DNA of 60,663 bases, counting the filler, from Basidiobolus ranarum (lineage: Eukaryota), in NCBI GenBank assembly GCA_040143965.1. It is 6 parts of 6 records of this genome, joined end to end, with 100 filler letters (N's around TTAATTAATTAA, not from the genome) between each part and the next. Parts side by side here need not be neighbours in the genome. Positions count along the whole stretch, not along the records: positions 10,147 to 20,188 come from JASJQH010000750.1; 5 more parts are not named here. One strand, 5' to 3'. The notes under the pieces were generated by a model. That model did not search any database and was not told where the DNA came from. It saw only the letters and a program-made list of their open reading frames with translations. Within the stretch, counting starts at the first letter, position 1. Each line of letters opens with the position of its first letter. The position numbers were made by a program, and so were the translations under genes. Positions 1 to 60,663 of this stretch are shown piece by piece.

Positions 1-685
1 CCATTTATATTTGCTTTATTTAACTTTATTCTATTCTCAAATTTATTAGGAATGGTTCCTTTAGCAGTCACGTATTTAGCTACCCAATGTAAGCAGTCAC
101 ACCAAGTCTTATTAAGTGTGTATTGCGGACTGAAGTGTATTGAGCATAAGATCCCCTCTAACACCCACAAAATGAATTACTGTGGGTTTGATTGCTTGTC
201 GATCTTGGAAAATGCAATGTATAGCATTGTACAAAATAAGTTACATTTTACTCTACAACTTGGGATTATTCATAGGGAAACTGACCACTCGGGAGACAGA
301 ATCGTGAAATAGACCAAGTGGCTTGTTGCAGTTGAAGAATAGGATCCGATGATCAAATCAGTATATTGTATGGGAAAGATCACCAAGAAAAAGCGATACT
401 ACACTTGGACTAATCAGCCATAGTAAAGGGCCTATTGCTAACTTTCAAAAACTTCCGGCGGGTTTTCTTGTTTGCTCTATCCTAAAAATTGGGATTGTCT
501 TGGTGAGAAAGAAAAATCTCCGATAAATCGGATTTGGGACCATTAACTCACCAAGATCAACATTAATAACCACCTCATACCTGCATGAGCTTTTGACTTG
601 TCTTTCATCATATAAATACCTTGCTTTGGCATGTTGTTACTCATCTCTCGGTCATACTGTATCAGTTAATATCATCGCATTCAAG

Positions 686-1580
686 ATGGAGCATGGGCCA
701 TTCCGTTGTACTGAGTGTCATAAAGGTTACTATCCACTAAATTCTACATAACTTAAAGCATACTGACAACTATCTCCATGTAGAATTTGCCACCAAATCA
801 AATCTCCGGCGACACATAGAGAATCCCAATATCCATAACAAACCCTATGAACGGATCAGAAATCGCCAACATTGGAATGATCTAGGAAGAAAGGCGCCCT
901 CACGCCGAGAGCTATCAGAGCGCATGAGGAAATGGCGAGCAGAAAACGCCGAGAAAAGTAAGGTTTTATATTTAGGCAGCGTCAAATGATCAATCCTTAA
1001 CTAATATATCTTATTTCTAGACAAAGACAATGATACACGCTGCCGAGTGTATCAACTAGCTAAAGTTAAATTTGGACCTGACTCAAGTTCGCAAAAGCAA
1101 GCATGGATTCAAGAGGAGATTGACAAAAGAGTCAACAAAAGAAAATTGCGTGGGAAGCAAATGAACTCAAGTCAGTATAGTGATTCTGAGCCCTCTCCAT
1201 CACCAACACCATCTGAAAACGCACTGAATCTTGCCTTGACGCCTCTCCCTTCAAACAAGTCATCTGGAATTCGTCTGCCCGCCATATCTGAATTGTTACA
1301 TCCAATGACTCATACCAGTGAGATGCAAGTTCGTCTACGTCCAATATCGAGCGGCACTTCCTCTTATCATTCAAGCCCACATCAGCCCCTCGCCTCGGTA
1401 GCATTAAGTCGGAAATTCGATAGCAGTGAGCGTGAGTACGGCCATTCGTTGCGCCAAAAACTCGAACTCCTCCATAATTCAAGCATCCCCAAGAATGACG
1501 CTTCTAGTAGGTATTTCCATCTACATACATCAAATCGATTTTGTCTAGACGTCTTAGGCCATGCCAAATTACCGGTTTGA
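686..1580 (+). CDS. C2H2 zinc finger + DUF3020-like domain protein, putative transcription regulator (exons 686-725, 784-957, 1021-1580)
   Basis: Spliced translation MEHGPFRCTECHKEFATKSNLRRHIENPNIH gives a C-x2-C...H-x6-H finger. It is followed by RMRKWRAENAEKNKDNDTRCRVYQLAKVKFG, matching the fungal DUF3020 motif. Two GT-AG introns with branch-like sites. Confidence 0.8.
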
Positions 1581-3045
1581 AGCAACTCAAGTCAGTCTGG
1601 AGTGAATCATATTACCTTGCAACTTCTGTCTATAATTACTCCAATCTGATATAACTTGAGAATTTTTGCACAGCCACCCATCTTTTTGCGATACTTATTA
1701 TATAATTTGGTCGAAGTTGCCCCTAAAATACCCGCTTCAACAATAAAATGGCCCATTGCTCATCTTGGACTATACTACACTAACAGTAGTAACAGTGTCT
1801 GTTTCTAGGCTTGTGAAATCAAGCATGTCTCGAAACTCTAGGATGTGTGTACTTGCATCAATCTCAGCTTAGAGAATACGTACCTAGTCCAGAAAGATAT
1901 TCTCTGCTCGAACCTTGCAAATGTTTTTGGTAAGATTGGTAGCTGAAATCGGGCTCTACTAAAAATACTCTGTGAAACAGCTCTACTGGATGGCCATTTG
2001 CACTCATTACACTACACCGTAGCAATGGTACAAGCCCACGCAGGATAGAAGCAGCTTAGATAATCATTGAATATGGAGAAGAAAGGCAACTTTGGAACCT
2101 CCCAGAGTCGTCCATAACATCTAGACTAACCTCCATTCCACGTCTCCAAGTGGATCTTCATGAGTTTCACTCGACGCAACCTCGCTGCATCGTTCAAATA
2201 AGTAGAAACTATTTTTAAACCGACAAATTCTAGGTTTATCGCTTGAAAGCTCCTAGTACAAGTAAGGATATTTACCATCACAGGAACAGAGCTCGTAGAC
2301 GTCCAATGTTTCATCCACTGGCTAATGCTCCAGATCTCCCATGGACTTCTGCTAAATAATCATGCTATTAGCTGCTTTTCTCAGCATTAGTGGCCGCACT
2401 GATTTGGAAATAGTGCAACCATCACTAACAGTCCTTAAATGTTACTCTATCTTAAACGATGTTTGATGCTCTGGTAATCTAATTTAACTCTGTCCTACAA
2501 TGGTAGCAAGAGGCGCTTTCATCCAGTGAGCCAATGGCTTCTGGAACCAAACAGGAATTCATCCAATCGGATTTTAGAAATCGTCAGTGTAACTGAACGA
2601 TGATGGCTTAGATCCCTAAAGCAGCAATGAACTAGTATCGTGGGGTGCGCACAAAGGGAAAAGATGCCCACTAGTCTGAGATCAAGCTAGAATTCGTTCG
2701 AGGAGCCAAATGGGTGGCTACAACCTCAGTCAATGTAAACAAGGAGAAAACCTAAATATACCAAAATACTTACATCACTGCTGCATTTGGCCATCTGAAA
2801 TACAGTGACCCCATTTGGAATGAAGCAGCTACTAATTTTCCCATAGTCATGTTCGAACTCGGTATATATACAGTAAGGCGGAAGCTAGGTTGACGTGTAT
2901 CATTCCTTAGTTGTACTTGAATTTGTTTATCAAAATTGGTGCTAAATCGTCACCCCATGCTTTTACCACTTGGAGAAAGCATTTCATACCGTATATTGAC
3001 CTACATCGACCTGTTCCTACATTTGCAATTCGCCCTTCAACCTCT

Positions 3046-3549
3046 ATGAATCCTTTACTTCGCAAACGTTCGATAAATAGCAAAGATCTGTGGCTTTCTG
3101 ACTTGAGCAGCGGATGCACAGTCGAAAACCCAGAGATAACTAACGAAACTGCTAGTGCAACCCTATGTCTAGGATCCATTAAATCCCCGCTGAGTGGGTC
3201 TTTTAGTATTGACTATCTCTGTAAATACATTGCCATTTCCCCCCGAAAGGATTTTTTCTCTGATGATGAAGAGAACTCTACAGACTCAGAGTCCCCTTCA
3301 TTCTCGCCTGATGCCACTTTTATAAGAAGCAATGAGAGTGATATATCCTTACCCTCTTTTCAGTCAGACGACTCTCCTCTACCAGGAGCAGTGTTTTTCG
3401 GGAACGACACTTCTTCGACTGGCTATATCTCCTTTCCTCGTATTGAAGAGTCCCCCTATGGTGTACCTGAAAAGAACGAAAAGTCGTTCAATCGATCCAT
3501 TATCGGCAGCATATCGGGTACGCTTCGAAGACGTTCAGCCAGTGTCTGA
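3046..3549 (+). CDS. hypothetical Ser-rich low-complexity protein
   Basis: First ATG (3046, MNPLLRKRSINSKDLWLSDL) within the 212-codon ORF; no recognisable domain. Confidence 0.45.
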   Translation: MNPLLRKRSINSKDLWLSDLSSGCTVENPEITNETASATLCLGSIKSPLSGSFSIDYLCKYIAISPRKDFFSDDEENSTDSESPSFSPDATFIRSNESDISLPSFQSDDSPLPGAVFFGNDTSSTGYISFPRIEESPYGVPEKNEKSFNRSIIGSISGTLRRRSASV

Positions 3550-3984
3550 ATACTCTTTCACTGCTACTCTGGATATAAATGATGCGTGTCTTTCTAGAAC
3601 CATCATGGCCAAGAAATCCAGCTGGTACTGAATTTTTTCGTTAGCACTTTGTATCAATTCTTCATTATCTACTTATGCCAATGTATTGAAACCCCTTCGT
3701 CTCATCGAAATTGTAAAATTGGCATTCTCAGCCTCCCACTTCGAAGTCGCATCTAGACCCATAGGTATCCACTCCCTACTCTTTCTTTGTACACATGATC
3801 TTATGAATATAAATATGTACAGGATTTAATCAACGGCTTTTAATACTTCGATGAATTCTTTCCATCAAATGAGGCTGTTTTGAAATTTTCAGTGCTTGGT
3901 TGGTAGACCAGAACGTTTATGCCAAACATTCCCATGAGCTTGGAATGAAATGATTTTACATGAATACAAAAGATGAAATGACTT

Positions 3985-5483
3985 CTACAAAGGGGAAGGG
4001 TTGGGTGATTCCAATGCAAGATCCCCAATTTTGTTGGTTAGTGAGGGGAGATTAAGGGAATTCACTGCACGACCTATAACAATAACCGATGGTGGTATCA
4101 CTTCTTCATTCTTCGCGATAGATTCCATGGTGGAAATAGTAGCGAAAATGCACCTTTCTTCGGGGCAATTTGAATGCTCTACGAATACCACTGGACAATC
4201 CTCGGGATATCCTTTAGCTTGAAGTTCTTCACTCAGGACTCCTACTCGGCCCACAGCCATCAAAATACAGTAGTTCTCATCGGTGAATACACGGGGATAT
4301 CAGGCATTGAACCCTTCTCACCACGACCTGTAGTAATCAGCAGTTGATCGGCATATCCGCGAATAGTAACTGGGACATTTGCTACCATCGGAGCCGATAG
4401 GGCACTAGAAATACCAGGTATAACCTCAGGAGTAAAGCCATGCTCACGGAAGTAGAGTATTTCTTCTCCGCCACGACCAAATAAAAATGGATCTCCTATC
4501 TTTAGACGGACAACTTTTTTCCCCTGGAGAAGCCCCTCGAGAGCCCATTCTTGTAATTCATCTTGCGCTTGGTCGGAGCGACCCTTGGTTTTACGAGCAA
4601 TTCGTACTTCACCCTCGGTCAACTCTAAAATCTGAGGATGTATCAATCGATCAGCCAAAACTAAATCAGCTTCCATCAGTGCCTTCTTGGCACCTATAGT
4701 TAACAAATCTGGATCACCAGGACCTGCTCCAACGAGGGCTATACGGCCTTTAACCGGTTCAGATGTCTCATTTTGTAAGGATTGGCGGAGTGATTTGGGA
4801 TCTAAGACGGTATTGCTTTGGTATCCATCCAGCAATTTCTTCATCTCCTGTTCGTCCATTTGACCCAATTCCTCAAAGGACCAAGCTTCGCATACTTTAC
4901 TCATCCAACCCATACGATAAGCAGCATTATCAGGGTTAGGATCTATTTCACGTACTTTCTTTCTCAAACTCCCAGTTTTCTGGATAGCAGCGCCCACCCC
5001 TTGAGGAAGATTGGAGGCAACATGTTTACGAATTAAGTTTGCTAACTTGGGCCCTTGACCATTGGTTGATATAGCGACTTGTAAAGGTCCATCTCTATGA
5101 GTAGACATGAACCAGAAATCGCATAAAGGAGGAACATCGGCAACATTAACAGGAATGTTGCGTTCTTTGCACAAGTGATAGATTTCTTTGGATCTTACGT
5201 GGTCGTCTATGGCTGTCATAACCATATCTACGTTGTTGAGATCCTGTTCCTCAAAATTGCGGTTAATCCAGCTTATTTGTTTCTGTTCAATACGATATTT
5301 TACTTCAGGATGAAGGCCATCTTCTGGAGTCACCACAGTTACTCTGCCATCGGCTTCTAGGACGTTGAAGATGCGACCAGCTGCTACATTACCACCACCA
5401 ACGATTAATACAGTGCGGTCCTTGACTCTCCAAGCTAATACAAGAGAACCGCCACCTTCAATTTTTGGAAACTCCTCAGACAT
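3985..5483 (-). CDS. MET1: siroheme synthase: Met8-like dehydrogenase/ferrochelatase fused to uroporphyrinogen-III C-methyltransferase (CysG-like order), apparent 1-nt frameshift near 4262-4265
   Basis: GGSLVLAWRVKDRTVLIVGGGNVA (NAD-binding), VNVADVPPLCDF, LVGAGPGDPDLLT, RLKIGDPFLFGRGGEE, VIPGISSA. The C-terminal part continues in ORF 3985-4263 after a frame change. Confidence 0.85.
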
Positions 5484-6273
5484 AGTTGTTTTGAACTACT
5501 TTTTGAAATATTTTGGAACAAGTGACAAGGAAAACTCGTGGATATAAAAGCGGTTGGCCTCGATTTGAAATCAATCCTTTTATGGGAAAGGAATCAATTA
5601 TGGTCCAATTGGTGAGATCGACAATTGGATTCATTTTGTATTTCTAATCTTCTTGAGAATCATCGATAATTTTGAATGAAATTACTATCAGATTGGAACA
5701 CGGAGAAATGATTCATTGCGCATCAATACCTATCGCATCCACTTCATCTCAATTGATTAGTAATGACCCGTTAGAAACGTTAAATACACTGCCTCAAATA
5801 GTATCACTGGTAGATTGATAAAATCTAGTCATTTAATCGATCGTCTGACGCTCTGGCGCTGAATTTAGAGTTTCTTTTTGGATGGCGTATCTCTGGACAA
5901 GGGATTCTTCAGACTCGGATGATTTATAGCAATATGGAATCAACAAAACGTGTGGACATATACAATCCAATGAACATGATTAGTTAAAGTATTTTAATGA
6001 ATCTAAACAATATTCACGAGAATGCCCCAGATGGGGTATTCAAGCAGCTCGTTCTAAATATCTATGTAGATAGAATATCTGGGAACCTGAACAAAGAAAT
6101 ACAAAAGATTTTACAAAATGACCTTGTTACTTTCGATAACACGAACTCTATGAGATTCACATACAAGAAATAAAATCACCGGGAATTGAAAGTTATGTAT
6201 ACAAAATAAGCGCCAATACGAAAGATAAATAAACTGGTTTGTTCCGAAGGTTGTCGGATTCTCGAGACTGCAT

Positions 6274-6588
6274 TTACCACAGTTGACCACTTGCACTGTT
6301 CAAGACGATCTTTCGCTTTTTCGCTTTGTTGGTCTCTCGTTCTTCAGGCTCGGTTGTAAAGTTGCATGTCGAAGTAGAACTGGGGGAAGAGACAGTTGTG
6401 GTGGGTGTGGAGTCGGTTGCGTTATTGGTGGGAGAAAAGCCTAGTTGCGAGGAGGTACTACTATCGTCACTTTGAAAGTCCATTAAATCGCCACCTGGAG
6501 CATAGTCATAAATGTTGGGTTGCGAGAGGCTGTTATCAATTTTATTAGACAAAGCTTCAACGGCGCGTTTAACGTGTAAATATGACAT
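6274..6588 (-). CDS. hypothetical small Ser/Thr-rich protein with basic NLS-like patch
   Basis: 104-aa ATG ORF with a KAKKRK patch; no homology recognised. Confidence 0.35.
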   Translation of the reverse strand: MSYLHVKRAVEALSNKIDNSLSQPNIYDYAPGGDLMDFQSDDSSTSSQLGFSPTNNATDSTPTTTVSSPSSTSTCNFTTEPEERETNKAKKRKIVLNSASGQLW

Positions 6589-7990
6589 GGTAGAGACGAG
6601 ATGAATGAATAAGTAGCAAGCAAACGTGAATTAGAGTCTTTTAATATTTGAAAATCTTCCATTTGGCGTTTCTAGCAATTCTTAATTCTGGATGGATCGC
6701 GACACTTTTCTAACCAGCACTGTTTCGAAATCTCACGGAAAACCCCCGAGAATCCTATTCAGCCAACCTATCGACGCAAACATTAGAAAAACTAGATTCG
6801 CGCGCGTTCCAATCACGGGAAATAACTTATCCCTATTCGTATGAGAATGGCTGTCCTGCCAAACAGAGTTGATTTGAGTCATCAAGGGAATATCCCATTT
6901 GTGATGAGAAATGATTAATCGATAAGTCGTAACGGTAATTTGATTTCCAAACTTTCCACAATGGCTGTTTGAAGTACAAATTGAGTTTAGAAATATCGCG
7001 GGTAAGGCGATCCGATTCTAGCCCTCCATGATAGGTCGAGGCATCCGACAAGAGGCTAAGAGATCCACCATGCTCAAGGCCTTCAACCATGTGTATTACG
7101 ACTCAACTTGTGGTCAAGACATCGGAGTCTTTCTTATATCCCACATCCTGGCCATGGTTAGCATGAATACAAAGCCACTGAGTTGTCAAGCAAGCGTCGG
7201 TGTATGAACCATACACTGCTGCTGGGGAATGTTCTGTGTACGCAAAGTTATGACTTAGCCAGCTAGTAAGTATTAGTGACTCCATTTATATCCAATGATA
7301 TCTCCACGTAGCGAGAAAAATATTTATGAAGCAAGGGCGCCCTGTTGATTCTGCCAGTATATATATGGAGTGGTGCTATATCTATGCTCTACCTTACATG
7401 CCGTGTCAAAGCTGCTAACAGGTAAAGTACACTTCAATAGACGCCCCGTTCTTGGTATTATGATGAATTATGTTTGGTCCGTGTTTCTGAGGCGGCGTAA
7501 GACCCCGCTACGTGAATACATCATTTTCTAAACGATCTGACTCTACCTATCACTCCACACACACACCTGCTCGAACTTATCTAACGCTTACCATTCAATT
7601 ATAGGTTAATTCCGTGGTAGCTCCGACATACTTTTTTATATGATAAATAAATAAACATAATTTAAAAACATTCCTTTCGTTTCAGTGTTTTCTAATCGTA
7701 GATTTACATGCATACGCAGGCTATGGCAATGGTGATCATGTTGTGACGCCATTACATTATAAAGGCCATTGAAGCTGAAACCTATCATTTGTTCTAGTTG
7801 AATTGGCTAGCAAGGTTGCGACCGCAAAAAGCTATATTTATCAGGATGAATGCTATAATATCAATCATAAATCATGGATCAAGATACTGATTTTACTGAT
7901 GAAAATTTTCTTCCTGCTTCATGGTCAAGTAGGTTGTAGCTGAGGTTCTTGTTCTATCTTACTAGGGAAACTAAGCCTTACTCAGAAACT

Positions 7991-8456
7991 ATGGATACCA
8001 GTCAATTTTCTTCCGCTGAAAGCACTTACATGGAGCAACTTGTTGCCAAAAAGCAGGTATATTCGGCAATTCAACCTATTTGATAATAGATTAATCCGTG
8101 TGTTTGGACCTGTCTTGTGTCCAACTTATTTGAAGATCGAGTCACTAAACGTTTTCCCTTATTAAATTGCCACTAATCAGATGAAGGATTTCACGCGCAT
8201 GTACACTAGTCTTGTTCAGAGGTGCTACAATGACTGTAATGAAGATCCTTTAAAACCACTCGATTTTGGAGAGGTATGACGAAACGATAGAATATGGTTT
8301 CTTGTTTGAATTCTTGTCTAACTATAACCCTTTTCAACCTGATAGGATTCTTGTGTCAATCGTTGCATCTCTAAATTTATTAAGCATTCCGAGAGAGTGG
8401 GTCAACGGTTCGCAGAACAAAACGCATTATTGACTCAACAACTTGAAAACCAATAA
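7991..8456 (+). CDS. TIM9: mitochondrial intermembrane space chaperone Tim9 (exons 7991-8056, 8181-8273, 8346-8456)
   Basis: Spliced: [41 protein letters not shown]...|[26 protein letters not shown]. Twin CX3C motif and canonical introns; absent from the ORF track. Confidence 0.9.
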
Positions 8457-9187
8457 TGATCTTACCTTTGAAAGAATTCAATCCCTTTCAACGCTTCTAT
8501 TCATTTCTGGTTGTCGTCAGTAAATTAACTTTCATTTATTCATTTTTTTCATAGTATATTGTGAGTTCACTACACTCCTACAGTATGTTTTCTCACAATA
8601 TCTTCCACTTGCAAAATCCTATAGTCTTTTATCAAATAAAGTCTATTAGATCATTCAAACACTATACTCTATAATTGTAACTGATATTTGAATTCTAAGG
8701 AATCGCTTCGCTCGTATGGTTAAATATAGTTTTGCCAGTCGATTAAATATCTCATAAATCTTGTGTTTCTAAAATAGTTTATCAAAGCAATTTGTGCAGG
8801 TTGAGGTGTAAATTGCGAGTCGCAAAATAAATCAGAAGTGGTTTGGGTGTATCAAATCTGGCAATAAATATACGGTCATATATATATGTATTGTCCAGGA
8901 ATAGGTATCAGAAATTATATGGTAAATTTTAAACAGGCTTAAAGAACTGGAAAAAATAACAAAAGAAAACTAGTGAGAGCGTACTCGTCAACTTGAAAGT
9001 TGGGTTAGTTGATTACTGAACCCGCAAATAATCATGTGAAGTGAAAAATCTTTAACAAAACAGGTAGTGGGTACATGAAAAGGTACTGGTGCCATGGAGT
9101 TGTTGTATGTTCGGCGCAAGTAGGTGTGGATCGTACGAAAGCCAAAAAGTACCTACTTGTGTAAATTATGCATTTGGTGATTACGGT

Positions 9188-10046
9188 TTAGTTTACCTCG
9201 GTAGGAGTAGAATTAACCTCGGATATCTGTGGCATAGGCGGAGGTGAATCGTTCCCATTGATTTCTTGTAGCATCTGTAGAGCTCGGGAAGAAATTGAAC
9301 TACGTCGTTGAGTCTTGCGGCGATCACGTAAGCGTGATGCTGCATCACCACGGCTACGGATTTTTCTTGTAGCTTCAACACTATTTCCTTTACGTAGGTT
9401 CTCAAGCAAATTATCCATGACACCTTTTTCGTCATCCTTGTCGGTTGAGGTGTTGTCAGAATCGGAATTTTCTTTCTTCTGCACTCTATTCACTTCCTTC
9501 TCCTCCTCGCGCTTCTTTTTCTTATCAATTTGTGCTTGCTTTTCACGGAAGGCAGCATTATCTTTGGAAGCCTTGTTAAACAGAGTAATGAAGCTTTTGA
9601 AAATCCCAAAGAATTCCTCAGGGGCAGTGCTCTTGGGATCTTCACCATATAGTGATACAATCTCATGATAAGCGACATCCATAGCCTTGAATTTCACATC
9701 CATGTTGCTGAAATCTTCTAAAGCAGTGTTTATGAATTCCGTCATTTGTTTGGCAAAAGGATCGTCGCTTTTTTCTGGATCTGAATGGTGCTTCTCCAGT
9801 TCAGTGGCAGCCTCCTTAAGTTTGGATTGAAGATCTTGAAGTTCAATTTTCATCTCCTGGAACGAGACACGACAAGCACTACCTATGTCTTTTAGTTCTT
9901 CTTGGAATTTTGCAATGTCTGGGAATTTAGTTTCAATTATGTTCACCAAAAAGTGTAACAAAGTGGTTTGATTTTCTTTATCTTTCGTGTCAATCAATTT
10001 GTTAATACTATTGATTTTAAATCCATAAGCCCCACCACGGAACCCA
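9188..10046 (-). CDS. formin, C-terminal FH2 + DAD region (5' truncated by contig end)
   Basis: GFRGGAYGFKINSINKLIDTK...TTLLHFL and PEEFFGIFKSF (FH2); GVMDNLLENLRKG followed by a basic stretch (DAD). Confidence 0.9.
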
Positions 10047-10146
10047 NNNNNNNNNNNNNNNNNNNNNNNNNNNNNNNNNNNNNNNNNNNNTTAATTAATT
10101 AANNNNNNNNNNNNNNNNNNNNNNNNNNNNNNNNNNNNNNNNNNNN
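10047..10146. other. artificial contig linker (N44-TTAATTAATTAA-N44)
   Basis: Six-frame-stop palindrome between N runs; identical at five places in the window. Confidence 0.97.
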
Positions 10147-11032
10147 TACAAATACTCCTGATCTCCATACATTAGTTAAGAAACTACAAAAGTAGTTATG
10201 GCTTCTTTGTTTTGTTTGAAATAAAGATTTCACCTTTGGGTGACTGTCTCCCCCCTATTGACTTTGTTTAAATTGATAAATAAATATTACACCTTCTGGT
10301 GATTATCATCCCCCTAACCTGTCAGTGACTGTCTCCCCCTAACCCTTTTCATCCTTACCCTCCCTTACCATTACCAGAACATCTATACCCTTCTCTGATC
10401 CTTCTTCTTGCTGGAGAATACTGCTAGGAGATCCTGAAGTCAGGAAATTTGCTTCCTTTATAGAACAAGCTGAGAAGCCTTCCCTTGCCTACAAGGAATA
10501 TTTGATGGACCTTTGGCAGCAATACCTTCAGAAAGACACCCCCTTTATGCTTTATGTTAATTGTAGCCTCATTCCACTTATTTCTATTGTTGAAAAACAA
10601 TTTTTGCATTTATTGCTCCCTATCACTCAACTTAATAGTGTCTTAGACTCTACTGACTTAACTTTTCTACTGTGCAACATTCACACCAATACATCAAAAC
10701 TTCACACTTTGATTCAGAAACTGCAGAAGTAGTTATGGCTTCTTTGTTTTGTTTGAAATAAAGATTTCACCTGTTGGTGACTGTCTCCCCCCTAACCCTA
10801 ATCCTTCTGGAAAACTCTACTCAGGCTCCACCTCTTCTGGAATACTTTACTCTTGGCTCCATCCTATCAGGAACACTCTTAGGCCTAGCTTACTAGGAAA
10901 CTTAGCTCTGTCAACATCTTGACTTTGTCTTTAAGTATTATATTCTAACTTGGCTTATTTATTTATTGACTTTGTTTAAACTGATGAATAAATATTACAC
11001 CTTCTGGTGCTTATCATCCCCCTGACCCTAAG
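10147..11032 (+). mobile_element. CpG-free head-to-tail array of variably truncated units, each ending in AATAAA-N5-CACC-N4-GGTG-N8-CCCCC-TAACCC(TAA); putative retroelement 3'-end chain
   Basis: Motif copies at 10220-10257, 10279-10319, ~10317-10345 (partial), 10757-10801 and 10987-11032. Two unit families, A and B. No CG dinucleotide found by eye. Confidence 0.6.
10343..10732 (+). pseudogene. 5'-truncated ORF (129 codons) carried by an array unit; product unknown
   Basis: The frame is open from the unit junction to TAG at 10730-10732. Its C-terminus TNTSKLHTLIQKLQK* is paralogous to TNTPDLHTLVKKLQK* at 10148-10195. Confidence 0.55.
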
Positions 11033-11115
11033 AAAAGTTAGTTATATTCTCACTTTTTGCACCTTGTGTATGCTGTTAATGTAAAAATAACAATGAACAT
11101 TTAGAACATAAAAGT

Positions 11116-11400
11116 GTTGAATTATCTTGGTAGCTTGTTGAAAGTGGTTAAGAGAGCTAGAAGAATTTGGGTTTTCCCTTACCTATATATTAAGTGGAAA
11201 GTTAACATTTATAGTTTTGTCCAGAGGTAGGCAAAAAATGTGTGCTTTGTGTTAAGAAAGGCCTCAGGAAAATGTGTACAATGCTGGGTGCTTCTAGGAC
11301 AAGCTTGAAAAATATTTGAAGTAAATGCCTTAAGAAAGTAAGTGAGAGATATCTTAGTTCGATATGGAATAACTAAATACTAAGCTGTATGTGACTATAT
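11116..11400 (+). repeat. ~300-bp dispersed non-coding repeat family, copy A
   Basis: Shares blocks (GTTGAA..., AAGTGGTT..GAGAGCTAGAA, GTTAACATTTATA.TTTTGT, CTTAGTTC.ATATGG.ATAACTAAATACTAAGCT...GACTATAT) with 31058-31360, 31388-31700 (rc) and 35018-35310. Confidence 0.75.
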
Positions 11401-12121
11401 AGATGTATAGGCTATGCTAGTTTCAACAAAACAAGTGAAATAAAAATGCAGCATTGCTAGTGTACTGAGGAAATTGAAGGAAAAGTTTAGGAAGTTTTGG
11501 CAGAGTGAGAAAGTTTGTAACTTCCCGCATTTCAACAACTAGACGCAATAATAATAACAAAATGGATGCTATAGGAGATTTATCACTAATTACAACCAAC
11601 GAAGTAATCAATGCAGCAATCAACACAATTGTGTTATCAGGATCAAGAACAGGAAGGGCTTGGATTTAGATTTACCGCATATTATTCATTGAATGTGGGA
11701 ATAATTGATGGGTGATGAACTCAGGTACAAGTAGTAAAGTCCAGATTATTGGTGAAATGACGGTGTAATGGTGCAATGGATCAACTGGTTGAGTCAACCC
11801 AATTCTGATCCTCAAACCGGAGAGCAGGATTCCACGCCAAATAGGGATGGAAGCTTCTATGATAAACTCTTGGGATGTTCCGGCGATATTGCGACCTTAT
11901 ATGAGTATGACTCCACCCATGACTACCTTCATCATTGCCGAATCACTTTCGTGCATTGTGTTGCTAATCTGTCGTACTAGCATAATATGGGCAATGCGGG
12001 CGATGTGAGCAATATGAGCGTGACCTTGATTTATTTCCACGATCTTTCAAAATGGGATATTTCCCAGATTGGCTACATCCGCATACCGGCGTACCCTAGC
12101 AATACTATAGAGGTATATGTA

Positions 12122-12219
12122 TAGGGTTAGGGTTAGGGCATTGCTGTGATTGCTTACTTTTCTTGGACATCAGCCCTATTATTTTCACGAATGATGGTAA
12201 TTTAAGGTTAGGGTTAGGG
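12122..12219 (+). repeat. two short interstitial (TTAGGG)2-3 tracts
   Basis: TAGGGTTAGGGTTAGGG at 12122-12138 and TTAAGGTTAGGGTTAGGG at 12202-12219. Confidence 0.7.
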
Positions 12220-12518
12220 CTAGAGATGTAATCTACAGGTGTCTAAGCCTAAATAAAACTAACCTTTATACTCAATTATTATTGCCAGGTATGGACCCGA
12301 TTTCTCCCACACACTGGGACTACGTGTGAAACTTGGTAATTTCATTTGCTTGACGGTGTTCGTGGTACGCATAACGAATTGTAGAATACCATGGGAATAA
12401 ACACCGGTTGACCCAATCACTAGGATAATGTAAACTTCGCCAAATTCGTATACAAATCCCTATATATTCCAACCCACCTCGATTTTCATTTTTCACTTCC
12501 ACTTCACATCTTAATACC

Positions 12519-14576
12519 ATGAAGCATTATCTCTTGACTTTGTTCGCTGTCTCGGTGGCCAGTGCTCTTCGCCCATTCACTCCCACTGATTTGGTTTCCT
12601 TAGATAAGCCTGGGGCTGCTGTAGCCTCACCTGATGGTCAATGGGCTGTCTTCTCCAAGTCTAACTACTCCGCAACTGAGAACTCAAGTACCAGAAACTT
12701 GTGGTTGCTTAACTTGAAAAACGATCGCATCACTGCCTTGACAAATCCCAATAAATTTGGAGACAATGAACCTTTATGGTTAGACTCTGCTACTGTTGGC
12801 TTCGTCTCTTCACGAACTGAGACATCTCAACTATGGGCCATCAACATCAAGCCAGGTGCTCAACCAGTCCAAGTTACAAACTTCACTCTCGATATCGGCA
12901 ACGTGAAATATAACTCCAAGGCTAATCTGTTAGCTTTCAGTACCTCCGTCTACCCTGATGGTAATATGGAAAAGTCAGTGGAGATTGACGCTGTAAATGC
13001 CAAACGCATAGACTCTGCCATGGTCTATGAAGAGCTTCTCTTCAGACATTGGGATCACTGGACGTCTACCAAGAAGCAAAATATTTTCACTACCAAACTT
13101 GCTAAGAAAGGAGACACTTACACTGCTGGTAAAGCCGTAAATATTATGCCTGGTGGTAAACTGGAATCCCCTACTGATCCATTTGGTGATTCAACTGATT
13201 ATGACATCTCTCCTGATGGTAAGGAGATTGCTTTCCTCTCCAAGAGACCTGGCAGGGATGAAGCTTGGGAAACTGACATTAACGTGTATGTGGTTCCTAC
13301 TGATGGTAGCAAGGCCCCCAAGTCATTGACTGACAAGAACCTCGGTTCTACCTTTACTCCCACATACTCCAATGATGGCAAAACTTTGGCTTGGTCTCAA
13401 ATGGAGACTCGTGCTTTCGAAGCTGATCGCAAGATCATTATCCTTCATGATCGCAAGACTAAGAAGGATCGTTTCCTTAATAAGAAGTGGGATCGCAGCC
13501 CCAACGGCTTGACTTGGTCAACTGACTCCAAGAGCATCTACCTTCCTACTGAAGATAGGGGTCACGTGAAGTTGTTTGTAGCTGATGTTAAGAGCGGTCA
13601 TATCAAGCCAATTACCCACAAACACCGTGTTGCTGCCGTCTCTGTGGTGAACAAGAATACCCTGCTTTTAACTCAAAGTTCATTCAGCCACCCCTCCGAA
13701 TACTTCACCATTAAGACCGATGGTTCTCAACTCAAACAACGCACCAATATTCACCAAGCAAAGATCCATGACTTTGAGTTACCCAAGTCTGAGGAATTCT
13801 GGTTTGAAGGTGCTGAAGGTGCTCGTGTACATGGGTTCATCCTTAAGCCAGCCAACTTCGACCCTAAGAAGAAATATCCAGTTGCATTCATGATCCACGG
13901 TGGACCACAACAGTCTTGGTTAGACAGTTGGGGCTCAGGATGGAACCCAGCAGTTTATACCAACGCTGGTTATGTCACAGTAGCTATCAACCCTCGTGGT
14001 TCTACAGGTTATGGCCAGAAGTTTACCGATGAGATTAGTAAGCATTGGGGTACACGCCCATACCAAGATCTTATGAATGGTTTAGACTACGTTCTTAAGC
14101 GTTATTCCTACACCGATGGAAATAGAGTTTGCGCTTTGGGTGGCAGTTTCGGTGGTTACATGGTCAACTGGATCAACGGTCAGACTGATCGCTTCAAGTG
14201 TTTAATCAACCACGATGGTATCTTCTCCACTGAGTCCACATACTATACCACTGAAGAACTCTGGTTCCCCGAGTATGAGTTCGGTGGTAAGCCATCTGAT
14301 GACAAGGCAGGCAAGCTTTATCAAAAATTCTCACCATCCAACTACGTTAAAAACTGGAAGACTCCAGTCTTGATCTTCCACGGTAACAAGGATTATCGTT
14401 TAGTCGATGGTGAAGCCTTCGCTACCTTCACAGCCTTGAGAAGACAAAATGTACCAGCTCGCTTGGTTTACTTCCCCGATGAGAACCATTGGATTCTTCG
14501 CACAGGTAACTCTATCCGCTGGTATAATGAAGCGGTACAATGGATGAATAAGTGGACCAATAATACCCAGCATTAG
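12519..14576 (+). CDS. dppV: secreted dipeptidyl-peptidase V-like S9 serine peptidase
   Basis: Signal peptide MKHYLLTLFAVSVASA, beta-propeller repeats (SPDG), IHGGPQ, nucleophile GGSFGG, DYRL and FPDENHW. Intronless, 685 aa. Confidence 0.92.
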   Translation: MKHYLLTLFAVSVASALRPFTPTDLVSLDKPGAAVASPDGQWAVFSKSNYSATENSSTRNLWLLNLKNDRITALTNPNKFGDNEPLWLDSATVGFVSSRTETSQLWAINIKPGAQPVQVTNFTLDIGNVKYNSKANLLAFSTSVYPDGNMEKSVEIDAVNAKRIDSAMVYEELLFRHWDHWTSTKKQNIFTTKLAKKGDTYTAGKAVNIMPGGKLESPTDPFGDSTDYDISPDGKEIAFLSKRPGRDEAWETDINVYVVPTDGSKAPKSLTDKNLGSTFTPTYSNDGKTLAWSQMETRAFEADRKIIILHDRKTKKDRFLNKKWDRSPNGLTWSTDSKSIYLPTEDRGHVKLFVADVKSGHIKPITHKHRVAAVSVVNKNTLLLTQSSFSHPSEYFTIKTDGSQLKQRTNIHQAKIHDFELPKSEEFWFEGAEGARVHGFILKPANFDPKKKYPVAFMIHGGPQQSWLDSWGSGWNPAVYTNAGYVTVAINPRGSTGYGQKFTDEISKHWGTRPYQDLMNGLDYVLKRYSYTDGNRVCALGGSFGGYMVNWINGQTDRFKCLINHDGIFSTESTYYTTEELWFPEYEFGGKPSDDKAGKLYQKFSPSNYVKNWKTPVLIFHGNKDYRLVDGEAFATFTALRRQNVPARLVYFPDENHWILRTGNSIRWYNEAVQWMNKWTNNTQH

Positions 14577-16508
14577 GTGGTTTTCTTCAATTTTGCATTT
14601 AGTTTTGCGTTTAGTTTAATGAATCGATTAAAATTTTGTAAGCGAACTATTAGTTTCCTGGTGATTGTAGTGATTAATGATTTGTTGATTTGAATCAATA
14701 AAAGTTAGCATTTCCCTTACCCAATGATGTTCGGGATTCTAATTCGATATTCCCTCGCTTCGGATCGAGGCGGTCGGACACAAAACGAATTTAGGGATGA
14801 TTATCGGTAATTGTATCGTTTGGTGATCTTACTCATGTGTTCAAAGACGCAGAGCCGCTGTAATAAGGATTCAATAGGTTGATAGCCGTTCAGTGATTTA
14901 AAGAAATTTCGGAATTAATACTTCTATGGTCTAATGGCATGTAATGTGCGATACACCAAGTTTTCTAGTATACAACTAGCTTCATTAAACTCAGTACACC
15001 CATACTTCCATTACTCCTAGTATACCCTCCTAGTACACTCATCCCACCGCCCGTGTAACAATGCCATCTGATTTCCATATCTTTTGATCTTCTCGTTGCA
15101 TGCTTCCCAGGATTTAAACACAGGTTAGGTACTGAGTTGTATCACAAGATCAGGATTAGCGGTATGTTCCCATGACTTGAGGAACCCTAACCTCAGCAGC
15201 ATATGACTTACTAATCATACACTTCATTCCCATATACATGACAATAGTTCCTTAAACTCGATATTCTTTTTACGGCACCTCGTATACATTTATAGTATAT
15301 TATCTGATATACTTTTTGAGTAGTCTTTAGTCATAATGAATATACTATAGTAACTGAACTACCTATAATTACCACGAAACAATACCATATTTAGTGTTTG
15401 CTAGAGTTAAGCATATGCGTATATTGATTTTTAGTATAGCTAATATTTATTTACTGAATATTCGTTACATCAGGATAAACACTCTCATCCATAACTCTTT
15501 GCATTGCAAATTCTGTATGCAGCAGGCTAGTCCAGCAAAATTTTCTCATAACCGACTATTTACATGTACATAATCATCTCGGAAGATATTACAATATTTA
15601 CATGCTGTCAAGTATCATAGCAAGGCACCTTAATGTATAATGAAAGCCAGTTTGGCCGGCTTTCTAGTAACATGATCCAACTTAAAGCTAATTAATGTTG
15701 ATAGGCAACGTAGGTAAATTATTTACGATATTTTAACGCTTTCCCAGAATATATTTGAGATATTAATCACACCAGAACGTCTATCCAGAGATAGGGTACC
15801 AAAATTATCTTATATACTGGAGAGTAAGTGTTAACTAATGAATCAAGCTCTCACATGGCTTGGATATTTGCTACAGGTGCCTGTCAGGGTGAATTCTTTG
15901 ATATTATGAAGATGCTTCCACTAATCTTGGTGCTATAACATGTACTTTTCTTCATTATAGTTTGTGAATCAATTTTGAGCTCAACATCTTTTTTGCACCA
16001 AAACTATAGATGGTTGAATCCATTTCTAAATACTACATACATATATGGAATCCATATTTCTGACCATTTTTATGGCATGTTGCATGTAGATAATGTTTCC
16101 TAGCCGCAACTAACCCCAAGACAGAATATTTTTCCATATCATCAAGCCTTCATGGATATAAAGCAGAAGATGTTAGTCAGTATTACATGCCTTGAAAGTC
16201 ATGTCCAAAATGATTACTGCTAGGAATATCTGGGATCAACTGGAAGTGTTTATCATAATTAGAAGAAATATATGATTAGTACTTATTGCTTTATTGAATT
16301 GAGAATAAGTATGCATGTATGCTGATATTGAAAATGAAAAAAATAACAGCGGGGATGTATTTGAAGGGTGTTCAGAAGGTTGGAGTTAAAGTTTGTGGAG
16401 TTTTGGACGATGTTGAAAGATTTCTATCTTTTGAACTTTTCTGACGCATGTCAAATGTATCCAAGATATATGCGACGAATTTGACTTATGAAGTATTAGC
16501 TAATTAAA

Positions 16509-16572
16509 TATCAGCTACACTAAGCAAGATGTATGAATAGTATCAGCTACACTAAGCAAGATGTATGAATAG
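16509..16572. repeat. perfect 32-nt tandem duplication
   Basis: TATCAGCTACACTAAGCAAGATGTATGAATAG x2. Confidence 0.9.
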
Positions 16573-17022
16573 CTAGATGCTTAATTCTAATATTTCAATA
16601 CCATAAATCATTGAAAAAGTGAGCCACTCACAATGAGATTATTCCTGTATAGTATGTACACTAGGATATACGCAGGGATGCCAGATTTCTGATAGATAGT
16701 GACAAAATTGACACTTGTTTTGAAGACACTTGTTATGAAAACTCTATTACAGTACAACCAACCATACTCCATGAGAAAGTATATATGATAGAGAATGAAT
16801 AGTACATATGATAGAGAATGAATAGTATATATGCTAGAGTATGTGAGTAAACAGACATTCATTGATATCCCTGTCTTAATACCATATCACGAAATCATAA
16901 AAGAAATTAAGAAGTTATTATTTATTTATGAAGACTAGGTATAGCTATGAAAAGGAATATTCGTTTAGCGGGTCATTTAGCTGAATTCACTACAAAATCA
17001 TGCAAGATGCAAACGTTACGCT

Positions 17023-17544
17023 TTAGCAATTGTAACAGTATTGAGCGTATTGGAATACACTGCAACATGTACCACCACAGTTGTTTTGCACAGCCCATTT
17101 CCCGTCCTGACAAACCAAGAAATTACTCCCAGAACATCCATACCTACCATTAACAAGACAATTTGCTCCTGGAGCTACCGTAGGGTCAGGCTTGTTGGAT
17201 GTGGTTGTGGTGGAGGTGGGCTTAGCAGTTGGCTTAGAGGTAGTCTTTGAGGTGGTTGGCTTAGAAGTGGTCTTGGATGTGGTGGACTTGGAGGTGGTCT
17301 TAGAGGTAGTTGGTTGACTGCCACAATTGGGGCAGAATGCGGCGTAAGCTGGAACGCTACAGCAACTTCCAGAACAGATATTTTGTAGGAGCCACTTACT
17401 GGTAGATGTTTGGCAAGCGTAAAAATTTGGACCTTCACAGTAATAAGAGGCACCGCTGTTTGAATTGCAAGGAGCTGATGGAACAGCAGATACAACACCC
17501 AAGGTAGCTACGATGGTGCCAACGAGAAGGTTAGAGAAATACAT
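17023..17544 (-). CDS. secreted Cys-rich protein: two CBM19-like modules separated by a Thr/Ser/Lys/Pro linker
   Basis: Signal peptide; two modules of pattern C-x4-6-Y-x-C-x-G-x2-F-x2-C-x3-5-KW-x2-QN-x-C-x-G-x-CC; paralog at 33218-33793. The CBM19 label rests on pattern resemblance. Confidence 0.75.
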   Translation of the reverse strand: MYFSNLLVGTIVATLGVVSAVPSAPCNSNSGASYYCEGPNFYACQTSTSKWLLQNICSGSCCSVPAYAAFCPNCGSQPTTSKTTSKSTTSKTTSKPTTSKTTSKPTAKPTSTTTTSNKPDPTVAPGANCLVNGRYGCSGSNFLVCQDGKWAVQNNCGGTCCSVFQYAQYCYNC

Positions 17545-18150
17545 TTCAGTTGAATAGAGAGTGGAAGGTTTGTCGGTATAGACTTATGATGCTGAATTGT
17601 CTGTTGTTTATCTGGTTTATATGGACAACGGATGTCCTGCTTGTTTATGGTTTTTTGCACTTCTAGTGAATCAAGGCTTCTATCAATTTCTGAATTTAGT
17701 ACAACTTGGGCAGCGCCTTTGTGATACAAGGTTGATGTTTATTTTTAGTATCAAAAACGTGAGATCTATCAGTAAAAATAGGAGACACATCTTCAGCCTA
17801 GAGAATTTAGCTTAGTCAAATGAAACTTCTCCGTATAAAGTATACTGAAGAAGGGGGAGTCAAACTTGGCAACTCGTGGGAAAGATTTGCAATGATCATA
17901 TATCTCTTCATAAGCGTTCATACATAGGTTGATGTGAAATAAATTGAAGTACCGACAAAAGTATTGCTGGTTGTGTAATGTCAGTGGCGTCGATTGAGTA
18001 ATGTTATTTTAGTTACTGGGATTGGAGTCGGGTCTGTTCTAGTCCAAGATCAGCGCAGCTGTCTAACACAATCATGTTACTAATAACTGACGATATCACG
18101 ATTCACAGTTTGCGATTCGTTATATCCAGTTTCAGACAGTATGTTCCTAC

Positions 18151-18230
18151 TCTACAAAGCGAAGGTACTACTTACATAACTCTATAAAGCGAAGGCACTA
18201 CTTACATAACTCTACAAAGCGAATGTACCA
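18151..18230. repeat. 30-nt tandem repeat, ~2.6 copies
   Basis: TCTA(C/T)AAAGCGAAGG(T/C)ACTACTTACATAAC, no spacers between copies. Confidence 0.85.
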
Positions 18231-18399
18231 ATCCTAGCTCTAGCCTTATTACTCATCAAAAATTTTGAAGTTTATTTAAATTCAACAACTGGCTGAAAGA
18301 TTTACATTCCTAGTTGTCAATAGTCATTAAAGTTACAATATTCATGCCGATTAATATGTCACAAAATTTCCGAGGTTCAAACAAATGAGTAGATATGAT

Positions 18400-20188
18400 T
18401 TAGTTGAACTTTTGGATATATGCTGCTACGAGGACCAATAACTCCTGCTTATCGTAAGGCTTTATGACATAATCAGTCATTCCAGATTCAATCGCAAGGC
18501 ACCTGTACTCCTCTCTGGCATTACCAGACACTCCAACAATAGGGATATAACGCGAGCCACTGGCCTTCTCGATCTCTCGTATGCGACGTGTGCATTCTAA
18601 TCCACCCATAACTGGCATCTCGAGGTCCTAGGTCAAATAATCTTATAAATACAAGAGAGAAATGGAAACTTACAGATTCAAAGCTTACGAACCATTAAAA
18701 TCAAGTGATAACTTGTTTGCTTCAGGATATCTAGTGCTTCAGCTCCGTGTTTGGCCACACCAGCAGTAAATCCTGCTAATTCAAGCTGGCGCTTAAGCAC
18801 GCGCTGGTTAATTAGATTATCTTCCACTACGAGTACACTTGCATTCGGCTTCAAGGGGCATTCCTTAGTACGGACAACATCATTAGAATTCATCACAACT
18901 TTTGAAACCTTCTCAGTTGGGCTAGATTTAATCCATACCACTGTGTCTTCTTTTTCCTTAGAAAGTTTGGGCTGTTTCTTTGACTTGGCTTTTTTTTTCA
19001 CCGTTGTTTTTTTGTTCCCTGAAGGTTTTTCACCTGTAGGTGAATCTTTAGTTCTCAGACTATCAACTGGTGGTTTGTGAGGCATTGTGTAAGTATATTC
19101 CATAACACCGGCGTCAGTTTCTCCGCTTAGACATTCCTGGGTGTCATTATCGAAATTACCTTCAACTCTCTCACATTTGATATAGAATGAGAATGTGGTT
19201 CCATCTCCTTTCTTTGACTCGACTGTGATCTTACCATCATGAAGTTCAACGAGTCGTTTGCTAATGAACAAACCAAGTCCACTTCCTCCGAATTCGGCAT
19301 ACGTACGCGGGGTACCTTGAGCAAATCGTTGAAACAAGTTCGATTGCTCCTCTAGAGTCATTCCTACACCACTATCCTTAATGGCAATAGCGATATATAC
19401 AGCGTCCAACAGCGCTGTAGTAGGTACTTCTGATGTTTCCCTTCCCATATTATCGGAAATATCGCTTGGTACATCTGAACCTATCACTGGAGAGTCATAT
19501 TCTGCCTGGGTCTCATCAATCTCAAGTATCTCGTTGGCCGTTGTAAGAGAAGGCTTATCTAACGCATCAAGAGTAACAGTGATACGTCGGAGAGGCACTC
19601 GCTCAGTAAAGCGAATGGCGTTCGTGAGGAAGTTGATTCTGAGAATAAGAATATATTAGTACTCGCCATGAGCAGATCATGAACACTCTCACCTCCAAAC
19701 TGAACTTACAATATTTGTGTGAATCGTGTCGGATCTCCCTTCACCCAGTCCACATCCAGCTGTGAGTAGCCATCAGCTACTATGAACTCTAGAGCAATCT
19801 CCTTCAGTCTGACTTCCGTTTCGAACATGCGAATCGCGTTTGAAACCACACTAACTGGTCTCATGTTGGTTTTCGAGAGAACAAGAAGGTTCATGTTGAT
19901 CTTCGACATGTGAAGCACATCATCTGCAATTTTCTATTTGTAAAATGAACTTATGTAAGTTTCCAATCTATTCAATCTCAAGGTGACAAGTTACCAGTAA
20001 GAAATATACACGAAAATCATTGGCTTACCTTTTGGTGTTGAGCGCATAGGGTTATCGTATCAACGACATCCAGGTCATTAGTGATCTCGTTCTCTAGCCA
20101 GTTCGCCACTTTCTTAATACTTTCTTTGCGTACTTCTTTCTGCACTTTCTCCAATGACTCGTGCAGCAAGTCTGCACTGTGATAAATG
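18400..20188 (-). CDS. hybrid sensor histidine kinase, C-terminal HisKA-HATPase-receiver part (5' truncated; three introns visible)
   Basis: IYHSADLL, DDVLHMSKI, GDPTRFTQI, NFLTNAIRFT, DSGVGM, FGGSGLGLFIS, VLVVEDNLINQRVL, DLEMPVMGG, DYVIKP. Confidence 0.92.
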
Positions 20189-20288
20189 NNNNNNNNNNNN
20201 NNNNNNNNNNNNNNNNNNNNNNNNNNNNNNNNTTAATTAATTAANNNNNNNNNNNNNNNNNNNNNNNNNNNNNNNNNNNNNNNNNNNN
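20189..20288. other. artificial contig linker
   Basis: N44-TTAATTAATTAA-N44. Confidence 0.97.
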
Positions 20289-20434
20289 GACATACTTGGT
20301 ATATAGATCACAGTCTTGATAGTGACTTGTAAAAGTCAATCAAGTTGAATAATAAATATTTCTGGTGCAGTTACTTTATTGTAGTTATCACATAAAGCAC
20401 CCGATACACTTTGTGCCCAATATTGACTTAAACA

Positions 20435-22629
20435 ATGGAGGAAAGTCCAATAAACAAAGTACACTTTTGCATTGATTTAGTATTCCTCAGAGTCAGAGGT
20501 TCACGAACTCAAACTCATTAATACTTTAAACTTCTTCAGGCCCATCAACATGCTAACGCAGCAGAAGAATTTGAATCCAGAGGACTCCTTGAAGAGGCGA
20601 TGCAGGAACATTTAAGTGCAGCTGGTAAACTAGTATTAGAATTGTAGATATTTTTGAACAAACCAGTTAATTTTTTATTCGTATAAGAGCATTTCGAATT
20701 GGCTATAGAATTTACCTCAGATGCGGAAGTATGAGGTTTTAGTATGAATTCTTATCTCAGCTGAAGTATTGAGTATTTTCTTTCACTTAGGTAATTCGTA
20801 CACTTGAATTGCTTTCCTCAGCACATCAAAGGCAGGGACTCGAAATGGAGCGAAAAATAAACAAGAACTTATTACAAAAGCGTACATCTAACAGTCATGA
20901 TGAGAATCTCCCAAAAGCTAGCTCAACAGCCAAGACTTTAAGTGCTCTCTCTTCTAGATATATCTCGAATTCCACCAGATTCAGAAGCAGTTAGTCAATT
21001 CCACCGACTTGCCTACCCAAGTGAATATTACTAATTCCCTATGATTACATTAGGTCACTCTCACTCTTCAAGTATTTCACCGTCTCATATGTTTGATGAT
21101 TCTTTCTTGGTTTTGAAAAGCAATATTCATGATGAGGTGAAGACCAATCTAGTTAAGAAGTCAATACAGTCAATCCAATTTACTTAAAGATACTGGTTTT
21201 TAGGAAAACAAATCCGACCCATTTGATCGATTTTGGGAGGCTGTTGAGGCGTTGATACAAAATACATCTAACCCTATAGCATTTGCTACTGCACCCCTGG
21301 AAGGGATGGAGAGATTTGATGTAGAGGAGATTCGAGGACAATACAAGAAAAGTGACGGTAACGCTTGATGTGAATAAGATAATCGGGATTTCTCTCATTG
21401 AACATATATCTTAGATCATCAGGAAAACCCGAATCTACATGAGACATTGGGTTCCTTTATCATTGTGCCTGAGCAATCGAGTAAATCAAGACAGCCTAGA
21501 AAAGATCCCGTTGAAAGTGATAGCGAGTCACCCAAGATTCCTAGTAAAAGCCATCCTATTGCAAACAAGCACTCCAATCGACCAAAGTAATTTACCTACG
21601 AAAGTTCCCATTGAGAAAATCTTCCGAGTAGAGTATTCATTTCATTTTGTTAGAGCGATCGGTTCCACAAAAACCATCGAAGAGTACGCCATTGAAAATC
21701 AACACTTGAAGAAGGCAATCGATATTTTGTCCAGACAGGTTAACGCATTAGAGAAAGTAGGTTAATAGGTGGCTATCGACTGAATCGTACAGTAACTTTG
21801 AAGTAACAATCAGTTTTGTTATAGGCTGCTGAGGAAAATACTTTGTTGAAAAGTAGTATTATACAGTTGAGACAAGATCTTCAGAAACAGGTATGACTGA
21901 GGTCTATATTTCATGGTTTATGGCTGGTGTGACTTTATATTCTCTTTTACAGGCTAAGAAAGGCCGACTAGCACCGGAATTGAGTCGTATATACGGCAGT
22001 AAATACAGTACAAGCGAAAGTCAACACGGTTTGCTTTAATTATTTGCTCTCTTTCTATTTGAAGCAGTTGTCTCAGTGACATATTAATCGTACTAGTTGG
22101 CCCTAATGCCCATGCAGCAACACCTCAAAAGAAAATTCAAGAGCTTGAAGAAGAGGTTCGAGTTTTGAAGTTAGAGAATGACAAGCAGGTAACCTCCAAT
22201 TGTAGTAATTGAAAACTTGATGAATTTTCTTTAATCTGTCGACTTTAGAGCATGATGCTAAATAAATACCGTGATCGTTGGGATCAATTAAAGGAGTCGG
22301 CCAAGAAGAAAAGAAGTATTGCTAAAACGGAGCAGCAACAGGCTGCTGACGAATTTAATAATCAAAGCCCCATGGAGGAAAAAAGCAACTCTGGTAAAAC
22401 TCCTACCGTTTCTTTTGCACCAAGTCCCACTAAATCCATCAAATCTCTTGATCAATCTGGCCCTCAAGTTGAAGTGGCAGCAGACTTGGTACAAGAGGGC
22501 AATGATTCCAGTCCAGAGAGGAATTATTCATCTACTTCAGAGATCTTGAGCAGAAGTGAAACTGCGGAAAAATCCAACGGATCAATATTTTATTCGACAT
22601 CAGAGGATATGAAATCCAGCTTTCCTTAG
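20435..22629 (+). CDS. multi-exon MIT-like + coiled-coil protein, NRBF2/Atg38-like
   Basis: Spliced N-terminus MEESPINK|AHQHANAAEEFESRGLLEEAMQEHLSAA|EHFELAIEFTSDAE|VIRTLELL resembles the NRBF2 MIT domain. Also DPFDRFWEAVE...PIAFATAPL and coiled coil KTIEEYAIENQHLKKAIDILSRQ. Many short GT-AG introns; internal boundaries not all resolved. Confidence 0.7.
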
Positions 22630-23254
22630 CACCATTTCTCTCACACTTTCCCATGACATCTACGTAGCATAAGCCACTCTTCAACAACACATTTATTCAG
22701 CCGAAAATAGAATAAAATTACCGTGAGCCATTTGAATAACCTGAGTGCAAGTTAAGAATAAATATACTTCCAAGGTATTTGTATGACTATAACACTCAAC
22801 AGATGCGTACTATATAGCTATAGAAATATTTATATCTTGTATATGTGTGTGTGTGTGGACACAATTCGCAGCCAATTCTAGATGATCTATTGAATGCCCT
22901 CCGTTTGCCAAGCAAGAGAGCTACTGCCATCTCTCCATGCTTATGATTTGAATCGGGCCTGTTAATTTTCCTAACCGATGGACTAATCCTGTGTAAGTGT
23001 TCGAGTTATATCGTATCGTATATATATCAGTTATTGTATACCTCACTTCTCACCATTAGTGGGCCAAGAGAACATCTCTTTATGCAAGGTGCAGGTATTT
23101 ATCATAAACTCACATTGATCATTGATGTAGGTTTCTTAATTATCCATGTTTATTAGTGTTACTTCGAGGGAGGTATAACGTAATTGTTCAAATATGCTTT
23201 TATTTCCAAGCATCTCAACGTCACTGAAATGGATGAAAAGACATCTTGAAACAA

Positions 23255-24315
23255 TTATTGTTTTTTGTATAGGATATCGTAATGTCCTGGTCGATAAAGT
23301 AGCACCAATGGTTTCTTAGAAAGTTCAGAGCTGGTCTCATCGACATCAAAATTGTGAAATACAACTTGATCAGTACTATTGGACCCATCCAAGTAAACAA
23401 CTTGAACCGGAGTTCCAAGAACTTTTGTTAACGCGATGATATGAATCTGATCAGATTCCATTCCCATGGCTTCAACATAATGTGAACAGAACTGACTCAT
23501 GCTTCCGGCATAATCAATAAAAGGTAGATATTCATCTGCGTGTAATTTCAAGTATGCTGAAGTGATAAATCGAAGATGTACTACGATGGCGTTTGAAATG
23601 TGGTCCGTCTGGAAAATAGAGAGTAGAGTTGACGAATTTTGCTGTGGAAGTGAGTCTAGCGTTTCTAAAGCCACATCATAAAAGTCCTCATACGCCAAGG
23701 GTTCGAAATTGGCGGCTTTCAGAAGTTCAGAGGTTTTCAATAATAATTGACGTGCCTCATTTAGCAAATTGGAGTCATTCGCCAGCATCAGGTTTTCATA
23801 CCAGCAATAAGCGAAGGCTAAGTCATAGTAACGATAGATAAAACAATTAGTAAATGGCTTGTGGCTGAAGTCCCAGACTTTTCTCTACTCTACTATCTCA
23901 GTAGTTATAATATTTCATACCACGAAAAAAGCAATTCCCTACGTAAGGCATGTAAGTGAAATACTCATATATATATTTGGTATACAAACACTTACCGTCA
24001 CCACGACAACGACGAATGCGATCATATTCAACACTTAGGTTCTGTGCAATGAGAACAGCGGATGTATATGTAAATGTCGATTTAAGTTTCAAGAGCATAA
24101 AAAGCCATCCGCTAGAACACACTACTTACTTGAATCTTAGTCTGAAAGATTTCGGAACCTGCTGCATACTCAGCCAAGAGTTGTAAAATACTTTCGTCGA
24201 CATTAACCAAAGGAACAGCCTTAGCTTGACTGTCCTTTATTGACTGTTCATACTCTAGTATTTGTTCATCGGTTGGTACATTTTCCTGTTTATCTTGAGC
24301 ACTGCTATTATTCAT
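23255..24315 (-). CDS. OTUB1: otubain-family (peptidase C65) deubiquitinase, intron-containing
   Basis: Spliced IRRCRGDG|NCFFR (catalytic Cys), VVHLRFITSA, CSHYVEAMGMESDQIHIIAL, LLYRPGHYDILY (catalytic His). Confidence 0.92.
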
Positions 24316-25426
24316 AGTTAAGAGTAAGTAACATGCCTCAAGAACATAGCTAAGCTTATAATGTTTGTAATTCGCATGTCATGTGATTGTATAAATTGAT
24401 AACTGTTAGGTGATATTTAGTCATGCTATTTCTCCAGATTGCTGCTTCAAATATGCAATATTGATCAAACCAAGTTGGCTGAATAAAACCCAGAAGTGAC
24501 CAACGTCATGTTACATGCTTACCTCATCGCATGAACTCAATGCAACGAGAACTAGCAAAATGGCAGACTTTTGGTGGGATTCCTGTGACATCGGCATTCG
24601 TAGTAACGCTATACGATATTTTCCAACATACAGCAGCAGGTATGAACATACCCAATCTTACTCTTACTAAGCCCATCTGGGTGATACGTGCTTCGTGTCA
24701 ATTATAAATCCAAGGAATAAACAATGGCTTTCATGTCAATTGTTATTCCTCTAGTCCTGGGTGTTAATTAGATTATCGCTTCCATCGTCTTCGTGGAAAG
24801 TTTTGTTATCTGGCAAAGAATTGCTCCAGTCATTATTTCTGTGTTTTGAGCTATAGTTTCAGCAATTCGTTAGAGTTCCAACCTCTCTTACTATCCACCT
24901 TTGATATGTTTTTCTGAGTTGATTTCCTCAACTCCACTATCATCTTCAACAGGTTCTTCAAGTCCGTATTTTTCCCAGAGTATGTGTGGTCGGATTGCTT
25001 AGTCGTTTTGATGGCTATTTCAATTCGTCTTCCAATTACTCAATCTGCCTATCCAACTTGTATTTTAACCAAATTACTCCTCGCAATCTTCCTACTGGCC
25101 GTTTCTGAAGAACACCGACTAACGAGCTGCTCTCCATCCCAACTACATTCAAGGACCTATCCATCACCCCCCCAAAACAATGGTCCTTGTTCGAAAATCG
25201 GTACTATCGAGGTACCCACAAGACCTACTACAATTAATTAAGGATAATTGTTATGATGCAATTTCGTGAATTACTTTATTTCCATTTACGTTAATATGGG
25301 AAAAGAAATCACAATGTATATGATGGTTAGGTGAGGAAAGAGCAATGACTCGTAAATTCTCGAGAGTGAAAGTAGCTAAATGCTACTAAACTAAGTGTTA
25401 AAGTTACCAAGAATAAACGGTCAAAT

Positions 25427-26012
25427 TTATTGGGATGCGGGTACTCCGGAATCATAAGCAGCAAGTTCAGCTGCAATATCTTCATTGATCTTGGGAACCT
25501 AGTGAGTAATTTCAAAGTTACTAAGGCGAAGAGAAATGTCAGAACAAAAGTTTCCGAGTTATACCTCAGGAGCAGCAGGCAACTTAAGATCCTTAACCTG
25601 ACCAGCCTCAGCTCCGGCAACCTAGATACATATTAAAATTAATTTCAGTTAATCGACAAATTGTGATACAAGTATTTTGAACATACCTGAGCAGCAGGCT
25701 TATAATTTCTCAACGCCTGGAGATAGATGTCTTGAACAGCATCTGAATTGATAAAGTTGTCAGTAAAAGGAGGACTAGTAGCTCATTTGATTGTAAAGGA
25801 CTGAGAATACCTTTCATTTGAACAGCTTGGGAAGAGAAGCCACGAATGGCGTTTGAGGAAGCAAGAGGAGTCTTGAAGTGATAGAAAACAAACAATTAGC
25901 CACGACTGAAAAAACGAACGTTCATGAAGTGTAAATAAACACAGCTCTACGGAAATGTAGGTGATATGAAATTTAGACGTACTCTCAAAGAAGCGGTGGC
26001 AAGTACGAACAT
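25427..26012 (-). CDS. ATP14: mitochondrial ATP synthase subunit h (5 exons)
   Basis: Spliced MFVLATASLR|TPLASSNAIRGFSSQAVQMK|DAVQDIYLQALRNYKPAAQ|VAGAEAGQVKDLKLPAAPE|VPKINEDIAAELAAYDSGVPASQ*. Presequence plus QDIYL..LR.YKP motif. Confidence 0.85.
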
Positions 26013-26988
26013 AGTATCTCGATATGATGAACGAAAAAGGACAGCAGTTAAACTAAGTTACCAAGTGCGAACAACTTTTGACTGTGTATAGTTATCAGAC
26101 GGCCAACCATAGCGTATAGGAACAGGGGTTCTCATATTTCGGATGTTTGTTAATCTTGGGGTAATTTGGGTCACCGTATGCTAGAATCTACCCCAAACCA
26201 TGGTGACTGGCTTTCTTTCAATATTTAAATTATTCAATTATTTCAACCGGTCACATTGAAAAGGTTACTTTTTATCGACAATTGTATTTATCTTTGAAAT
26301 ATTATTGAAAATAGACAGTTGCTCAAATGCCATATTGTTATGTTTCCCTAGGCTATTTTTATTGAGGATGATAGGCTTATATTTGGTCGTAGCTCTCAAT
26401 CATACAAGTAATGTGTTCTGCTAATATTAAATGTAGTGCATGATGTAGTTTCTGGAGATACTGGAGGAATAGTGACCAGGTATGATGTCTAAAATTGATT
26501 GGACTTCACCAATCCAGTTGTATATATTTCGATAATTAGGTTCTGTCAATATCAGAAGGTTCCTCTTTCAACAAAATGCTATGGACGTTCACCTCGGCAA
26601 TATTTTTGAGAGACTCAACATATAGTATATAAACTGGGCAAAATCTCTTCACAAGAATAAAGGATCAATACATAACACGATTGATTGTATCTATAGGACC
26701 GAATGATAGAAACGGAAATGACGATCATGATGATACACAACGAGATGTGCTAGCAGGTTGGAACGGAGTGTTTTCAAAGTAGATTTGATCTATATGATCA
26801 ACTTCCCTAATAACCTTTCAGAAGCTGTTATTTTGACAATCTTCTCTCTGTTACCCCATTATATCTTCCTTCAATGTTTTATAGTTTGACTGGAAGGCAA
26901 AGTTAATATCAAACTTACCTTCTTTATTCTATATTTACAAAAAACATATTTCAATTCAAGCATTATATAGGCTATCAGGGGGTTTCTT

Positions 26989-27806
26989 CTACCGAATCAT
27001 ATGTCTAGCACATAAAATATCTACAAATTCTTTGTCTGATATAGCGACTTCGCTGCATGTTCCTAGTGCTTCAGAAAGACGGATTGCTAGTAGATGTTTA
27101 CACTAGAGGAAGGCTGTCAGTTGAGAGGTCACATATGATTGATTTAGCGAAAAGGGTTAAAGAATAAACTAACCAGAGTATTTCGTTTATATATCACAAC
27201 TTTGAAAAATTTACATGAGTAACAATATTCGCTTAGAAATAACCCAATTAGCCTTGACACTGTACCTTCACGCAGAAACGCTGAACAAGTACAATATTCG
27301 TAAAGAACGGGCTCGTCAGCTTCGGGATCTGCGATCTGCAAGGTGTTAAATGGTGAATAACTGTATATTACTTGTTGAAGAGCAATATACTCTCTCACCT
27401 GGTATAGCTTACGCTTCGAAGGACAGACCATTTTTTTTACTGAATAAATTTGTTAATAAGCCTCATACTCAAGGTGTTCATTGAACAGAGTTGTCAAGAA
27501 AAGGTTATTTTACTAGATTTGTATACAACCATAACTCTTGCACAACCAAATCTACCTACTTGCATTATTATCTATCAGCCTTAAAGCATCAAGCAATACG
27601 TCCTTGTATAGTGTGTATAACGCGACTAGATTTTCGTCAGTGACTATGGATGAATGTACATGGAAAACCAAATTAGCTATCAAGTTGTTGCTTATTAGAA
27701 TACAATATATGGGGAACTTACTGGTTTGTGTTTCGCCAATCCTTCCCAGAATCGCATCACTGAATTCTTGGTGAAAAGAGAATACTTGCTTGTGGCTCGT
27801 ACTCAT
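26989..27806 (-). CDS. SWS1: SWIM zinc-finger protein, SWS1/ZSWIM7-like (Shu complex), multi-exon
   Basis: Spliced LVALYTLYKDVLLDALRLID...CPSKRKLYQ|...YEYCTCSAFLRE|VVIYKRNTL|CKHLLAIRLSEALG; CxC...CxH SWIM motif. Confidence 0.8.
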
Positions 27807-28835
27807 ATAAAGGAGAAAACGGCTTTTGTAAGATACCGACTATTCAGGTGTACTAGAGAGTGAGGGATATCATATTTTAGCAATGACTATATCAATATTA
27901 CGATCTGTTGGAAATTAAGGAAATATATTGGTTCAGATACTTCAAAATCCCTATATGATCTTTCATATTGATAGTTTTGTATATGAAGCTGATCCCGCGA
28001 AGGACAAGAAAGAGGCAAAATGGAGAATATCATGAACAAGCCAAAATCTGTGTCCAATATAGCAAAGCATAATCGCGATATATCTGTGTACATCGACGCA
28101 TCCAGATACTGGAGGCTCATCATTTTTGTTCCTCAATAGATTCTAGAATGTTTGAGAGACCAACCAAAATTGAATGACTGATTCCAAAGTTTCCACTTGG
28201 GTGTTTTGTGCTAGTGCTGCATAGCTTAATGAATAGAGGGGGATGTGACGACTTTGAGCCTAGCGTTGCTTAGCTATATTACCTTGGAAACTGGTATTAC
28301 TTGTATTCTATCTACTTACTTGGGGCTATGTTCCTCTTTGATTCAGCAGTATGTGTATTTTGCATGTGACAAATTTCATCTTTCAAACCAAGTATTTCAG
28401 TCTGGGCAGATGCAGCTCATAATTTAATCAGAAATGTCTGTTTGTAGCTGCGAACGACAGGATCTCGAGATTTCTCCACCTCGATTTTTTTTCTTATCAA
28501 GCGAATTATCACTCAGTCCTAGGATCCAGTATCCTAGAAAACAATTTATATGATTCTGTTACTCACTAAGAGTAACTTTCCACTACCTAATTCCCCCAAG
28601 AATTGACACTTCAGTGTTATAGTGTCAACGACGTTCCCAAGTGATACTCTATTGTATAGGAAGGCAAGAATCCGATTTTTAAATACTTATTTAGAGCTCC
28701 AACTTTTAAACTGAGTATACCACTGCATAGAAACGCTGACTCTTATATTAGTGGTTTGCCCTCCTGGTAGTTGATAGGGAACTAGTGGTGTAGTGCTAAA
28801 TATTATTTGTCCGGTTTAAGTCGCGCACACTCAGA

Positions 28836-30321
28836 ATGGACGAAGGTTACTATGACGTTGCGCAACCTATTCCTTCAAACCTACATGAGGTCACTATAGC
28901 TCATTTGTTGGATCCTGCATTTAATTCGGATCAAATACTCTGGGAGCTAAGTGCTGAACAGCTTGAGCTCATTGAAAAGACTTTAATAAAAGTTAAAAAG
29001 CAACGTACGGATGTATTGAAATACACCAAAGATGGTAGAGTTACTAAGCCAGTTACAACCCAGACCAAGCTCGAGGCTCCTTTTATAAAGGACTTACACT
29101 CCCACAAAGCAAGCCAAAATAATGCAGTGCTTAAGGAACCGACAACTTTTATGCGCGATGGAATTGAGTGGGTCTCTTTTTTTTATTCTCATAATCGACG
29201 TCTGCAGAAGTACGAAATCCGAACTGATGTTGAGAGAATCGACCTTGAAGAATTAGAACACAAATTTAAGCAGGATAATTGTGTAAATATATTTCTTTTT
29301 TGGCTATTTTCCATTCTTATTCCTTTCACTCTTGATGTGTACCATATGCAACTTATTCAGTGCTTTTCATTTTTGACGACCTTTTTATCTGGTTTTTTCT
29401 ATATTAATCATCTCATTACTTGGTATATATAGGTTTACCCACGAGCTTTCTGCAGCAAAGAAGAATACAAAGGAAATCGATGGTCCTATGAAACTGAGTG
29501 CAATCAATTGGGTTGGAAGCTGGCTTATCTCAATCCTGACCAAATCGGTGGGAAGCGTGGCTTAATCCAACGTGCTGTAGATAGCTATCGTAATCGATAT
29601 CCTGGTTTGCGTTCAAGAAGAGTAACCCGCCAAGAGAAAATTATGAACGGAACTCTTCGTCGTCGTAAACCAAGAGGCTCAACATCTCATATAGATTGCT
29701 CGGCTTCTTGCACTTCCTCCTCATCATCCGACAGTCCACGAGCTACTCTTGATGGCGATACTCTTGTATATCAAGATATATTTACCGGCAAGTCATGGGC
29801 TCTCCGCATTAATATAGGCGATGTTGACATAAACGAGATCGATGATGGATTTAAGCAGCGAAACAGCGTATTTCCAAGATCAGCCTTTGCAAATAAAAGT
29901 CTTTATGAGGATTCCCATAGACCCGATGAGGTGATTTGTAATGAGATTGCTTGGAAACTGGTATGTAGAGTGTGGCTTATTTGAATTGTTAACAGAATCC
30001 TCAAACCCATCTTTTGCTCTTTATGATTGTATTTTATAGGCTTGGCTCAATCAACAACTTTTAGCTGGTAAGAAGGGCACTTTGCAGCGAGTCCTTGACC
30101 TATACCGATCCAAGTTCACCATTCAATTGAGACCACGGCCAAGGAAGGTCAAAGTCAAATCAGAGGCTACTACGCTATCAACTTCAGACGATCATTCCAC
30201 ACAAGATCTCCCTAGCTTACTTCAACCAACTCTCACCTCTTCCTCCGAATCAGCCATGACCACAACAAACACCGTATCCACAAGCGTTCCTTCGTTTGAC
30301 GACTTATTTTTCACACCAACT
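28836..30321 (+). CDS. conserved fungal uncharacterised protein with two tandem copies of a DUF8032-like domain (3' truncated; introns ~29283-29432 and ~29961-30039)
   Basis: Copy 1: WVSFFYS...YEIRTDV...FKQDNC|VYPRA...GNRWSYETECNQLGWKLAYLNP..IGGKRGLIQRAVDSYR. Copy 2: LRINI...FKQRNSVFPRS...EVICNEIAWKL|AWLNQQLLAGKKGTLQRVLDLYR. Confidence 0.75.
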
Positions 30322-30421
30322 NNNNNNNNNNNNNNNNNNNNNNNNNNNNNNNNNNNNNNNNNNNNTTAATTAATTAANNNNNNNNNNNNNNNNNNNNNNN
30401 NNNNNNNNNNNNNNNNNNNNN
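30322..30421. other. artificial contig linker
   Basis: N44-TTAATTAATTAA-N44. Confidence 0.97.
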
Positions 30422-31057
30422 TTTTTTGCTTTGGGTGCGTGGGACGAAGGGGATTGCGAGTACCATAGTTGCTTTGAGCCCACTGAAGTCTTCTAGCCAC
30501 ATGATTGCCTGACTAAAATCTGAATTTTAGTCTGTGGGTATTCACGATGGTTTTTGTGATGGCGAGATATTGGAGTAAATTATTTGATGACGAAGTTGGC
30601 GCTTCAGCAGTTGAGCATGTTTTGATATAGGTGAGAATTCTACTGGTACTAATATCTTAGAGATAAGGCTGCTTTTGTAGAAACATTGATATTAAGCATC
30701 CAAGTATTATTGTATATTGTTTAGCATATGCATTATTCATTCACTGAATCTTTCTTAAGTTAAATTCATAACTTGTATTTTGGATATATTTCTCAATTGT
30801 TGAGCATACTCAACTCTCTTAACTCCTTAGAGACACAGTCATGTTGCAATTTCTCTTCATTTCTAATATCACTATATATATGCATATTTCCCTAATTATT
30901 CCAAAAGTGCAAATCACATACTTCTTACCATTGCATACTTTTTTTACCTTACTTTTCTACCCCTAACTTGCTCTCATTTTCAGAGTTAATATTTATCTTT
31001 TGGTATAAAAACCACATGTTATTTCTACCTATGAGTGTCTCAATCCATCAAAAAAGG

Positions 31058-31700
31058 GTTGAAGTATTTTGAGAGTTTGTTCAAAGTGGTTTGGAGAGCT
31101 AGAATGAATAGATGGTGTTCACTTGTTGATTTATTGAGTGGAGGGTTAACATTTATAATTTTGTTAGGGGGTAAGCAAAGAAGCAAGTAAATATGTTAGA
31201 AAGGTCCTAAGAGTATATATGCAAAGTTTGGGGTCTCCAGGAGAAGTTTTCGAAATCTATATATCTTCAGACTTCTAAGTAAGTTCTAATTGTGAAAAGT
31301 ATGTGCTAACTTAGTTCAATATGGGATAACTAAATACTAAGCTATATACGACTATATATGCTGAAATTAGCATTGCCTAAACACGTTTATAGTCATATAT
31401 AGCTTAGCATTTAGTTATCTTATATTGAACTAAGATATTACCCATTATTTGATATTGGAATTCACTTGGAATATTTTACCAACTTAGAAGTTCTCAGATA
31501 TATAAATTTTCAAACTTGTGCTAGAAGCCCCAACTTTGCACATATGTTCCGGGACCTTCCTAAACACATTCTACACGTTAGTTTGCTCACATCTTGACAA
31601 AAGTATAAATATCAACTGAATACTCAATAAATCAATAAGTGAAAACCACCAATTCCTCTAATTCTCCAAACCACTTCCAATAGGCTCCCAAATACTTTAA
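31058..31700. repeat. two diverged copies of the ~300-bp repeat family in tail-to-tail inverted arrangement (B +, ~31058-31360; C -, ~31388-31700)
   Basis: CTTAGTTCAATATGGGATAACTAAATACTAAGCTATATACGACTATA faces TATAGTCATATATAGCTTAGCATTTAGTTATCTTATATTGAACTAAG. Outer ends GAAGTATTTT and CAAATACTTTAA. Confidence 0.8.
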
Positions 31701-33217
31701 TAATATAGATGTTTAAATTATGTTAATCTCAACAGAAACTACCACCAATGGTCTCTTTTCAGATTTTGATAAAAATATCTATTTTTTAACTAATGTACTT
31801 ATTTTAAAATCTTCTTTAAAAAAGTTATGATCTTAGGTACGCCCTACCCAAGAATGCTCTTATCCACCCTAACATTCGCAGCGATTCTGCAAACAACAAG
31901 TGCTGAAATCCACATGTACTCTGTCTGAACTGTAGCAGCTAGGTGGACCTCCAACACTGACACAACACTTATTAGTCACCCTAACTTACAACATACCTGA
32001 CATTCCTAACGTAAGGATAGTTAAATAGCACTCTATTACATATCTTTCAACATGCCAGTCCAAAGACTATCATTTACATTATCTCTGCCAATTGAAGCCT
32101 GAGCTGTTTAAATAGTGTGTATGGCGAGGTCACTTCCCTTTGAAACCTTGCAGCAATGTAGATGGAGAAAACGTTGCAAACAGTTAGCACATTTCATAAA
32201 AATAGTAAATTAGCGAACATTGTGAATTCAAGATCAAAAACGATATCGGTGAGGAATTGAAAGTTTTTGTGGTCCGATGGGACTAGGGAGCAGCAGTAGC
32301 GCTTGTTGCACTTCCAAGATTTCATAGTTAATTTGACTATTTCTGCCATCCATATTATCATGATGCCAAACGGGTGTATACTTGGACTAATTCTTACTCT
32401 TATCTTCAAACCTTAATGCCTCCACCAAGAGATGATTACATTCTCTTCTATCAAGCCTATAAGACCTTCAGTAGGAATTACTCACTATGCGTATCGTTGA
32501 AGGCTACACAATGTGATGTTCAAATCGTTCGTTGCTTACTATATTGTGCTCGTAGATCATTGCCCCAGACCTAGACATCATCGCTCAATTTTTGTACTAC
32601 AATGCGTGCAATTGAGCAATCAAACGTAAGATAACTCTGTCCCAACAGTTTCCAGCTGATATTGGGGATATCTAGTGGCATATTTCTCTTATAAATGCTT
32701 CGATTAACAGGAGTTGCAATGAGTCATTGGGATGAAATCGTTTCCAATTGATTGTAATAAAGCAGTCATTGAATACTAAGTCCAGGTCGTTCAACGTAAT
32801 ATTTCATCCAAAGCCGAGAAACATGCTATGACACAATGCTAAAAGCTCCGCGCAGATCTTACCCAAAAGACCTCTCTGACTGGCTCGAAACTATTAATAG
32901 ATACTACGTCTGAAATAACTCAGGATTCATTTAACTGTATACTGAAGCCGGAGTCTAATCGATCTTCATATCCTACGTTTAAAGCTAAAACTAGGTTCAA
33001 CTCTCTGTTGTACAAAGTGCATTCGGCGTTCTTTCATGTCACATTGGACTCAAATGGCGAGGAAGCACTTCATTTCGTGACTCAAATATGCACTACGTCG
33101 TGTGAAAAGTTGAATTTACGCACTTTCTAATCCTCATAAATAGCGAAGCAACATCTGGTAATGTCATAAGCAACTACAAGTGCATCATAAGCCACTCTAA
33201 CATCAGTTCAATATACC

Positions 33218-33793
33218 ATGCATTTCTCTAACATTGTTATCGGAGCTATCTTGGCTACTCTAAGCGCCGTATCTGCAGTCCCTTCTATCCCATGCAATCA
33301 GAATAGTGGTGCTTCTTATTACTGCGAAGGTTCAAGCTTCTTTGTATGCCAAACAAGTACCAGCAAGTGGCTCTTACAGAACACCTGTGTTGGAGACTGC
33401 TGTGATACACCAGCCTATGCTGCATTCTGTCCCAACTGCGACAGCCAACCTACTACATCCAAGACAACCACCAGTGCTAGCACCAAGACAACAGCTAGTA
33501 GCAGTATCACTAAGTCTACTGTCCCCGTTACTGTTACGCCTACCAAGTCTACTGCCACTACCAAACCTACCACCAAGTCTACGAAAACGGTCCCCCCCTC
33601 TACCACCACTACCACATCAGACAAGCCAGATGCTACCGTAGCTCCCGGAGCGGATTGCCTAGTGAACGGAAGATATGGTTGTGCCGGTTCCTATTTCTTG
33701 GTCTGCCAAAATGGAAAATGGGCAGTGCAAAATAATTGTGGAGGCACATGCTGCAGTATGTTCCAATATGCTCAATACTGTTATAACTGTTAA
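33218..33793 (+). CDS. secreted Cys-rich protein with two CBM19-like modules and Thr-rich linker (paralog of 17023-17544)
   Basis: Signal peptide; Cys modules nearly identical to the paralog, including the C-terminal FQYAQYCYNC; TATA-like CATAAATA upstream. Confidence 0.78.
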   Translation: MHFSNIVIGAILATLSAVSAVPSIPCNQNSGASYYCEGSSFFVCQTSTSKWLLQNTCVGDCCDTPAYAAFCPNCDSQPTTSKTTTSASTKTTASSSITKSTVPVTVTPTKSTATTKPTTKSTKTVPPSTTTTTSDKPDATVAPGADCLVNGRYGCAGSYFLVCQNGKWAVQNNCGGTCCSMFQYAQYCYNC

Positions 33794-35017
33794 AGTTCCA
33801 CCGAATGGCGTCAATTATCTGGTATACTTCAGGTTAACCTTGTCACATGGTTACTCAATTGCTAATGCTTTAACTTACCTCATTTGGAATCCTATGATTG
33901 GTCTCGAACTGAATAAAATTTAGTTTTTAACTATTCTTACTTTAAACTATTGTATCCTATCTATCACCAAATAGGTCGAAATTGTTCAGCACTGAGATCG
34001 GCGTTGTTAGAATTCCTAAATTCATCTTGGTCTAACCATAATATCGTATTGTGAAGCCAAAAGTGAATAAAAAACTAACAAATATTTGGGTGAATTATGA
34101 TACTAGCTTTATGACAATGACTAGAACTGAGAGGATAAGAGTAACTTCTCTTCCTTGAAATTTGAAAACAAGTGAGATTGTCCTCCGAGAATCCCAAAAT
34201 AGTGAGACTGACATAGATTGGGGGACTCTACAGGTATGTGACACGGGGAAGGTAGATCTTCCAGCATTTTGGATCGAAGCATTCCTTGGGTTGCATGTGT
34301 TAAAAAGTATGCTGAGTTGAAGGCAAGCTAAATTCTCAATTTAAATTTTACACTAGGAAGACACCGAGTGCAGTACGATGGGAAATATCAAGGTATATTT
34401 TTTACCAACGTAAAAATTTAGTGCTGGTAGGTAGATGGTTATTAGCACTTCTTGAAATGGCCTGCTAGGCGATCTAGTACAGTAAAGATATCCCGCTAAG
34501 AATCTGGCTAATTCGTAACGTTGGTGGCATAATATTGTGATAATTTTCAGAGTCAGTACACAGTAGGAAGCAGTTTTTATGAATTTAGTGAAATAGTGGG
34601 GCGTGGAACATTATGAACACATAGCACCAAAGGTGTTTAGTCTTTTTCCATAGTCAACATTTGATACCTTCAGTTGTTACACTCCATATCTCCAATCATA
34701 ACTTTACTTTTCTTACTCATTAGTTAGCCTTAAGCTGTTTATTTAGTTCAATGTTTACATTGTCGATTTCTAGTAAATTCTTTTCAATACCACCATTTTT
34801 AAGCAATCGGCATATTTTTTGGGAGAGTTGAGTTAATATTTCTGACTACACTCTAAGTTACTCTAGTGAAGTTTGATTATCCTTATGTTAGTAGGTTAGT
34901 AAAGGCTAAAACAATAAATTAAGGCTAAGCCCCTTATTTAGCAACTATTTTAAGCTTAAAAAGTCATTGACGTTCTGTTTGTAAGGGGTAACTATGCAGC
35001 TTATTTTCATTTTTACT

Positions 35018-35310
35018 GTTGAAGTATTTTGGGAGTTGTTGGAAGTGATTTGGAGAACTAGAAAGAATTGGTGGTTTTCACTTACTGATCTATTTAGTAT
35101 AAGTCGATATTTATACTTTTGTCAAGAAGCAGATAAACCAACGTGTAGAATATGCTCAGGAAGGTCCCAGGAACATGTGTACAACATGTGGAGTCTTTTG
35201 GACAAGTTCGAGAAAATCACATAAACAGAGAACTGAGTAAATTCAGAGTGAACATATTGACTAACAACATCGTGAAATCTAGAGGGCTAGCTATGTGACT
35301 AAATATATGC
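35018..35310 (+). repeat. ~300-bp dispersed repeat family, copy D
   Basis: Most similar to the reverse complement of 31388-31700 (GAATTGGTGGTTTTCACTTA, GATATTTATACTTTTGTCAAGA, AACGTGTAGAAT, GGAAGGTCCC). Confidence 0.75.
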
Positions 35311-36169
35311 TTAATCTATGTCATTTCGACAGAAACATTGTCGATATTATGCCAACTCAGCTCCACTTGAAGATTATCTAGCGTATGAAGTGAGATATCC
35401 GTTTAGAAAGTATACTCACTATACTTTTCAAGAAACTATCGCAGGCAAATTATTGAGTCGTACTTGGATATTTTGAGTCAGCAAAATGGATGGACTAATT
35501 TGAATAACTCTAAAACTTCAAGCTACAATGTGGCGGCTACAGAATTAGCAGATTTAGTTTCAGGTCTGGTGATAGAAGGATGGATACAGGTGTACTTGTA
35601 AGTTATTCAGCATGTAAAAGTCAGTATGCCAACCAATTTAACACAAGTGGAACGTAAATGAGCACTGACTTTTAATATACTAACAATGATAATGCAGCAA
35701 CAGAGAGGTCTTGGTGAGAAACTTGATGTGTTACCAATTTAGTACTCATAATCAATTTAGAAGGGTTGAATACTACAACCCCTCACTTTTTATTACAAGT
35801 TTTAATTCTGTTGTTAAATGTATTCCTTTATTTCCAGGAAACATAATAATTTATCTAAGATTCTTCCTGGTACATTCATCAGAATATTATGTCAGTTTTT
35901 TTACCACCCAGTTCTACACTATAATACTCCAGCTGCGCGATGCACACACGCAGCCCATACATAAACCTTGAATCGCATGGCCTTAAAACTAGTACACAAT
36001 AGACTGAAGTTAAGGTTGTCATTACGAATATACCGTACACCAGCAATATACCAGTGTTTGGATATTCATGATACATTTTATTTCATGGGTGAGGAGAAAT
36101 GGTGCTTAGAGAAAATAGGAATACCACTCTGCTCTCTGCTGAATCCCACAAGTAGCCTGACGGTGTCTA

Positions 36170-37949
36170 CTAAAGGAAATGAACGGCAGATTTCTTCAAG
36201 CACCATACATCTTGAGTAGATGGCTTGTCATAGCTGTTATTTCCAATCCATGCACCAATGTCAATTCCATCTTGCGGAGCCTCAATTTTCTATTAGCAAA
36301 GCAAATCATAAGTAATAGTCTATCATACACGTGAAATAATGCCTTTACCCAAATGGATCCGTATTTATTGGCCTTTGTGCCCTTGTCATACCAAAGACGG
36401 CTGCCCACACTACCACGAACTAGGAAATCCTGGTGAACTGCAAACAAGCGACCAGCATGCTCTTCTTGTGGTGCAATTTGGCTTCTAGAAGGGTGCGCTT
36501 TGTAGAAATGGCCAAGAGGCTTAAAGCTCACAGCACTCTCGGCTACAGGTCTCCAAATGTTGTATTCATTGCTCTTACCAGAGCCTGCATCATCCCAAAT
36601 TTTATCCCAGTTGGTAATAGCACCTAAAACACCTATTCAAAATTTAAGCCGCGTATTCCATGGAAAGCTTGACCATATATGTGTTATTCGATACCTTTAG
36701 CCCAGGGTTTCTCACGAACAATCAAAACCTTGTACTCAGCATTGCTTTCGGGATAACCGGGGCCAACTCCGTATTGAGCAACCCAATTCCATCCTTCATT
36801 ACCAAGTTCTGGCTTGTACACAGCAAAAGCCTCACTAGCACCTGATCCATCATCATTGAATTGCTTTCTTCCAACAACCCATTGAGCCTCAAGCACCGGA
36901 CCGTCAGGCATTTTAAAGGGTAGCTGGTTTTGCTCGAAATAGGTAAGCAAAGCATCCTTTAGTGCTTGACGGCGATCATCGCCGACAGCCAAATACCATA
37001 TAGGTATCAGTCTGGAAGAGAACTGTTGGTTAATAGTACAACATGGGATGAGTATTGTTCGTACTTACCCATCACGGGTGGCAAAGTCAATTAGTACAGG
37101 ATGAGATTTCACGGTTTTGGCCCATTCCTCAAGGTTTGGGTTGCTATCCAATCCAAATGCAGAAGGATCTCCACCAGAAATGGTGGTTTGGAAACGACTG
37201 TTGGGAAAAAAAATTCAGCCAATAGGATTTGTGTATGAATTAAGAAAGAGCACTTACGAGTTTTGCTTAAATGATTGATATTCACTAGTCTTGGTGACTT
37301 CAGTAGAAGCGGAGCTACCAAACGCACCAAATTGGAAAGTAGCTTCCGCATATATGCCGAACGAGTCTGTATTGCGGCTTTTGAGTTTGTTAGTAATTGC
37401 GGTGTAGACGCATCTTCCACCGACTTTGATGGCAGCAACGTAATGGGTACCATATTTTTCGTAGAGTTTGATAGGATCCAGATTGTCAATATCGTTGCGA
37501 ACATTGTCTTTGAGAAAATCACGGGGATTTCCAGCAGTATCATCCAAACGTAAAATCCATAAGGAAGCATTGTATTGATAACGAGTGTAAGCCTCGAATT
37601 TGCTGTAGGAGTTGCTGGTCTTGAACTCACTCTTGACTGACCCGCCAAAACCTCCGTAGCCTACTTGTAGGTTTACTGACGCACTGAAGTTCTGCACGTA
37701 ATCCTCTACTGTTTCACCACTTGCGACGCTAGAGTCGCGAAGATTTTTATCCAAGTACTGAACAAGTTTGGCTGGAGCAGTATAATTGGAATTGGTCGCA
37801 GAGGCATAGAGAGTTTTCTTCTCTAACTTCTCAAAGTCAAATAGCTGCTCCTCACAAGAATCCACGTTGGCGTATTGTCCAGTAGCTGCTTGATAACCAC
37901 AACCAAGTACATCAAGTCCTGGGATCGGTGCGATATTGTTGCCCATCAT
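36170..37949 (-). CDS. MACPF-domain putative pore-forming protein with C-terminal three-repeat Vps62/DUF946-like (beta-tripod-like) domain; exons 37258-37949, 37069-37197, 36695-37011, 36349-36623, 36170-36289
   Basis: PGLDVLGCGY, MACPF signature YGTHYVAAIKVGGR, ISGGDP, LIPIWYL. Repeats QFNDDGSGA..AVYKP, IWDDAGSGK..IWRP and LWYDKGTKA..SIWK. Four GT-AG introns join the exons in frame. Confidence 0.88.
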
Positions 37950-39448
37950 CTTGCTAGAAAGGATAGCGAAGTTGCTTTTCTTGCTAATGTGGAGATAAAG
38001 GTGGTGGCTGAGATTTTATATTCAAAGTCAGAAAATATTCAAGCCCATTTCTTGGTGTGCCTGTTGTAATTATGCCTCTATTCCTTATGGTATACGAATC
38101 CCCTCATAAACGCTTGTCACTCAATGTCTGAGTCGAACTTGACATATATCCCGATAACAGCCAATTAGATCACTATATGGCTCTATCACACTACTTGTCT
38201 GACGCTGGATTATCTTTAACTATAATGGACAATGCCATACTTCGCGTTGTGAGTTCCTATTGTGGATTGCTGATCGCAATATTAGCATAGGCCTTTCGCT
38301 ATTTTACGTAGAGCTACTATTGATACTAAGTCATGAACATATGCGATCTCCCTGTGTAAATTGTGGCACCCAGGTGAGATTATTACTACATTCCTTACTG
38401 TAGATGAGAAATGATGGTGATATTTCGAGTCCGAGGGATAGGCTGGCGAAATTATTTGAAGATATCGGATTTACTTGTGGCCTTTGTATCAACTATATCA
38501 GTAGGATAGAAACAACTAAGCCACTATAGAGCTCTTTTTCGTAGTGACAATACTCAAGTCATTGGCAGTTGTGAATGTCCAAATATTGACTTTGTCCGAC
38601 ATCTGTATACCTAATTTAGTAGGAAGAGAGCTATTTCATATCCACACAAAGGGATTCTCTCGAAGTAACTTCCGCATCAATGGAGAGTAACAAGTGAATG
38701 ACTTTTGGCTACTGCACGCATATCAATCAAGGGTGTACATACTGTCATCTTTGTTAGGTCTTTGAGTAACAGAATTCTACTCTAGTCACAACTAACTACA
38801 TGCTAGCAATCAGTTTCCAGTCTCCAAGCAAGTCAGTACCTATAATCATTTCGCAGAGATACTAGGAAAGTAATTTTAGAAAGCACTTTCAAAATTATCA
38901 ATGCACTTTACCAGCTTCTTTTCACTTTCACAAAAAACCGGGGATTATCGCATGAAAGAACGTTATCCAGCCTATAAAGATGTGGATCTGCAAGATACCT
39001 GTGACCAGTCATGTCTTGTGCACATTGTTTGTTATTAAAAACCGGTCAATAATAAATATTGCTAGTTTATAACAAATATATTGCAATAAAGAACGGCTTT
39101 ATGGTAGCATATCTGCCAGACATTGGCAGTATCTTACTGGAAAGATTGTAAAAACATATTCCTCATCAGTGACTTTATGTACAACTCTGATCAATAATAA
39201 ATGTAATCCAATTACTAGCCACACAATGCACCGTTAAATATGCTTTGGTAGGAAGTTAAATGGTAGAAGCCAGTATTTCGATCTTTCAGAGTTTTTTTAA
39301 CAAACAACCATTTTATTATATTTCGGAGAGCATGCCTGTTTGAGTTTTATTTAACCAAGCCACATAATTCTTAGGAAGAGTGTAGCATAGAGCTGAGTGT
39401 TTCCGGTATGAGTGCCTCAGCGCTGTAATTGGGAGACTTGAGACTGAT

Positions 39449-40441
39449 CTTAGGGTTAGGGGGACAAAAAGCACCAGGTGGTGTGGACTTTATTTAGCTT
39501 ATATACTAATCTGAACAAAGTGACAATCAAGACATCAATCTTCTAAGATATTGTGACAAAACTAGATCATATCCATAGTTAACTTGATGACTGTTGTGTC
39601 CAAGAGAAAAGTGGACAAAAAGTCTTGAACTTTACTGAACCAAAGAAATAGTTAAGTGCAGAATCTTAGAACTGTTTAAGCAGGATATATTGGTGGAGCA
39701 GATCTAACTAATATTTGTCTTGGGAATAGCAGTGGGTTGCTATGTTATGGTAGAGAGTAGGCTTGCTAGGCAGCTAGGCTTGGTGTTCTGTAGGTGCTAG
39801 TAGATACTAGGCTTGGATAGAAATGAGAGGGGAATATTAAATTTGTTGAGAAACACTGAGAAGTGCTGAGATCCTATATTTGTTGAGACATACACTAAAC
39901 CAAAAGGTTCAGTTAGCTTTATTTATACTTTTTGATAGCAAAGTGAATTAGTCAGTGCCAAGATATTAGAAGACTAATTCTGAGAAAAGATAATGTGATT
40001 GGATAGATAGATAGATAGATAAGTGAGTCATGCATCAGCTGAAGTCTTGGGAGTGAAAGATCATTGGTTATGAATCTTGTGACTCATATTGACTTGTGTC
40101 TAGGAAGATAACTCAGAGGTTAATGCTGATTGGATAATGATCATATGATTGGTCATATGATCTGATAGAAATGAAAAGAGAATAGATAGTTAGTCATGAG
40201 ATAAGTCTCATGATAGGGTCACTGGATAAGGTCAGGTGACTAGTCAGCAATGATCATAAACTAAACAGAGATTCATGCAAGTTGTATAGATATGGCATAA
40301 GTTAAGCAACTCTGTATGTTGGTGCACAACAATAACCAATGTAATAAAGTTCAGAGGATGTAAACATAGTGTTAAGGGGCACAGGTGGTTAGCAGAAAGG
40401 AAGATGCTTAGTACAAACCAAGTGGACAATAGGACAAACCC
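39449..40441 (-). mobile_element. CpG-free repeat or mobile element remnant ending (minus strand) in the same AATAAA-N5-CACC-N4-GGTG-N8-CCCCC-TAACCCTAAG motif
   Basis: The minus strand of 39449-39494 reads AATAAA GTCCA CACC ACCT GGTG CTTTTTGT CCCCC TAACCCTAAG. No CG seen from 39424 to the contig end. Contains (GATA)5 near 40002-40021. Confidence 0.6.
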
Positions 40442-40541
40442 NNNNNNNNNNNNNNNNNNNNNNNNNNNNNNNNNNNNNNNNNNNNTTAATTAATTAANNN
40501 NNNNNNNNNNNNNNNNNNNNNNNNNNNNNNNNNNNNNNNNN
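40442..40541. other. artificial contig linker
   Basis: N44-TTAATTAATTAA-N44. Confidence 0.97.
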
Positions 40542-40543
40542 AG

Positions 40544-41524
40544 GGAGGAAGAGGAGGTCATGTTGGAAAAGGAGGCCACAGAGGAGGTCACGGGAAGGGA
40601 GGAGGAGGAGGGCATGGTGGAAAAGGAGGCCACAGAGGTGGTGGTGGGATGACAGGAGCTTATGGAAATGGTGGAGGAGGTGGCGGTGGGATAACGGGAG
40701 CTTACGGAAATGGTGGAGGAAGTGGAGGAGGTGGCGGTGGGATAACGGGAGCTTACGGAAATGGTGGAGGAAGTGGAGGAGGTGGCGGTAACGGTGAGGT
40801 TAATATCGATTATACAAATAATCAAAGTCAGAGTACCTACAACAACGATGAGAACAAAGCAACAAATATCTATGTAACTAATAACGATAATGGAGCAACG
40901 AACACACCCGCTACTGTTAATAATTACAACACCAGTAACACTACGAATAACTATAATTCGAACAGTGACGGTCTTGGAAGTTATCATCCTACCATAGAGG
41001 TGATCATTAAAAAATGTTTCGAACAAAATCGTCCAGCGATTGAAAGCATTATCAATCTAAAAAATTCAGGAAAGATTGAGTCCAAGGATGCTCTCTACAA
41101 ATTAACTGAAATATTTCAGAGTGTGGACACACTAATCGAAGAATCCACTAAGGGCCTTCCTGCTGAAATCTCTAATGGAATTCCCAAGTTTACAAGTAAA
41201 CTTACGGAGAGTACTGATGATTGGTCAACATATATTTCCAAATGTCTTAAGAGGTTTGATGGTTCTTCGAATAATAATGTCACTCCTATTGGCCCCGACA
41301 CCTCAGCCCCAGGTGATGCTAGCCCCAAGGATTCAGCCGCAGGTGATGCTAGCCCCAAGGATTCAGCCGCAGGTGACGCTAGCCCCAAGGATTCAGCCCC
41401 AGGTGACGCTAGCCCCAAGGATTCAGCCGCAGATCACCCTAGCCCCAACGATTCAGCCCCAGGTGACGCTAGTCCCAACGATTCAGCCCCAGGAAGCGCT
41501 GGTCCCAGCAGCTCAAGCTACTGA
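40544..41524 (+). CDS. Gly/His-rich repetitive protein with central helical domain and C-terminal DSA(A/P)GDASPK decapeptide repeats (5' truncated)
   Basis: Frame open from the contig edge (GGRGGHVGKGGHRGG...); (M/I)TGAYGNGGG x3; Asn-rich stretch; about seven 30-nt repeats at ~41297-41500. Confidence 0.75.
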   Translation, partial: GGRGGHVGKGGHRGGHGKGGGGGHGGKGGHRGGGGMTGAYGNGGGGGGGITGAYGNGGGSGGGGGGITGAYGNGGGSGGGGGNGEVNIDYTNNQSQSTYNNDENKATNIYVTNNDNGATNTPATVNNYNTSNTTNNYNSNSDGLGSYHPTIEVIIKKCFEQNRPAIESIINLKNSGKIESKDALYKLTEIFQSVDTLIEESTKGLPAEISNGIPKFTSKLTESTDDWSTYISKCLKRFDGSSNNNVTPIGPDTSAPGDASPKDSAAGDASPKDSAAGDASPKDSAPGDASPKDSAADHPSPNDSAPGDASPNDSAPGSAGPSSSSY

Positions 41525-41928
41525 TCTAGGTATTTCAGTTTTGTAGATTCAAACATCCACCTGAACAATAAACAAATTAGGCCTTTTAAACAAATATGAG
41601 CACACACTAAATTTGATGGCATCGACAGATGGTTACCTGAAGATTACTTGAATTACTTGAATATTCATAAAGAAAATTAACAATCACTAACTAAAAAAGA
41701 ATCTCAATATATTGATTGTCATGGATGGACTGAGTACTTAACAATATGCTTGATAACTGGGAATGCTTCCGATTGATGTGTTGTTTATATTCAATGCAGG
41801 CTGTATTTGTTTCTGTAGGTAAGGATAAATCCCAATATCACTTAAATCCACACTCTCTTCGAATAGATGTTGTGACTTCCTTCACAATAATCTGGTCCTA
41901 ACCTTAACTTTAACCTCTAAATCATAAA

Positions 41929-43072
41929 ATGTGCCTTCTTAAAATCCTGTATCTTCTAGCTATCGTTACGTCTTTTACTAATGCATCCTTCTGGGATTCA
42001 ATTACTCGCCTCACAACAAATAATGAGAATCAAGGCCAATTCGATGTTTCTGAGTTCAACTTAGTGGAAGACAAGCTGATAGAAGATCTTAAATTACACG
42101 CTAAATATGCAGCGGCAGCTTACTGTCCAATAGATAAAGTGATGCAATGGAGTTGTGGAAATAGATGTGAAAGCGGTCTGAATGTCACCTCCTACTTTAT
42201 ATCACCTGAAAGCCACGTTGCTGGGTATGTTGGATATAATCCTGACAGACGTAAAATGGTGATCTCGTTCAGAGGGTAGGTCTTCTTCTTGCTTCAAATC
42301 TTACACCATATTTACATTATTATGAACCCAGAACTAGTAATATCAAAAACTGGATACATGATGTTCAATTCTTGCCCATTGACTTTCAATATCCACATCA
42401 AGGAGCCTCTTACTCACTCCCTATCAAAGTTCATGGTGGGTTCTTCCGAGCGTATGAATCGATTAGAGACCAAATGAGAGAAGCAATAAAGCTTCTAGGC
42501 TCGATTCTGGCCGCTGAATTTCAAGAGTATGAGTTAATCATAACCGGTCATTCTCTGGTACAGTACAGGTTTGAGGTCTAGTTGAATTTACTCCTGTTAA
42601 TTTGAATTCGTTGAAATAGGGGGCCGCGGTGGCAGTGTTTTCAGCTATGGATATCGCTCAAAATTACATGACCGAGGAGAAGCAGATCTCATTTAAAGAA
42701 GGGTATGCTATCGATCCAAGTAAAATGTACATACACACTTATGGTGGACCTAGAGTTGGAAACTCGGGCTTCGCTAGTTTAGTTTATAATACATTATCTT
42801 CATCTAAAGATGGATCAAACTTAGTACGAGTAACCTCGAAAAGTGACCCCGTGCCACACTTCCCTCCCACTATCCTGGGCTTTAGACATTATCCACAAGA
42901 GAATTGGATTCAGGAAGAAGGCTCGACTATATTATGTCAGAATAGTATTGAAAGAGGAGGGTCCATGGAAGATCAACCATGCGTGCACGGAAAAAAGATA
43001 GGATTTGATTCTGAAGACCACCTAAAATATTGGGATGTGAGGTTTGGAAGCTCTTGCAAAGACACTACATGA
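41929..43072 (+). CDS. secreted class 3 (Rhizomucor-type) triacylglycerol lipase, two introns
   Basis: Signal peptide; YAAAAYC, VISFRG|T, VHGGFF, ITGHSL|G (nucleophile elbow), TYGGPRVGN, DPVPHFPP, DHLKYW. Confidence 0.92.
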
Positions 43073-43839
43073 TTTATCACCCGTATTATTATTCCCATGA
43101 TTTCTTTTCTACTGAGTGAAGCTTCTGTTTGTTAAAATCCGTGTAGACGTATTTGAGAGTCACAAAACTACCCCCCTCTTTTCGGCCTTACTAGTCAGCT
43201 ACCTGTCACGATTCTTATTCCATCTAGCCTTGATATCGCTTAAAAATCAGATTGATCGCTCTAACATATACACATATATAGATCGCTTTGCGGAAATAAA
43301 CCAACACAATACACAAAGATAGCTAAATGAAGTGAATTTTCACAAATTTTATGGAAAAAAGGCATCCAAGAAGAGTCTCAGGTTTCTTATATCAGTGGAT
43401 ATATGCAGCATATAGTAGCATATACTAGCATACATCGCATACGTCAAGACCTTACATAGAGCAGAAATCAAACTTGCTGGTTTCATTGATGGCTAATTAA
43501 TACTACAATGACCCAACGAGAATAGCTAAAAACTCTAGCCTAATCTACCCCCTACACCTTCACTAGCGCGGACTTCAATCGAGAACAATATTTGTGATAG
43601 AAATGAATATAAAAATGATAAATACTGAGATTATTGAGTAAATCATTGTCATGATTATGACTTGGTAGATTATGCCATGGGTGAAACTAATTGATTTTTG
43701 ATTCAGATAGCTTTGTTGAAGTTGCTTATAAGCCTAGCTTGGTGGAAGTTGCTTATAAACCTAGCCTTGTTTCTTCTCTGAAAAATTCATTCCGATTTGC
43801 TTTCACTTGAGCTAAATTCCGTTTGTTATATCCTCTCAG

Positions 43840-44274
43840 ATGCGCTATAATGTAATATTCCCTGTGTTGTTAGTATGGTCCTCCTTGGCCTATGCAGCGA
43901 TCCCAGATCTGTCCAAATTTAAAGATAACGAACCAGATGTAGTTCACGAGTTATCAAGGTTACGTAATGAAAAGGTTCTTCCAGTCATGAAAGAGATAAC
44001 CAAAGAGTTACTCCGACCGACATTTGATGTCACAGAGGTGTTAAAAAAGCTGAAACAAATGAAGGACGAATACCAAAACGAAGGCGCGTTTCTGGTGCAG
44101 AGATACTCTCACCTGGCACGAAACAAAAAGGCCGAACCACACCAAGCCAATAAAGTAGTCACCTCCAAAATACAGGAAGTCACTCGTCAATTGAAGAAGG
44201 CGGATGTTCCCAACCCAAAAGTACCCTTCTTGTCATTTACACAAAGAAATAATGAAACTCAGCAGGAGCTTTGA
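43840..44274 (+). CDS. small secreted helical hypothetical protein
   Basis: ATG ORF of 144 aa with a hydrophobic signal peptide ending AYA; TATAA elements upstream. Confidence 0.6.
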   Translation: MRYNVIFPVLLVWSSLAYAAIPDLSKFKDNEPDVVHELSRLRNEKVLPVMKEITKELLRPTFDVTEVLKKLKQMKDEYQNEGAFLVQRYSHLARNKKAEPHQANKVVTSKIQEVTRQLKKADVPNPKVPFLSFTQRNNETQQEL

Positions 44275-44754
44275 TGTAGTAACATTCACGCAACCTTTAC
44301 TATACTCAGATAACCCTTGATTATCCCTTTTTGCCATCAAAAGTTTATCTCAACTTTCATTCAACGCTGCTTGTATTATATGTTTAATAAATGCACTCAT
44401 TCCCTCACAGTAGTAAGGAATATCAACTGTGGTGTTCTGCTGATCATGATTCCGATGTTCAAGGAAATATCTTTTTTAGTCATTTCTATTATTGATGATT
44501 ACATCCGAGCATACAATCCGGGCATACAACCGACACTGAGGATGATTTTATGGATAATTTTTCTATGCATTGTGACAGTGAAGTTTCAGCTTGGACTAAC
44601 GGAAGCGATCATATAATCTCCGGATTAATCACATAAAAAGAGCTCAAAGGATCCCAAAATCAAGGTTACTATTATACGGCCTCTACCTGATACTTGTGTC
44701 AACCTAAAACTCTCGATTTTAAACATAAACAGACCTTCTCTAAACCCCCCAAGT

Positions 44755-45450
44755 ATGAAGTACTGTCTTGCCACTAACATAGCTTTAACCCTGTTTTGTC
44801 TGAAGGCAACATTCGGTCACATGGAGATGGTCTATCCGTATCCCAGAGACTCAATATTTAGTCCGTACTATCGCCAGCACAGCCCTGATTGGGATGTTGC
44901 ATCCCCTATTGAGGGAGACAGAGTAAGGACTGATAAGGCCATTCTCGTTTACAAACAACCGCTAATTTATTCATCATTCGAGTAGAGTTACCCATGCCAA
45001 GGCAAATCACGAGGGCCAATCCAGGCTACATTTCGACCGGGCTCATCCATTCCAGTAAGAATCGTTGGGCCCAATAATCATGAAGGGGGCCATTGTCAAT
45101 TTGCGGTAAGCTATGACGGGGTCAACTTTGTAGTAATCAGAGAGGTTCTACACACATGTCTTACGGAATCGGGTACTAATTTTAACATACGTTTACCACG
45201 TAATATTGGCAACGGTGTGGTTGTTTTTGCTTGGTCCTGGATCAACGCCCAGGGTCGTCGTGAATACTATATGAATTGTGCTGATATTGGTATCACCGGT
45301 GGAAAAGCAGGCGGTCGTGTAACTGGACCTCGTCTATTAGTAGCCAATATACCCGGTCACCCCGTCGTGGAAGAGTTTTACTATGACTGGAACGATGATG
45401 GCCAGAGTTTGTTTGATGAACGTGAGATAATATCTATTAAGAGATGGTAG
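44755..45450 (+). CDS. secreted AA11-like lytic polysaccharide monooxygenase-like protein (intron ~44923-44985)
   Basis: Signal peptide followed by His1 (ATFG|HMEMVYPYPR); YPCQG, HEGGHCQFAVSYDG, FAWSWINAQGRREYYMNCADI. Confidence 0.82.
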
Positions 45451-45607
45451 AGCATTTGAATACCTGTTATTTAGCTTTAATTTTATTCCCTTTTATCAAT
45501 TAAATTACTTTCAACCTTTACGTGATCTTCACATACAAACTTTTGTTAATGTTGGGTTTAGAAGTCGAAGTTATATAATGTTTATTAGCTTCTAAGTAGA
45601 AGTATTG

Positions 45608-45676
45608 ATCAATTTAATACCGGATGAAATCAACTTAATACCAGATGAAATCAACTTAATACCAGATGAAATCAAC
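45608..45676. repeat. 21-nt tandem triplication of the last codons and stop of the CHAP gene
   Basis: ATCAA(T/C)TTAATAC(C)(G/A)GATGAA x3 plus a partial copy. Confidence 0.9.
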
Positions 45677-46467
45677 GCCATTGCCAGGATAAAAGTTGAC
45701 ATAGGTTTTGATATATGGTCCACCATAGCCATTGATGATATAGTTGTAGTCACTGGTGTAAACGCTGCCGTCTGGATTGATTTCCTCTACAACAGCCACA
45801 TGACCATCTGATCCAACTCCTTGATAACCTGGTTGAATGACAATGATTGATGGTACTTTAGGTGTCTTAGAGACCACCCAACCAGCATTAGCAGCCCGTA
45901 TGGCCCAGAAGCGTGCATCTCCCCACCAGGTAGTGTGATGACCGGTAATTTGAGCGTAACGAGCATCAGCCCAATCAGTGCATTGTCCATTATCAAATCT
46001 AAATACCAAGGGATAATTGGCAACATTTAAAGTATTTGTATAGGTAACATTGTTACTATTGTTGTTAGTGTTGTTATTGTTGCTGTTACTGGTGCTGTTA
46101 TTGTTGTTGCTATTGTTGCTGTTATTGTTGTTGCTATTGTTGTTGTTATTACCATTGTTATTAGTGCTTGGGTCAGAACCACTGCAGTAATCAGGATATC
46201 CAGCTCCTGCCGAAACACAGCCGTTACTACAATACTCTGCAGTACTGTAGCTCCAGCTCCAGGCATCCGAGTTACAATTGTACAGAACGTTAGAGTCAAG
46301 TCCTACATAAGGTTTATAGATATTTAGTGAAAGAATCGAGATGTTGACTTTACTGAATACTTACCTAGAGTACTACCGCAGTAGAGTCCATTTCCATTAG
46401 GACAGTTTACACGGGCTTCAGTAACAGATAGAGCGCAGAAGGCTACCAGAATAGCGGAGTAGAGCAT
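45656..46467 (-). CDS. secreted CHAP-domain (Cys/His-dependent) amidase with N-terminal Cys-rich module and Asn-rich linker; exons 46365-46467 and 45656-46302
   Basis: Signal peptide MLYSAILVAFCALSVTEA; CPNGNGLYCGSTL|GLDSNVLYNC...CSNGC...PDYC; poly-Asn linker; GQCTDWA (Cys), WGDARFW, GHVAVVE (His), VYTSDYN. Confidence 0.88.
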
Positions 46468-47942
46468 TTTTAAGGTTCTTGAGCTGTAGACTCGGTGAAT
46501 GTCTTGATGTCGAGTTACTACGATGCCTTTTATAACTACATTTCTTGTCAAATCTCTTCTCAAAAGACTAAGGTGTTGACTGTGCAAGAGGATTGAAATA
46601 CTAATTTAGAAGATAACGATGACTTGAAAAGCCTTTGTGAATCGGGTGCTTTCCTCCTAGAGTAGATCATGTACTTTTTAGGGTTTTCGGTTTTTTAGAT
46701 TAAATACCTGGACTGTTGCGGTGTTTTTGGTGAAAGTAAAGAGTTTACATATGAGAAAGTACTACGTTACTTGGTCAGAATTTAGTGTTGGCCTTACTTG
46801 GCATCATCCTATCGTATCAATACTATTCAATTCATCAAATAGCTGAATGTAAAGTGATAGTTCGCCATAATCACTGCGTCTTCTAAAGGCCATCATTGTG
46901 TAAACTGATTTCCTACACCAGGGAGCGAGAATATATATGATCTAGAACCATGCTTCTAGGATGGAGAAGGCTATTGGTGGAGAAATGTTGACAATTTACT
47001 TTACCTTAAAGGGTAGCCAATTTTTATTAATACACTAAAGACTGGTTGAGAGCTTTACCGCACTTTTGTTAATATTTATTTCTATAGATTTTCGTATATA
47101 TCTATCTATCTTTGTCACAAAATGGAGATGTCAAATCTCCGATCTGTAGATTTCACGATTAGTAAAAGTAACTAACCAAACCCAAGCCACAAATCCAATC
47201 AGTCACTTGATTTCGAATATTCCGCGATCTATGATTGGTCAAACCTCTCAGAAAATGGATTGAACTGAAGCCTTCATATAAAAATCCACAAACATCGGAT
47301 CGGGCACTGGAAGATTTTCTAGAACTGTATAGATCGGGATCAAACTGTTCCATAATGCCCTTCGATAAAAACGCTTGTAACATGTAAACTGTTATGTATC
47401 AGATTTCCTTTCATGCAGCATGTTTCAATAATTATAGCTGAACACTTGGTTTTTCCCTCATTATCAAAATAGAGCTGAGCCTTCCTTTATAAATATTGGA
47501 TTCTGCCCAGTCTTAGTTTGTTTTCTTGATTAAGAATGTTAAATCCACATCTAGTGGCTTAAATGGGTGGGGGTCCTTGGAGCTAATTTACTTGAAATTT
47601 CTAGTTAACTTGCGGTTAAGTGCCTCTTAGGCTCTACCATTATTTATTTACTCTACTAAGCTCCCCTGTATCTGTATCCATCATCAGAAATTCGTCCAAC
47701 AGAGAACTAAATACTGGTTGACTGGATGGCTGTACTCGAAAACTGGATTTTCAAACAAAACTTAATTAACTCAAGGCAGAAACTCCTGTTTATGACTCAT
47801 TTTGCTTGATTAACTATTGCGGACTATGCGGATTAGCCATGCGGATTAGCCATTACACAACTAATATATGCCAGACATATGACTCATCCTAAATGTTCAA
47901 ATAAATATAAAAAGAACTCACTCAGTTATCTCTGCCTCAGCA

Positions 47943-50556
47943 ATGATCACCTCATCAGAAAAGCCAGCTTCTGTTATCCAGGCCTACCCAACATTGGGAG
48001 GTTTCGTATGCAAATTAGATTTCTCCGATGGTTTGTGCACGACAGCTCGACCGGAGATTCGCACTATCATAATTCTTGATCGCTCTGGCTCCATGGAAGG
48101 ACAAGTCTATCGCTTCGTTCATACTGTGCTGCCATCTATGCTAAAAAGACTTGAATACTCTTCGAAGGACTCTATAACGCTAATCCCTTTTGATGAACAA
48201 GCAAGCATTTTAGAATGTACAATTGACCAACTGTATTCATTAAATATTTATCAGGGTGGTGGGACATACATGCATAAAGCAATCGAAAAGCTTACCGAGA
48301 AAATTGCTAAAGAATTGGAGTCGTATTCTTCCTTAAAGGTACCTCCCTTAATCCGTATCCTATCAATTTCAGACGGAGCAATCGGCGACCAAGTACTCAC
48401 CCAGAAACTTGCAGCATCTTTATCAGTAACGCTGAAAAACTCAAACCTGATTGTCAACTCACAGGCTGTTCGATTATTTACTTCATATTCTCAACCGGAC
48501 ACAAGGGCTCTTTCCAGTGTATTGCAATTCAATACTGTGAATTCAGCTACTTTGGTTGATGTTTTGTCGTCACTTCCAGATCAAGAGATTTCCGAAACAT
48601 TGGCTTCCTTGTTTAGAGATGATGGACTAGTAGAATCAAGCACCTTGAGCTCTACAATTCCTGTATTTCGTCTTAATCCCTGGCAAGAGTTGCCCGTACA
48701 GTCTATCTCCGTACGCGTTGGAGAGAACACATTTTGGATGTCGGAGCTTCCTGAATCTTGTACTCTCAGTGATGAGAATGTGTTCTTTTCCGTCCAAGAA
48801 TCATTGTCGTGGGGTCCTTATAGCCTACTCATCAGAAATAAGATGGAGCTCTTTCTTCAAAAAATGCGTGTCCTAAAAGTCATTGACACTTCTCATTCAC
48901 AAATTGAAATTGATCTTATGCTGGATTACTTTGAGAAACTCGAAAAGTCTTGGGAGCCACAGGATCCAAGTGTCAATATTGCAGATGGCAACATCAATGG
49001 CTTGAAATCTCGATTCAGTCATTTGAAACAATTGATCTTGCGAAAGAAAAAGTCAATCGTCACAACCTTCTCTCAAATAGCCAATGACCAGAAGGTTGGT
49101 AAGCTAAATGCTGCTCAGCAAGCTGACTATCTGCGTTCTGCTGAGTTGACAAAGCGGTCCAAAGGCCTTGCGCGTCGAGCAGTCTCTGCCACTAATGGAT
49201 TGGATTTTGATACAGTGATGAGAGAAGAAGTTTGTGCTATGCATACAAACCTTCACGAGTTGGCTGATGTGGACGACTCTGACCATAACGTCTCTTTCTA
49301 CTCACAAGAGACTACTCTAGCGGGTATCCGCGCTGTATGTATGCTTGTTGAAGAAAACCTGATCGATGATGTGGATATCAATGAGGTTATACAATTGTTG
49401 AATCTTGTTGGTATTCCTTGCAGTCATCACATTGGAGAATATCCAGACCCAATGACATTTCGTCTCAGCAATATCATGGTTGGAAGCTTCGTCAGTTTGT
49501 CGGATGTCCTCGTCGCTCATATTCAGAGTAACGGACAAATCCTGCGCACTCCTGGAACTAATCATGAAATTAGTAATGTTATTCCTGTTTTTGAAGACGA
49601 GCGTATCTTACGTTTCCTGTCTAAATATGCTCCAACAATGCTAGAGTACACCGCTAGTGTGGGTATGAGACGCATGTTGGCTGATGTGCCTTTGACCTTT
49701 GCTTACACATCCCTGGCGGGAATATGGAGAATGGTCGAGGAATTAAACTTGAACAAATCGGAAATTAACATTCGTACATTTATCCAGCTCGTTCAAAATT
49801 TCCGTATATATTCCGCTAAATTCTTTACTCATATCACCAAGTACTTGAAGCCACAAGAGCAATGCTCTACTATTTCTCTTTACCTCGCAAATCACGGAGT
49901 CATCGATTTGATATCTCCAATGATTTCCCGATTACAAGACTCAGATTTTCCCACGGTGCTGCCTGCTCTGATGCGCGCCTTGTATACATTTGAAGTGTGG
50001 CAGATCATTCGAAAGATGTACAAGAATCAGGAGAGAAGTAAGGATATAATTGAATCTGCTCTGAATCAACTTCTCAACGTTGATCTCGACAAGACTCGCA
50101 CCGTTCCAATGCCGCTTTTTAAAGAAGAGCCTGCCAAACCAACTTTTTGCCGATCATATGAGCGTAATGAAGACTATTTGGATGAGTTGATGAAAAAAAT
50201 TGCCTTTATAGATTACATATCACTGCTCTCACCTTTCTTGGAGGCGACCGTTCGCCAAGGCCTGACCATGGAAGAGAGGATATCTTTAATCAGAGACATT
50301 CCTACGATGACAGATGAATCGGTATCCAATGCATTGGGAATTCCGTATGACCTGAGGGCTTTTAAGTTCTATAATATTGCTCAAGCCTTTCTCTACACTA
50401 CTATGAAAGAAAGAATTGACGGATCAGAGACGATGACAATCCCGGATCTCGGAAAACGGTACTTGGGAGAGCGTATGATTAGCAAATATGTTTGCAAGCG
50501 TCATCGTGACAAGTACTTCTATGATGTATCCATCAAAGGAAAGGAGGAACAAATTG
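47943..50556 (+). CDS. large intronless VWA-domain protein (3' truncated)
   Basis: MIDAS motif IIILDRSGSM, GGTYM and ILSISDG; more than 870 codons uninterrupted. Confidence 0.85.
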
Positions 50557-50656
50557 NNNNNNNNNNNNNNNNNNNNNNNNNNNNNNNNNNNNNNNNNNNN
50601 TTAATTAATTAANNNNNNNNNNNNNNNNNNNNNNNNNNNNNNNNNNNNNNNNNNNN
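50557..50656. other. artificial contig linker
   Basis: N44-TTAATTAATTAA-N44. Confidence 0.97.
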
Positions 50657-53600
50657 GGAATGAGTCAACATTTAATGGGATACTCGACCCCTCCAACCCA
50701 AGCAAATCGGCAACTTGAGAGACTTGAAGCTCATTAGACTCACTTAGTGGCATACTAGAGATTAGATTCTCTTCCGCAACTTGTGTATCCAAAGATGCGA
50801 CTAAAGCTAATTCCGACTCTGCTAGCTTCTCAGGGGAGTCCAATATATCACACAAAAACTCTGCATTTGGTATTTGGATTGATTCAATCATGATTGGGCT
50901 AAGCCCAAGCTCGTCAGCTAAAGTCATACCTTGGTATCCGGAAATTGAAACATACGAAGTTTCCATAGATTGCTCTCCGGTAGAACCTCTTTCAGATACC
51001 AATACCAGTTGGCCTTCCCCTGAACTGACTTCAGATCCATCATTCATAGAGTGACCGTCTCCAACACTAATCTCCGAGTTACTGTATTCTTTTTCTTGAG
51101 GTTCAAGGGAAGGAGTAACAGTGCGCAAATCGTCATCATTAGTAAGCTGGTCTTGGATGGCGTACGAGTCATTAAATGGGCTAATATTTTTGTCACAATC
51201 CAATGAAGTCTCCACCAAGCTATCTGCATTTGCAGCCCCAAGTATTTCCAGTTGGCGATCTAACAAATACGATAAAATATCACCTTCATTGACTGAAGTA
51301 TCTAATTCGGTTATCAGAGGAGAATTCGCGTCAACCTGAATCTCCTCTGCAACTTCCGGACTAGTAGCCTCTTCAACCAGTTGATATATCTCATGGTCAC
51401 CCGATGCGAAGTCACTTCTGAATGCTTCAACTCCCATCATTAGTTGGGCAACAATAGCCTCGGGAGACTCTTCAGGAAACGAGTCTTCAGATGTAGATCT
51501 GAGAGAAGCAACATCCTGAAATTCATCATCTTCAGCGATCTCGTTCTCATCTTTGGATTTAATTTCCGTGAGTGGGCTGGAGATTTCCGACACATATTCA
51601 AAGGAATAATCCTCAGGAGGATTTCCTTCTTCTTCCGAATGCCTATCGTCTACAGTCTCTTCATAAACATCTTCAACTTTGGCCATCAATACAGCAGGGT
51701 CTACGAAAGGATCTTGACTATCAAAGTTGGATTCTTGGGTGAAATCCTCATCCTCGGAAATGGCTTCAAAATCCTCTGGATGGTAGTCGGACATGAGCTC
51801 TTCATCAACGGTGAAATTGATTTCCGACTCTAAAGGATTTGGACTCGATTCAGTCACCAAATGGTTCTCTTCCTCTTCAACCATCTCTTTGTCTCTTACA
51901 TAATTGAACTCACCGTCAGGGGTCTCTGTGGCAGTAAGTATGTTCTCGTCATTTGCTTCATCTTCTGGTAGTATTCTTTCCTCTTCAGAAGGCTCCTCCT
52001 CCTCAATAATTACAGGAGGCAATGTATTCGAATCTTTAACTTCTTCATCGAATCCAACCATCTCTTGAAATATTTCATTCAGTTCCTGTTCATCCATCTC
52101 TTGGACCATGGATGAGGATTGAGAAGGATTGAAATTGTATGGTTGGTAGCTTGGAATCGGTAACTCCGAATGCATCCAAGAACTATCCAATAACGCAGTG
52201 TGATCAGGTGATTTGGCATCGAATGGAGGCTTTGGTGTAGAATGGATCTCACCCTCAAAAGGCTGGAATTTAAATTCCCTATGAGGTGAAGGGGTCCTCG
52301 ACTCACGGAAGATAGCTCGGTCACTAGTAACGCCATCGTTTGAAAGATGAACCAAGAAATGATCCGATTCAAAATCACCCAAGAAGCTATCCCATGGATT
52401 ATCTACATCATCCATTGGGTTAATTGCAAAAGTCTTTTCTGGTTTTGCAATAGGAGTGGTGCAGATGGTAGTAGGAGTGGCTTCCGCTTCATTTGGAACT
52501 TCATCTAGAATAATTAGTTGTTCGTCAAAGGTTTCCTCCAGATTTTCGGAATATATGGAAGGGGAACTCTGAGCGGTGTTTACGTTGATAGTAGGAAGAG
52601 CGGGAGAAAGGTCGGACGAATCAACGTCCATATGCTTGTTCTCAGTTTCATCTATGGATGGAATAGATATGTTGTCTAACACATCTTGGACTTTTTCGTT
52701 CATCTCCTCCTCGTGTATGGGATTTTGACTCATATCTTGAATCTTCAGAGAGCTGGGCAATGGAGAGAGGGGAGAAGAAGGGTCGAACTCGTGGAAGTTG
52801 TGAACAAATAGCTCAGCTTTTTCTTTACTACTAATCTTCTGTTGACTTTGCTCGACTACCTCTTGGTCCAAGAATGTAAGAATCTCATCCACAGACTCCA
52901 TCTGCTCAAGGTCCATCACTGGTATTTCACCTTCTTTGGGGAAGAACTGATCAAAGGTCTCAAGGTCAGTGATCTCGTGCAACTCTTCTTGATCTCTCAT
53001 TTGGTCGGTTATATCCACTTCCACTGGTTGATTATCTTTCAAAAATATTGGAATGATTTCATTCTTAAACAATCCCTGATACTCAACACTCTCCTCCCAA
53101 AGCTGGTAGCGGTTGATGAATACTCTGGATAACAGCCAATGATGCAATCCAAGATCGCTACCATTGATGCTTTGTAGGTCCAGTGGAGGCTCTACCTGTA
53201 TGGTGCTGTCATTCATTTCCACCAATACTTTACGTCCCATGGTCCGCTGACGAGGACTTGCTTGAGGGTCTTTGGATTGATTGCTTTGAAGTTGTGTTAA
53301 TATTTCCAGCATATATTCCAAACGACTGGCCCCCTCTGGGGATATGGTAGGCCCATATTCACCTCTCTGTCCGGTGGAGTATATTTGAATGATGTTTTGT
53401 ATGGTCTACACATGTAGCTCCATACAAGGTATACCAATAATACCCGCATCAAATTGATCGTTCTCTTGAAGTACAGACTCAAATAATGCTCGGTATCCAC
53501 GATAGTTTTCTTTCGGATGCATGTGTACCATTAGCTCATTTAGTGTTTGCTTCAGCTTACGTGGAACCAATTTCCAAGATTTGTTCAATCTTCTAACCTC

Positions 53601-54646
53601 CGGATTAGTCAACGCTTTCATCACCGCGACAAAACTGTTGAAGTTTCGATAGGCATGAAGCAGTAGATAGGCAGTACGTATCATATGAACGATGATATCC
53701 TCCCGGTGTACCTCAGGGAAGTTAGAGCTCACCTCAGACCCTGCGATGATTTGATGGGCAAAACTAGATTCAATGTATTTGTGAAGATCTAAGCACCCTT
53801 GAATTCTCGTTGATTGTGTTTCTGAAGATAGTAAATCATCAGGAATCACTACTTTCGCAAATAACTGCGCCTCAATGATGGTCAGTTGCTTAGCAACCGC
53901 ATCTGGACTCCATGTAGTGATTAACACATCAGTTACGGACTGTACCTGTGCGTTAACTGTGTCAAGATTACTTCGATGAATATTGACATCCTCGGTTAAT
54001 CGGTGTAACACTTCTGAAGCAGTGGAAGATTTGGAATGTTTGCTTAAGGCCAATTTATGACTGGCAGAAGCTAGTGAGCTGGAATGAATGATCGACATCT
54101 GGGTTAGAGGCGACAGTGGTATAAGTGGAAGGGTAGTTTCAATAGTGATCACATTCTCCCTTTCCAATGAAGAATTAGTAACTCCCCCTTCTTGGGAGGG
54201 AAATGGATAAGTATCCGGAGAATGAATACTCCAATTTCGAATAATGTCTTCGGCAGTTTGCAGACATTTATGTGAAAGCGTAAAAAGATTGTATACGTGA
54301 TTTGGCAACGACGTAACTCTGTCTATTATACAAGTTTAGTAAGTAAAAAAATGAAAGTGGAAATTTAAGTTCACACTTTTCCCAAACTCTATCTGGTTGA
54401 AGAGAAGAGGAAAAGAAAATTTATACTTACTTTTATCTTCAAACACCACCTCATCCGAAAGCTGAAGAATTAAAGTGAACGCAGCTTTAAGGTAATTTTC
54501 ATATCCGTTCTAGTCAAGAGAAATTAGGGGTTTAGTTAGCCGAGAACATTCAAAAGTACTTGAGTTAGAAGTGTTTGATTTACCTTTAGATCACCAGTTG
54601 TGAAGTCGGTAACGGCATTTTTTAGGACCTGCTCAAAGGCCGCCAT
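50657..54646 (-). CDS. divergent RasGEF-domain protein with very long acidic C-terminal region; in-frame TAG at 53406-53408; 3' truncated
   Basis: Start MAAFEQVLKNAVTDF plus two short introns. WSPDAVAKQLTIIEAQLF, YRNFNSFVAVMKALTNPEVRRLNKSW and NYRGYR. The same frame resumes after the TAG into ORF 50601-53321 (GLHHWLLSRVF). Confidence 0.7.
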
Positions 54647-57639
54647 GAGGTATTATTATGCTAGTAACTGGTATAGAATTTATGTTTGTTCAAGAACTCT
54701 GTCTTACAAGTGGTTCTATATAACTCTCACTAAACCTATTGGGGCACTAATTCTATTTGAACAAAGTAGGACTAGCAAATTGAGTACGAGAGTATAAATA
54801 GACAAAAGAGAAGAATTCAGTTCACCACTCTAACTTTCCACTTTCTTAAATTAAAGTGCTGTTAAGCAAAGTGAAAACCAATGAAGAAAAGTATAAAGAG
54901 AAAGGTATAATAATTGAAAAGTCTACAGAGAAACTTACAAACGATTAAAAGAAAATGTGGTCAAGAAAAAGCATAGGGCATTCCCCTTCTAAACGAGATG
55001 TATGAGCTTTCTATCGAAATATGATCATTGCTCAATATCCTTCAATGCATATCCACAGCTTTCACGTTGTAATAGATTAGAATTCAGTCGATATTTTATT
55101 TTGATCCATCTGAAGCAAAACCCTCCTGCAATTAGTAAAGTAAAGCGCTGATTTTGAAATAATGAGTTTTGGATCCAGTGTCATTTGTGCCATGTGAATT
55201 CGAGACATTTTGATAATACCAATGCGATATAATATGATTTAAGAGTCAGATCAATAACAACTTGAGTGATAGATGGATGCTGCTTCTTCCAAACTGAGTA
55301 GCCTTTTAATTAGTCTCACTTTCAATTGCAGCAGGTCTCAATTTGATTGGCCGGTCTTAATACGTTTGAGAGGAGGAATGGAGGGAAGGGGATGGACGTA
55401 CTATAAGCTTTCCGGATTAATCTTGAGAAAGTTACTATAATTTAGGCAGTTTGATTTAGGTAGACTTTGGTGCTATTCAAAAGGAACAGCCATTGCTTCC
55501 TTGAGTCACATCAAATGTTACATCTAGCAATGGCGAATCTAGCCCTATGTTCTCCTAGAATACTGGATGATTTGGCATCCTTCAACTCTTAAATTATATT
55601 GTAGAATATTTTCAATCATGACAGATAAATTAAATATGGTTGCCATCTAACTCCATCCATCTGAGCGATATATTCTAGAATACATATTTCTCTTTCAACT
55701 AAGATCACATTCAGGATGGGATGGAGACTGGGTACTGGCAAGCTGACTACTATCAGCTTAAGTCCATGACCCCGAAAGCAAAAATGACTAGGTTGTACCT
55801 CACGCCCTAAGCAAACTGGGGTTACCCAGCAATTGGGCCGATTTTCTAATCCAAAAGCACATGGGTTTTTTTCTCGTGATCGATCCAAAGCAGTCTGCCA
55901 GATTTGCGACGATAAAGAGTGTTCACTCTGTTTAATGCCAAGACGCCAACAGCATCACCAATGGCGATGTTGATCGACGAAGAATGAATTCGAAGCGGAA
56001 CTGAGTTTAATAGAGTGCCTTTGGAGGATGAGCTTTAATGATAATCAGTCATTCTTTACTTCATTCCACACATATGCAGTGACCAGAGACTCTAAAGAGG
56101 ATGATTACATCTAGAATAGCTTCGCAATTCATCATATAAACATGAGTTTACTTAACCCTAAATGTGCCTCGGAAAGCACCCTATGGACGGAGATACCGGA
56201 GGGTAGATGAATGAATGCTATATGTGTAAAGGTGCAACAGAATAGATCACTACCGCTTCAGACACATGGTTGAGTGTGTACAATGCATTATACTACCAAT
56301 AGATTATCTAAGCACTATATATAAACAAATTCCCCATTTTGGAAAGGAATATCTCGGATGGAGCAAATCATCTGGTTCCATTTCACTACTGCAACCATTG
56401 AAAATTAGTTTGGATAGTTGGCAGATGTCTCAGGAAGCGAATCTTTAGATTATAAACAATCCAGGATACCCAATAGGGCACCATATGAATCAAACTCCGT
56501 GAATAGTTGTCAACCGTAGGATGAGAATGAGAGTCGGTTTCCTCTATGATCTGTAGCTATTATGAAGTTCCAAATATCCAAAATTGTAACCGTACACAAG
56601 ATACACTTTGGTGCCGATGCGTCAGAAATGCAAGTTCAATCCCAGGCGGATAGCTAATACAGCGAGGAAATTCTCATTATGGGCCATAAATAGGCTGAAG
56701 GCTACTCGGCAAGTTGCTACTATAATGGGCTACAATGGTAGCGATAGTAATGCTGTGGTTGTGGCTTCTCTAAGAACAAATTGAAAGCTAATATGGACAT
56801 TCATCTTCACCATATACGGCAATACCCTTTATGGTTTGATTACCTTTCAATTATCAGCTATACCTCTCAATGTACATTCTAGTTATTCCAAGCCAATTAA
56901 CTTGTGGGTTTTTTTTGATTTCAAGTCGATCACTACAAGTGGAGTGCTAATGCTTTTAGCATCTCACATCTTCAGTCTCAGCCTCAGTTTCAGACATTCC
57001 TGCCAAGTACAATTCGGCTGGTTTCCCAGTCTGATGTATTTATAGCTGAGTGCAGTTTCCCTGAGAACCGATTCTATGCATAAACAGGCTATTCCGCTTG
57101 GTCATGAACTACACCTTAGACGTGCTCTGAATTAGAGGTTGATTGACACCAATTATAGTTAATCTAATGATCTTGTGACGTACCCCTGTACTGGTTTGTA
57201 CCTAAGAATATTGAAGTTGAAGAAAAGTAAACAGCGTCTTCAGCTACTGTTAAATGAGGTTAGAAGTTTAATAAGTTGATAGACTGTTGCATCAGAGATA
57301 CATCCGTAACAAATCAAATGTAGGATTGCTTTTAGTACCATTCGAGATGGATAGGTGAGGAATGTTCAAATGTTAGTGCGAGAGATGAAGATATGCATTT
57401 AAAAGTATAAACATGTTGATTTGAAAATCAAATGAAATCGTCGAGAAGTGACAATATGGAGGGTAAGAAAGGAGTAGACAAATACATTCAAACATAAATA
57501 CAGCGTGTTCCATTTCCTCTGCCAAGATGTATACATCATGTCTTGTAAAGTGAAAGGAACAGTTAACAAAAATATACATGCTATGATATGATTCAAATAA
57601 GCAGTGGATAAGTGCCAAGGCTTTTGTGGTATAGTTCGC

Positions 57640-59766
57640 TCAAGAGCGCGCTTTGGAAAAGGGGTTCATTTTGCGCGTAAGCTGTGGTGATCCTTGATTG
57701 GGAACACCACCCAAAATATGTTGCTCACTATGGTCTATCTTCAGCGATTGAATCTTAATCTTAGTCAAATCATTTCCTTCTTCAATACGTTGACTTCTTC
57801 GGTTTAGCGCTTCCACAAGACATTCTCGCGAGACATAGGAGAATGGTGCTGCTTCTGAACCACGAGTGGATCCAACGTTGCCAACTAGCGATTGTCTTGG
57901 AGATGCCGAAGAACGTAGATTTTTAGGCGAATTTGGCGCAATAGAATGTGTCTGATTCGGTGACTGAATAGGTTTAGACAAATTAGTGACTTCGTCCAGC
58001 GAGGTTAGAGTCACAGAAACAGGGCTAAACAAGACCTCTGGGGCAGATGCACCAACACTATGTCTGTTTTTTGGTCGAAATGAAAACGAGGACCGCTTAC
58101 TGTTATAATTGATATCTGTCTCATTGTAACGACTTCCGAGGCTTAGATGCAAATGCTGTTTAATATTTCCCAGAGTGTCTCGTATTCCACCAGTACTATT
58201 GTGTTTGTCCATATAGACATCCTCCTCAATGCTACTTGGATTGGATGAAGATGACGAAAATACAGAATTTTGTGATGTGGTAGAGCTTAAGCGATCAGAT
58301 GCTTTCTCGGAAACGGGCTTTTTGTACTCACGTTGAGCACTAAGTTCATCTACTTGGCGCTCGGGAATCCAAGTACGCGTTAAAATGTAGTGGGTAATAA
58401 CCTGTTGAGCGGTGTAAAGATCTTCATCACTAAACTCCTTCCTTCGTCGCAGTAAATGCATTTTTTCCCAGCTGTTGGAGGATGGGCATTCTGATGACGT
58501 ACCAAATGTAAAAAGTCTGGATTTCGATTTGAGGTATCCTGGATGAGGTGTAGATGAATATTTAGGACCAGCCAAGTAACAGCGAAGAATGGTAAGTAAT
58601 TCTTGAACTCTAGGATCTTCGGTGGGTGAGAGCTTGCGATCTGTATTTAAGATTCCAGGATATGAAGAAGCATGCACATGTTTGGGCGACATAGGCGACG
58701 AAGTAGAACTGGTTTTTTTAACTGCAGCTAGCAAATAGGTTATATCCATAATGAAAACCCCAAGGAATGGTATTGTAGGTTTTGTGACAGGAACGATTTG
58801 ACGGTCTTCAAGGTCTTGTTTCTTTATAGCACTTCCGTTGATCATGGTCTCTCGGTATCTTTCATAGTTATCTTTCTCACTCATTAGATCGGTTAGGGCT
58901 TCTAATCGCACGATGGTCTTTTTAGGAATACAAGCCCAGGTACGCTTGAGTCTTTGAATAGGTGGAGTTCCCGTAGCACTAAGCACAGCTTTAAGTGTCT
59001 GGAAGTTATTCAGTTCATAAAGTCTGGTCGCAATCTTGACCCAATAATTCAATGCTTGAGCTCTATGCGAAGCTTCCGAAGAAGATAGAATTGATATCTC
59101 GATAATACGCGTAAGATAATTAAAGAAATCCGTTGATGCCACAATACTAGGATGCGGTGTCCGTGGAGAATGTGTCAACAAGGCTTCAGGTGGGATTCTT
59201 TGAAACAATGCAGATTCAATCAATGTGAGCTGGTACGCAACAAGGTAAGATGAGAAGGAGGTGATGCTAACGGTAGAGGATGCAAGGTGTATAAGGTTAT
59301 TTACTTTTCCCAAAGTAGCTTGAGTTGAAGATATGCTGGAGCACAAATTCTGGGCGGCCTCGGTATTGTTGTCACTGTATTCCTCCACACCTTTATTCGA
59401 GGTTCCCATCACGATCATCATATCGTTCGCGGTTTGCAACTTCTCGCTTAAAGTAGCAAAAGATGTGACCAAAGGTGACTTTGGGATATGAGGAATATTA
59501 TCAGAGATTTCGCTTTCCTCATCGAGTAGAGGAGGCACCAATACATTGGGATCAACACAACCTTCAGGACATATATTTAGGTAAGTTCGCGGCGGTAGTA
59601 TCATATTTGTGGGAATAGGTAAGGGGGATATCTCAAACATCTTCAAGTTGGGTGAATCCGGAGGTGATATTGAGAGTGATGGTGATTCGGGGGAGCGATC
59701 AGCGTCAGAGTCATCGCCAGAGGTGTCCATCAAATGAGTATTGGAAACTAAAAGGTATGAGCCCAT
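57640..59766 (-). CDS. RasGEF (CDC25-like) domain protein
   Basis: VAYQLTLIESALF, FFNYLTRII, LNNFQTLKAVLSA...PIQRLKRTW, NYERYRE and TIPFLGVFIMDITYL; 708 aa, intronless. Confidence 0.92.
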   Translation of the reverse strand: MGSYLLVSNTHLMDTSGDDSDADRSPESPSLSISPPDSPNLKMFEISPLPIPTNMILPPRTYLNICPEGCVDPNVLVPPLLDEESEISDNIPHIPKSPLVTSFATLSEKLQTANDMMIVMGTSNKGVEEYSDNNTEAAQNLCSSISSTQATLGKVNNLIHLASSTVSITSFSSYLVAYQLTLIESALFQRIPPEALLTHSPRTPHPSIVASTDFFNYLTRIIEISILSSSEASHRAQALNYWVKIATRLYELNNFQTLKAVLSATGTPPIQRLKRTWACIPKKTIVRLEALTDLMSEKDNYERYRETMINGSAIKKQDLEDRQIVPVTKPTIPFLGVFIMDITYLLAAVKKTSSTSSPMSPKHVHASSYPGILNTDRKLSPTEDPRVQELLTILRCYLAGPKYSSTPHPGYLKSKSRLFTFGTSSECPSSNSWEKMHLLRRRKEFSDEDLYTAQQVITHYILTRTWIPERQVDELSAQREYKKPVSEKASDRLSSTTSQNSVFSSSSSNPSSIEEDVYMDKHNSTGGIRDTLGNIKQHLHLSLGSRYNETDINYNSKRSSFSFRPKNRHSVGASAPEVLFSPVSVTLTSLDEVTNLSKPIQSPNQTHSIAPNSPKNLRSSASPRQSLVGNVGSTRGSEAAPFSYVSRECLVEALNRRSQRIEEGNDLTKIKIQSLKIDHSEQHILGGVPNQGSPQLTRKMNPFSKARS

Positions 59767-60663
59767 TTAATACAAAAGCAGTTGTAATCATAGTGGCAAA
59801 AAAGATACATACCCCCTGGAATATCTATATGAAGGGAAGAAGGTTTTACTGGAGATACGATCAAAGATTTTAAGGGCTTTGAAGGTAGTGGTTTACGCCT
59901 TGGAAAAGAAGTTGACCGGTTTAAACCACTTGGTTGGTGATCGATTTCTTCCGATTCGCGTGGAATAGAAAAGGCGAGAGTCGGTTTAGGTGGTATGATA
60001 GGTTTACAAGTGGAGTTTGTCTCGATTATATCTTGTGCTTCGTGAAGGCATTTAAAGCACGTATCAAATATCAGCCCCGACGCCAGTGGCTTCCTTGTAA
60101 TCGCTACTCAACAACCAATATTAAAAACTGGAAATAAATGACGAGCTTGTCGAGAAAAAATAAAGATACTTACAGTTATTACAAAAAACAGCGCTTCGAA
60201 GATTTTTTATGGCAACTTCCAAGGCATCGAAATAAGCAAAATAAGCATCCTGAAATAAGAAAATGTCAATGAACTGGATGTTTATAGTCATGAATCAGTA
60301 TTGGCTTTCTAACCTCAACGAATCCTTTGGACAGGCAAGAGGTAGCCCTAGAAATGAGTGGTTGGAGTTCATCCATGTACACAAAAGTGAAAGCAAGTGG
60401 GTAGTAAAGGAAAGGCAACGATATATAAATTTGGAGTAAAGAGGATAGTTTTGAAAGAGGTAAAGGACAGTAAAAAAGAGATATCGGATGAGATAGAGAA
60501 ATGTAACTCTAATAGTACTGACAACAGTATTAATAATATTTGAAATTCATCGTCAATTATGAATAAATCGAAAAAGGGTAGTAAACAGTGCTACAACGGA
60601 AAAGCAAGTTCAATTGATAGTTGCTTTGAATTGACCTTAGTGGATATTTTATTATGATCCGTG

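Follow-up and report, generated by a model that had tools for sequence, protein, structure and literature searches.

Head-to-tail units in Basidiobolus ranarum as probable 5'-truncated LINE copies with a shared telomere-type 3' tail

A chain of head-to-tail units in the genome of Basidiobolus ranarum is probably a series of 5'-truncated LINE copies, inserted one after another by a reverse transcriptase (RT) that would recognise a shared 3' module and be primed in a telomere-type manner. The copies themselves appear to be APE-type LINEs that have lost their 5' parts and that belong to a lineage seen so far almost only in Basidiobolus; the LINE type of the RT, an APE/EEP endonuclease in the relatives and the lack of a hammerhead ribozyme argue for this class and against the endonuclease-less Penelope-like elements with which the first-pass annotation had compared the chain. 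The element is of an ordinary kind, and it is the tail that is unusual.

The window, by which we mean the whole stretch of 60,663 nt that was analysed, is made up of six pieces (10046, 10042, 10033, 10020, 10015 and 10007 nt) joined by linkers of the form N44-TTAATTAATTAA-N44. We read these pieces as whole contigs in order of size, which makes position 10147 the start of one contig and 40441 the end of another. Both element loci (10147-11031 on the + strand and 39450-40441 on the - strand) are then found at the ends of contigs, the element's 5' end pointing outward (2/2, which chance would give one time in four if orientation is random), and both contigs terminate inside element repeats. A terminal (CCCTAA)n array was found at neither of these two contig ends, and the window contains no junction between an element 5' end and host DNA. 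The sense strands of the elements are poor in G, with GC skews of -0.29 and -0.35 that rank among the most extreme 1% of 1100 windows. Telomere-type doublets with at most one mismatch gave seven matches against 0.15 expected and are enriched solely beside the element loci; in the two listed in Table 1, the telomere part alone contributes to the covariance model score. No tRNA genes were found, which gives no indication of a tRNA-derived SINE origin.

Table 1. Positions of the element units, the reference copy of the 3' module and the neighbouring telomere-type doublets in the window
Feature	Position	Strand	Length (nt)	Tail	Covariance model (bits)	Description
Unit A1	10147..10257	+	at least 111	C6-TA	73.9 (R1)	5' part lost at contig start
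Unit B1	10258..10319	+	62	C5-TAACC	67.8 (R1)	family B 3' module alone
Partial A unit	10320..10345	+	26	C5-TAACCC		begins within second hairpin; GGTG changed to AGTG
Unit A2	10346..10801	+	456	C6-TAACCCTAA (full)	90.7	ORF, 69-nt 3' UTR (= module)
Unit B2	10802..11031	+	230	C5-TGACCCTAA	90.1	155 nt plus module
Unit C, third family	39450..40441	-	at least 992	C5-TAACCCTAA	78.1	cut by contig end
3' module, reference copy	10727..10801	+		C5-6, UAACCCUAA		stem-loop 1, 5-nt spacer, stem-loop 2, 8-nt linker, then tail
Telomere-type doublets CCCTAACCCTAA	12127-12138 and 12208-12219 (region 12121..12219)	-			13.8 and 11.9	opposite orientation, without module

All six units are variably truncated at the 5' end and finish in the common 3' module, a stretch of about 75 nt outside which families A, B and C are dissimilar. 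Within families, A1 and A2 share 85% identity over 110 nt, and B1 and B2 agree at 60 of 64 positions. Unit A1 holds the last 15 codons and the TAG of the LINE ORF (10148-10195), followed by the module, and the 155-nt part of B2 showed no recognisable coding sequence and no protein match in an ORF scan and in tblastn with seven LINE proteins. The unit of the third family retains a remnant of the ORF C-terminus (about 40439-40332, with the frame stop at 40244) that matches residues 836-868 of the homologue P0128 at 51.5% identity (tblastn, E 5e-4); next to it comes a 3' UTR of some 790 nt, with the module at 39535-39450, and beyond the tail the DNA continues as GATCAG.... The C5-6-TAACCCTAA tail is present in three copies and shortened in three others, tails at the inner junctions being cut to 2, 5 or 6 nt. 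Two junctions have microhomology of 2-3 nt, with TA (10256-10257) common to A1 and B1 and ACC (10317-10319) common to B1 and the partial A unit. At both junctions with unique DNA the 9-nt tail stands alone, without a telomere tract or target sequence, and that of B2 directly abuts non-repeated DNA (GAAAAGTTAG...).

By homology, the A2 ORF is evidently the C-terminus of a LINE-type RT. It is open from the truncation point (10346-10729) to a TAG at 10730-10732, at the start of the tail module, and its 128 codons (P0121) have a single long homologue, the 664-aa RT P0122, at 81% identity (87/108 residues). P0122 carries RVT_1 (Pfam, E 1.6e-24), and its seven solved-structure matches are led by human L1 ORF2p (E 2.6e-11), followed in order by a group II intron RT and R2, with no telomerase among them. 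The short coding part of A1 is related to the same protein, 10148-10177 matching residues 650-659 of P0122 at 100% identity (tblastn). Across the 16 codons that can be compared between A1 and A2, the 14 base differences comprise ten at third positions, four at first positions and none at second positions, with eight synonymous and four non-synonymous codon changes. Pfam returned nothing for the 128-aa A2 ORF alone, and no RT or endonuclease in 17 of the 23 window ORFs of at least 150 aa; the six ORFs outside that scan are 9188-10090, 40490-41056, 40490-41524, 42620-43072, 43816-44274 and 44986-45450. When the seven LINE proteins were compared with the whole window by tblastn, matches were obtained at A and C alone.

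In close relatives of this RT, an APE/EEP endonuclease appears to lie at the N-terminus, although the assignment is weak at the sequence level. P0123, P0124 and P0125 (62-64% identical) and P0128 (50%) have Pfam matches to Exo_endo_phos families N-terminal to the RT, three of the four under the curated cut-off (P0123 at 23.0 bits against 24.5) and P0128 just over it (27.5 against 27.4). Residues 1-246 of P0123 resemble EEP clusters in the ESM Atlas, in language-model features (0.95) as well as in predicted structure (TM 0.65-0.73 by query); the same residues searched by sequence against solved structures found just an unrelated imelysin peptidase (E 0.2). Among the 120 homologues listed, 49 have APE-type Pfam domains and none has GIY-YIG or telomerase domains. 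Judged by eye, I-D appears to stand in P0123 and P0125 where the Q-E motif would be usual. The N-terminal endonuclease part is absent from P0122 and from the truncated copies in the window. Downstream of the RT, Pfam detected no domain in P0122, P0123, P0125 or P0128, and in P0124 only a chance match to Carn_acyltransf below the cut-off. These relatives were compared at the protein level.

Over its length of about 75 nt, the 3' module has changed less than synonymous sites have. Between A1 and A2 only two of 68 module positions differ, both in a hairpin loop, compared with 14 of 42 positions just upstream, where the changes are mostly synonymous (Fisher p 1.8e-5), and the constrained cis signal that had been proposed for these units is therefore supported. 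The motif AATAAA-N5-CACC-N4-GGTG-N8-C5 occurs exactly at 10220, 10279, 10757 and 10987 on the + strand and at 39494-39458 on the - strand, with spacer lengths fixed in all five copies while the spacer sequences vary. In the predicted fold, stem-loop 1 would be formed by CUUUGUUU.../...AAAUAAAG, with AATAAA making up its 3' half, and stem-loop 2 by CACC-N4-GGUG. The same two hairpins are predicted in 5/5 module copies, with fold z-scores of only -1.0 to -2.6; they are without covariation support, given that 11 of 14 pairs are invariant and that as much pairing as observed arises in 305 of 500 shuffles.

The module is confined to these two loci within the window. A motif search allowing up to three mismatches gave no extra sites, none of 100 dinucleotide shuffles contained any match, and the covariance model R1 found no additional copies across the window, its next-best match (21.4 bits, 14665-14725) being in the 3' UTR of a peptidase gene and lacking hairpin 2. 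A prokaryote genome collection of 596 billion bases gave one match to the motif, which we read as chance, and JGI metagenome contigs gave none to the full motif. A relaxed form of the motif recovered six loci from the latter, representing three distinct sequences, but since these have neither AATAAA nor a second telomere repeat they too are read as chance. We also asked whether TTTGTT...AATAAA is a general poly(A) context, and found two instances outside the tails against about one expected. Rfam returned nothing at gathering score in the whole window, and the nine matches at E<=10 (eight snoRNA families, E 0.5 to 9.3) were all far under that score. The hammerhead scan proposed by the first-pass annotation gave no match at E<=10 at either locus (Rfam; 10147-11300 and 39300-40441), and the hammerhead core CUGANGA is present in one of the six tails, that of B2, and absent from B1. 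A literature search with the tail string yielded only unrelated papers, one combining Basidiobolus with Penelope found no papers, and one on Basidiobolus telomeres returned none on such elements, as judged by title and abstract.

Much of the first-pass annotation holds up against these data. Its five head-to-tail units in the order A-B-A-A-B are present with the lengths that it described, the invariant spacer lengths with differing sequences extend to all five exact copies, and its view of the units as retroelement copies with common 3' ends and 5' truncation is borne out by the unit ends, as is the reverse-complement telomere-type repeat there, found as C5-6-TAACCCTAA or in shortened forms. 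Its four motif sites were placed correctly; it overlooked the fifth exact site on the - strand and set the end of B2 at 11032, one base too far. The statement that no RT was visible was not quite right, as the final 128 codons of an ORF that includes an RT lie in A2, and the suggestion of an undescribed system is not supported, because fungal head-to-tail arrays of 5'-truncated, telomere-associated elements are known (MoTeR, FoTeR, Cnl1 and Coprina), at least from those parts of the literature drawn on here.

We propose that the module acts as an RNA signal which would be bound by the element's RT, in the manner of the 'stringent' type of LINE 3' UTR recognition. The single-stranded C5-6-UAACCCUAA end could then pair with a G-rich DNA 3' end of the TTAGGG type (TTAGGG being assumed for this fungus), and this paired end would prime reverse transcription, as in target-primed reverse transcription; an early stop of synthesis would leave the copy truncated at its 5' end. 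Every inserted tail would restore the preferred target, so that later copies may insert into or onto the tails already present, or the RT may switch template to the tail of another RNA, and either insertion into tails or template switching could produce the inner tails of 2, 5 and 6 nt and the microhomology. We have a slight preference for a priming 3' end produced by the endonuclease of the element itself over one supplied by a natural chromosome end. The shared module further suggests that families A, B and C may be served by one RT.

The same LINEs might instead have extended natural or broken chromosome ends without an endonuclease, the RNA end annealing to the G-strand overhang or to the end of the previous cDNA, as has been proposed for Athena and Coprina, and the chain would then consist of end additions or serial template switches at a subtelomere. 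We regard this as possible, if on balance unlikely. The complementarity of the tail to TTAGGG repeats would suit it, as would the outward-facing 5' ends at contig ends, which such a model requires, the bare tails at the two junctions with unique DNA, the inner microhomology, the small size of some units (26 and 62 nt), and the restriction of telomere-type doublets to the surroundings of these loci. However, the relatives have an APE/EEP endonuclease domain, the outward orientation at both loci carries the one-in-four chance already given, and neither contig end has a terminal (CCCTAA)n array. In B. meristosporus the homologous gene models are on contigs 116 and 176 kb long, so an internal position is possible for some of the copies. 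Telomerase-added caps are also lacking between the units, unlike in the Athena/Terminon arrays as far as the available part of their description goes (PMC6431247). Growth of the chain through DNA-level events between older copies (unequal recombination, break-induced replication or end joining), instead of serial retrotransposition here, is in our view quite improbable: the copies are diverged, as the A1/A2 comparison shows, and such processes dominate change in MoTeR and Cnl1 arrays according to the portions of those studies used here (PMC7367193; preprint 10.1101/2021.08.11.455996), but each junction falls exactly at a tail while the truncation point of the next unit differs, and the 2-3 nt shared at two junctions are insufficient for homologous recombination.

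The assembly is fragmented, and A1, B1 and the partial A unit all fall less than 200 nt from the start of a contig, so these short units could be an artefact of a tangled repeat graph, but an overlap of 2-3 nt would seem too small for an assembler to connect reads in the absence of spanning ones, and both the A2-B2-flank structure and the C locus are independent of the short units; we therefore consider an artefact very improbable. An origin from endonuclease-less Penelope-like elements of the Athena/Coprina type, or from a new telomere-primed class, is hardly credible. The reverse-complement telomere repeats immediately after a 3' fold and the 5'-truncated head-to-tail copies do match published endonuclease-minus Penelope-like elements, as these are portrayed in the consulted sections of PMC6431247 and PMC8557442. 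Nevertheless, this origin is already contradicted by an RT of LINE rather than telomerase-like type, by the APE/EEP domain in relatives and by the hammerhead results, namely no match at E<=10 at the two loci, none at gathering score window-wide, and a CUGANGA core in B2 that is not kept in B1. Practically no probability attaches to a Helitron-type or recombinase-cassette array ending in a 3' hairpin and CTRR. Helitrons begin with 5' TC, carry a 3' hairpin some 10-12 nt ahead of CTRR, and insert between A and T. The full tails here do end in CTAA with a short hairpin upstream, but T follows only one of the three full tails, tails differ in length and 22 nt separate the hairpin from the terminus; the coding sequence in the unit is the C-terminus of a LINE RT, a homology that already contradicts this explanation, and nothing pointed towards the recombinase cassette array that had been raised as an alternative.

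A more far-reaching version of our proposal, speculative and in our estimation unlikely, is that an APE-type LINE lineage, in a fungus that diverged early, has independently reached the strategy of Athena and Coprina. With its own telomere-complementary RNA end, the element could extend chromosome ends or other G-rich 3' ends without its endonuclease, several families (one possibly non-coding) would compete through the module for one RT, and chains would form by serial template switching. Under such a strategy the RNA end would be held out by the fixed two-hairpin fold and the 8-nt linker. The boundary helix and template of telomerase RNA have a layout resembling such a two-hairpin fold with a telomere-complementary end. 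Priming of the tail on chromosome ends, if it occurs, would amount to convergence between LINEs and Penelope-like elements. The chain also places Basidiobolus, a zygomycete-grade fungus, on the short list of hosts with retrotransposons tied to telomere-type repeats. The compact 3' signal (two hairpins with invariant spacers of 5 and 8 nt, followed by the C-run and UAACCCUAA) could help to catalogue the family, could mark subtelomeres in fragmented assemblies, and could serve tests of how LINE RTs select and position their templates.

Among known systems, Cnl1 is like the chain in being a fungal LINE with fragments arranged head to tail, a likeness of description rather than of sequence. In the parts of its preprint available to us (10.1101/2021.08.11.455996), Cnl1 of Cryptococcus occurs as many fragments in head-to-tail arrays beside telomere repeats, these arrays break short-read assemblies, and that portion of the description has no tail module of this kind. 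MoTeR1 and MoTeR2 of Pyricularia and FoTeR of Fusarium are likewise arranged head to tail, with the 5' end towards the chromosome end; the excerpts consulted (PMC7367193, PMC8381367, PMC12857005) describe truncated relics in which a 3' telomere repeat survives at least in part, tracts between elements from half a repeat upwards, and a coding and a non-coding element with a common 77 nt 3' end. MoTeR and FoTeR belong to the CRE/SLACS type, in which a restriction-enzyme-like endonuclease follows the RT, whereas relatives of the chain have an N-terminal APE/EEP domain and Pfam finds no C-terminal domain.

The silkworm TRAS and SART elements combine an APE endonuclease with an RT and insert into telomere-type repeats in a fixed orientation, on the evidence of the sections used (PMC5537684, PMC7367193). 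They lie inside long telomere arrays and have a poly(A) end, whereas the chain has a fixed telomere-type run of at most 9 nt after a C-run and no poly(A); it differs from both TRAS/SART and MoTeR/FoTeR in having proximal telomere arrays at neither of two junctions. Recognition of the 3' UTR is a feature of SART1. In Athena, Coprina and Terminons, as the accessible parts of PMC6431247 and PMC8557442 present them, a short reverse-complement telomere repeat directly follows a 3' RNA fold and 5'-truncated copies stand head to tail. The chain departs from these in its RT class, in the endonuclease domain of its relatives and in a fold that is not a hammerhead. The eel elements UnaL2 and UnaSINE1, examples of LINE/SINE 3' tails of the stringent type, are otherwise unrelated to one another and share a conserved 3' stem-loop and a short terminal repeat, through which one RT recognises both; in the Basidiobolus chain, unlike in this pair, the terminal repeat is of telomere type.

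The feature noted by the first-pass annotation is real and was correctly described, with the motif AATAAA-N5-CACC-N4-GGTG-N8-C5 recovered at four plus-strand sites where they had been placed; a fifth lies on the minus strand of a different contig (39494-39458). Allowing up to three mismatches returned the same five sites in the window, and none of 100 dinucleotide shuffles of the window held any match. A prokaryote genome collection gave one match and JGI metagenome contigs none to the full motif; six loci in the latter, comprising three distinct sequences, fitted a looser version and are chance matches. The six pieces of the window fall steadily in length (10046, 10042, 10033, 10020, 10015 and 10007 nt, with N44-TTAATTAATTAA-N44 linkers between them), which indicates that each is a complete contig and that the fragmented assembly had been ordered by size. 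Position 10147 is therefore a contig start and 40441 a contig end, and neighbouring pieces are not adjacent in the genome.

Coordinates of chain units, repeats and linkers in the window
Feature	Position	Strand	Remark
Unit A1	10147-10257	+	cut by contig start
Unit B1	10258-10319	+	
Unit partial A	10320-10345	+	
Unit A2	10346-10801	+	
Unit B2	10802-11031	+	
Unit C (third family)	40441-39450	-	cut by contig end
~330-nt repeat	11107-11430		
~330-nt repeat	31049-31358	+	
~330-nt repeat	31359-31700	-	
~330-nt repeat	35017-35184		
Tandem repeat	16509-16572		32 nt x2
Tandem repeat	16778-16846		23 nt x3
Tandem repeat	17195-17322		12/27-nt G-rich array inside ORF
Tandem repeat	18149-18238		30 nt x3
Linkers, N44-TTAATTAATTAA-N44	10047-10146, 20189-20288, 30322-30421, 40442-40541, 50557-50656		

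One frame is open in A2 from its truncation point to a TAG at 10730-10732, a few bases into the conserved 3' module, and the last 15 codons of this ORF are also kept in A1. Across the 16 common codons (stop included) there are 14 base differences between A1 and A2, ten in third, four in first and none in second positions, giving eight synonymous and four non-synonymous codon changes, a pattern characteristic of purifying selection on a protein. A search for longer proteins with this ORF gave a single match, P0122 (664 aa), which is identical at 87 of 108 residues and has the same C-terminal peptide. P0122 contains an RVT_1 domain (E 1.6e-24). Among solved structures it comes closest to human LINE-1 ORF2p (E 2.6e-11), followed by a group II intron RT and R2, and none of its seven matches there is a telomerase. 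The close family is small, comprising four representatives besides the query at E < 1e-100 in an exhaustive search, and its named members are from B. meristosporus. In two gene models of that species annotated as hypothetical proteins (P0126 and P0127), parts of the LINE ORF are present as fragments or duplicates; these models, located on contigs of 116 and 176 kb, probably overlie degenerate copies of the element.

The first-pass annotation had likened the element to endonuclease-less ones, and the longer relatives of P0122 argue against this. P0123, P0124 and P0125 (62-64% identity) and P0128 (50%) carry an N-terminal extension which matches Exo_endo_phos and Exo_endo_phos_2 weakly, only P0128 reaching the curated cut-off for these families, and GDLN and SDH motifs can be picked out by eye in the expected order in their alignment. 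A sequence search of solved structures with residues 1-246 of P0123 gave nothing pertinent; in the ESM Atlas these residues match EEP clusters by features (0.95), and their predicted structure does so with query-normalised TM 0.65-0.73 (spans 1-212 to 1-233). By our own count, APE-type endonuclease Pfam domains occur in 49 of the 120 listed homologues, and GIY-YIG or telomerase domains in none of them. Given the domain matches in relatives, the lineage is an APE-type LINE, the window copies being too truncated to show the domain.

When seven family proteins were run against the whole window by tblastn, the sole matches were to the A units and, weakly, to the outer edge of C (P0128 residues 836-868, 51.5% identity, E 5e-4). 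The match at the edge shows C to be a diverged LINE, whose ORF ends near 40244 and is followed by a 3' UTR of ~790 nt. The family A 3' UTR is the 69-nt module alone. No coding similarity was found in the 155 nt upstream of the module in B2, and family B could be non-coding or have an extended UTR.

Families A, B and C have no detectable nucleotide similarity beyond the last ~75 nt, and within this module the spacing is identical in five of five copies. A1 and A2 differ here at 2 of 68 positions, both in the second-hairpin loop, compared with 14 of 42 just upstream (Fisher p 1.8e-5), so conservation of the module exceeds that of synonymous sites. This LINE tail is unusually constrained. The same two hairpins are predicted in all five copies, followed by a single-stranded N8-C5-6-UAACCCUAA, and 11 of 14 hairpin pairs are invariant; the observed pairing is equalled by shuffles, z-scores are modest (-1.0 to -2.6) and the structure remains a prediction. 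AATAAA forms the 3' half of the predicted first stem, paired with UUUGUU, and might serve as a poly(A) signal in addition to, or in place of, this pairing; every copy lacks a poly(A) tail. An Rfam search matched no hammerhead or other family. The module model's top non-element match (14665-14725, 21.4 bits, E 0.014) lies in the 3' UTR of an S9 peptidase gene, where TTTGTT-N10-AATAAA is followed by TTCCCTTACCC without the second hairpin; coincidence, or a poly(A) context common to gene and element, may account for it.

We have shown the units to be LINE copies that share their 3' ends but are truncated to different extents at the 5' end; their 3' UTR is under strong constraint and terminates in telomere-complementary sequence. 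The RT may recognise the module, and the tail could then anneal to a G-rich TTAGGG-type 3' end, which would prime reverse transcription. Since each tail would recreate such a sequence, later copies might insert into or onto earlier tails; alternatively, the RT might switch to the tail of another RNA. Either route could yield the shortened inner tails and the A-B-A-A-B chain. The telomere-type stretch 3' of the C-run measures 2, 5, 6, 9, 9 and 9 nt across the six units, and at two inner junctions TA or ACC is common to the shortened tail and the following unit. The two shortest units (26 and 62 nt) would be more readily explained by aborted synthesis and template switching than by independent stable insertions.

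That relatives carry an endonuclease domain speaks for a primer end made by the element itself rather than a chromosome end. Addition to chromosome ends is, however, kept alive by the outward orientation of 5' ends at both of two contig ends, by the lack of visible target sequence at the two junctions with unique DNA and by a local enrichment in telomere-type motifs: seven sites match CCCTAACCCTAA with at most one mismatch, against 0.15 expected in the window, and all are confined to the opening 2.1 kb of contig 2 and the closing 1 kb of contig 4. G is scarce on the element strands, whose GC skews rank among the top 1% of 1100 windows; the skew of the 17147 region is also among the strongest in the window.

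The S9 peptidase (685 aa, 12519-14573) is 87% identical to a Basidiobolus meristosporus CBS 931.73 protein, compared with 62-67% for its full-length B. ranarum homologues, which places the source of the DNA in the genus Basidiobolus. Two plus-strand TTAGGGTTAGGG doublets (12121-12138 and 12202-12219, 81 nt apart) lie 300-400 nt upstream of its start codon (12519), opposite in orientation to the element tails and without the module; they may represent eroded tails, remnants of telomeres or promoter sites. On the minus strand, the 22 nt preceding the second doublet agree with the A2 tail at 11 positions in an ungapped comparison, CACCTGT included. A dispersed ~330-nt repeat (four copies in the window, 66% mean column identity), in which no tRNA gene or coding signal was found, has one copy beginning 75 nt past the chain and two forming an inverted pair in contig 4. 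Among the remaining ORFs, 45656-46360 (-) encodes a CHAP domain (E 2e-16), of a kind described chiefly from bacteria and phages, and 37254-38015 (-) a weak MACPF domain. Two ORFs of ~900 aa, 47883-50555 (+) and 50658-53405 (-), reach a contig edge and match no Pfam family at E <= 0.001, the former having weak VWA hints (E 0.02-0.06).

The Basidiobolus chain element is a LINE, so the retroelement idea holds in outline; its Penelope-like reading gives way to a LINE-type RT. Membership of the PLE or MoTeR families is ruled out by the differing RT class and endonuclease type and by the lack of a hammerhead. None of the papers returned by the literature search deals with elements of this sort in Basidiobolus. 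The idea of an undescribed class is unsupported, as the chain organisation resembles that of MoTeR/FoTeR arrays and of Cnl1 subtelomeric arrays (10.1101/2021.08.11.455996). In MoTeR/FoTeR (PMC7367193, PMC8381367, PMC12857005), arrays run head to tail with 5' ends facing the chromosome end, relics retain at least a partial repeat, and a 77-nt 3' end is common to one coding and one non-coding element. Athena, Coprina and Terminons (PMC6431247, PMC8557442) carry the telomere complement directly after a 3' fold, as is the case here.

Follow-up and report, generated by a model that had tools for sequence, protein, structure and literature searches.

A secreted-type CHAP peptidase family of bacterial descent in the fungus Basidiobolus and its likely target, bacterial peptidoglycan

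Peptidoglycan is absent from fungi. What, then, does a fungus do with an enzyme of the type with which bacteria and phages cut it, and how did it come by the gene? The question is raised by one locus of Basidiobolus ranarum, contained in a window of 60,663 nucleotides (the whole stretch of DNA analysed, six joined parts of assembly GCA_040143965.1). Judging from sequence, we consider it likely that this gene encodes a secreted CHAP-family cysteine amidase or peptidase that works outside the fungal cell and cleaves the peptidoglycan of bacteria, probably in attacking or digesting them, the antibacterial role being putative.

Gene structure and genomic context

The interval under study spans precisely one minus-strand gene of two exons, whose features are collected in Table 1. 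Exon 1, a Gly and exon 2 together read letter for letter as the database protein P0003 (K7432_010676, Basidiobolus ranarum) of 249 aa, and removal of the intron returns to the six-Cys module the spacing that is conserved in intron-free bacterial copies. We infer splicing of the 62-nt intron from this identity to the annotated protein together with the conserved module spacing. The linker is encoded by tandem repeats of 9–24 nt. A preliminary description of the locus had proposed a signal peptide, a six-Cys module, an Asn linker and an intact CHAP domain, and all four are borne out by the gene model and Pfam, the signal by hydropathy.

Table 1. Features of the CHAP gene, in positions of the window
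Feature	Position	Strand	Remark
Whole gene, ATG to stop, 249-aa secreted-type CHAP protein, K7432_010676	45656..46467	-	
Stop codon TAA	45658..45656	-	
Start codon ATG	46467..46465	-	
Exon 1, 103 nt	46365..46467	-	start codon, signal peptide, module Cys 1 and 2
Spliceosomal intron, 62 nt	46303..46364	-	GTAAGT...TAG, phase 1, GC 0.29, within six-Cys module
Exon 2	45656..46302	-	
Signal-peptide-like N-terminus, residues 1-18	46414..46467	-	MLYSAILVAFCALSVTEA; hydropathy heuristic, presumptive cleavage site
Six-Cys module, residues 19-78	46172..46413	-	split by intron; Cys 22, 30, 44, 59, 63, 74
Asn-rich low-complexity linker, residues 79-127	46025..46171	-	predicted disordered
CHAP (peptidase C51) domain, residues 128-249	45659..46024	-	
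Pfam CHAP match, residues 138-221	45743..45994	-	
Cys142 codon, catalytic	45980..45982	-	in GQCT
His202 codon, catalytic	45800..45802	-	in GHVAVVE
21-nt tandem repeat, 3.3 copies	45608..45676	.	last codons and stop codon reiterated into 3' flank

Adjacent open reading frames encode eukaryotic domains (FH2 formin, RasGEF, otubain and MACPF), and the GC content at third codon positions (GC3) is 0.354 in the gene, 0.36–0.47 in its neighbours and 0.573 as the median in Ktedonobacteria. The intron and the fungal neighbours had been held to speak against contamination, an argument that stands: contamination is excluded because the contig is eukaryotic, the intron spliceosomal and the composition host-like. 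This host-like composition further points to an old transfer. The convergent neighbour gene encodes a secreted-type LPMO-like protein.

Fold and active site of the CHAP domain

The domain matches PF05257 over profile positions 7–81 of 81 (60.8 bits against a cut-off of 26, E 1.8e-16), full-length P0003 does likewise, and NCBIfam matches are confined to the staphylococcal amidase and PcsB models. Among PDB sequences the matches are the phi812 CHAP, 2lrj, 2k3a and 5t1q (E 6e-10 to 9e-8), with the catalytic Cys and His aligned; Cys142 and His202 fall on their counterparts in 9eum, 2lrj and 2k3a. In an AF2 model, pLDDT is 94–98 for the CHAP domain, 83–91 for the module and below 50 for the linker, and the predicted papain-like alpha+beta fold of the enzyme is matched by Foldseek with probability 1.00 to 5t1q, 9euf, 9eum, 2lrj, 2k3a, 4olk, 4cgk and 4csh. 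Fourteen PDB matches reach E≤0.001, those listed being all peptidoglycan-hydrolase CHAP domains, and the solved structures that score best, at E about 2e-6, are CHAP lysins from staphylococci and phages, which upholds the original assignment of the domain to the bacterial or phage peptidoglycan-hydrolase type. A grouping with glutathionylspermidine (Gsp) amidases, raised at the same time as the competing assignment, was checked as well; their chains come out at Foldseek E 0.046–0.28 against 2e-6 for wall hydrolases, and a domain search of P0003 found no Gsp synthetase domain, two results that speak against the Gsp amidase type of CHAP.

Fold and catalytic Cys/His positions are thus held in common with the staphylococcal and phage hydrolases (SAOUHSC_02979 from S. 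aureus, 5t1q; the phi812 hub CHAP, 9eum/9euf; the CHAP of S. saprophyticus, 2k3a; LysK CHAPK, 4csh; PcsB, 4cgk), but these are distant in sequence (25–34% identity, Foldseek E 2e-6 to 9e-4) and have partner domains of their own (SH3b, amidase_2/3 and coiled coil). All 36 fungal paralogs that were aligned retain Cys142, His202 and Asn221; at position 219, 30 of them have N and 6 have D. By analogy with Glu134 and Asn136 of LysK, we take residues 219 and 221 to supply the third polar residue. In the proposed mechanism, Asp219 and Asn221 would polarise Cys142 and His202, and this pair would break an amide or peptide bond in either the stem peptide or the cross-bridge.

Bacterial origin and multiplication in Basidiobolus

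The preliminary description had likened the CHAP part to proteins of Ktedonobacteria, and rightly so. A scan of representative prokaryote genomes with the motif GHV[AG][VI]VEx[IVF]N, which is biased towards Ktedonobacteria-type CHAP, yielded at least 76 loci, the best 56 of which are all from Chloroflexota, mostly titled Ktedonobacteria (41–61% identity), the remaining 20 coming from Saccharibacteria, Bifidobacteriaceae and Salinicoccus (35–45% identity). The domain phylogeny that had been proposed agrees: in a careful tree of 68 hand-picked rows, the Basidiobolus clade (98/97) groups with the Ktedonobacteria type at 100/100, on a branch of 1.88. The nearest non-fungal branch, a long one, is P0048 (SLT_3 + CHAP + TM). 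Shared between the fungal and Ktedonobacteria domains are the stretches GQCT.WA..RY, PSIIV.QPG.QG.G..GHVAVVE.IN.DGSV.TSN.N and PG.GV.F.W. The Ktedonobacteria proteins, single-pass proteins anchored in the membrane with the enzyme outside the cell, consist of an N-terminal region of ~100–190 residues with one TM-like segment, followed by a C-terminal CHAP domain; by hydropathy, the segment lies 68–135 residues ahead of the domain in 55 of the 56 open reading frames. This architecture is not encountered in the fungal gene, which instead has a signal peptide, six-Cys module, Asn linker and intron. The Ktedonobacteria relatives are annotated merely as 'CHAP domain-containing protein' or 'surface antigen', and the literature searched contains no characterised member.

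On the fungal side, 41 CHAP proteins are named across two species, B. ranarum and B. meristosporus: 47 database matches include 20 K7432 and 20 K493DRAFT proteins, and P0050 (K7432_012594) adds one. The 40 that could be placed form a single clade with support 100, P0040 having been omitted from this tree as it is without the Cys motif. A signal-like N-terminus is found by the hydropathy heuristic in 31 of the 41; the other 10 may be faulty gene models. Most members are simple in build, with signal peptide, linker and enzyme, and the six-Cys module is confined to one subclade of paralogs (99/98 in the 68-row tree). Both the number of paralogs and this restriction of the module are points that the preliminary description had missed.

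Taken together, it is well supported that an ancestral Basidiobolus acquired one Ktedonobacteria-type CHAP gene, and equally so that the transfer preceded the split between B. ranarum and B. meristosporus. The inferred direction rests on distribution: in Ktedonobacteria the gene occurs in many genera and in numerous paralogs, as against one fungal genus. In the fungus a predicted cleavable signal peptide took the place of the cytoplasmic tail and membrane anchor. The acquired gene came to resemble its host in composition, received an intron and expanded into a family with at least 41 named members across the two species. The opposite view, that nothing was transferred into the fungus and the gene is either a bacterial contaminant of the assembly or an ancient eukaryotic gene that Ktedonobacteria received from fungi, strikes us as extremely improbable. 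Its foothold is the AU test: the tree draws the fungal clade nested inside Ktedonobacteria, which is not proven, as a topology placing the Ktedonobacteria-type rows together, with the fungal clade outside as their sister, is not rejected (p 0.149). Against contamination, however, stand not only the intron, the host-like GC3 and the eukaryotic neighbours on both sides but also the presence of the family in two separately assembled species. Against a fungal origin, Basidiobolus is the sole eukaryote named among the 47 database matches, and in a tree with 119 representatives of the best 150 (of the other 31, 13 had entered as Basidiobolus proteins and 18 without the Cys motif were left out) none falls within the fungal clade. 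The bacterial side, moreover, comprises at least six genera (Thermogemmatispora, Ktedonobacter, Ktedonospora, Dictyobacter, Tengunoibacter and Thermosporothrix), whose genomes contain several paralogs each; T. tikiterensis WP_112429574.1 is a named member of the bacterial cluster.

Phages were considered as a vector and rejected, there being no close viral copy in either collection searched. In the phage collection just 7 records came up, all from Staphylococcus phages, with identity of at most 45% and coverage below 80%. IMG/VR yielded 325 relatives, the best of which reaches 42% across the bulk of the domain; this value is exceeded only on fragments shorter than 60 residues.

The six-Cys module and the use of the enzyme

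In one fungal subclade the six-Cys module is fused before the enzyme through the disordered Asn-rich linker. No Pfam or NCBIfam model for it was found. Of its 79 matches 74 are non-fungal, with 1–15 tandem copies, and 29 of these 74 carriers also contain peptidoglycan-hydrolase Pfam domains, the bacterial partners being M23, Amidase_2, CHAP, GH25, SLT and SpoIID wall hydrolases. Named carriers include the Myxococcales amidase MCB9540600.1 and the Polyangiaceae M23 peptidase MCC6554796.1, which bears out the resemblance to modules of myxobacterial hydrolases that the preliminary description had suggested for the CPxGNGLYCG module. Myxobacterial and other bacterial modules are 40–58% identical to the fungal one, with the six Cys and the motifs G.G.YCG, LY.C and G..D.C in register; in bacteria, however, the module is usually tandem and mostly on M23 peptidases, whereas in the fungus it is a single N-terminal copy. 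At E≤0.001, searches run without a positive control detected it in none of the 5 named Ktedonobacteria genomes and in none of the 201 Chloroflexota genomes sampled; given this result for the genomes covered, we regard the gene as a chimera made in the fungus. Transfer of the whole architecture was considered and rejected: the four bacterial proteins that combine module and CHAP (P0252, P0289, P0292 and P0294) have another domain order and CHAP domains that, by sequence, are not of the Ktedonobacteria type.

The module has no solved counterpart in fold at E≤0.001 in a Foldseek search of the PDB, the module profiles A3, A4 and A5 found no module match among PDB sequences, and an Atlas search with P0264 gave sub-threshold Myxococcota leads only. 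Its best fold matches are weak and below a meaningful level; among CBM14-type folds, VIA Z is 4.3 for Der p 23, 3.1 for Blo t 12, 2.7 and 2.3 for Avr4, 2.4 for tachycitin and 2.3 for the CHIT1 CBM14. Since these weak best matches are chitin-binding CBM14-like domains, the modelled module might conceivably bind chitin instead of a wall polymer. No Pfam CBM_14 match was found in P0003 or the module proteins.

From the company that the module keeps, we hypothesize that it would dock the protein on a bacterial wall polymer, and that bacteria in herptile guts, dung and soil would be weakened or lysed as a result. The same enzyme acting on the same substrate could also serve feeding: in litter, dung and gut contents, bacteria, whether alive or dead, would supply peptidoglycan as a source of amino sugars and peptides. 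We judge this unlikely as the role, though a large, secreted-type and mostly simply built family resembles families of digestive enzymes, the convergent neighbour is LPMO-like and the genus is described as switching between gut and saprotrophic stages (PMC9391592, available text). Lysis yields both outcomes and the present data do not separate them, but the module shared with hydrolases of predatory myxobacteria fits an attack on intact cells at least equally well. Considerably less probable still is the reuse of the CHAP fold, as a protease or amidase, on a substrate other than peptidoglycan, such as proteins of a host or of the fungal wall, or a thiol conjugate of the Gsp amidase kind. Some CHAP domains are indeed amidases that do not act on walls, Gsp amidase itself turns up among the remoter Foldseek matches, fungi themselves lack peptidoglycan, and the module's weak fold matches are chitin-binding domains; yet wall hydrolases are closest both in sequence and in fold, Gsp amidase scores four orders of magnitude worse and its synthetase domain is absent, the catalytic and surrounding motifs are those of the bacterial clade, and the bacterial module travels with wall hydrolases.

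Extending the peptidoglycan-cutting reading, we entertain, as a speculation with the odds against it, that Basidiobolus built modular lysins from two unrelated bacterial sources and expanded them into a ~40-copy antibacterial arsenal that helps it persist in herptile gut communities, the six-Cys repeat being a widespread peptidoglycan-binding family and a bacterial relative of the fungal bubble proteins. The two sources would be the Ktedonobacteria-type CHAP and the six-Cys repeat of predatory myxobacterial and other bacterial lytic enzymes. The Bubble protein/PAFC antifungal miniproteins of Ascomycota (PF09227; 1uoy, 6trm) are likewise small disulfide-rich beta modules, and of similar size; the available text of a 2026 survey reports them from fungi only (PMC13525654). 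The module matches 6trm at VIA Z 3.9 (24% identity over 51 residues) and Bubble/PAFC structures at a Foldseek TM of 0.50 by target, and an Atlas structure search with it returned Ascomycota clusters of 89–93 aa at TM 0.70–0.73. Kinship is not claimed, in view of the profile searches: PF09227 found 1 of 29 modules at E 0.0055, under the family cut-off, 0 of 57 whole module proteins at E≤0.05 and nothing in P0003 at E≤5, and the module profile met no Bubble match among PDB sequences at E≤10.

Parallels to such an acquisition exist elsewhere. The oomycete Saprolegnia parasitica has 7 secreted CHAP genes for which a bacterial origin was proposed (PMC3681718); by description rather than sequence, it resembles Basidiobolus as an osmotroph without peptidoglycan that has a duplicated secreted CHAP family ascribed to bacterial transfer. 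It belongs, however, to another eukaryotic lineage, the available text names no donor, and no Saprolegnia protein is among the named proteins of the 47 matches. Tick Dae amidases are bacterial wall hydrolases domesticated by a eukaryote. Similarly, as far as the available texts go, eukaryotes and archaea have domesticated bacterial wall hydrolases in the GH25 lysozymes (PMC4241558) and, for archaea, in peptidoglycan hydrolases of bacterial descent (PMC12352652). All three follow the same logic, an intact secreted hydrolase of bacterial descent in a peptidoglycan-free organism, but they belong to other enzyme families and come with killing assays. Basidiobolus is already known for bacterial gene acquisition, a background absent from the preliminary description and, in the available text, concerning secondary metabolism (PMC7466969). 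The main-text literature searched on Basidiobolus with CHAP, peptidoglycan or HGT, and on fungal CHAP transfer, yielded no mention of the CHAP family.

Basidiobolus serves as a model for fungus–bacteria interplay in reptile and amphibian guts. Some 40 secreted peptidoglycan hydrolases would, if the reading is true, add a second, enzymatic arm to that interplay. The analysis also names a probable donor lineage, a specific and unusual one, the filamentous soil Chloroflexota, and brings out a common bacterial repeat module, undescribed in domain libraries, that marks wall-lytic enzymes. The family would also offer a set of natural lysins with varied N-terminal parts. One further B. ranarum protein, P0262 (124 aa, on a 2978-base contig), consists of the module alone and is closest to the module of P0005; it probably represents a CHAP paralog whose gene model is truncated, rather than a family in its own right.

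The gene, its product and its setting

By combining sequence profiles, structure prediction and phylogeny, we show that the CHAP gene of B. ranarum encodes an intact, conserved, secretion-type enzyme of bacterial descent that belongs to a multigene family. Exon 1, a junction Gly and exon 2 together give 249 residues identical to the database protein P0003 ("hypothetical protein K7432_010676 [Basidiobolus ranarum]"). The intron interrupts the six-Cys module, and with it removed the cysteine spacing is exactly that of intron-free bacterial copies of the module, so that the predicted splicing is supported by the restored spacing.

Positions of the CHAP gene and of other features in the window
Feature	Position	Strand	Remarks
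CHAP gene, complete	45656-46467	-	ATG at 46467; TAA at 45658-45656
Exon 1 of CHAP gene	46467 to 46365	-	
Intron of CHAP gene	46364 to 46303	-	62 nt, GTAAGT...TAG, phase 1, GC 0.29
Exon 2 of CHAP gene	46302 to TAA at 45658-45656	-	
Tandem repeat	45608-45676	.	21-nt unit (ATCAACTTAATACCAGATGAA on the + strand), 3.3 copies, 95% match
Convergent ORF	44986-45450	+	end 205 nt from CHAP stop codon
MACPF (perforin-like) ORF	37254-38015	-	E 3e-5; 8 kb from CHAP gene
Siroheme-synthase-like ORF	4260-5495	-	NAD_binding_7, Sirohm_synth_M/C, TP_methylase, consecutive

The contig is fungal, and bacterial contamination is excluded. Elsewhere in the window, ORFs encode domains of FH2 formin, RasGEF, otubain, MACPF, prolyl oligopeptidase and hybrid histidine-kinase types. 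With a GC3 of 0.354, the CHAP-coding part falls at the bottom of the range found in eleven neighbouring ORFs (0.359-0.465), against a median of 0.573 in the homologous coding stretches of 56 Ktedonobacteria loci. The gene has thus fully adopted the base composition of its host, and the case against contamination that the preliminary description had built on a spliceosomal intron and fungal neighbours stands.

The protein begins with a signal-peptide-like segment (residues 1-18, by a hydropathy heuristic), followed by the six-Cys module (Cys at 22, 30, 44, 59, 63 and 74), an Asn-rich linker of about residues 79-127 that is encoded by short tandem repeats and predicted to be disordered, and a CHAP domain extending to the C-terminus (Pfam PF05257, 60.8 bits against a cut-off of 26). 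This is the layout, with an intact CHAP domain, that had been read from the DNA beforehand; the accompanying assignment to bacterial or phage wall hydrolases agrees with the structural matches. The top PDB sequence matches are the phage phi812 hub CHAP (9eum, E 5.7e-10), 2lrj, 2k3a and S. aureus SAOUHSC_02979 (5t1q), in which the GQCT Cys and the GHVA His have aligned counterparts; NCBIfam gave partial matches only, to staphylococcal amidase-domain proteins and PcsB. An AlphaFold2 model from 71 aligned sequences reaches pLDDT 94-98 across the domain and returned 14 PDB matches by Foldseek at E<=0.001, those listed all being peptidoglycan-hydrolase CHAP domains. The glutathionylspermidine amidase type, which the preliminary description had named as the refuting case, is not borne out, the E. 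coli enzyme appearing in the Foldseek search at E 0.046-0.28 only.

A multigene family and its Ktedonobacteria kin

The gene does not stand alone but is a member of a multigene family. Querying with the exon-2 product in a word-indexed search brought up 47 proteins, namely 20 from B. ranarum (K7432 tags, including P0003), 20 from B. meristosporus CBS 931.73 and 7 others, and an exhaustive search with the CHAP part alone matched 1428 representatives at E<=0.001 (280 at <=1e-10, 13 at <=1e-30), among them the B. ranarum protein P0050, which brings the named Basidiobolus CHAP proteins to 41. Cys142, His202 and Asn221 are kept in all 36 paralogs that could be aligned of these 41; at position 219, 30 of them have Asn and 6 have Asp. 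A signal-like hydrophobic start is present in 31 of the 41, the other 10 including partial or doubtful gene models, and the commonest architecture is a signal peptide, a low-complexity linker and CHAP. Because orthologous pairs occur in both species, for example P0003 and P0004 with 93% identity over the domain, acquisition and most duplications predate the split of B. ranarum and B. meristosporus.

Clusters of the nearest non-fungal proteins have as named members Thermogemmatispora tikiterensis WP_112429574.1, several Ktedonobacteraceae MAG proteins and one "Chloroflexota bacterium" MAG protein. Scanning one genome for each prokaryote species yielded 510 relatives, with 76 loci among the matches listed, a set biased to the Ktedonobacteria type by the scan motif GHV[AG][VI]VEx[IVF]N. 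The best 56 of these 76 are all Chloroflexota at 41-61% identity (Thermogemmatispora, Ktedonobacter, Ktedonospora, Dictyobacter, Tengunoibacter, Thermosporothrix, Ktedonosporobacter and MAGs, some titled "Chloroflexia"), and the other 20, at 35-45%, comprise 6 Saccharibacteria, 13 Bifidobacteriaceae and 1 Salinicoccus.

A FastTree of 239 rows took in every fungal protein that has the Cys motif, together with the 76 loci and 123 unnamed proteins (119 of 150 listed representatives and four from the word search). In it all 40 Basidiobolus rows lie on one side of one branch with support 100, and no unnamed representative falls inside the fungal clade; the Basidiobolus protein P0040 and 18 unnamed representatives were left out as lacking the Cys motif. 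An IQ-TREE of 68 hand-picked rows and 143 columns (16 of 41 fungal proteins, 38 of 56 Chloroflexota loci, 10 of 20 other loci and 4 unnamed) likewise recovers Basidiobolus as monophyletic (98/97), and joins it with the Ktedonobacteria type at 100/100 on a branch of 1.88 changes per column, apart from Bifidobacteriaceae, Saccharimonadota and Salinicoccus. The likeness to Ktedonobacteria proteins that had first been suggested is thereby confirmed, and on these alignments the exclusive kinship of the two groups is firm.

The IQ-TREE draws the fungal clade within the bacterial one, beside the metagenome proteins P0048 and P0043 and then the Dictyobacter group (88/86), and an AU test did not reject a placement of the fungi outside all 42 bacterial-type rows (lnL difference 10.33, p 0.149; group defined after inspection of the tree). 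A direction from bacterium to fungus is instead argued by how widely the type occurs in bacteria (in several families, with several paralogs per genome, a chromosomal housekeeping context and a tandem gene pair in Thermogemmatispora), by the single genus on the fungal side, and by the fact that fungi lack peptidoglycan. No close viral copy was found in phage records or IMG/VR contigs (IMG/VR best 42%). In T. tikiterensis two same-type genes lie in tandem (L006:753-1805 and L006:2416-3342) beside malate/lactate dehydrogenase and tetrapyrrole methylase, a chromosomal, not mobile, context. P0048, the nearest non-fungal branch, is a long one; its 367 residues hold a lysozyme-like SLT_3 domain, CHAP and a C-terminal hydrophobic tail, a layout that we take to resemble wall hydrolases of conjugative elements.

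The architecture changed on the fungal side. Of 56 Ktedonobacteria ORFs, 55 have a hydrophobic segment of 19 residues that stands 68-135 residues before CHAP, after a long N-terminal region, which gives the picture of single-pass anchored, outward-facing enzymes, presumably autolysins of these filamentous bacteria, whereas the Basidiobolus proteins have a short, cleavable-looking signal. Giving up the anchor for secretion is to be expected if an enzyme is directed outward at other organisms.

The six-Cys module

Neither Pfam nor NCBIfam has a model for the module, even on the database protein P0222 (993 residues). Five copies were combined into a profile, which matched 79 proteins (108-2000 residues). 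Five come from Basidiobolus; the remaining 74 appear to be bacterial and have between 1 and 15 copies apiece. Precomputed Pfam assignments place peptidoglycan-hydrolase domains on 29 of these 74 (with overlaps, 20 Peptidase_M23, 6 CHAP, 2 Amidase_2, 2 GH25, 1 SLT and 1 SpoIID) and 28 have no Pfam domain; our own scan of 57 of the 79 (56 bacterial and P0262, a 124-aa B. ranarum protein with the module alone) agrees, adding weak NlpC/P60 and M23 matches. The named carriers are a Myxococcales N-acetylmuramoyl-L-alanine amidase, a Polyangiaceae M23 peptidase, Candidatus Electrothrix, Patescibacteria and Dojkabacteria, and an Atlas structure search returned Myxococcota M23 and Amidase_2 clusters (TM 0.76-0.53), in keeping with the suspected likeness of the CPxGNGLYCG module to parts of myxobacterial hydrolases. 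Its company in bacteria suggests that the module may bind the bacterial wall. The unit CPxGNGLYCG...LYxC...CxxGC...GxxDxC (P0222-P0295) is a widespread bacterial tandem repeat, 15 copies long in P0222, and also stands beside DUF4382, NAGPA, Lcl_C and CarboxypepD_reg domains.

Within the fungal CHAP family the module is confined to P0003, P0004, P0005, P0006 and P0007, whose gene model begins mid-module; four module-bearing proteins form a subclade (99/98) inside the fungal clade. Bacterial proteins that combine module and CHAP differ from the fungal protein in CHAP type and domain order, and a search run without a positive control did not find the module in 5 named Ktedonobacteria or 201 sampled Chloroflexota genomes. 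The simplest reading of these sequences is that the module was fused to a CHAP gene that an ancestor of Basidiobolus already carried.

A two-copy model (pLDDT 78) had no PDB match at Foldseek E<=0.001, and three module profiles found nothing for the module among PDB sequences. VIA-align gave weak best matches to Der p 23 (Z 4.3), PAFC (Z 3.9) and other CBM14-like chitin binders (Z 2.3-3.1), and Pfam "Bubble" matched 1 of 29 modules (E 0.0055) and 0 of 57 whole module proteins at E<=0.05. Possible links to fungal bubble-protein/PAFC miniproteins and to GlcNAc-polymer binding are leads only.

Function, precedents and neighbouring genes

We consider it very likely that the gene is real, transferred and secreted, and probable that its product acts on bacterial peptidoglycan. 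The protein would be exported from the fungal cell, where the six-Cys module, if present, would dock on a wall polymer and the flexible linker would lend reach to the enzyme; Cys142 and His202 would then cleave a stem-peptide or cross-bridge bond, and bacteria would be weakened, lysed or digested. The family may serve feeding on bacteria instead of killing, and our observations fit both alike. The enzyme might also have come to act on a substrate other than peptidoglycan, for which we see no support.

Bacterial-origin peptidoglycan hydrolases kept by organisms without peptidoglycan are a known kind, of which the Dae amidases of ticks are an example. As described in the accessible parts of the sources, others are GH25 lysozymes (PMC4241558), archaeal hydrolases (PMC12352652) and a seven-gene secreted CHAP family of proposed bacterial origin in the oomycete Saprolegnia parasitica (PMC3681718); Basidiobolus itself has bacterial acquisitions in secondary metabolism (PMC7466969; PMC12400927; preprint 10.1101/2025.03.31.646025). 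We found no mention of the family in the accessible full-text literature on Basidiobolus with CHAP or peptidoglycan, although the supplements of PMC7466969 may list the genes; the accessible parts of two large surveys of transfer into fungi hold neither CHAP nor Basidiobolus data, and PF05257 and two protein numbers are absent from the accessible part of one survey supplement file. What goes beyond the ordinary is the family size, the specific and unusual donor lineage, and the joining of the enzyme to a bacterial module that is undescribed. The PMC11291939 supplement has 41 occurrences of "Ktedonobacter", and its accessible part gives Ktedonobacter racemifer as the closest bacterial match to secreted proteins of two chytrids, Gonapodya prolifera and Rhizoclosmatium globosum. 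Early-diverging fungi may have received genes from Ktedonobacteria more than once.

The tandem repeat carries the final codons and stop of the CHAP gene onward into the 3' flank; the C-terminal ...DFIWY* is thereby written three times and translated once. The convergent ORF has weak, below-threshold matches to AA9 (E 0.0062) and LPMO_10 (E 0.0079), so it probably belongs to a gene for a secreted protein like the copper monooxygenases. The siroheme-synthase-like ORF has the layout of a fused CysG-like enzyme, which we take to be typical of bacteria, and may be another bacterial-type gene.
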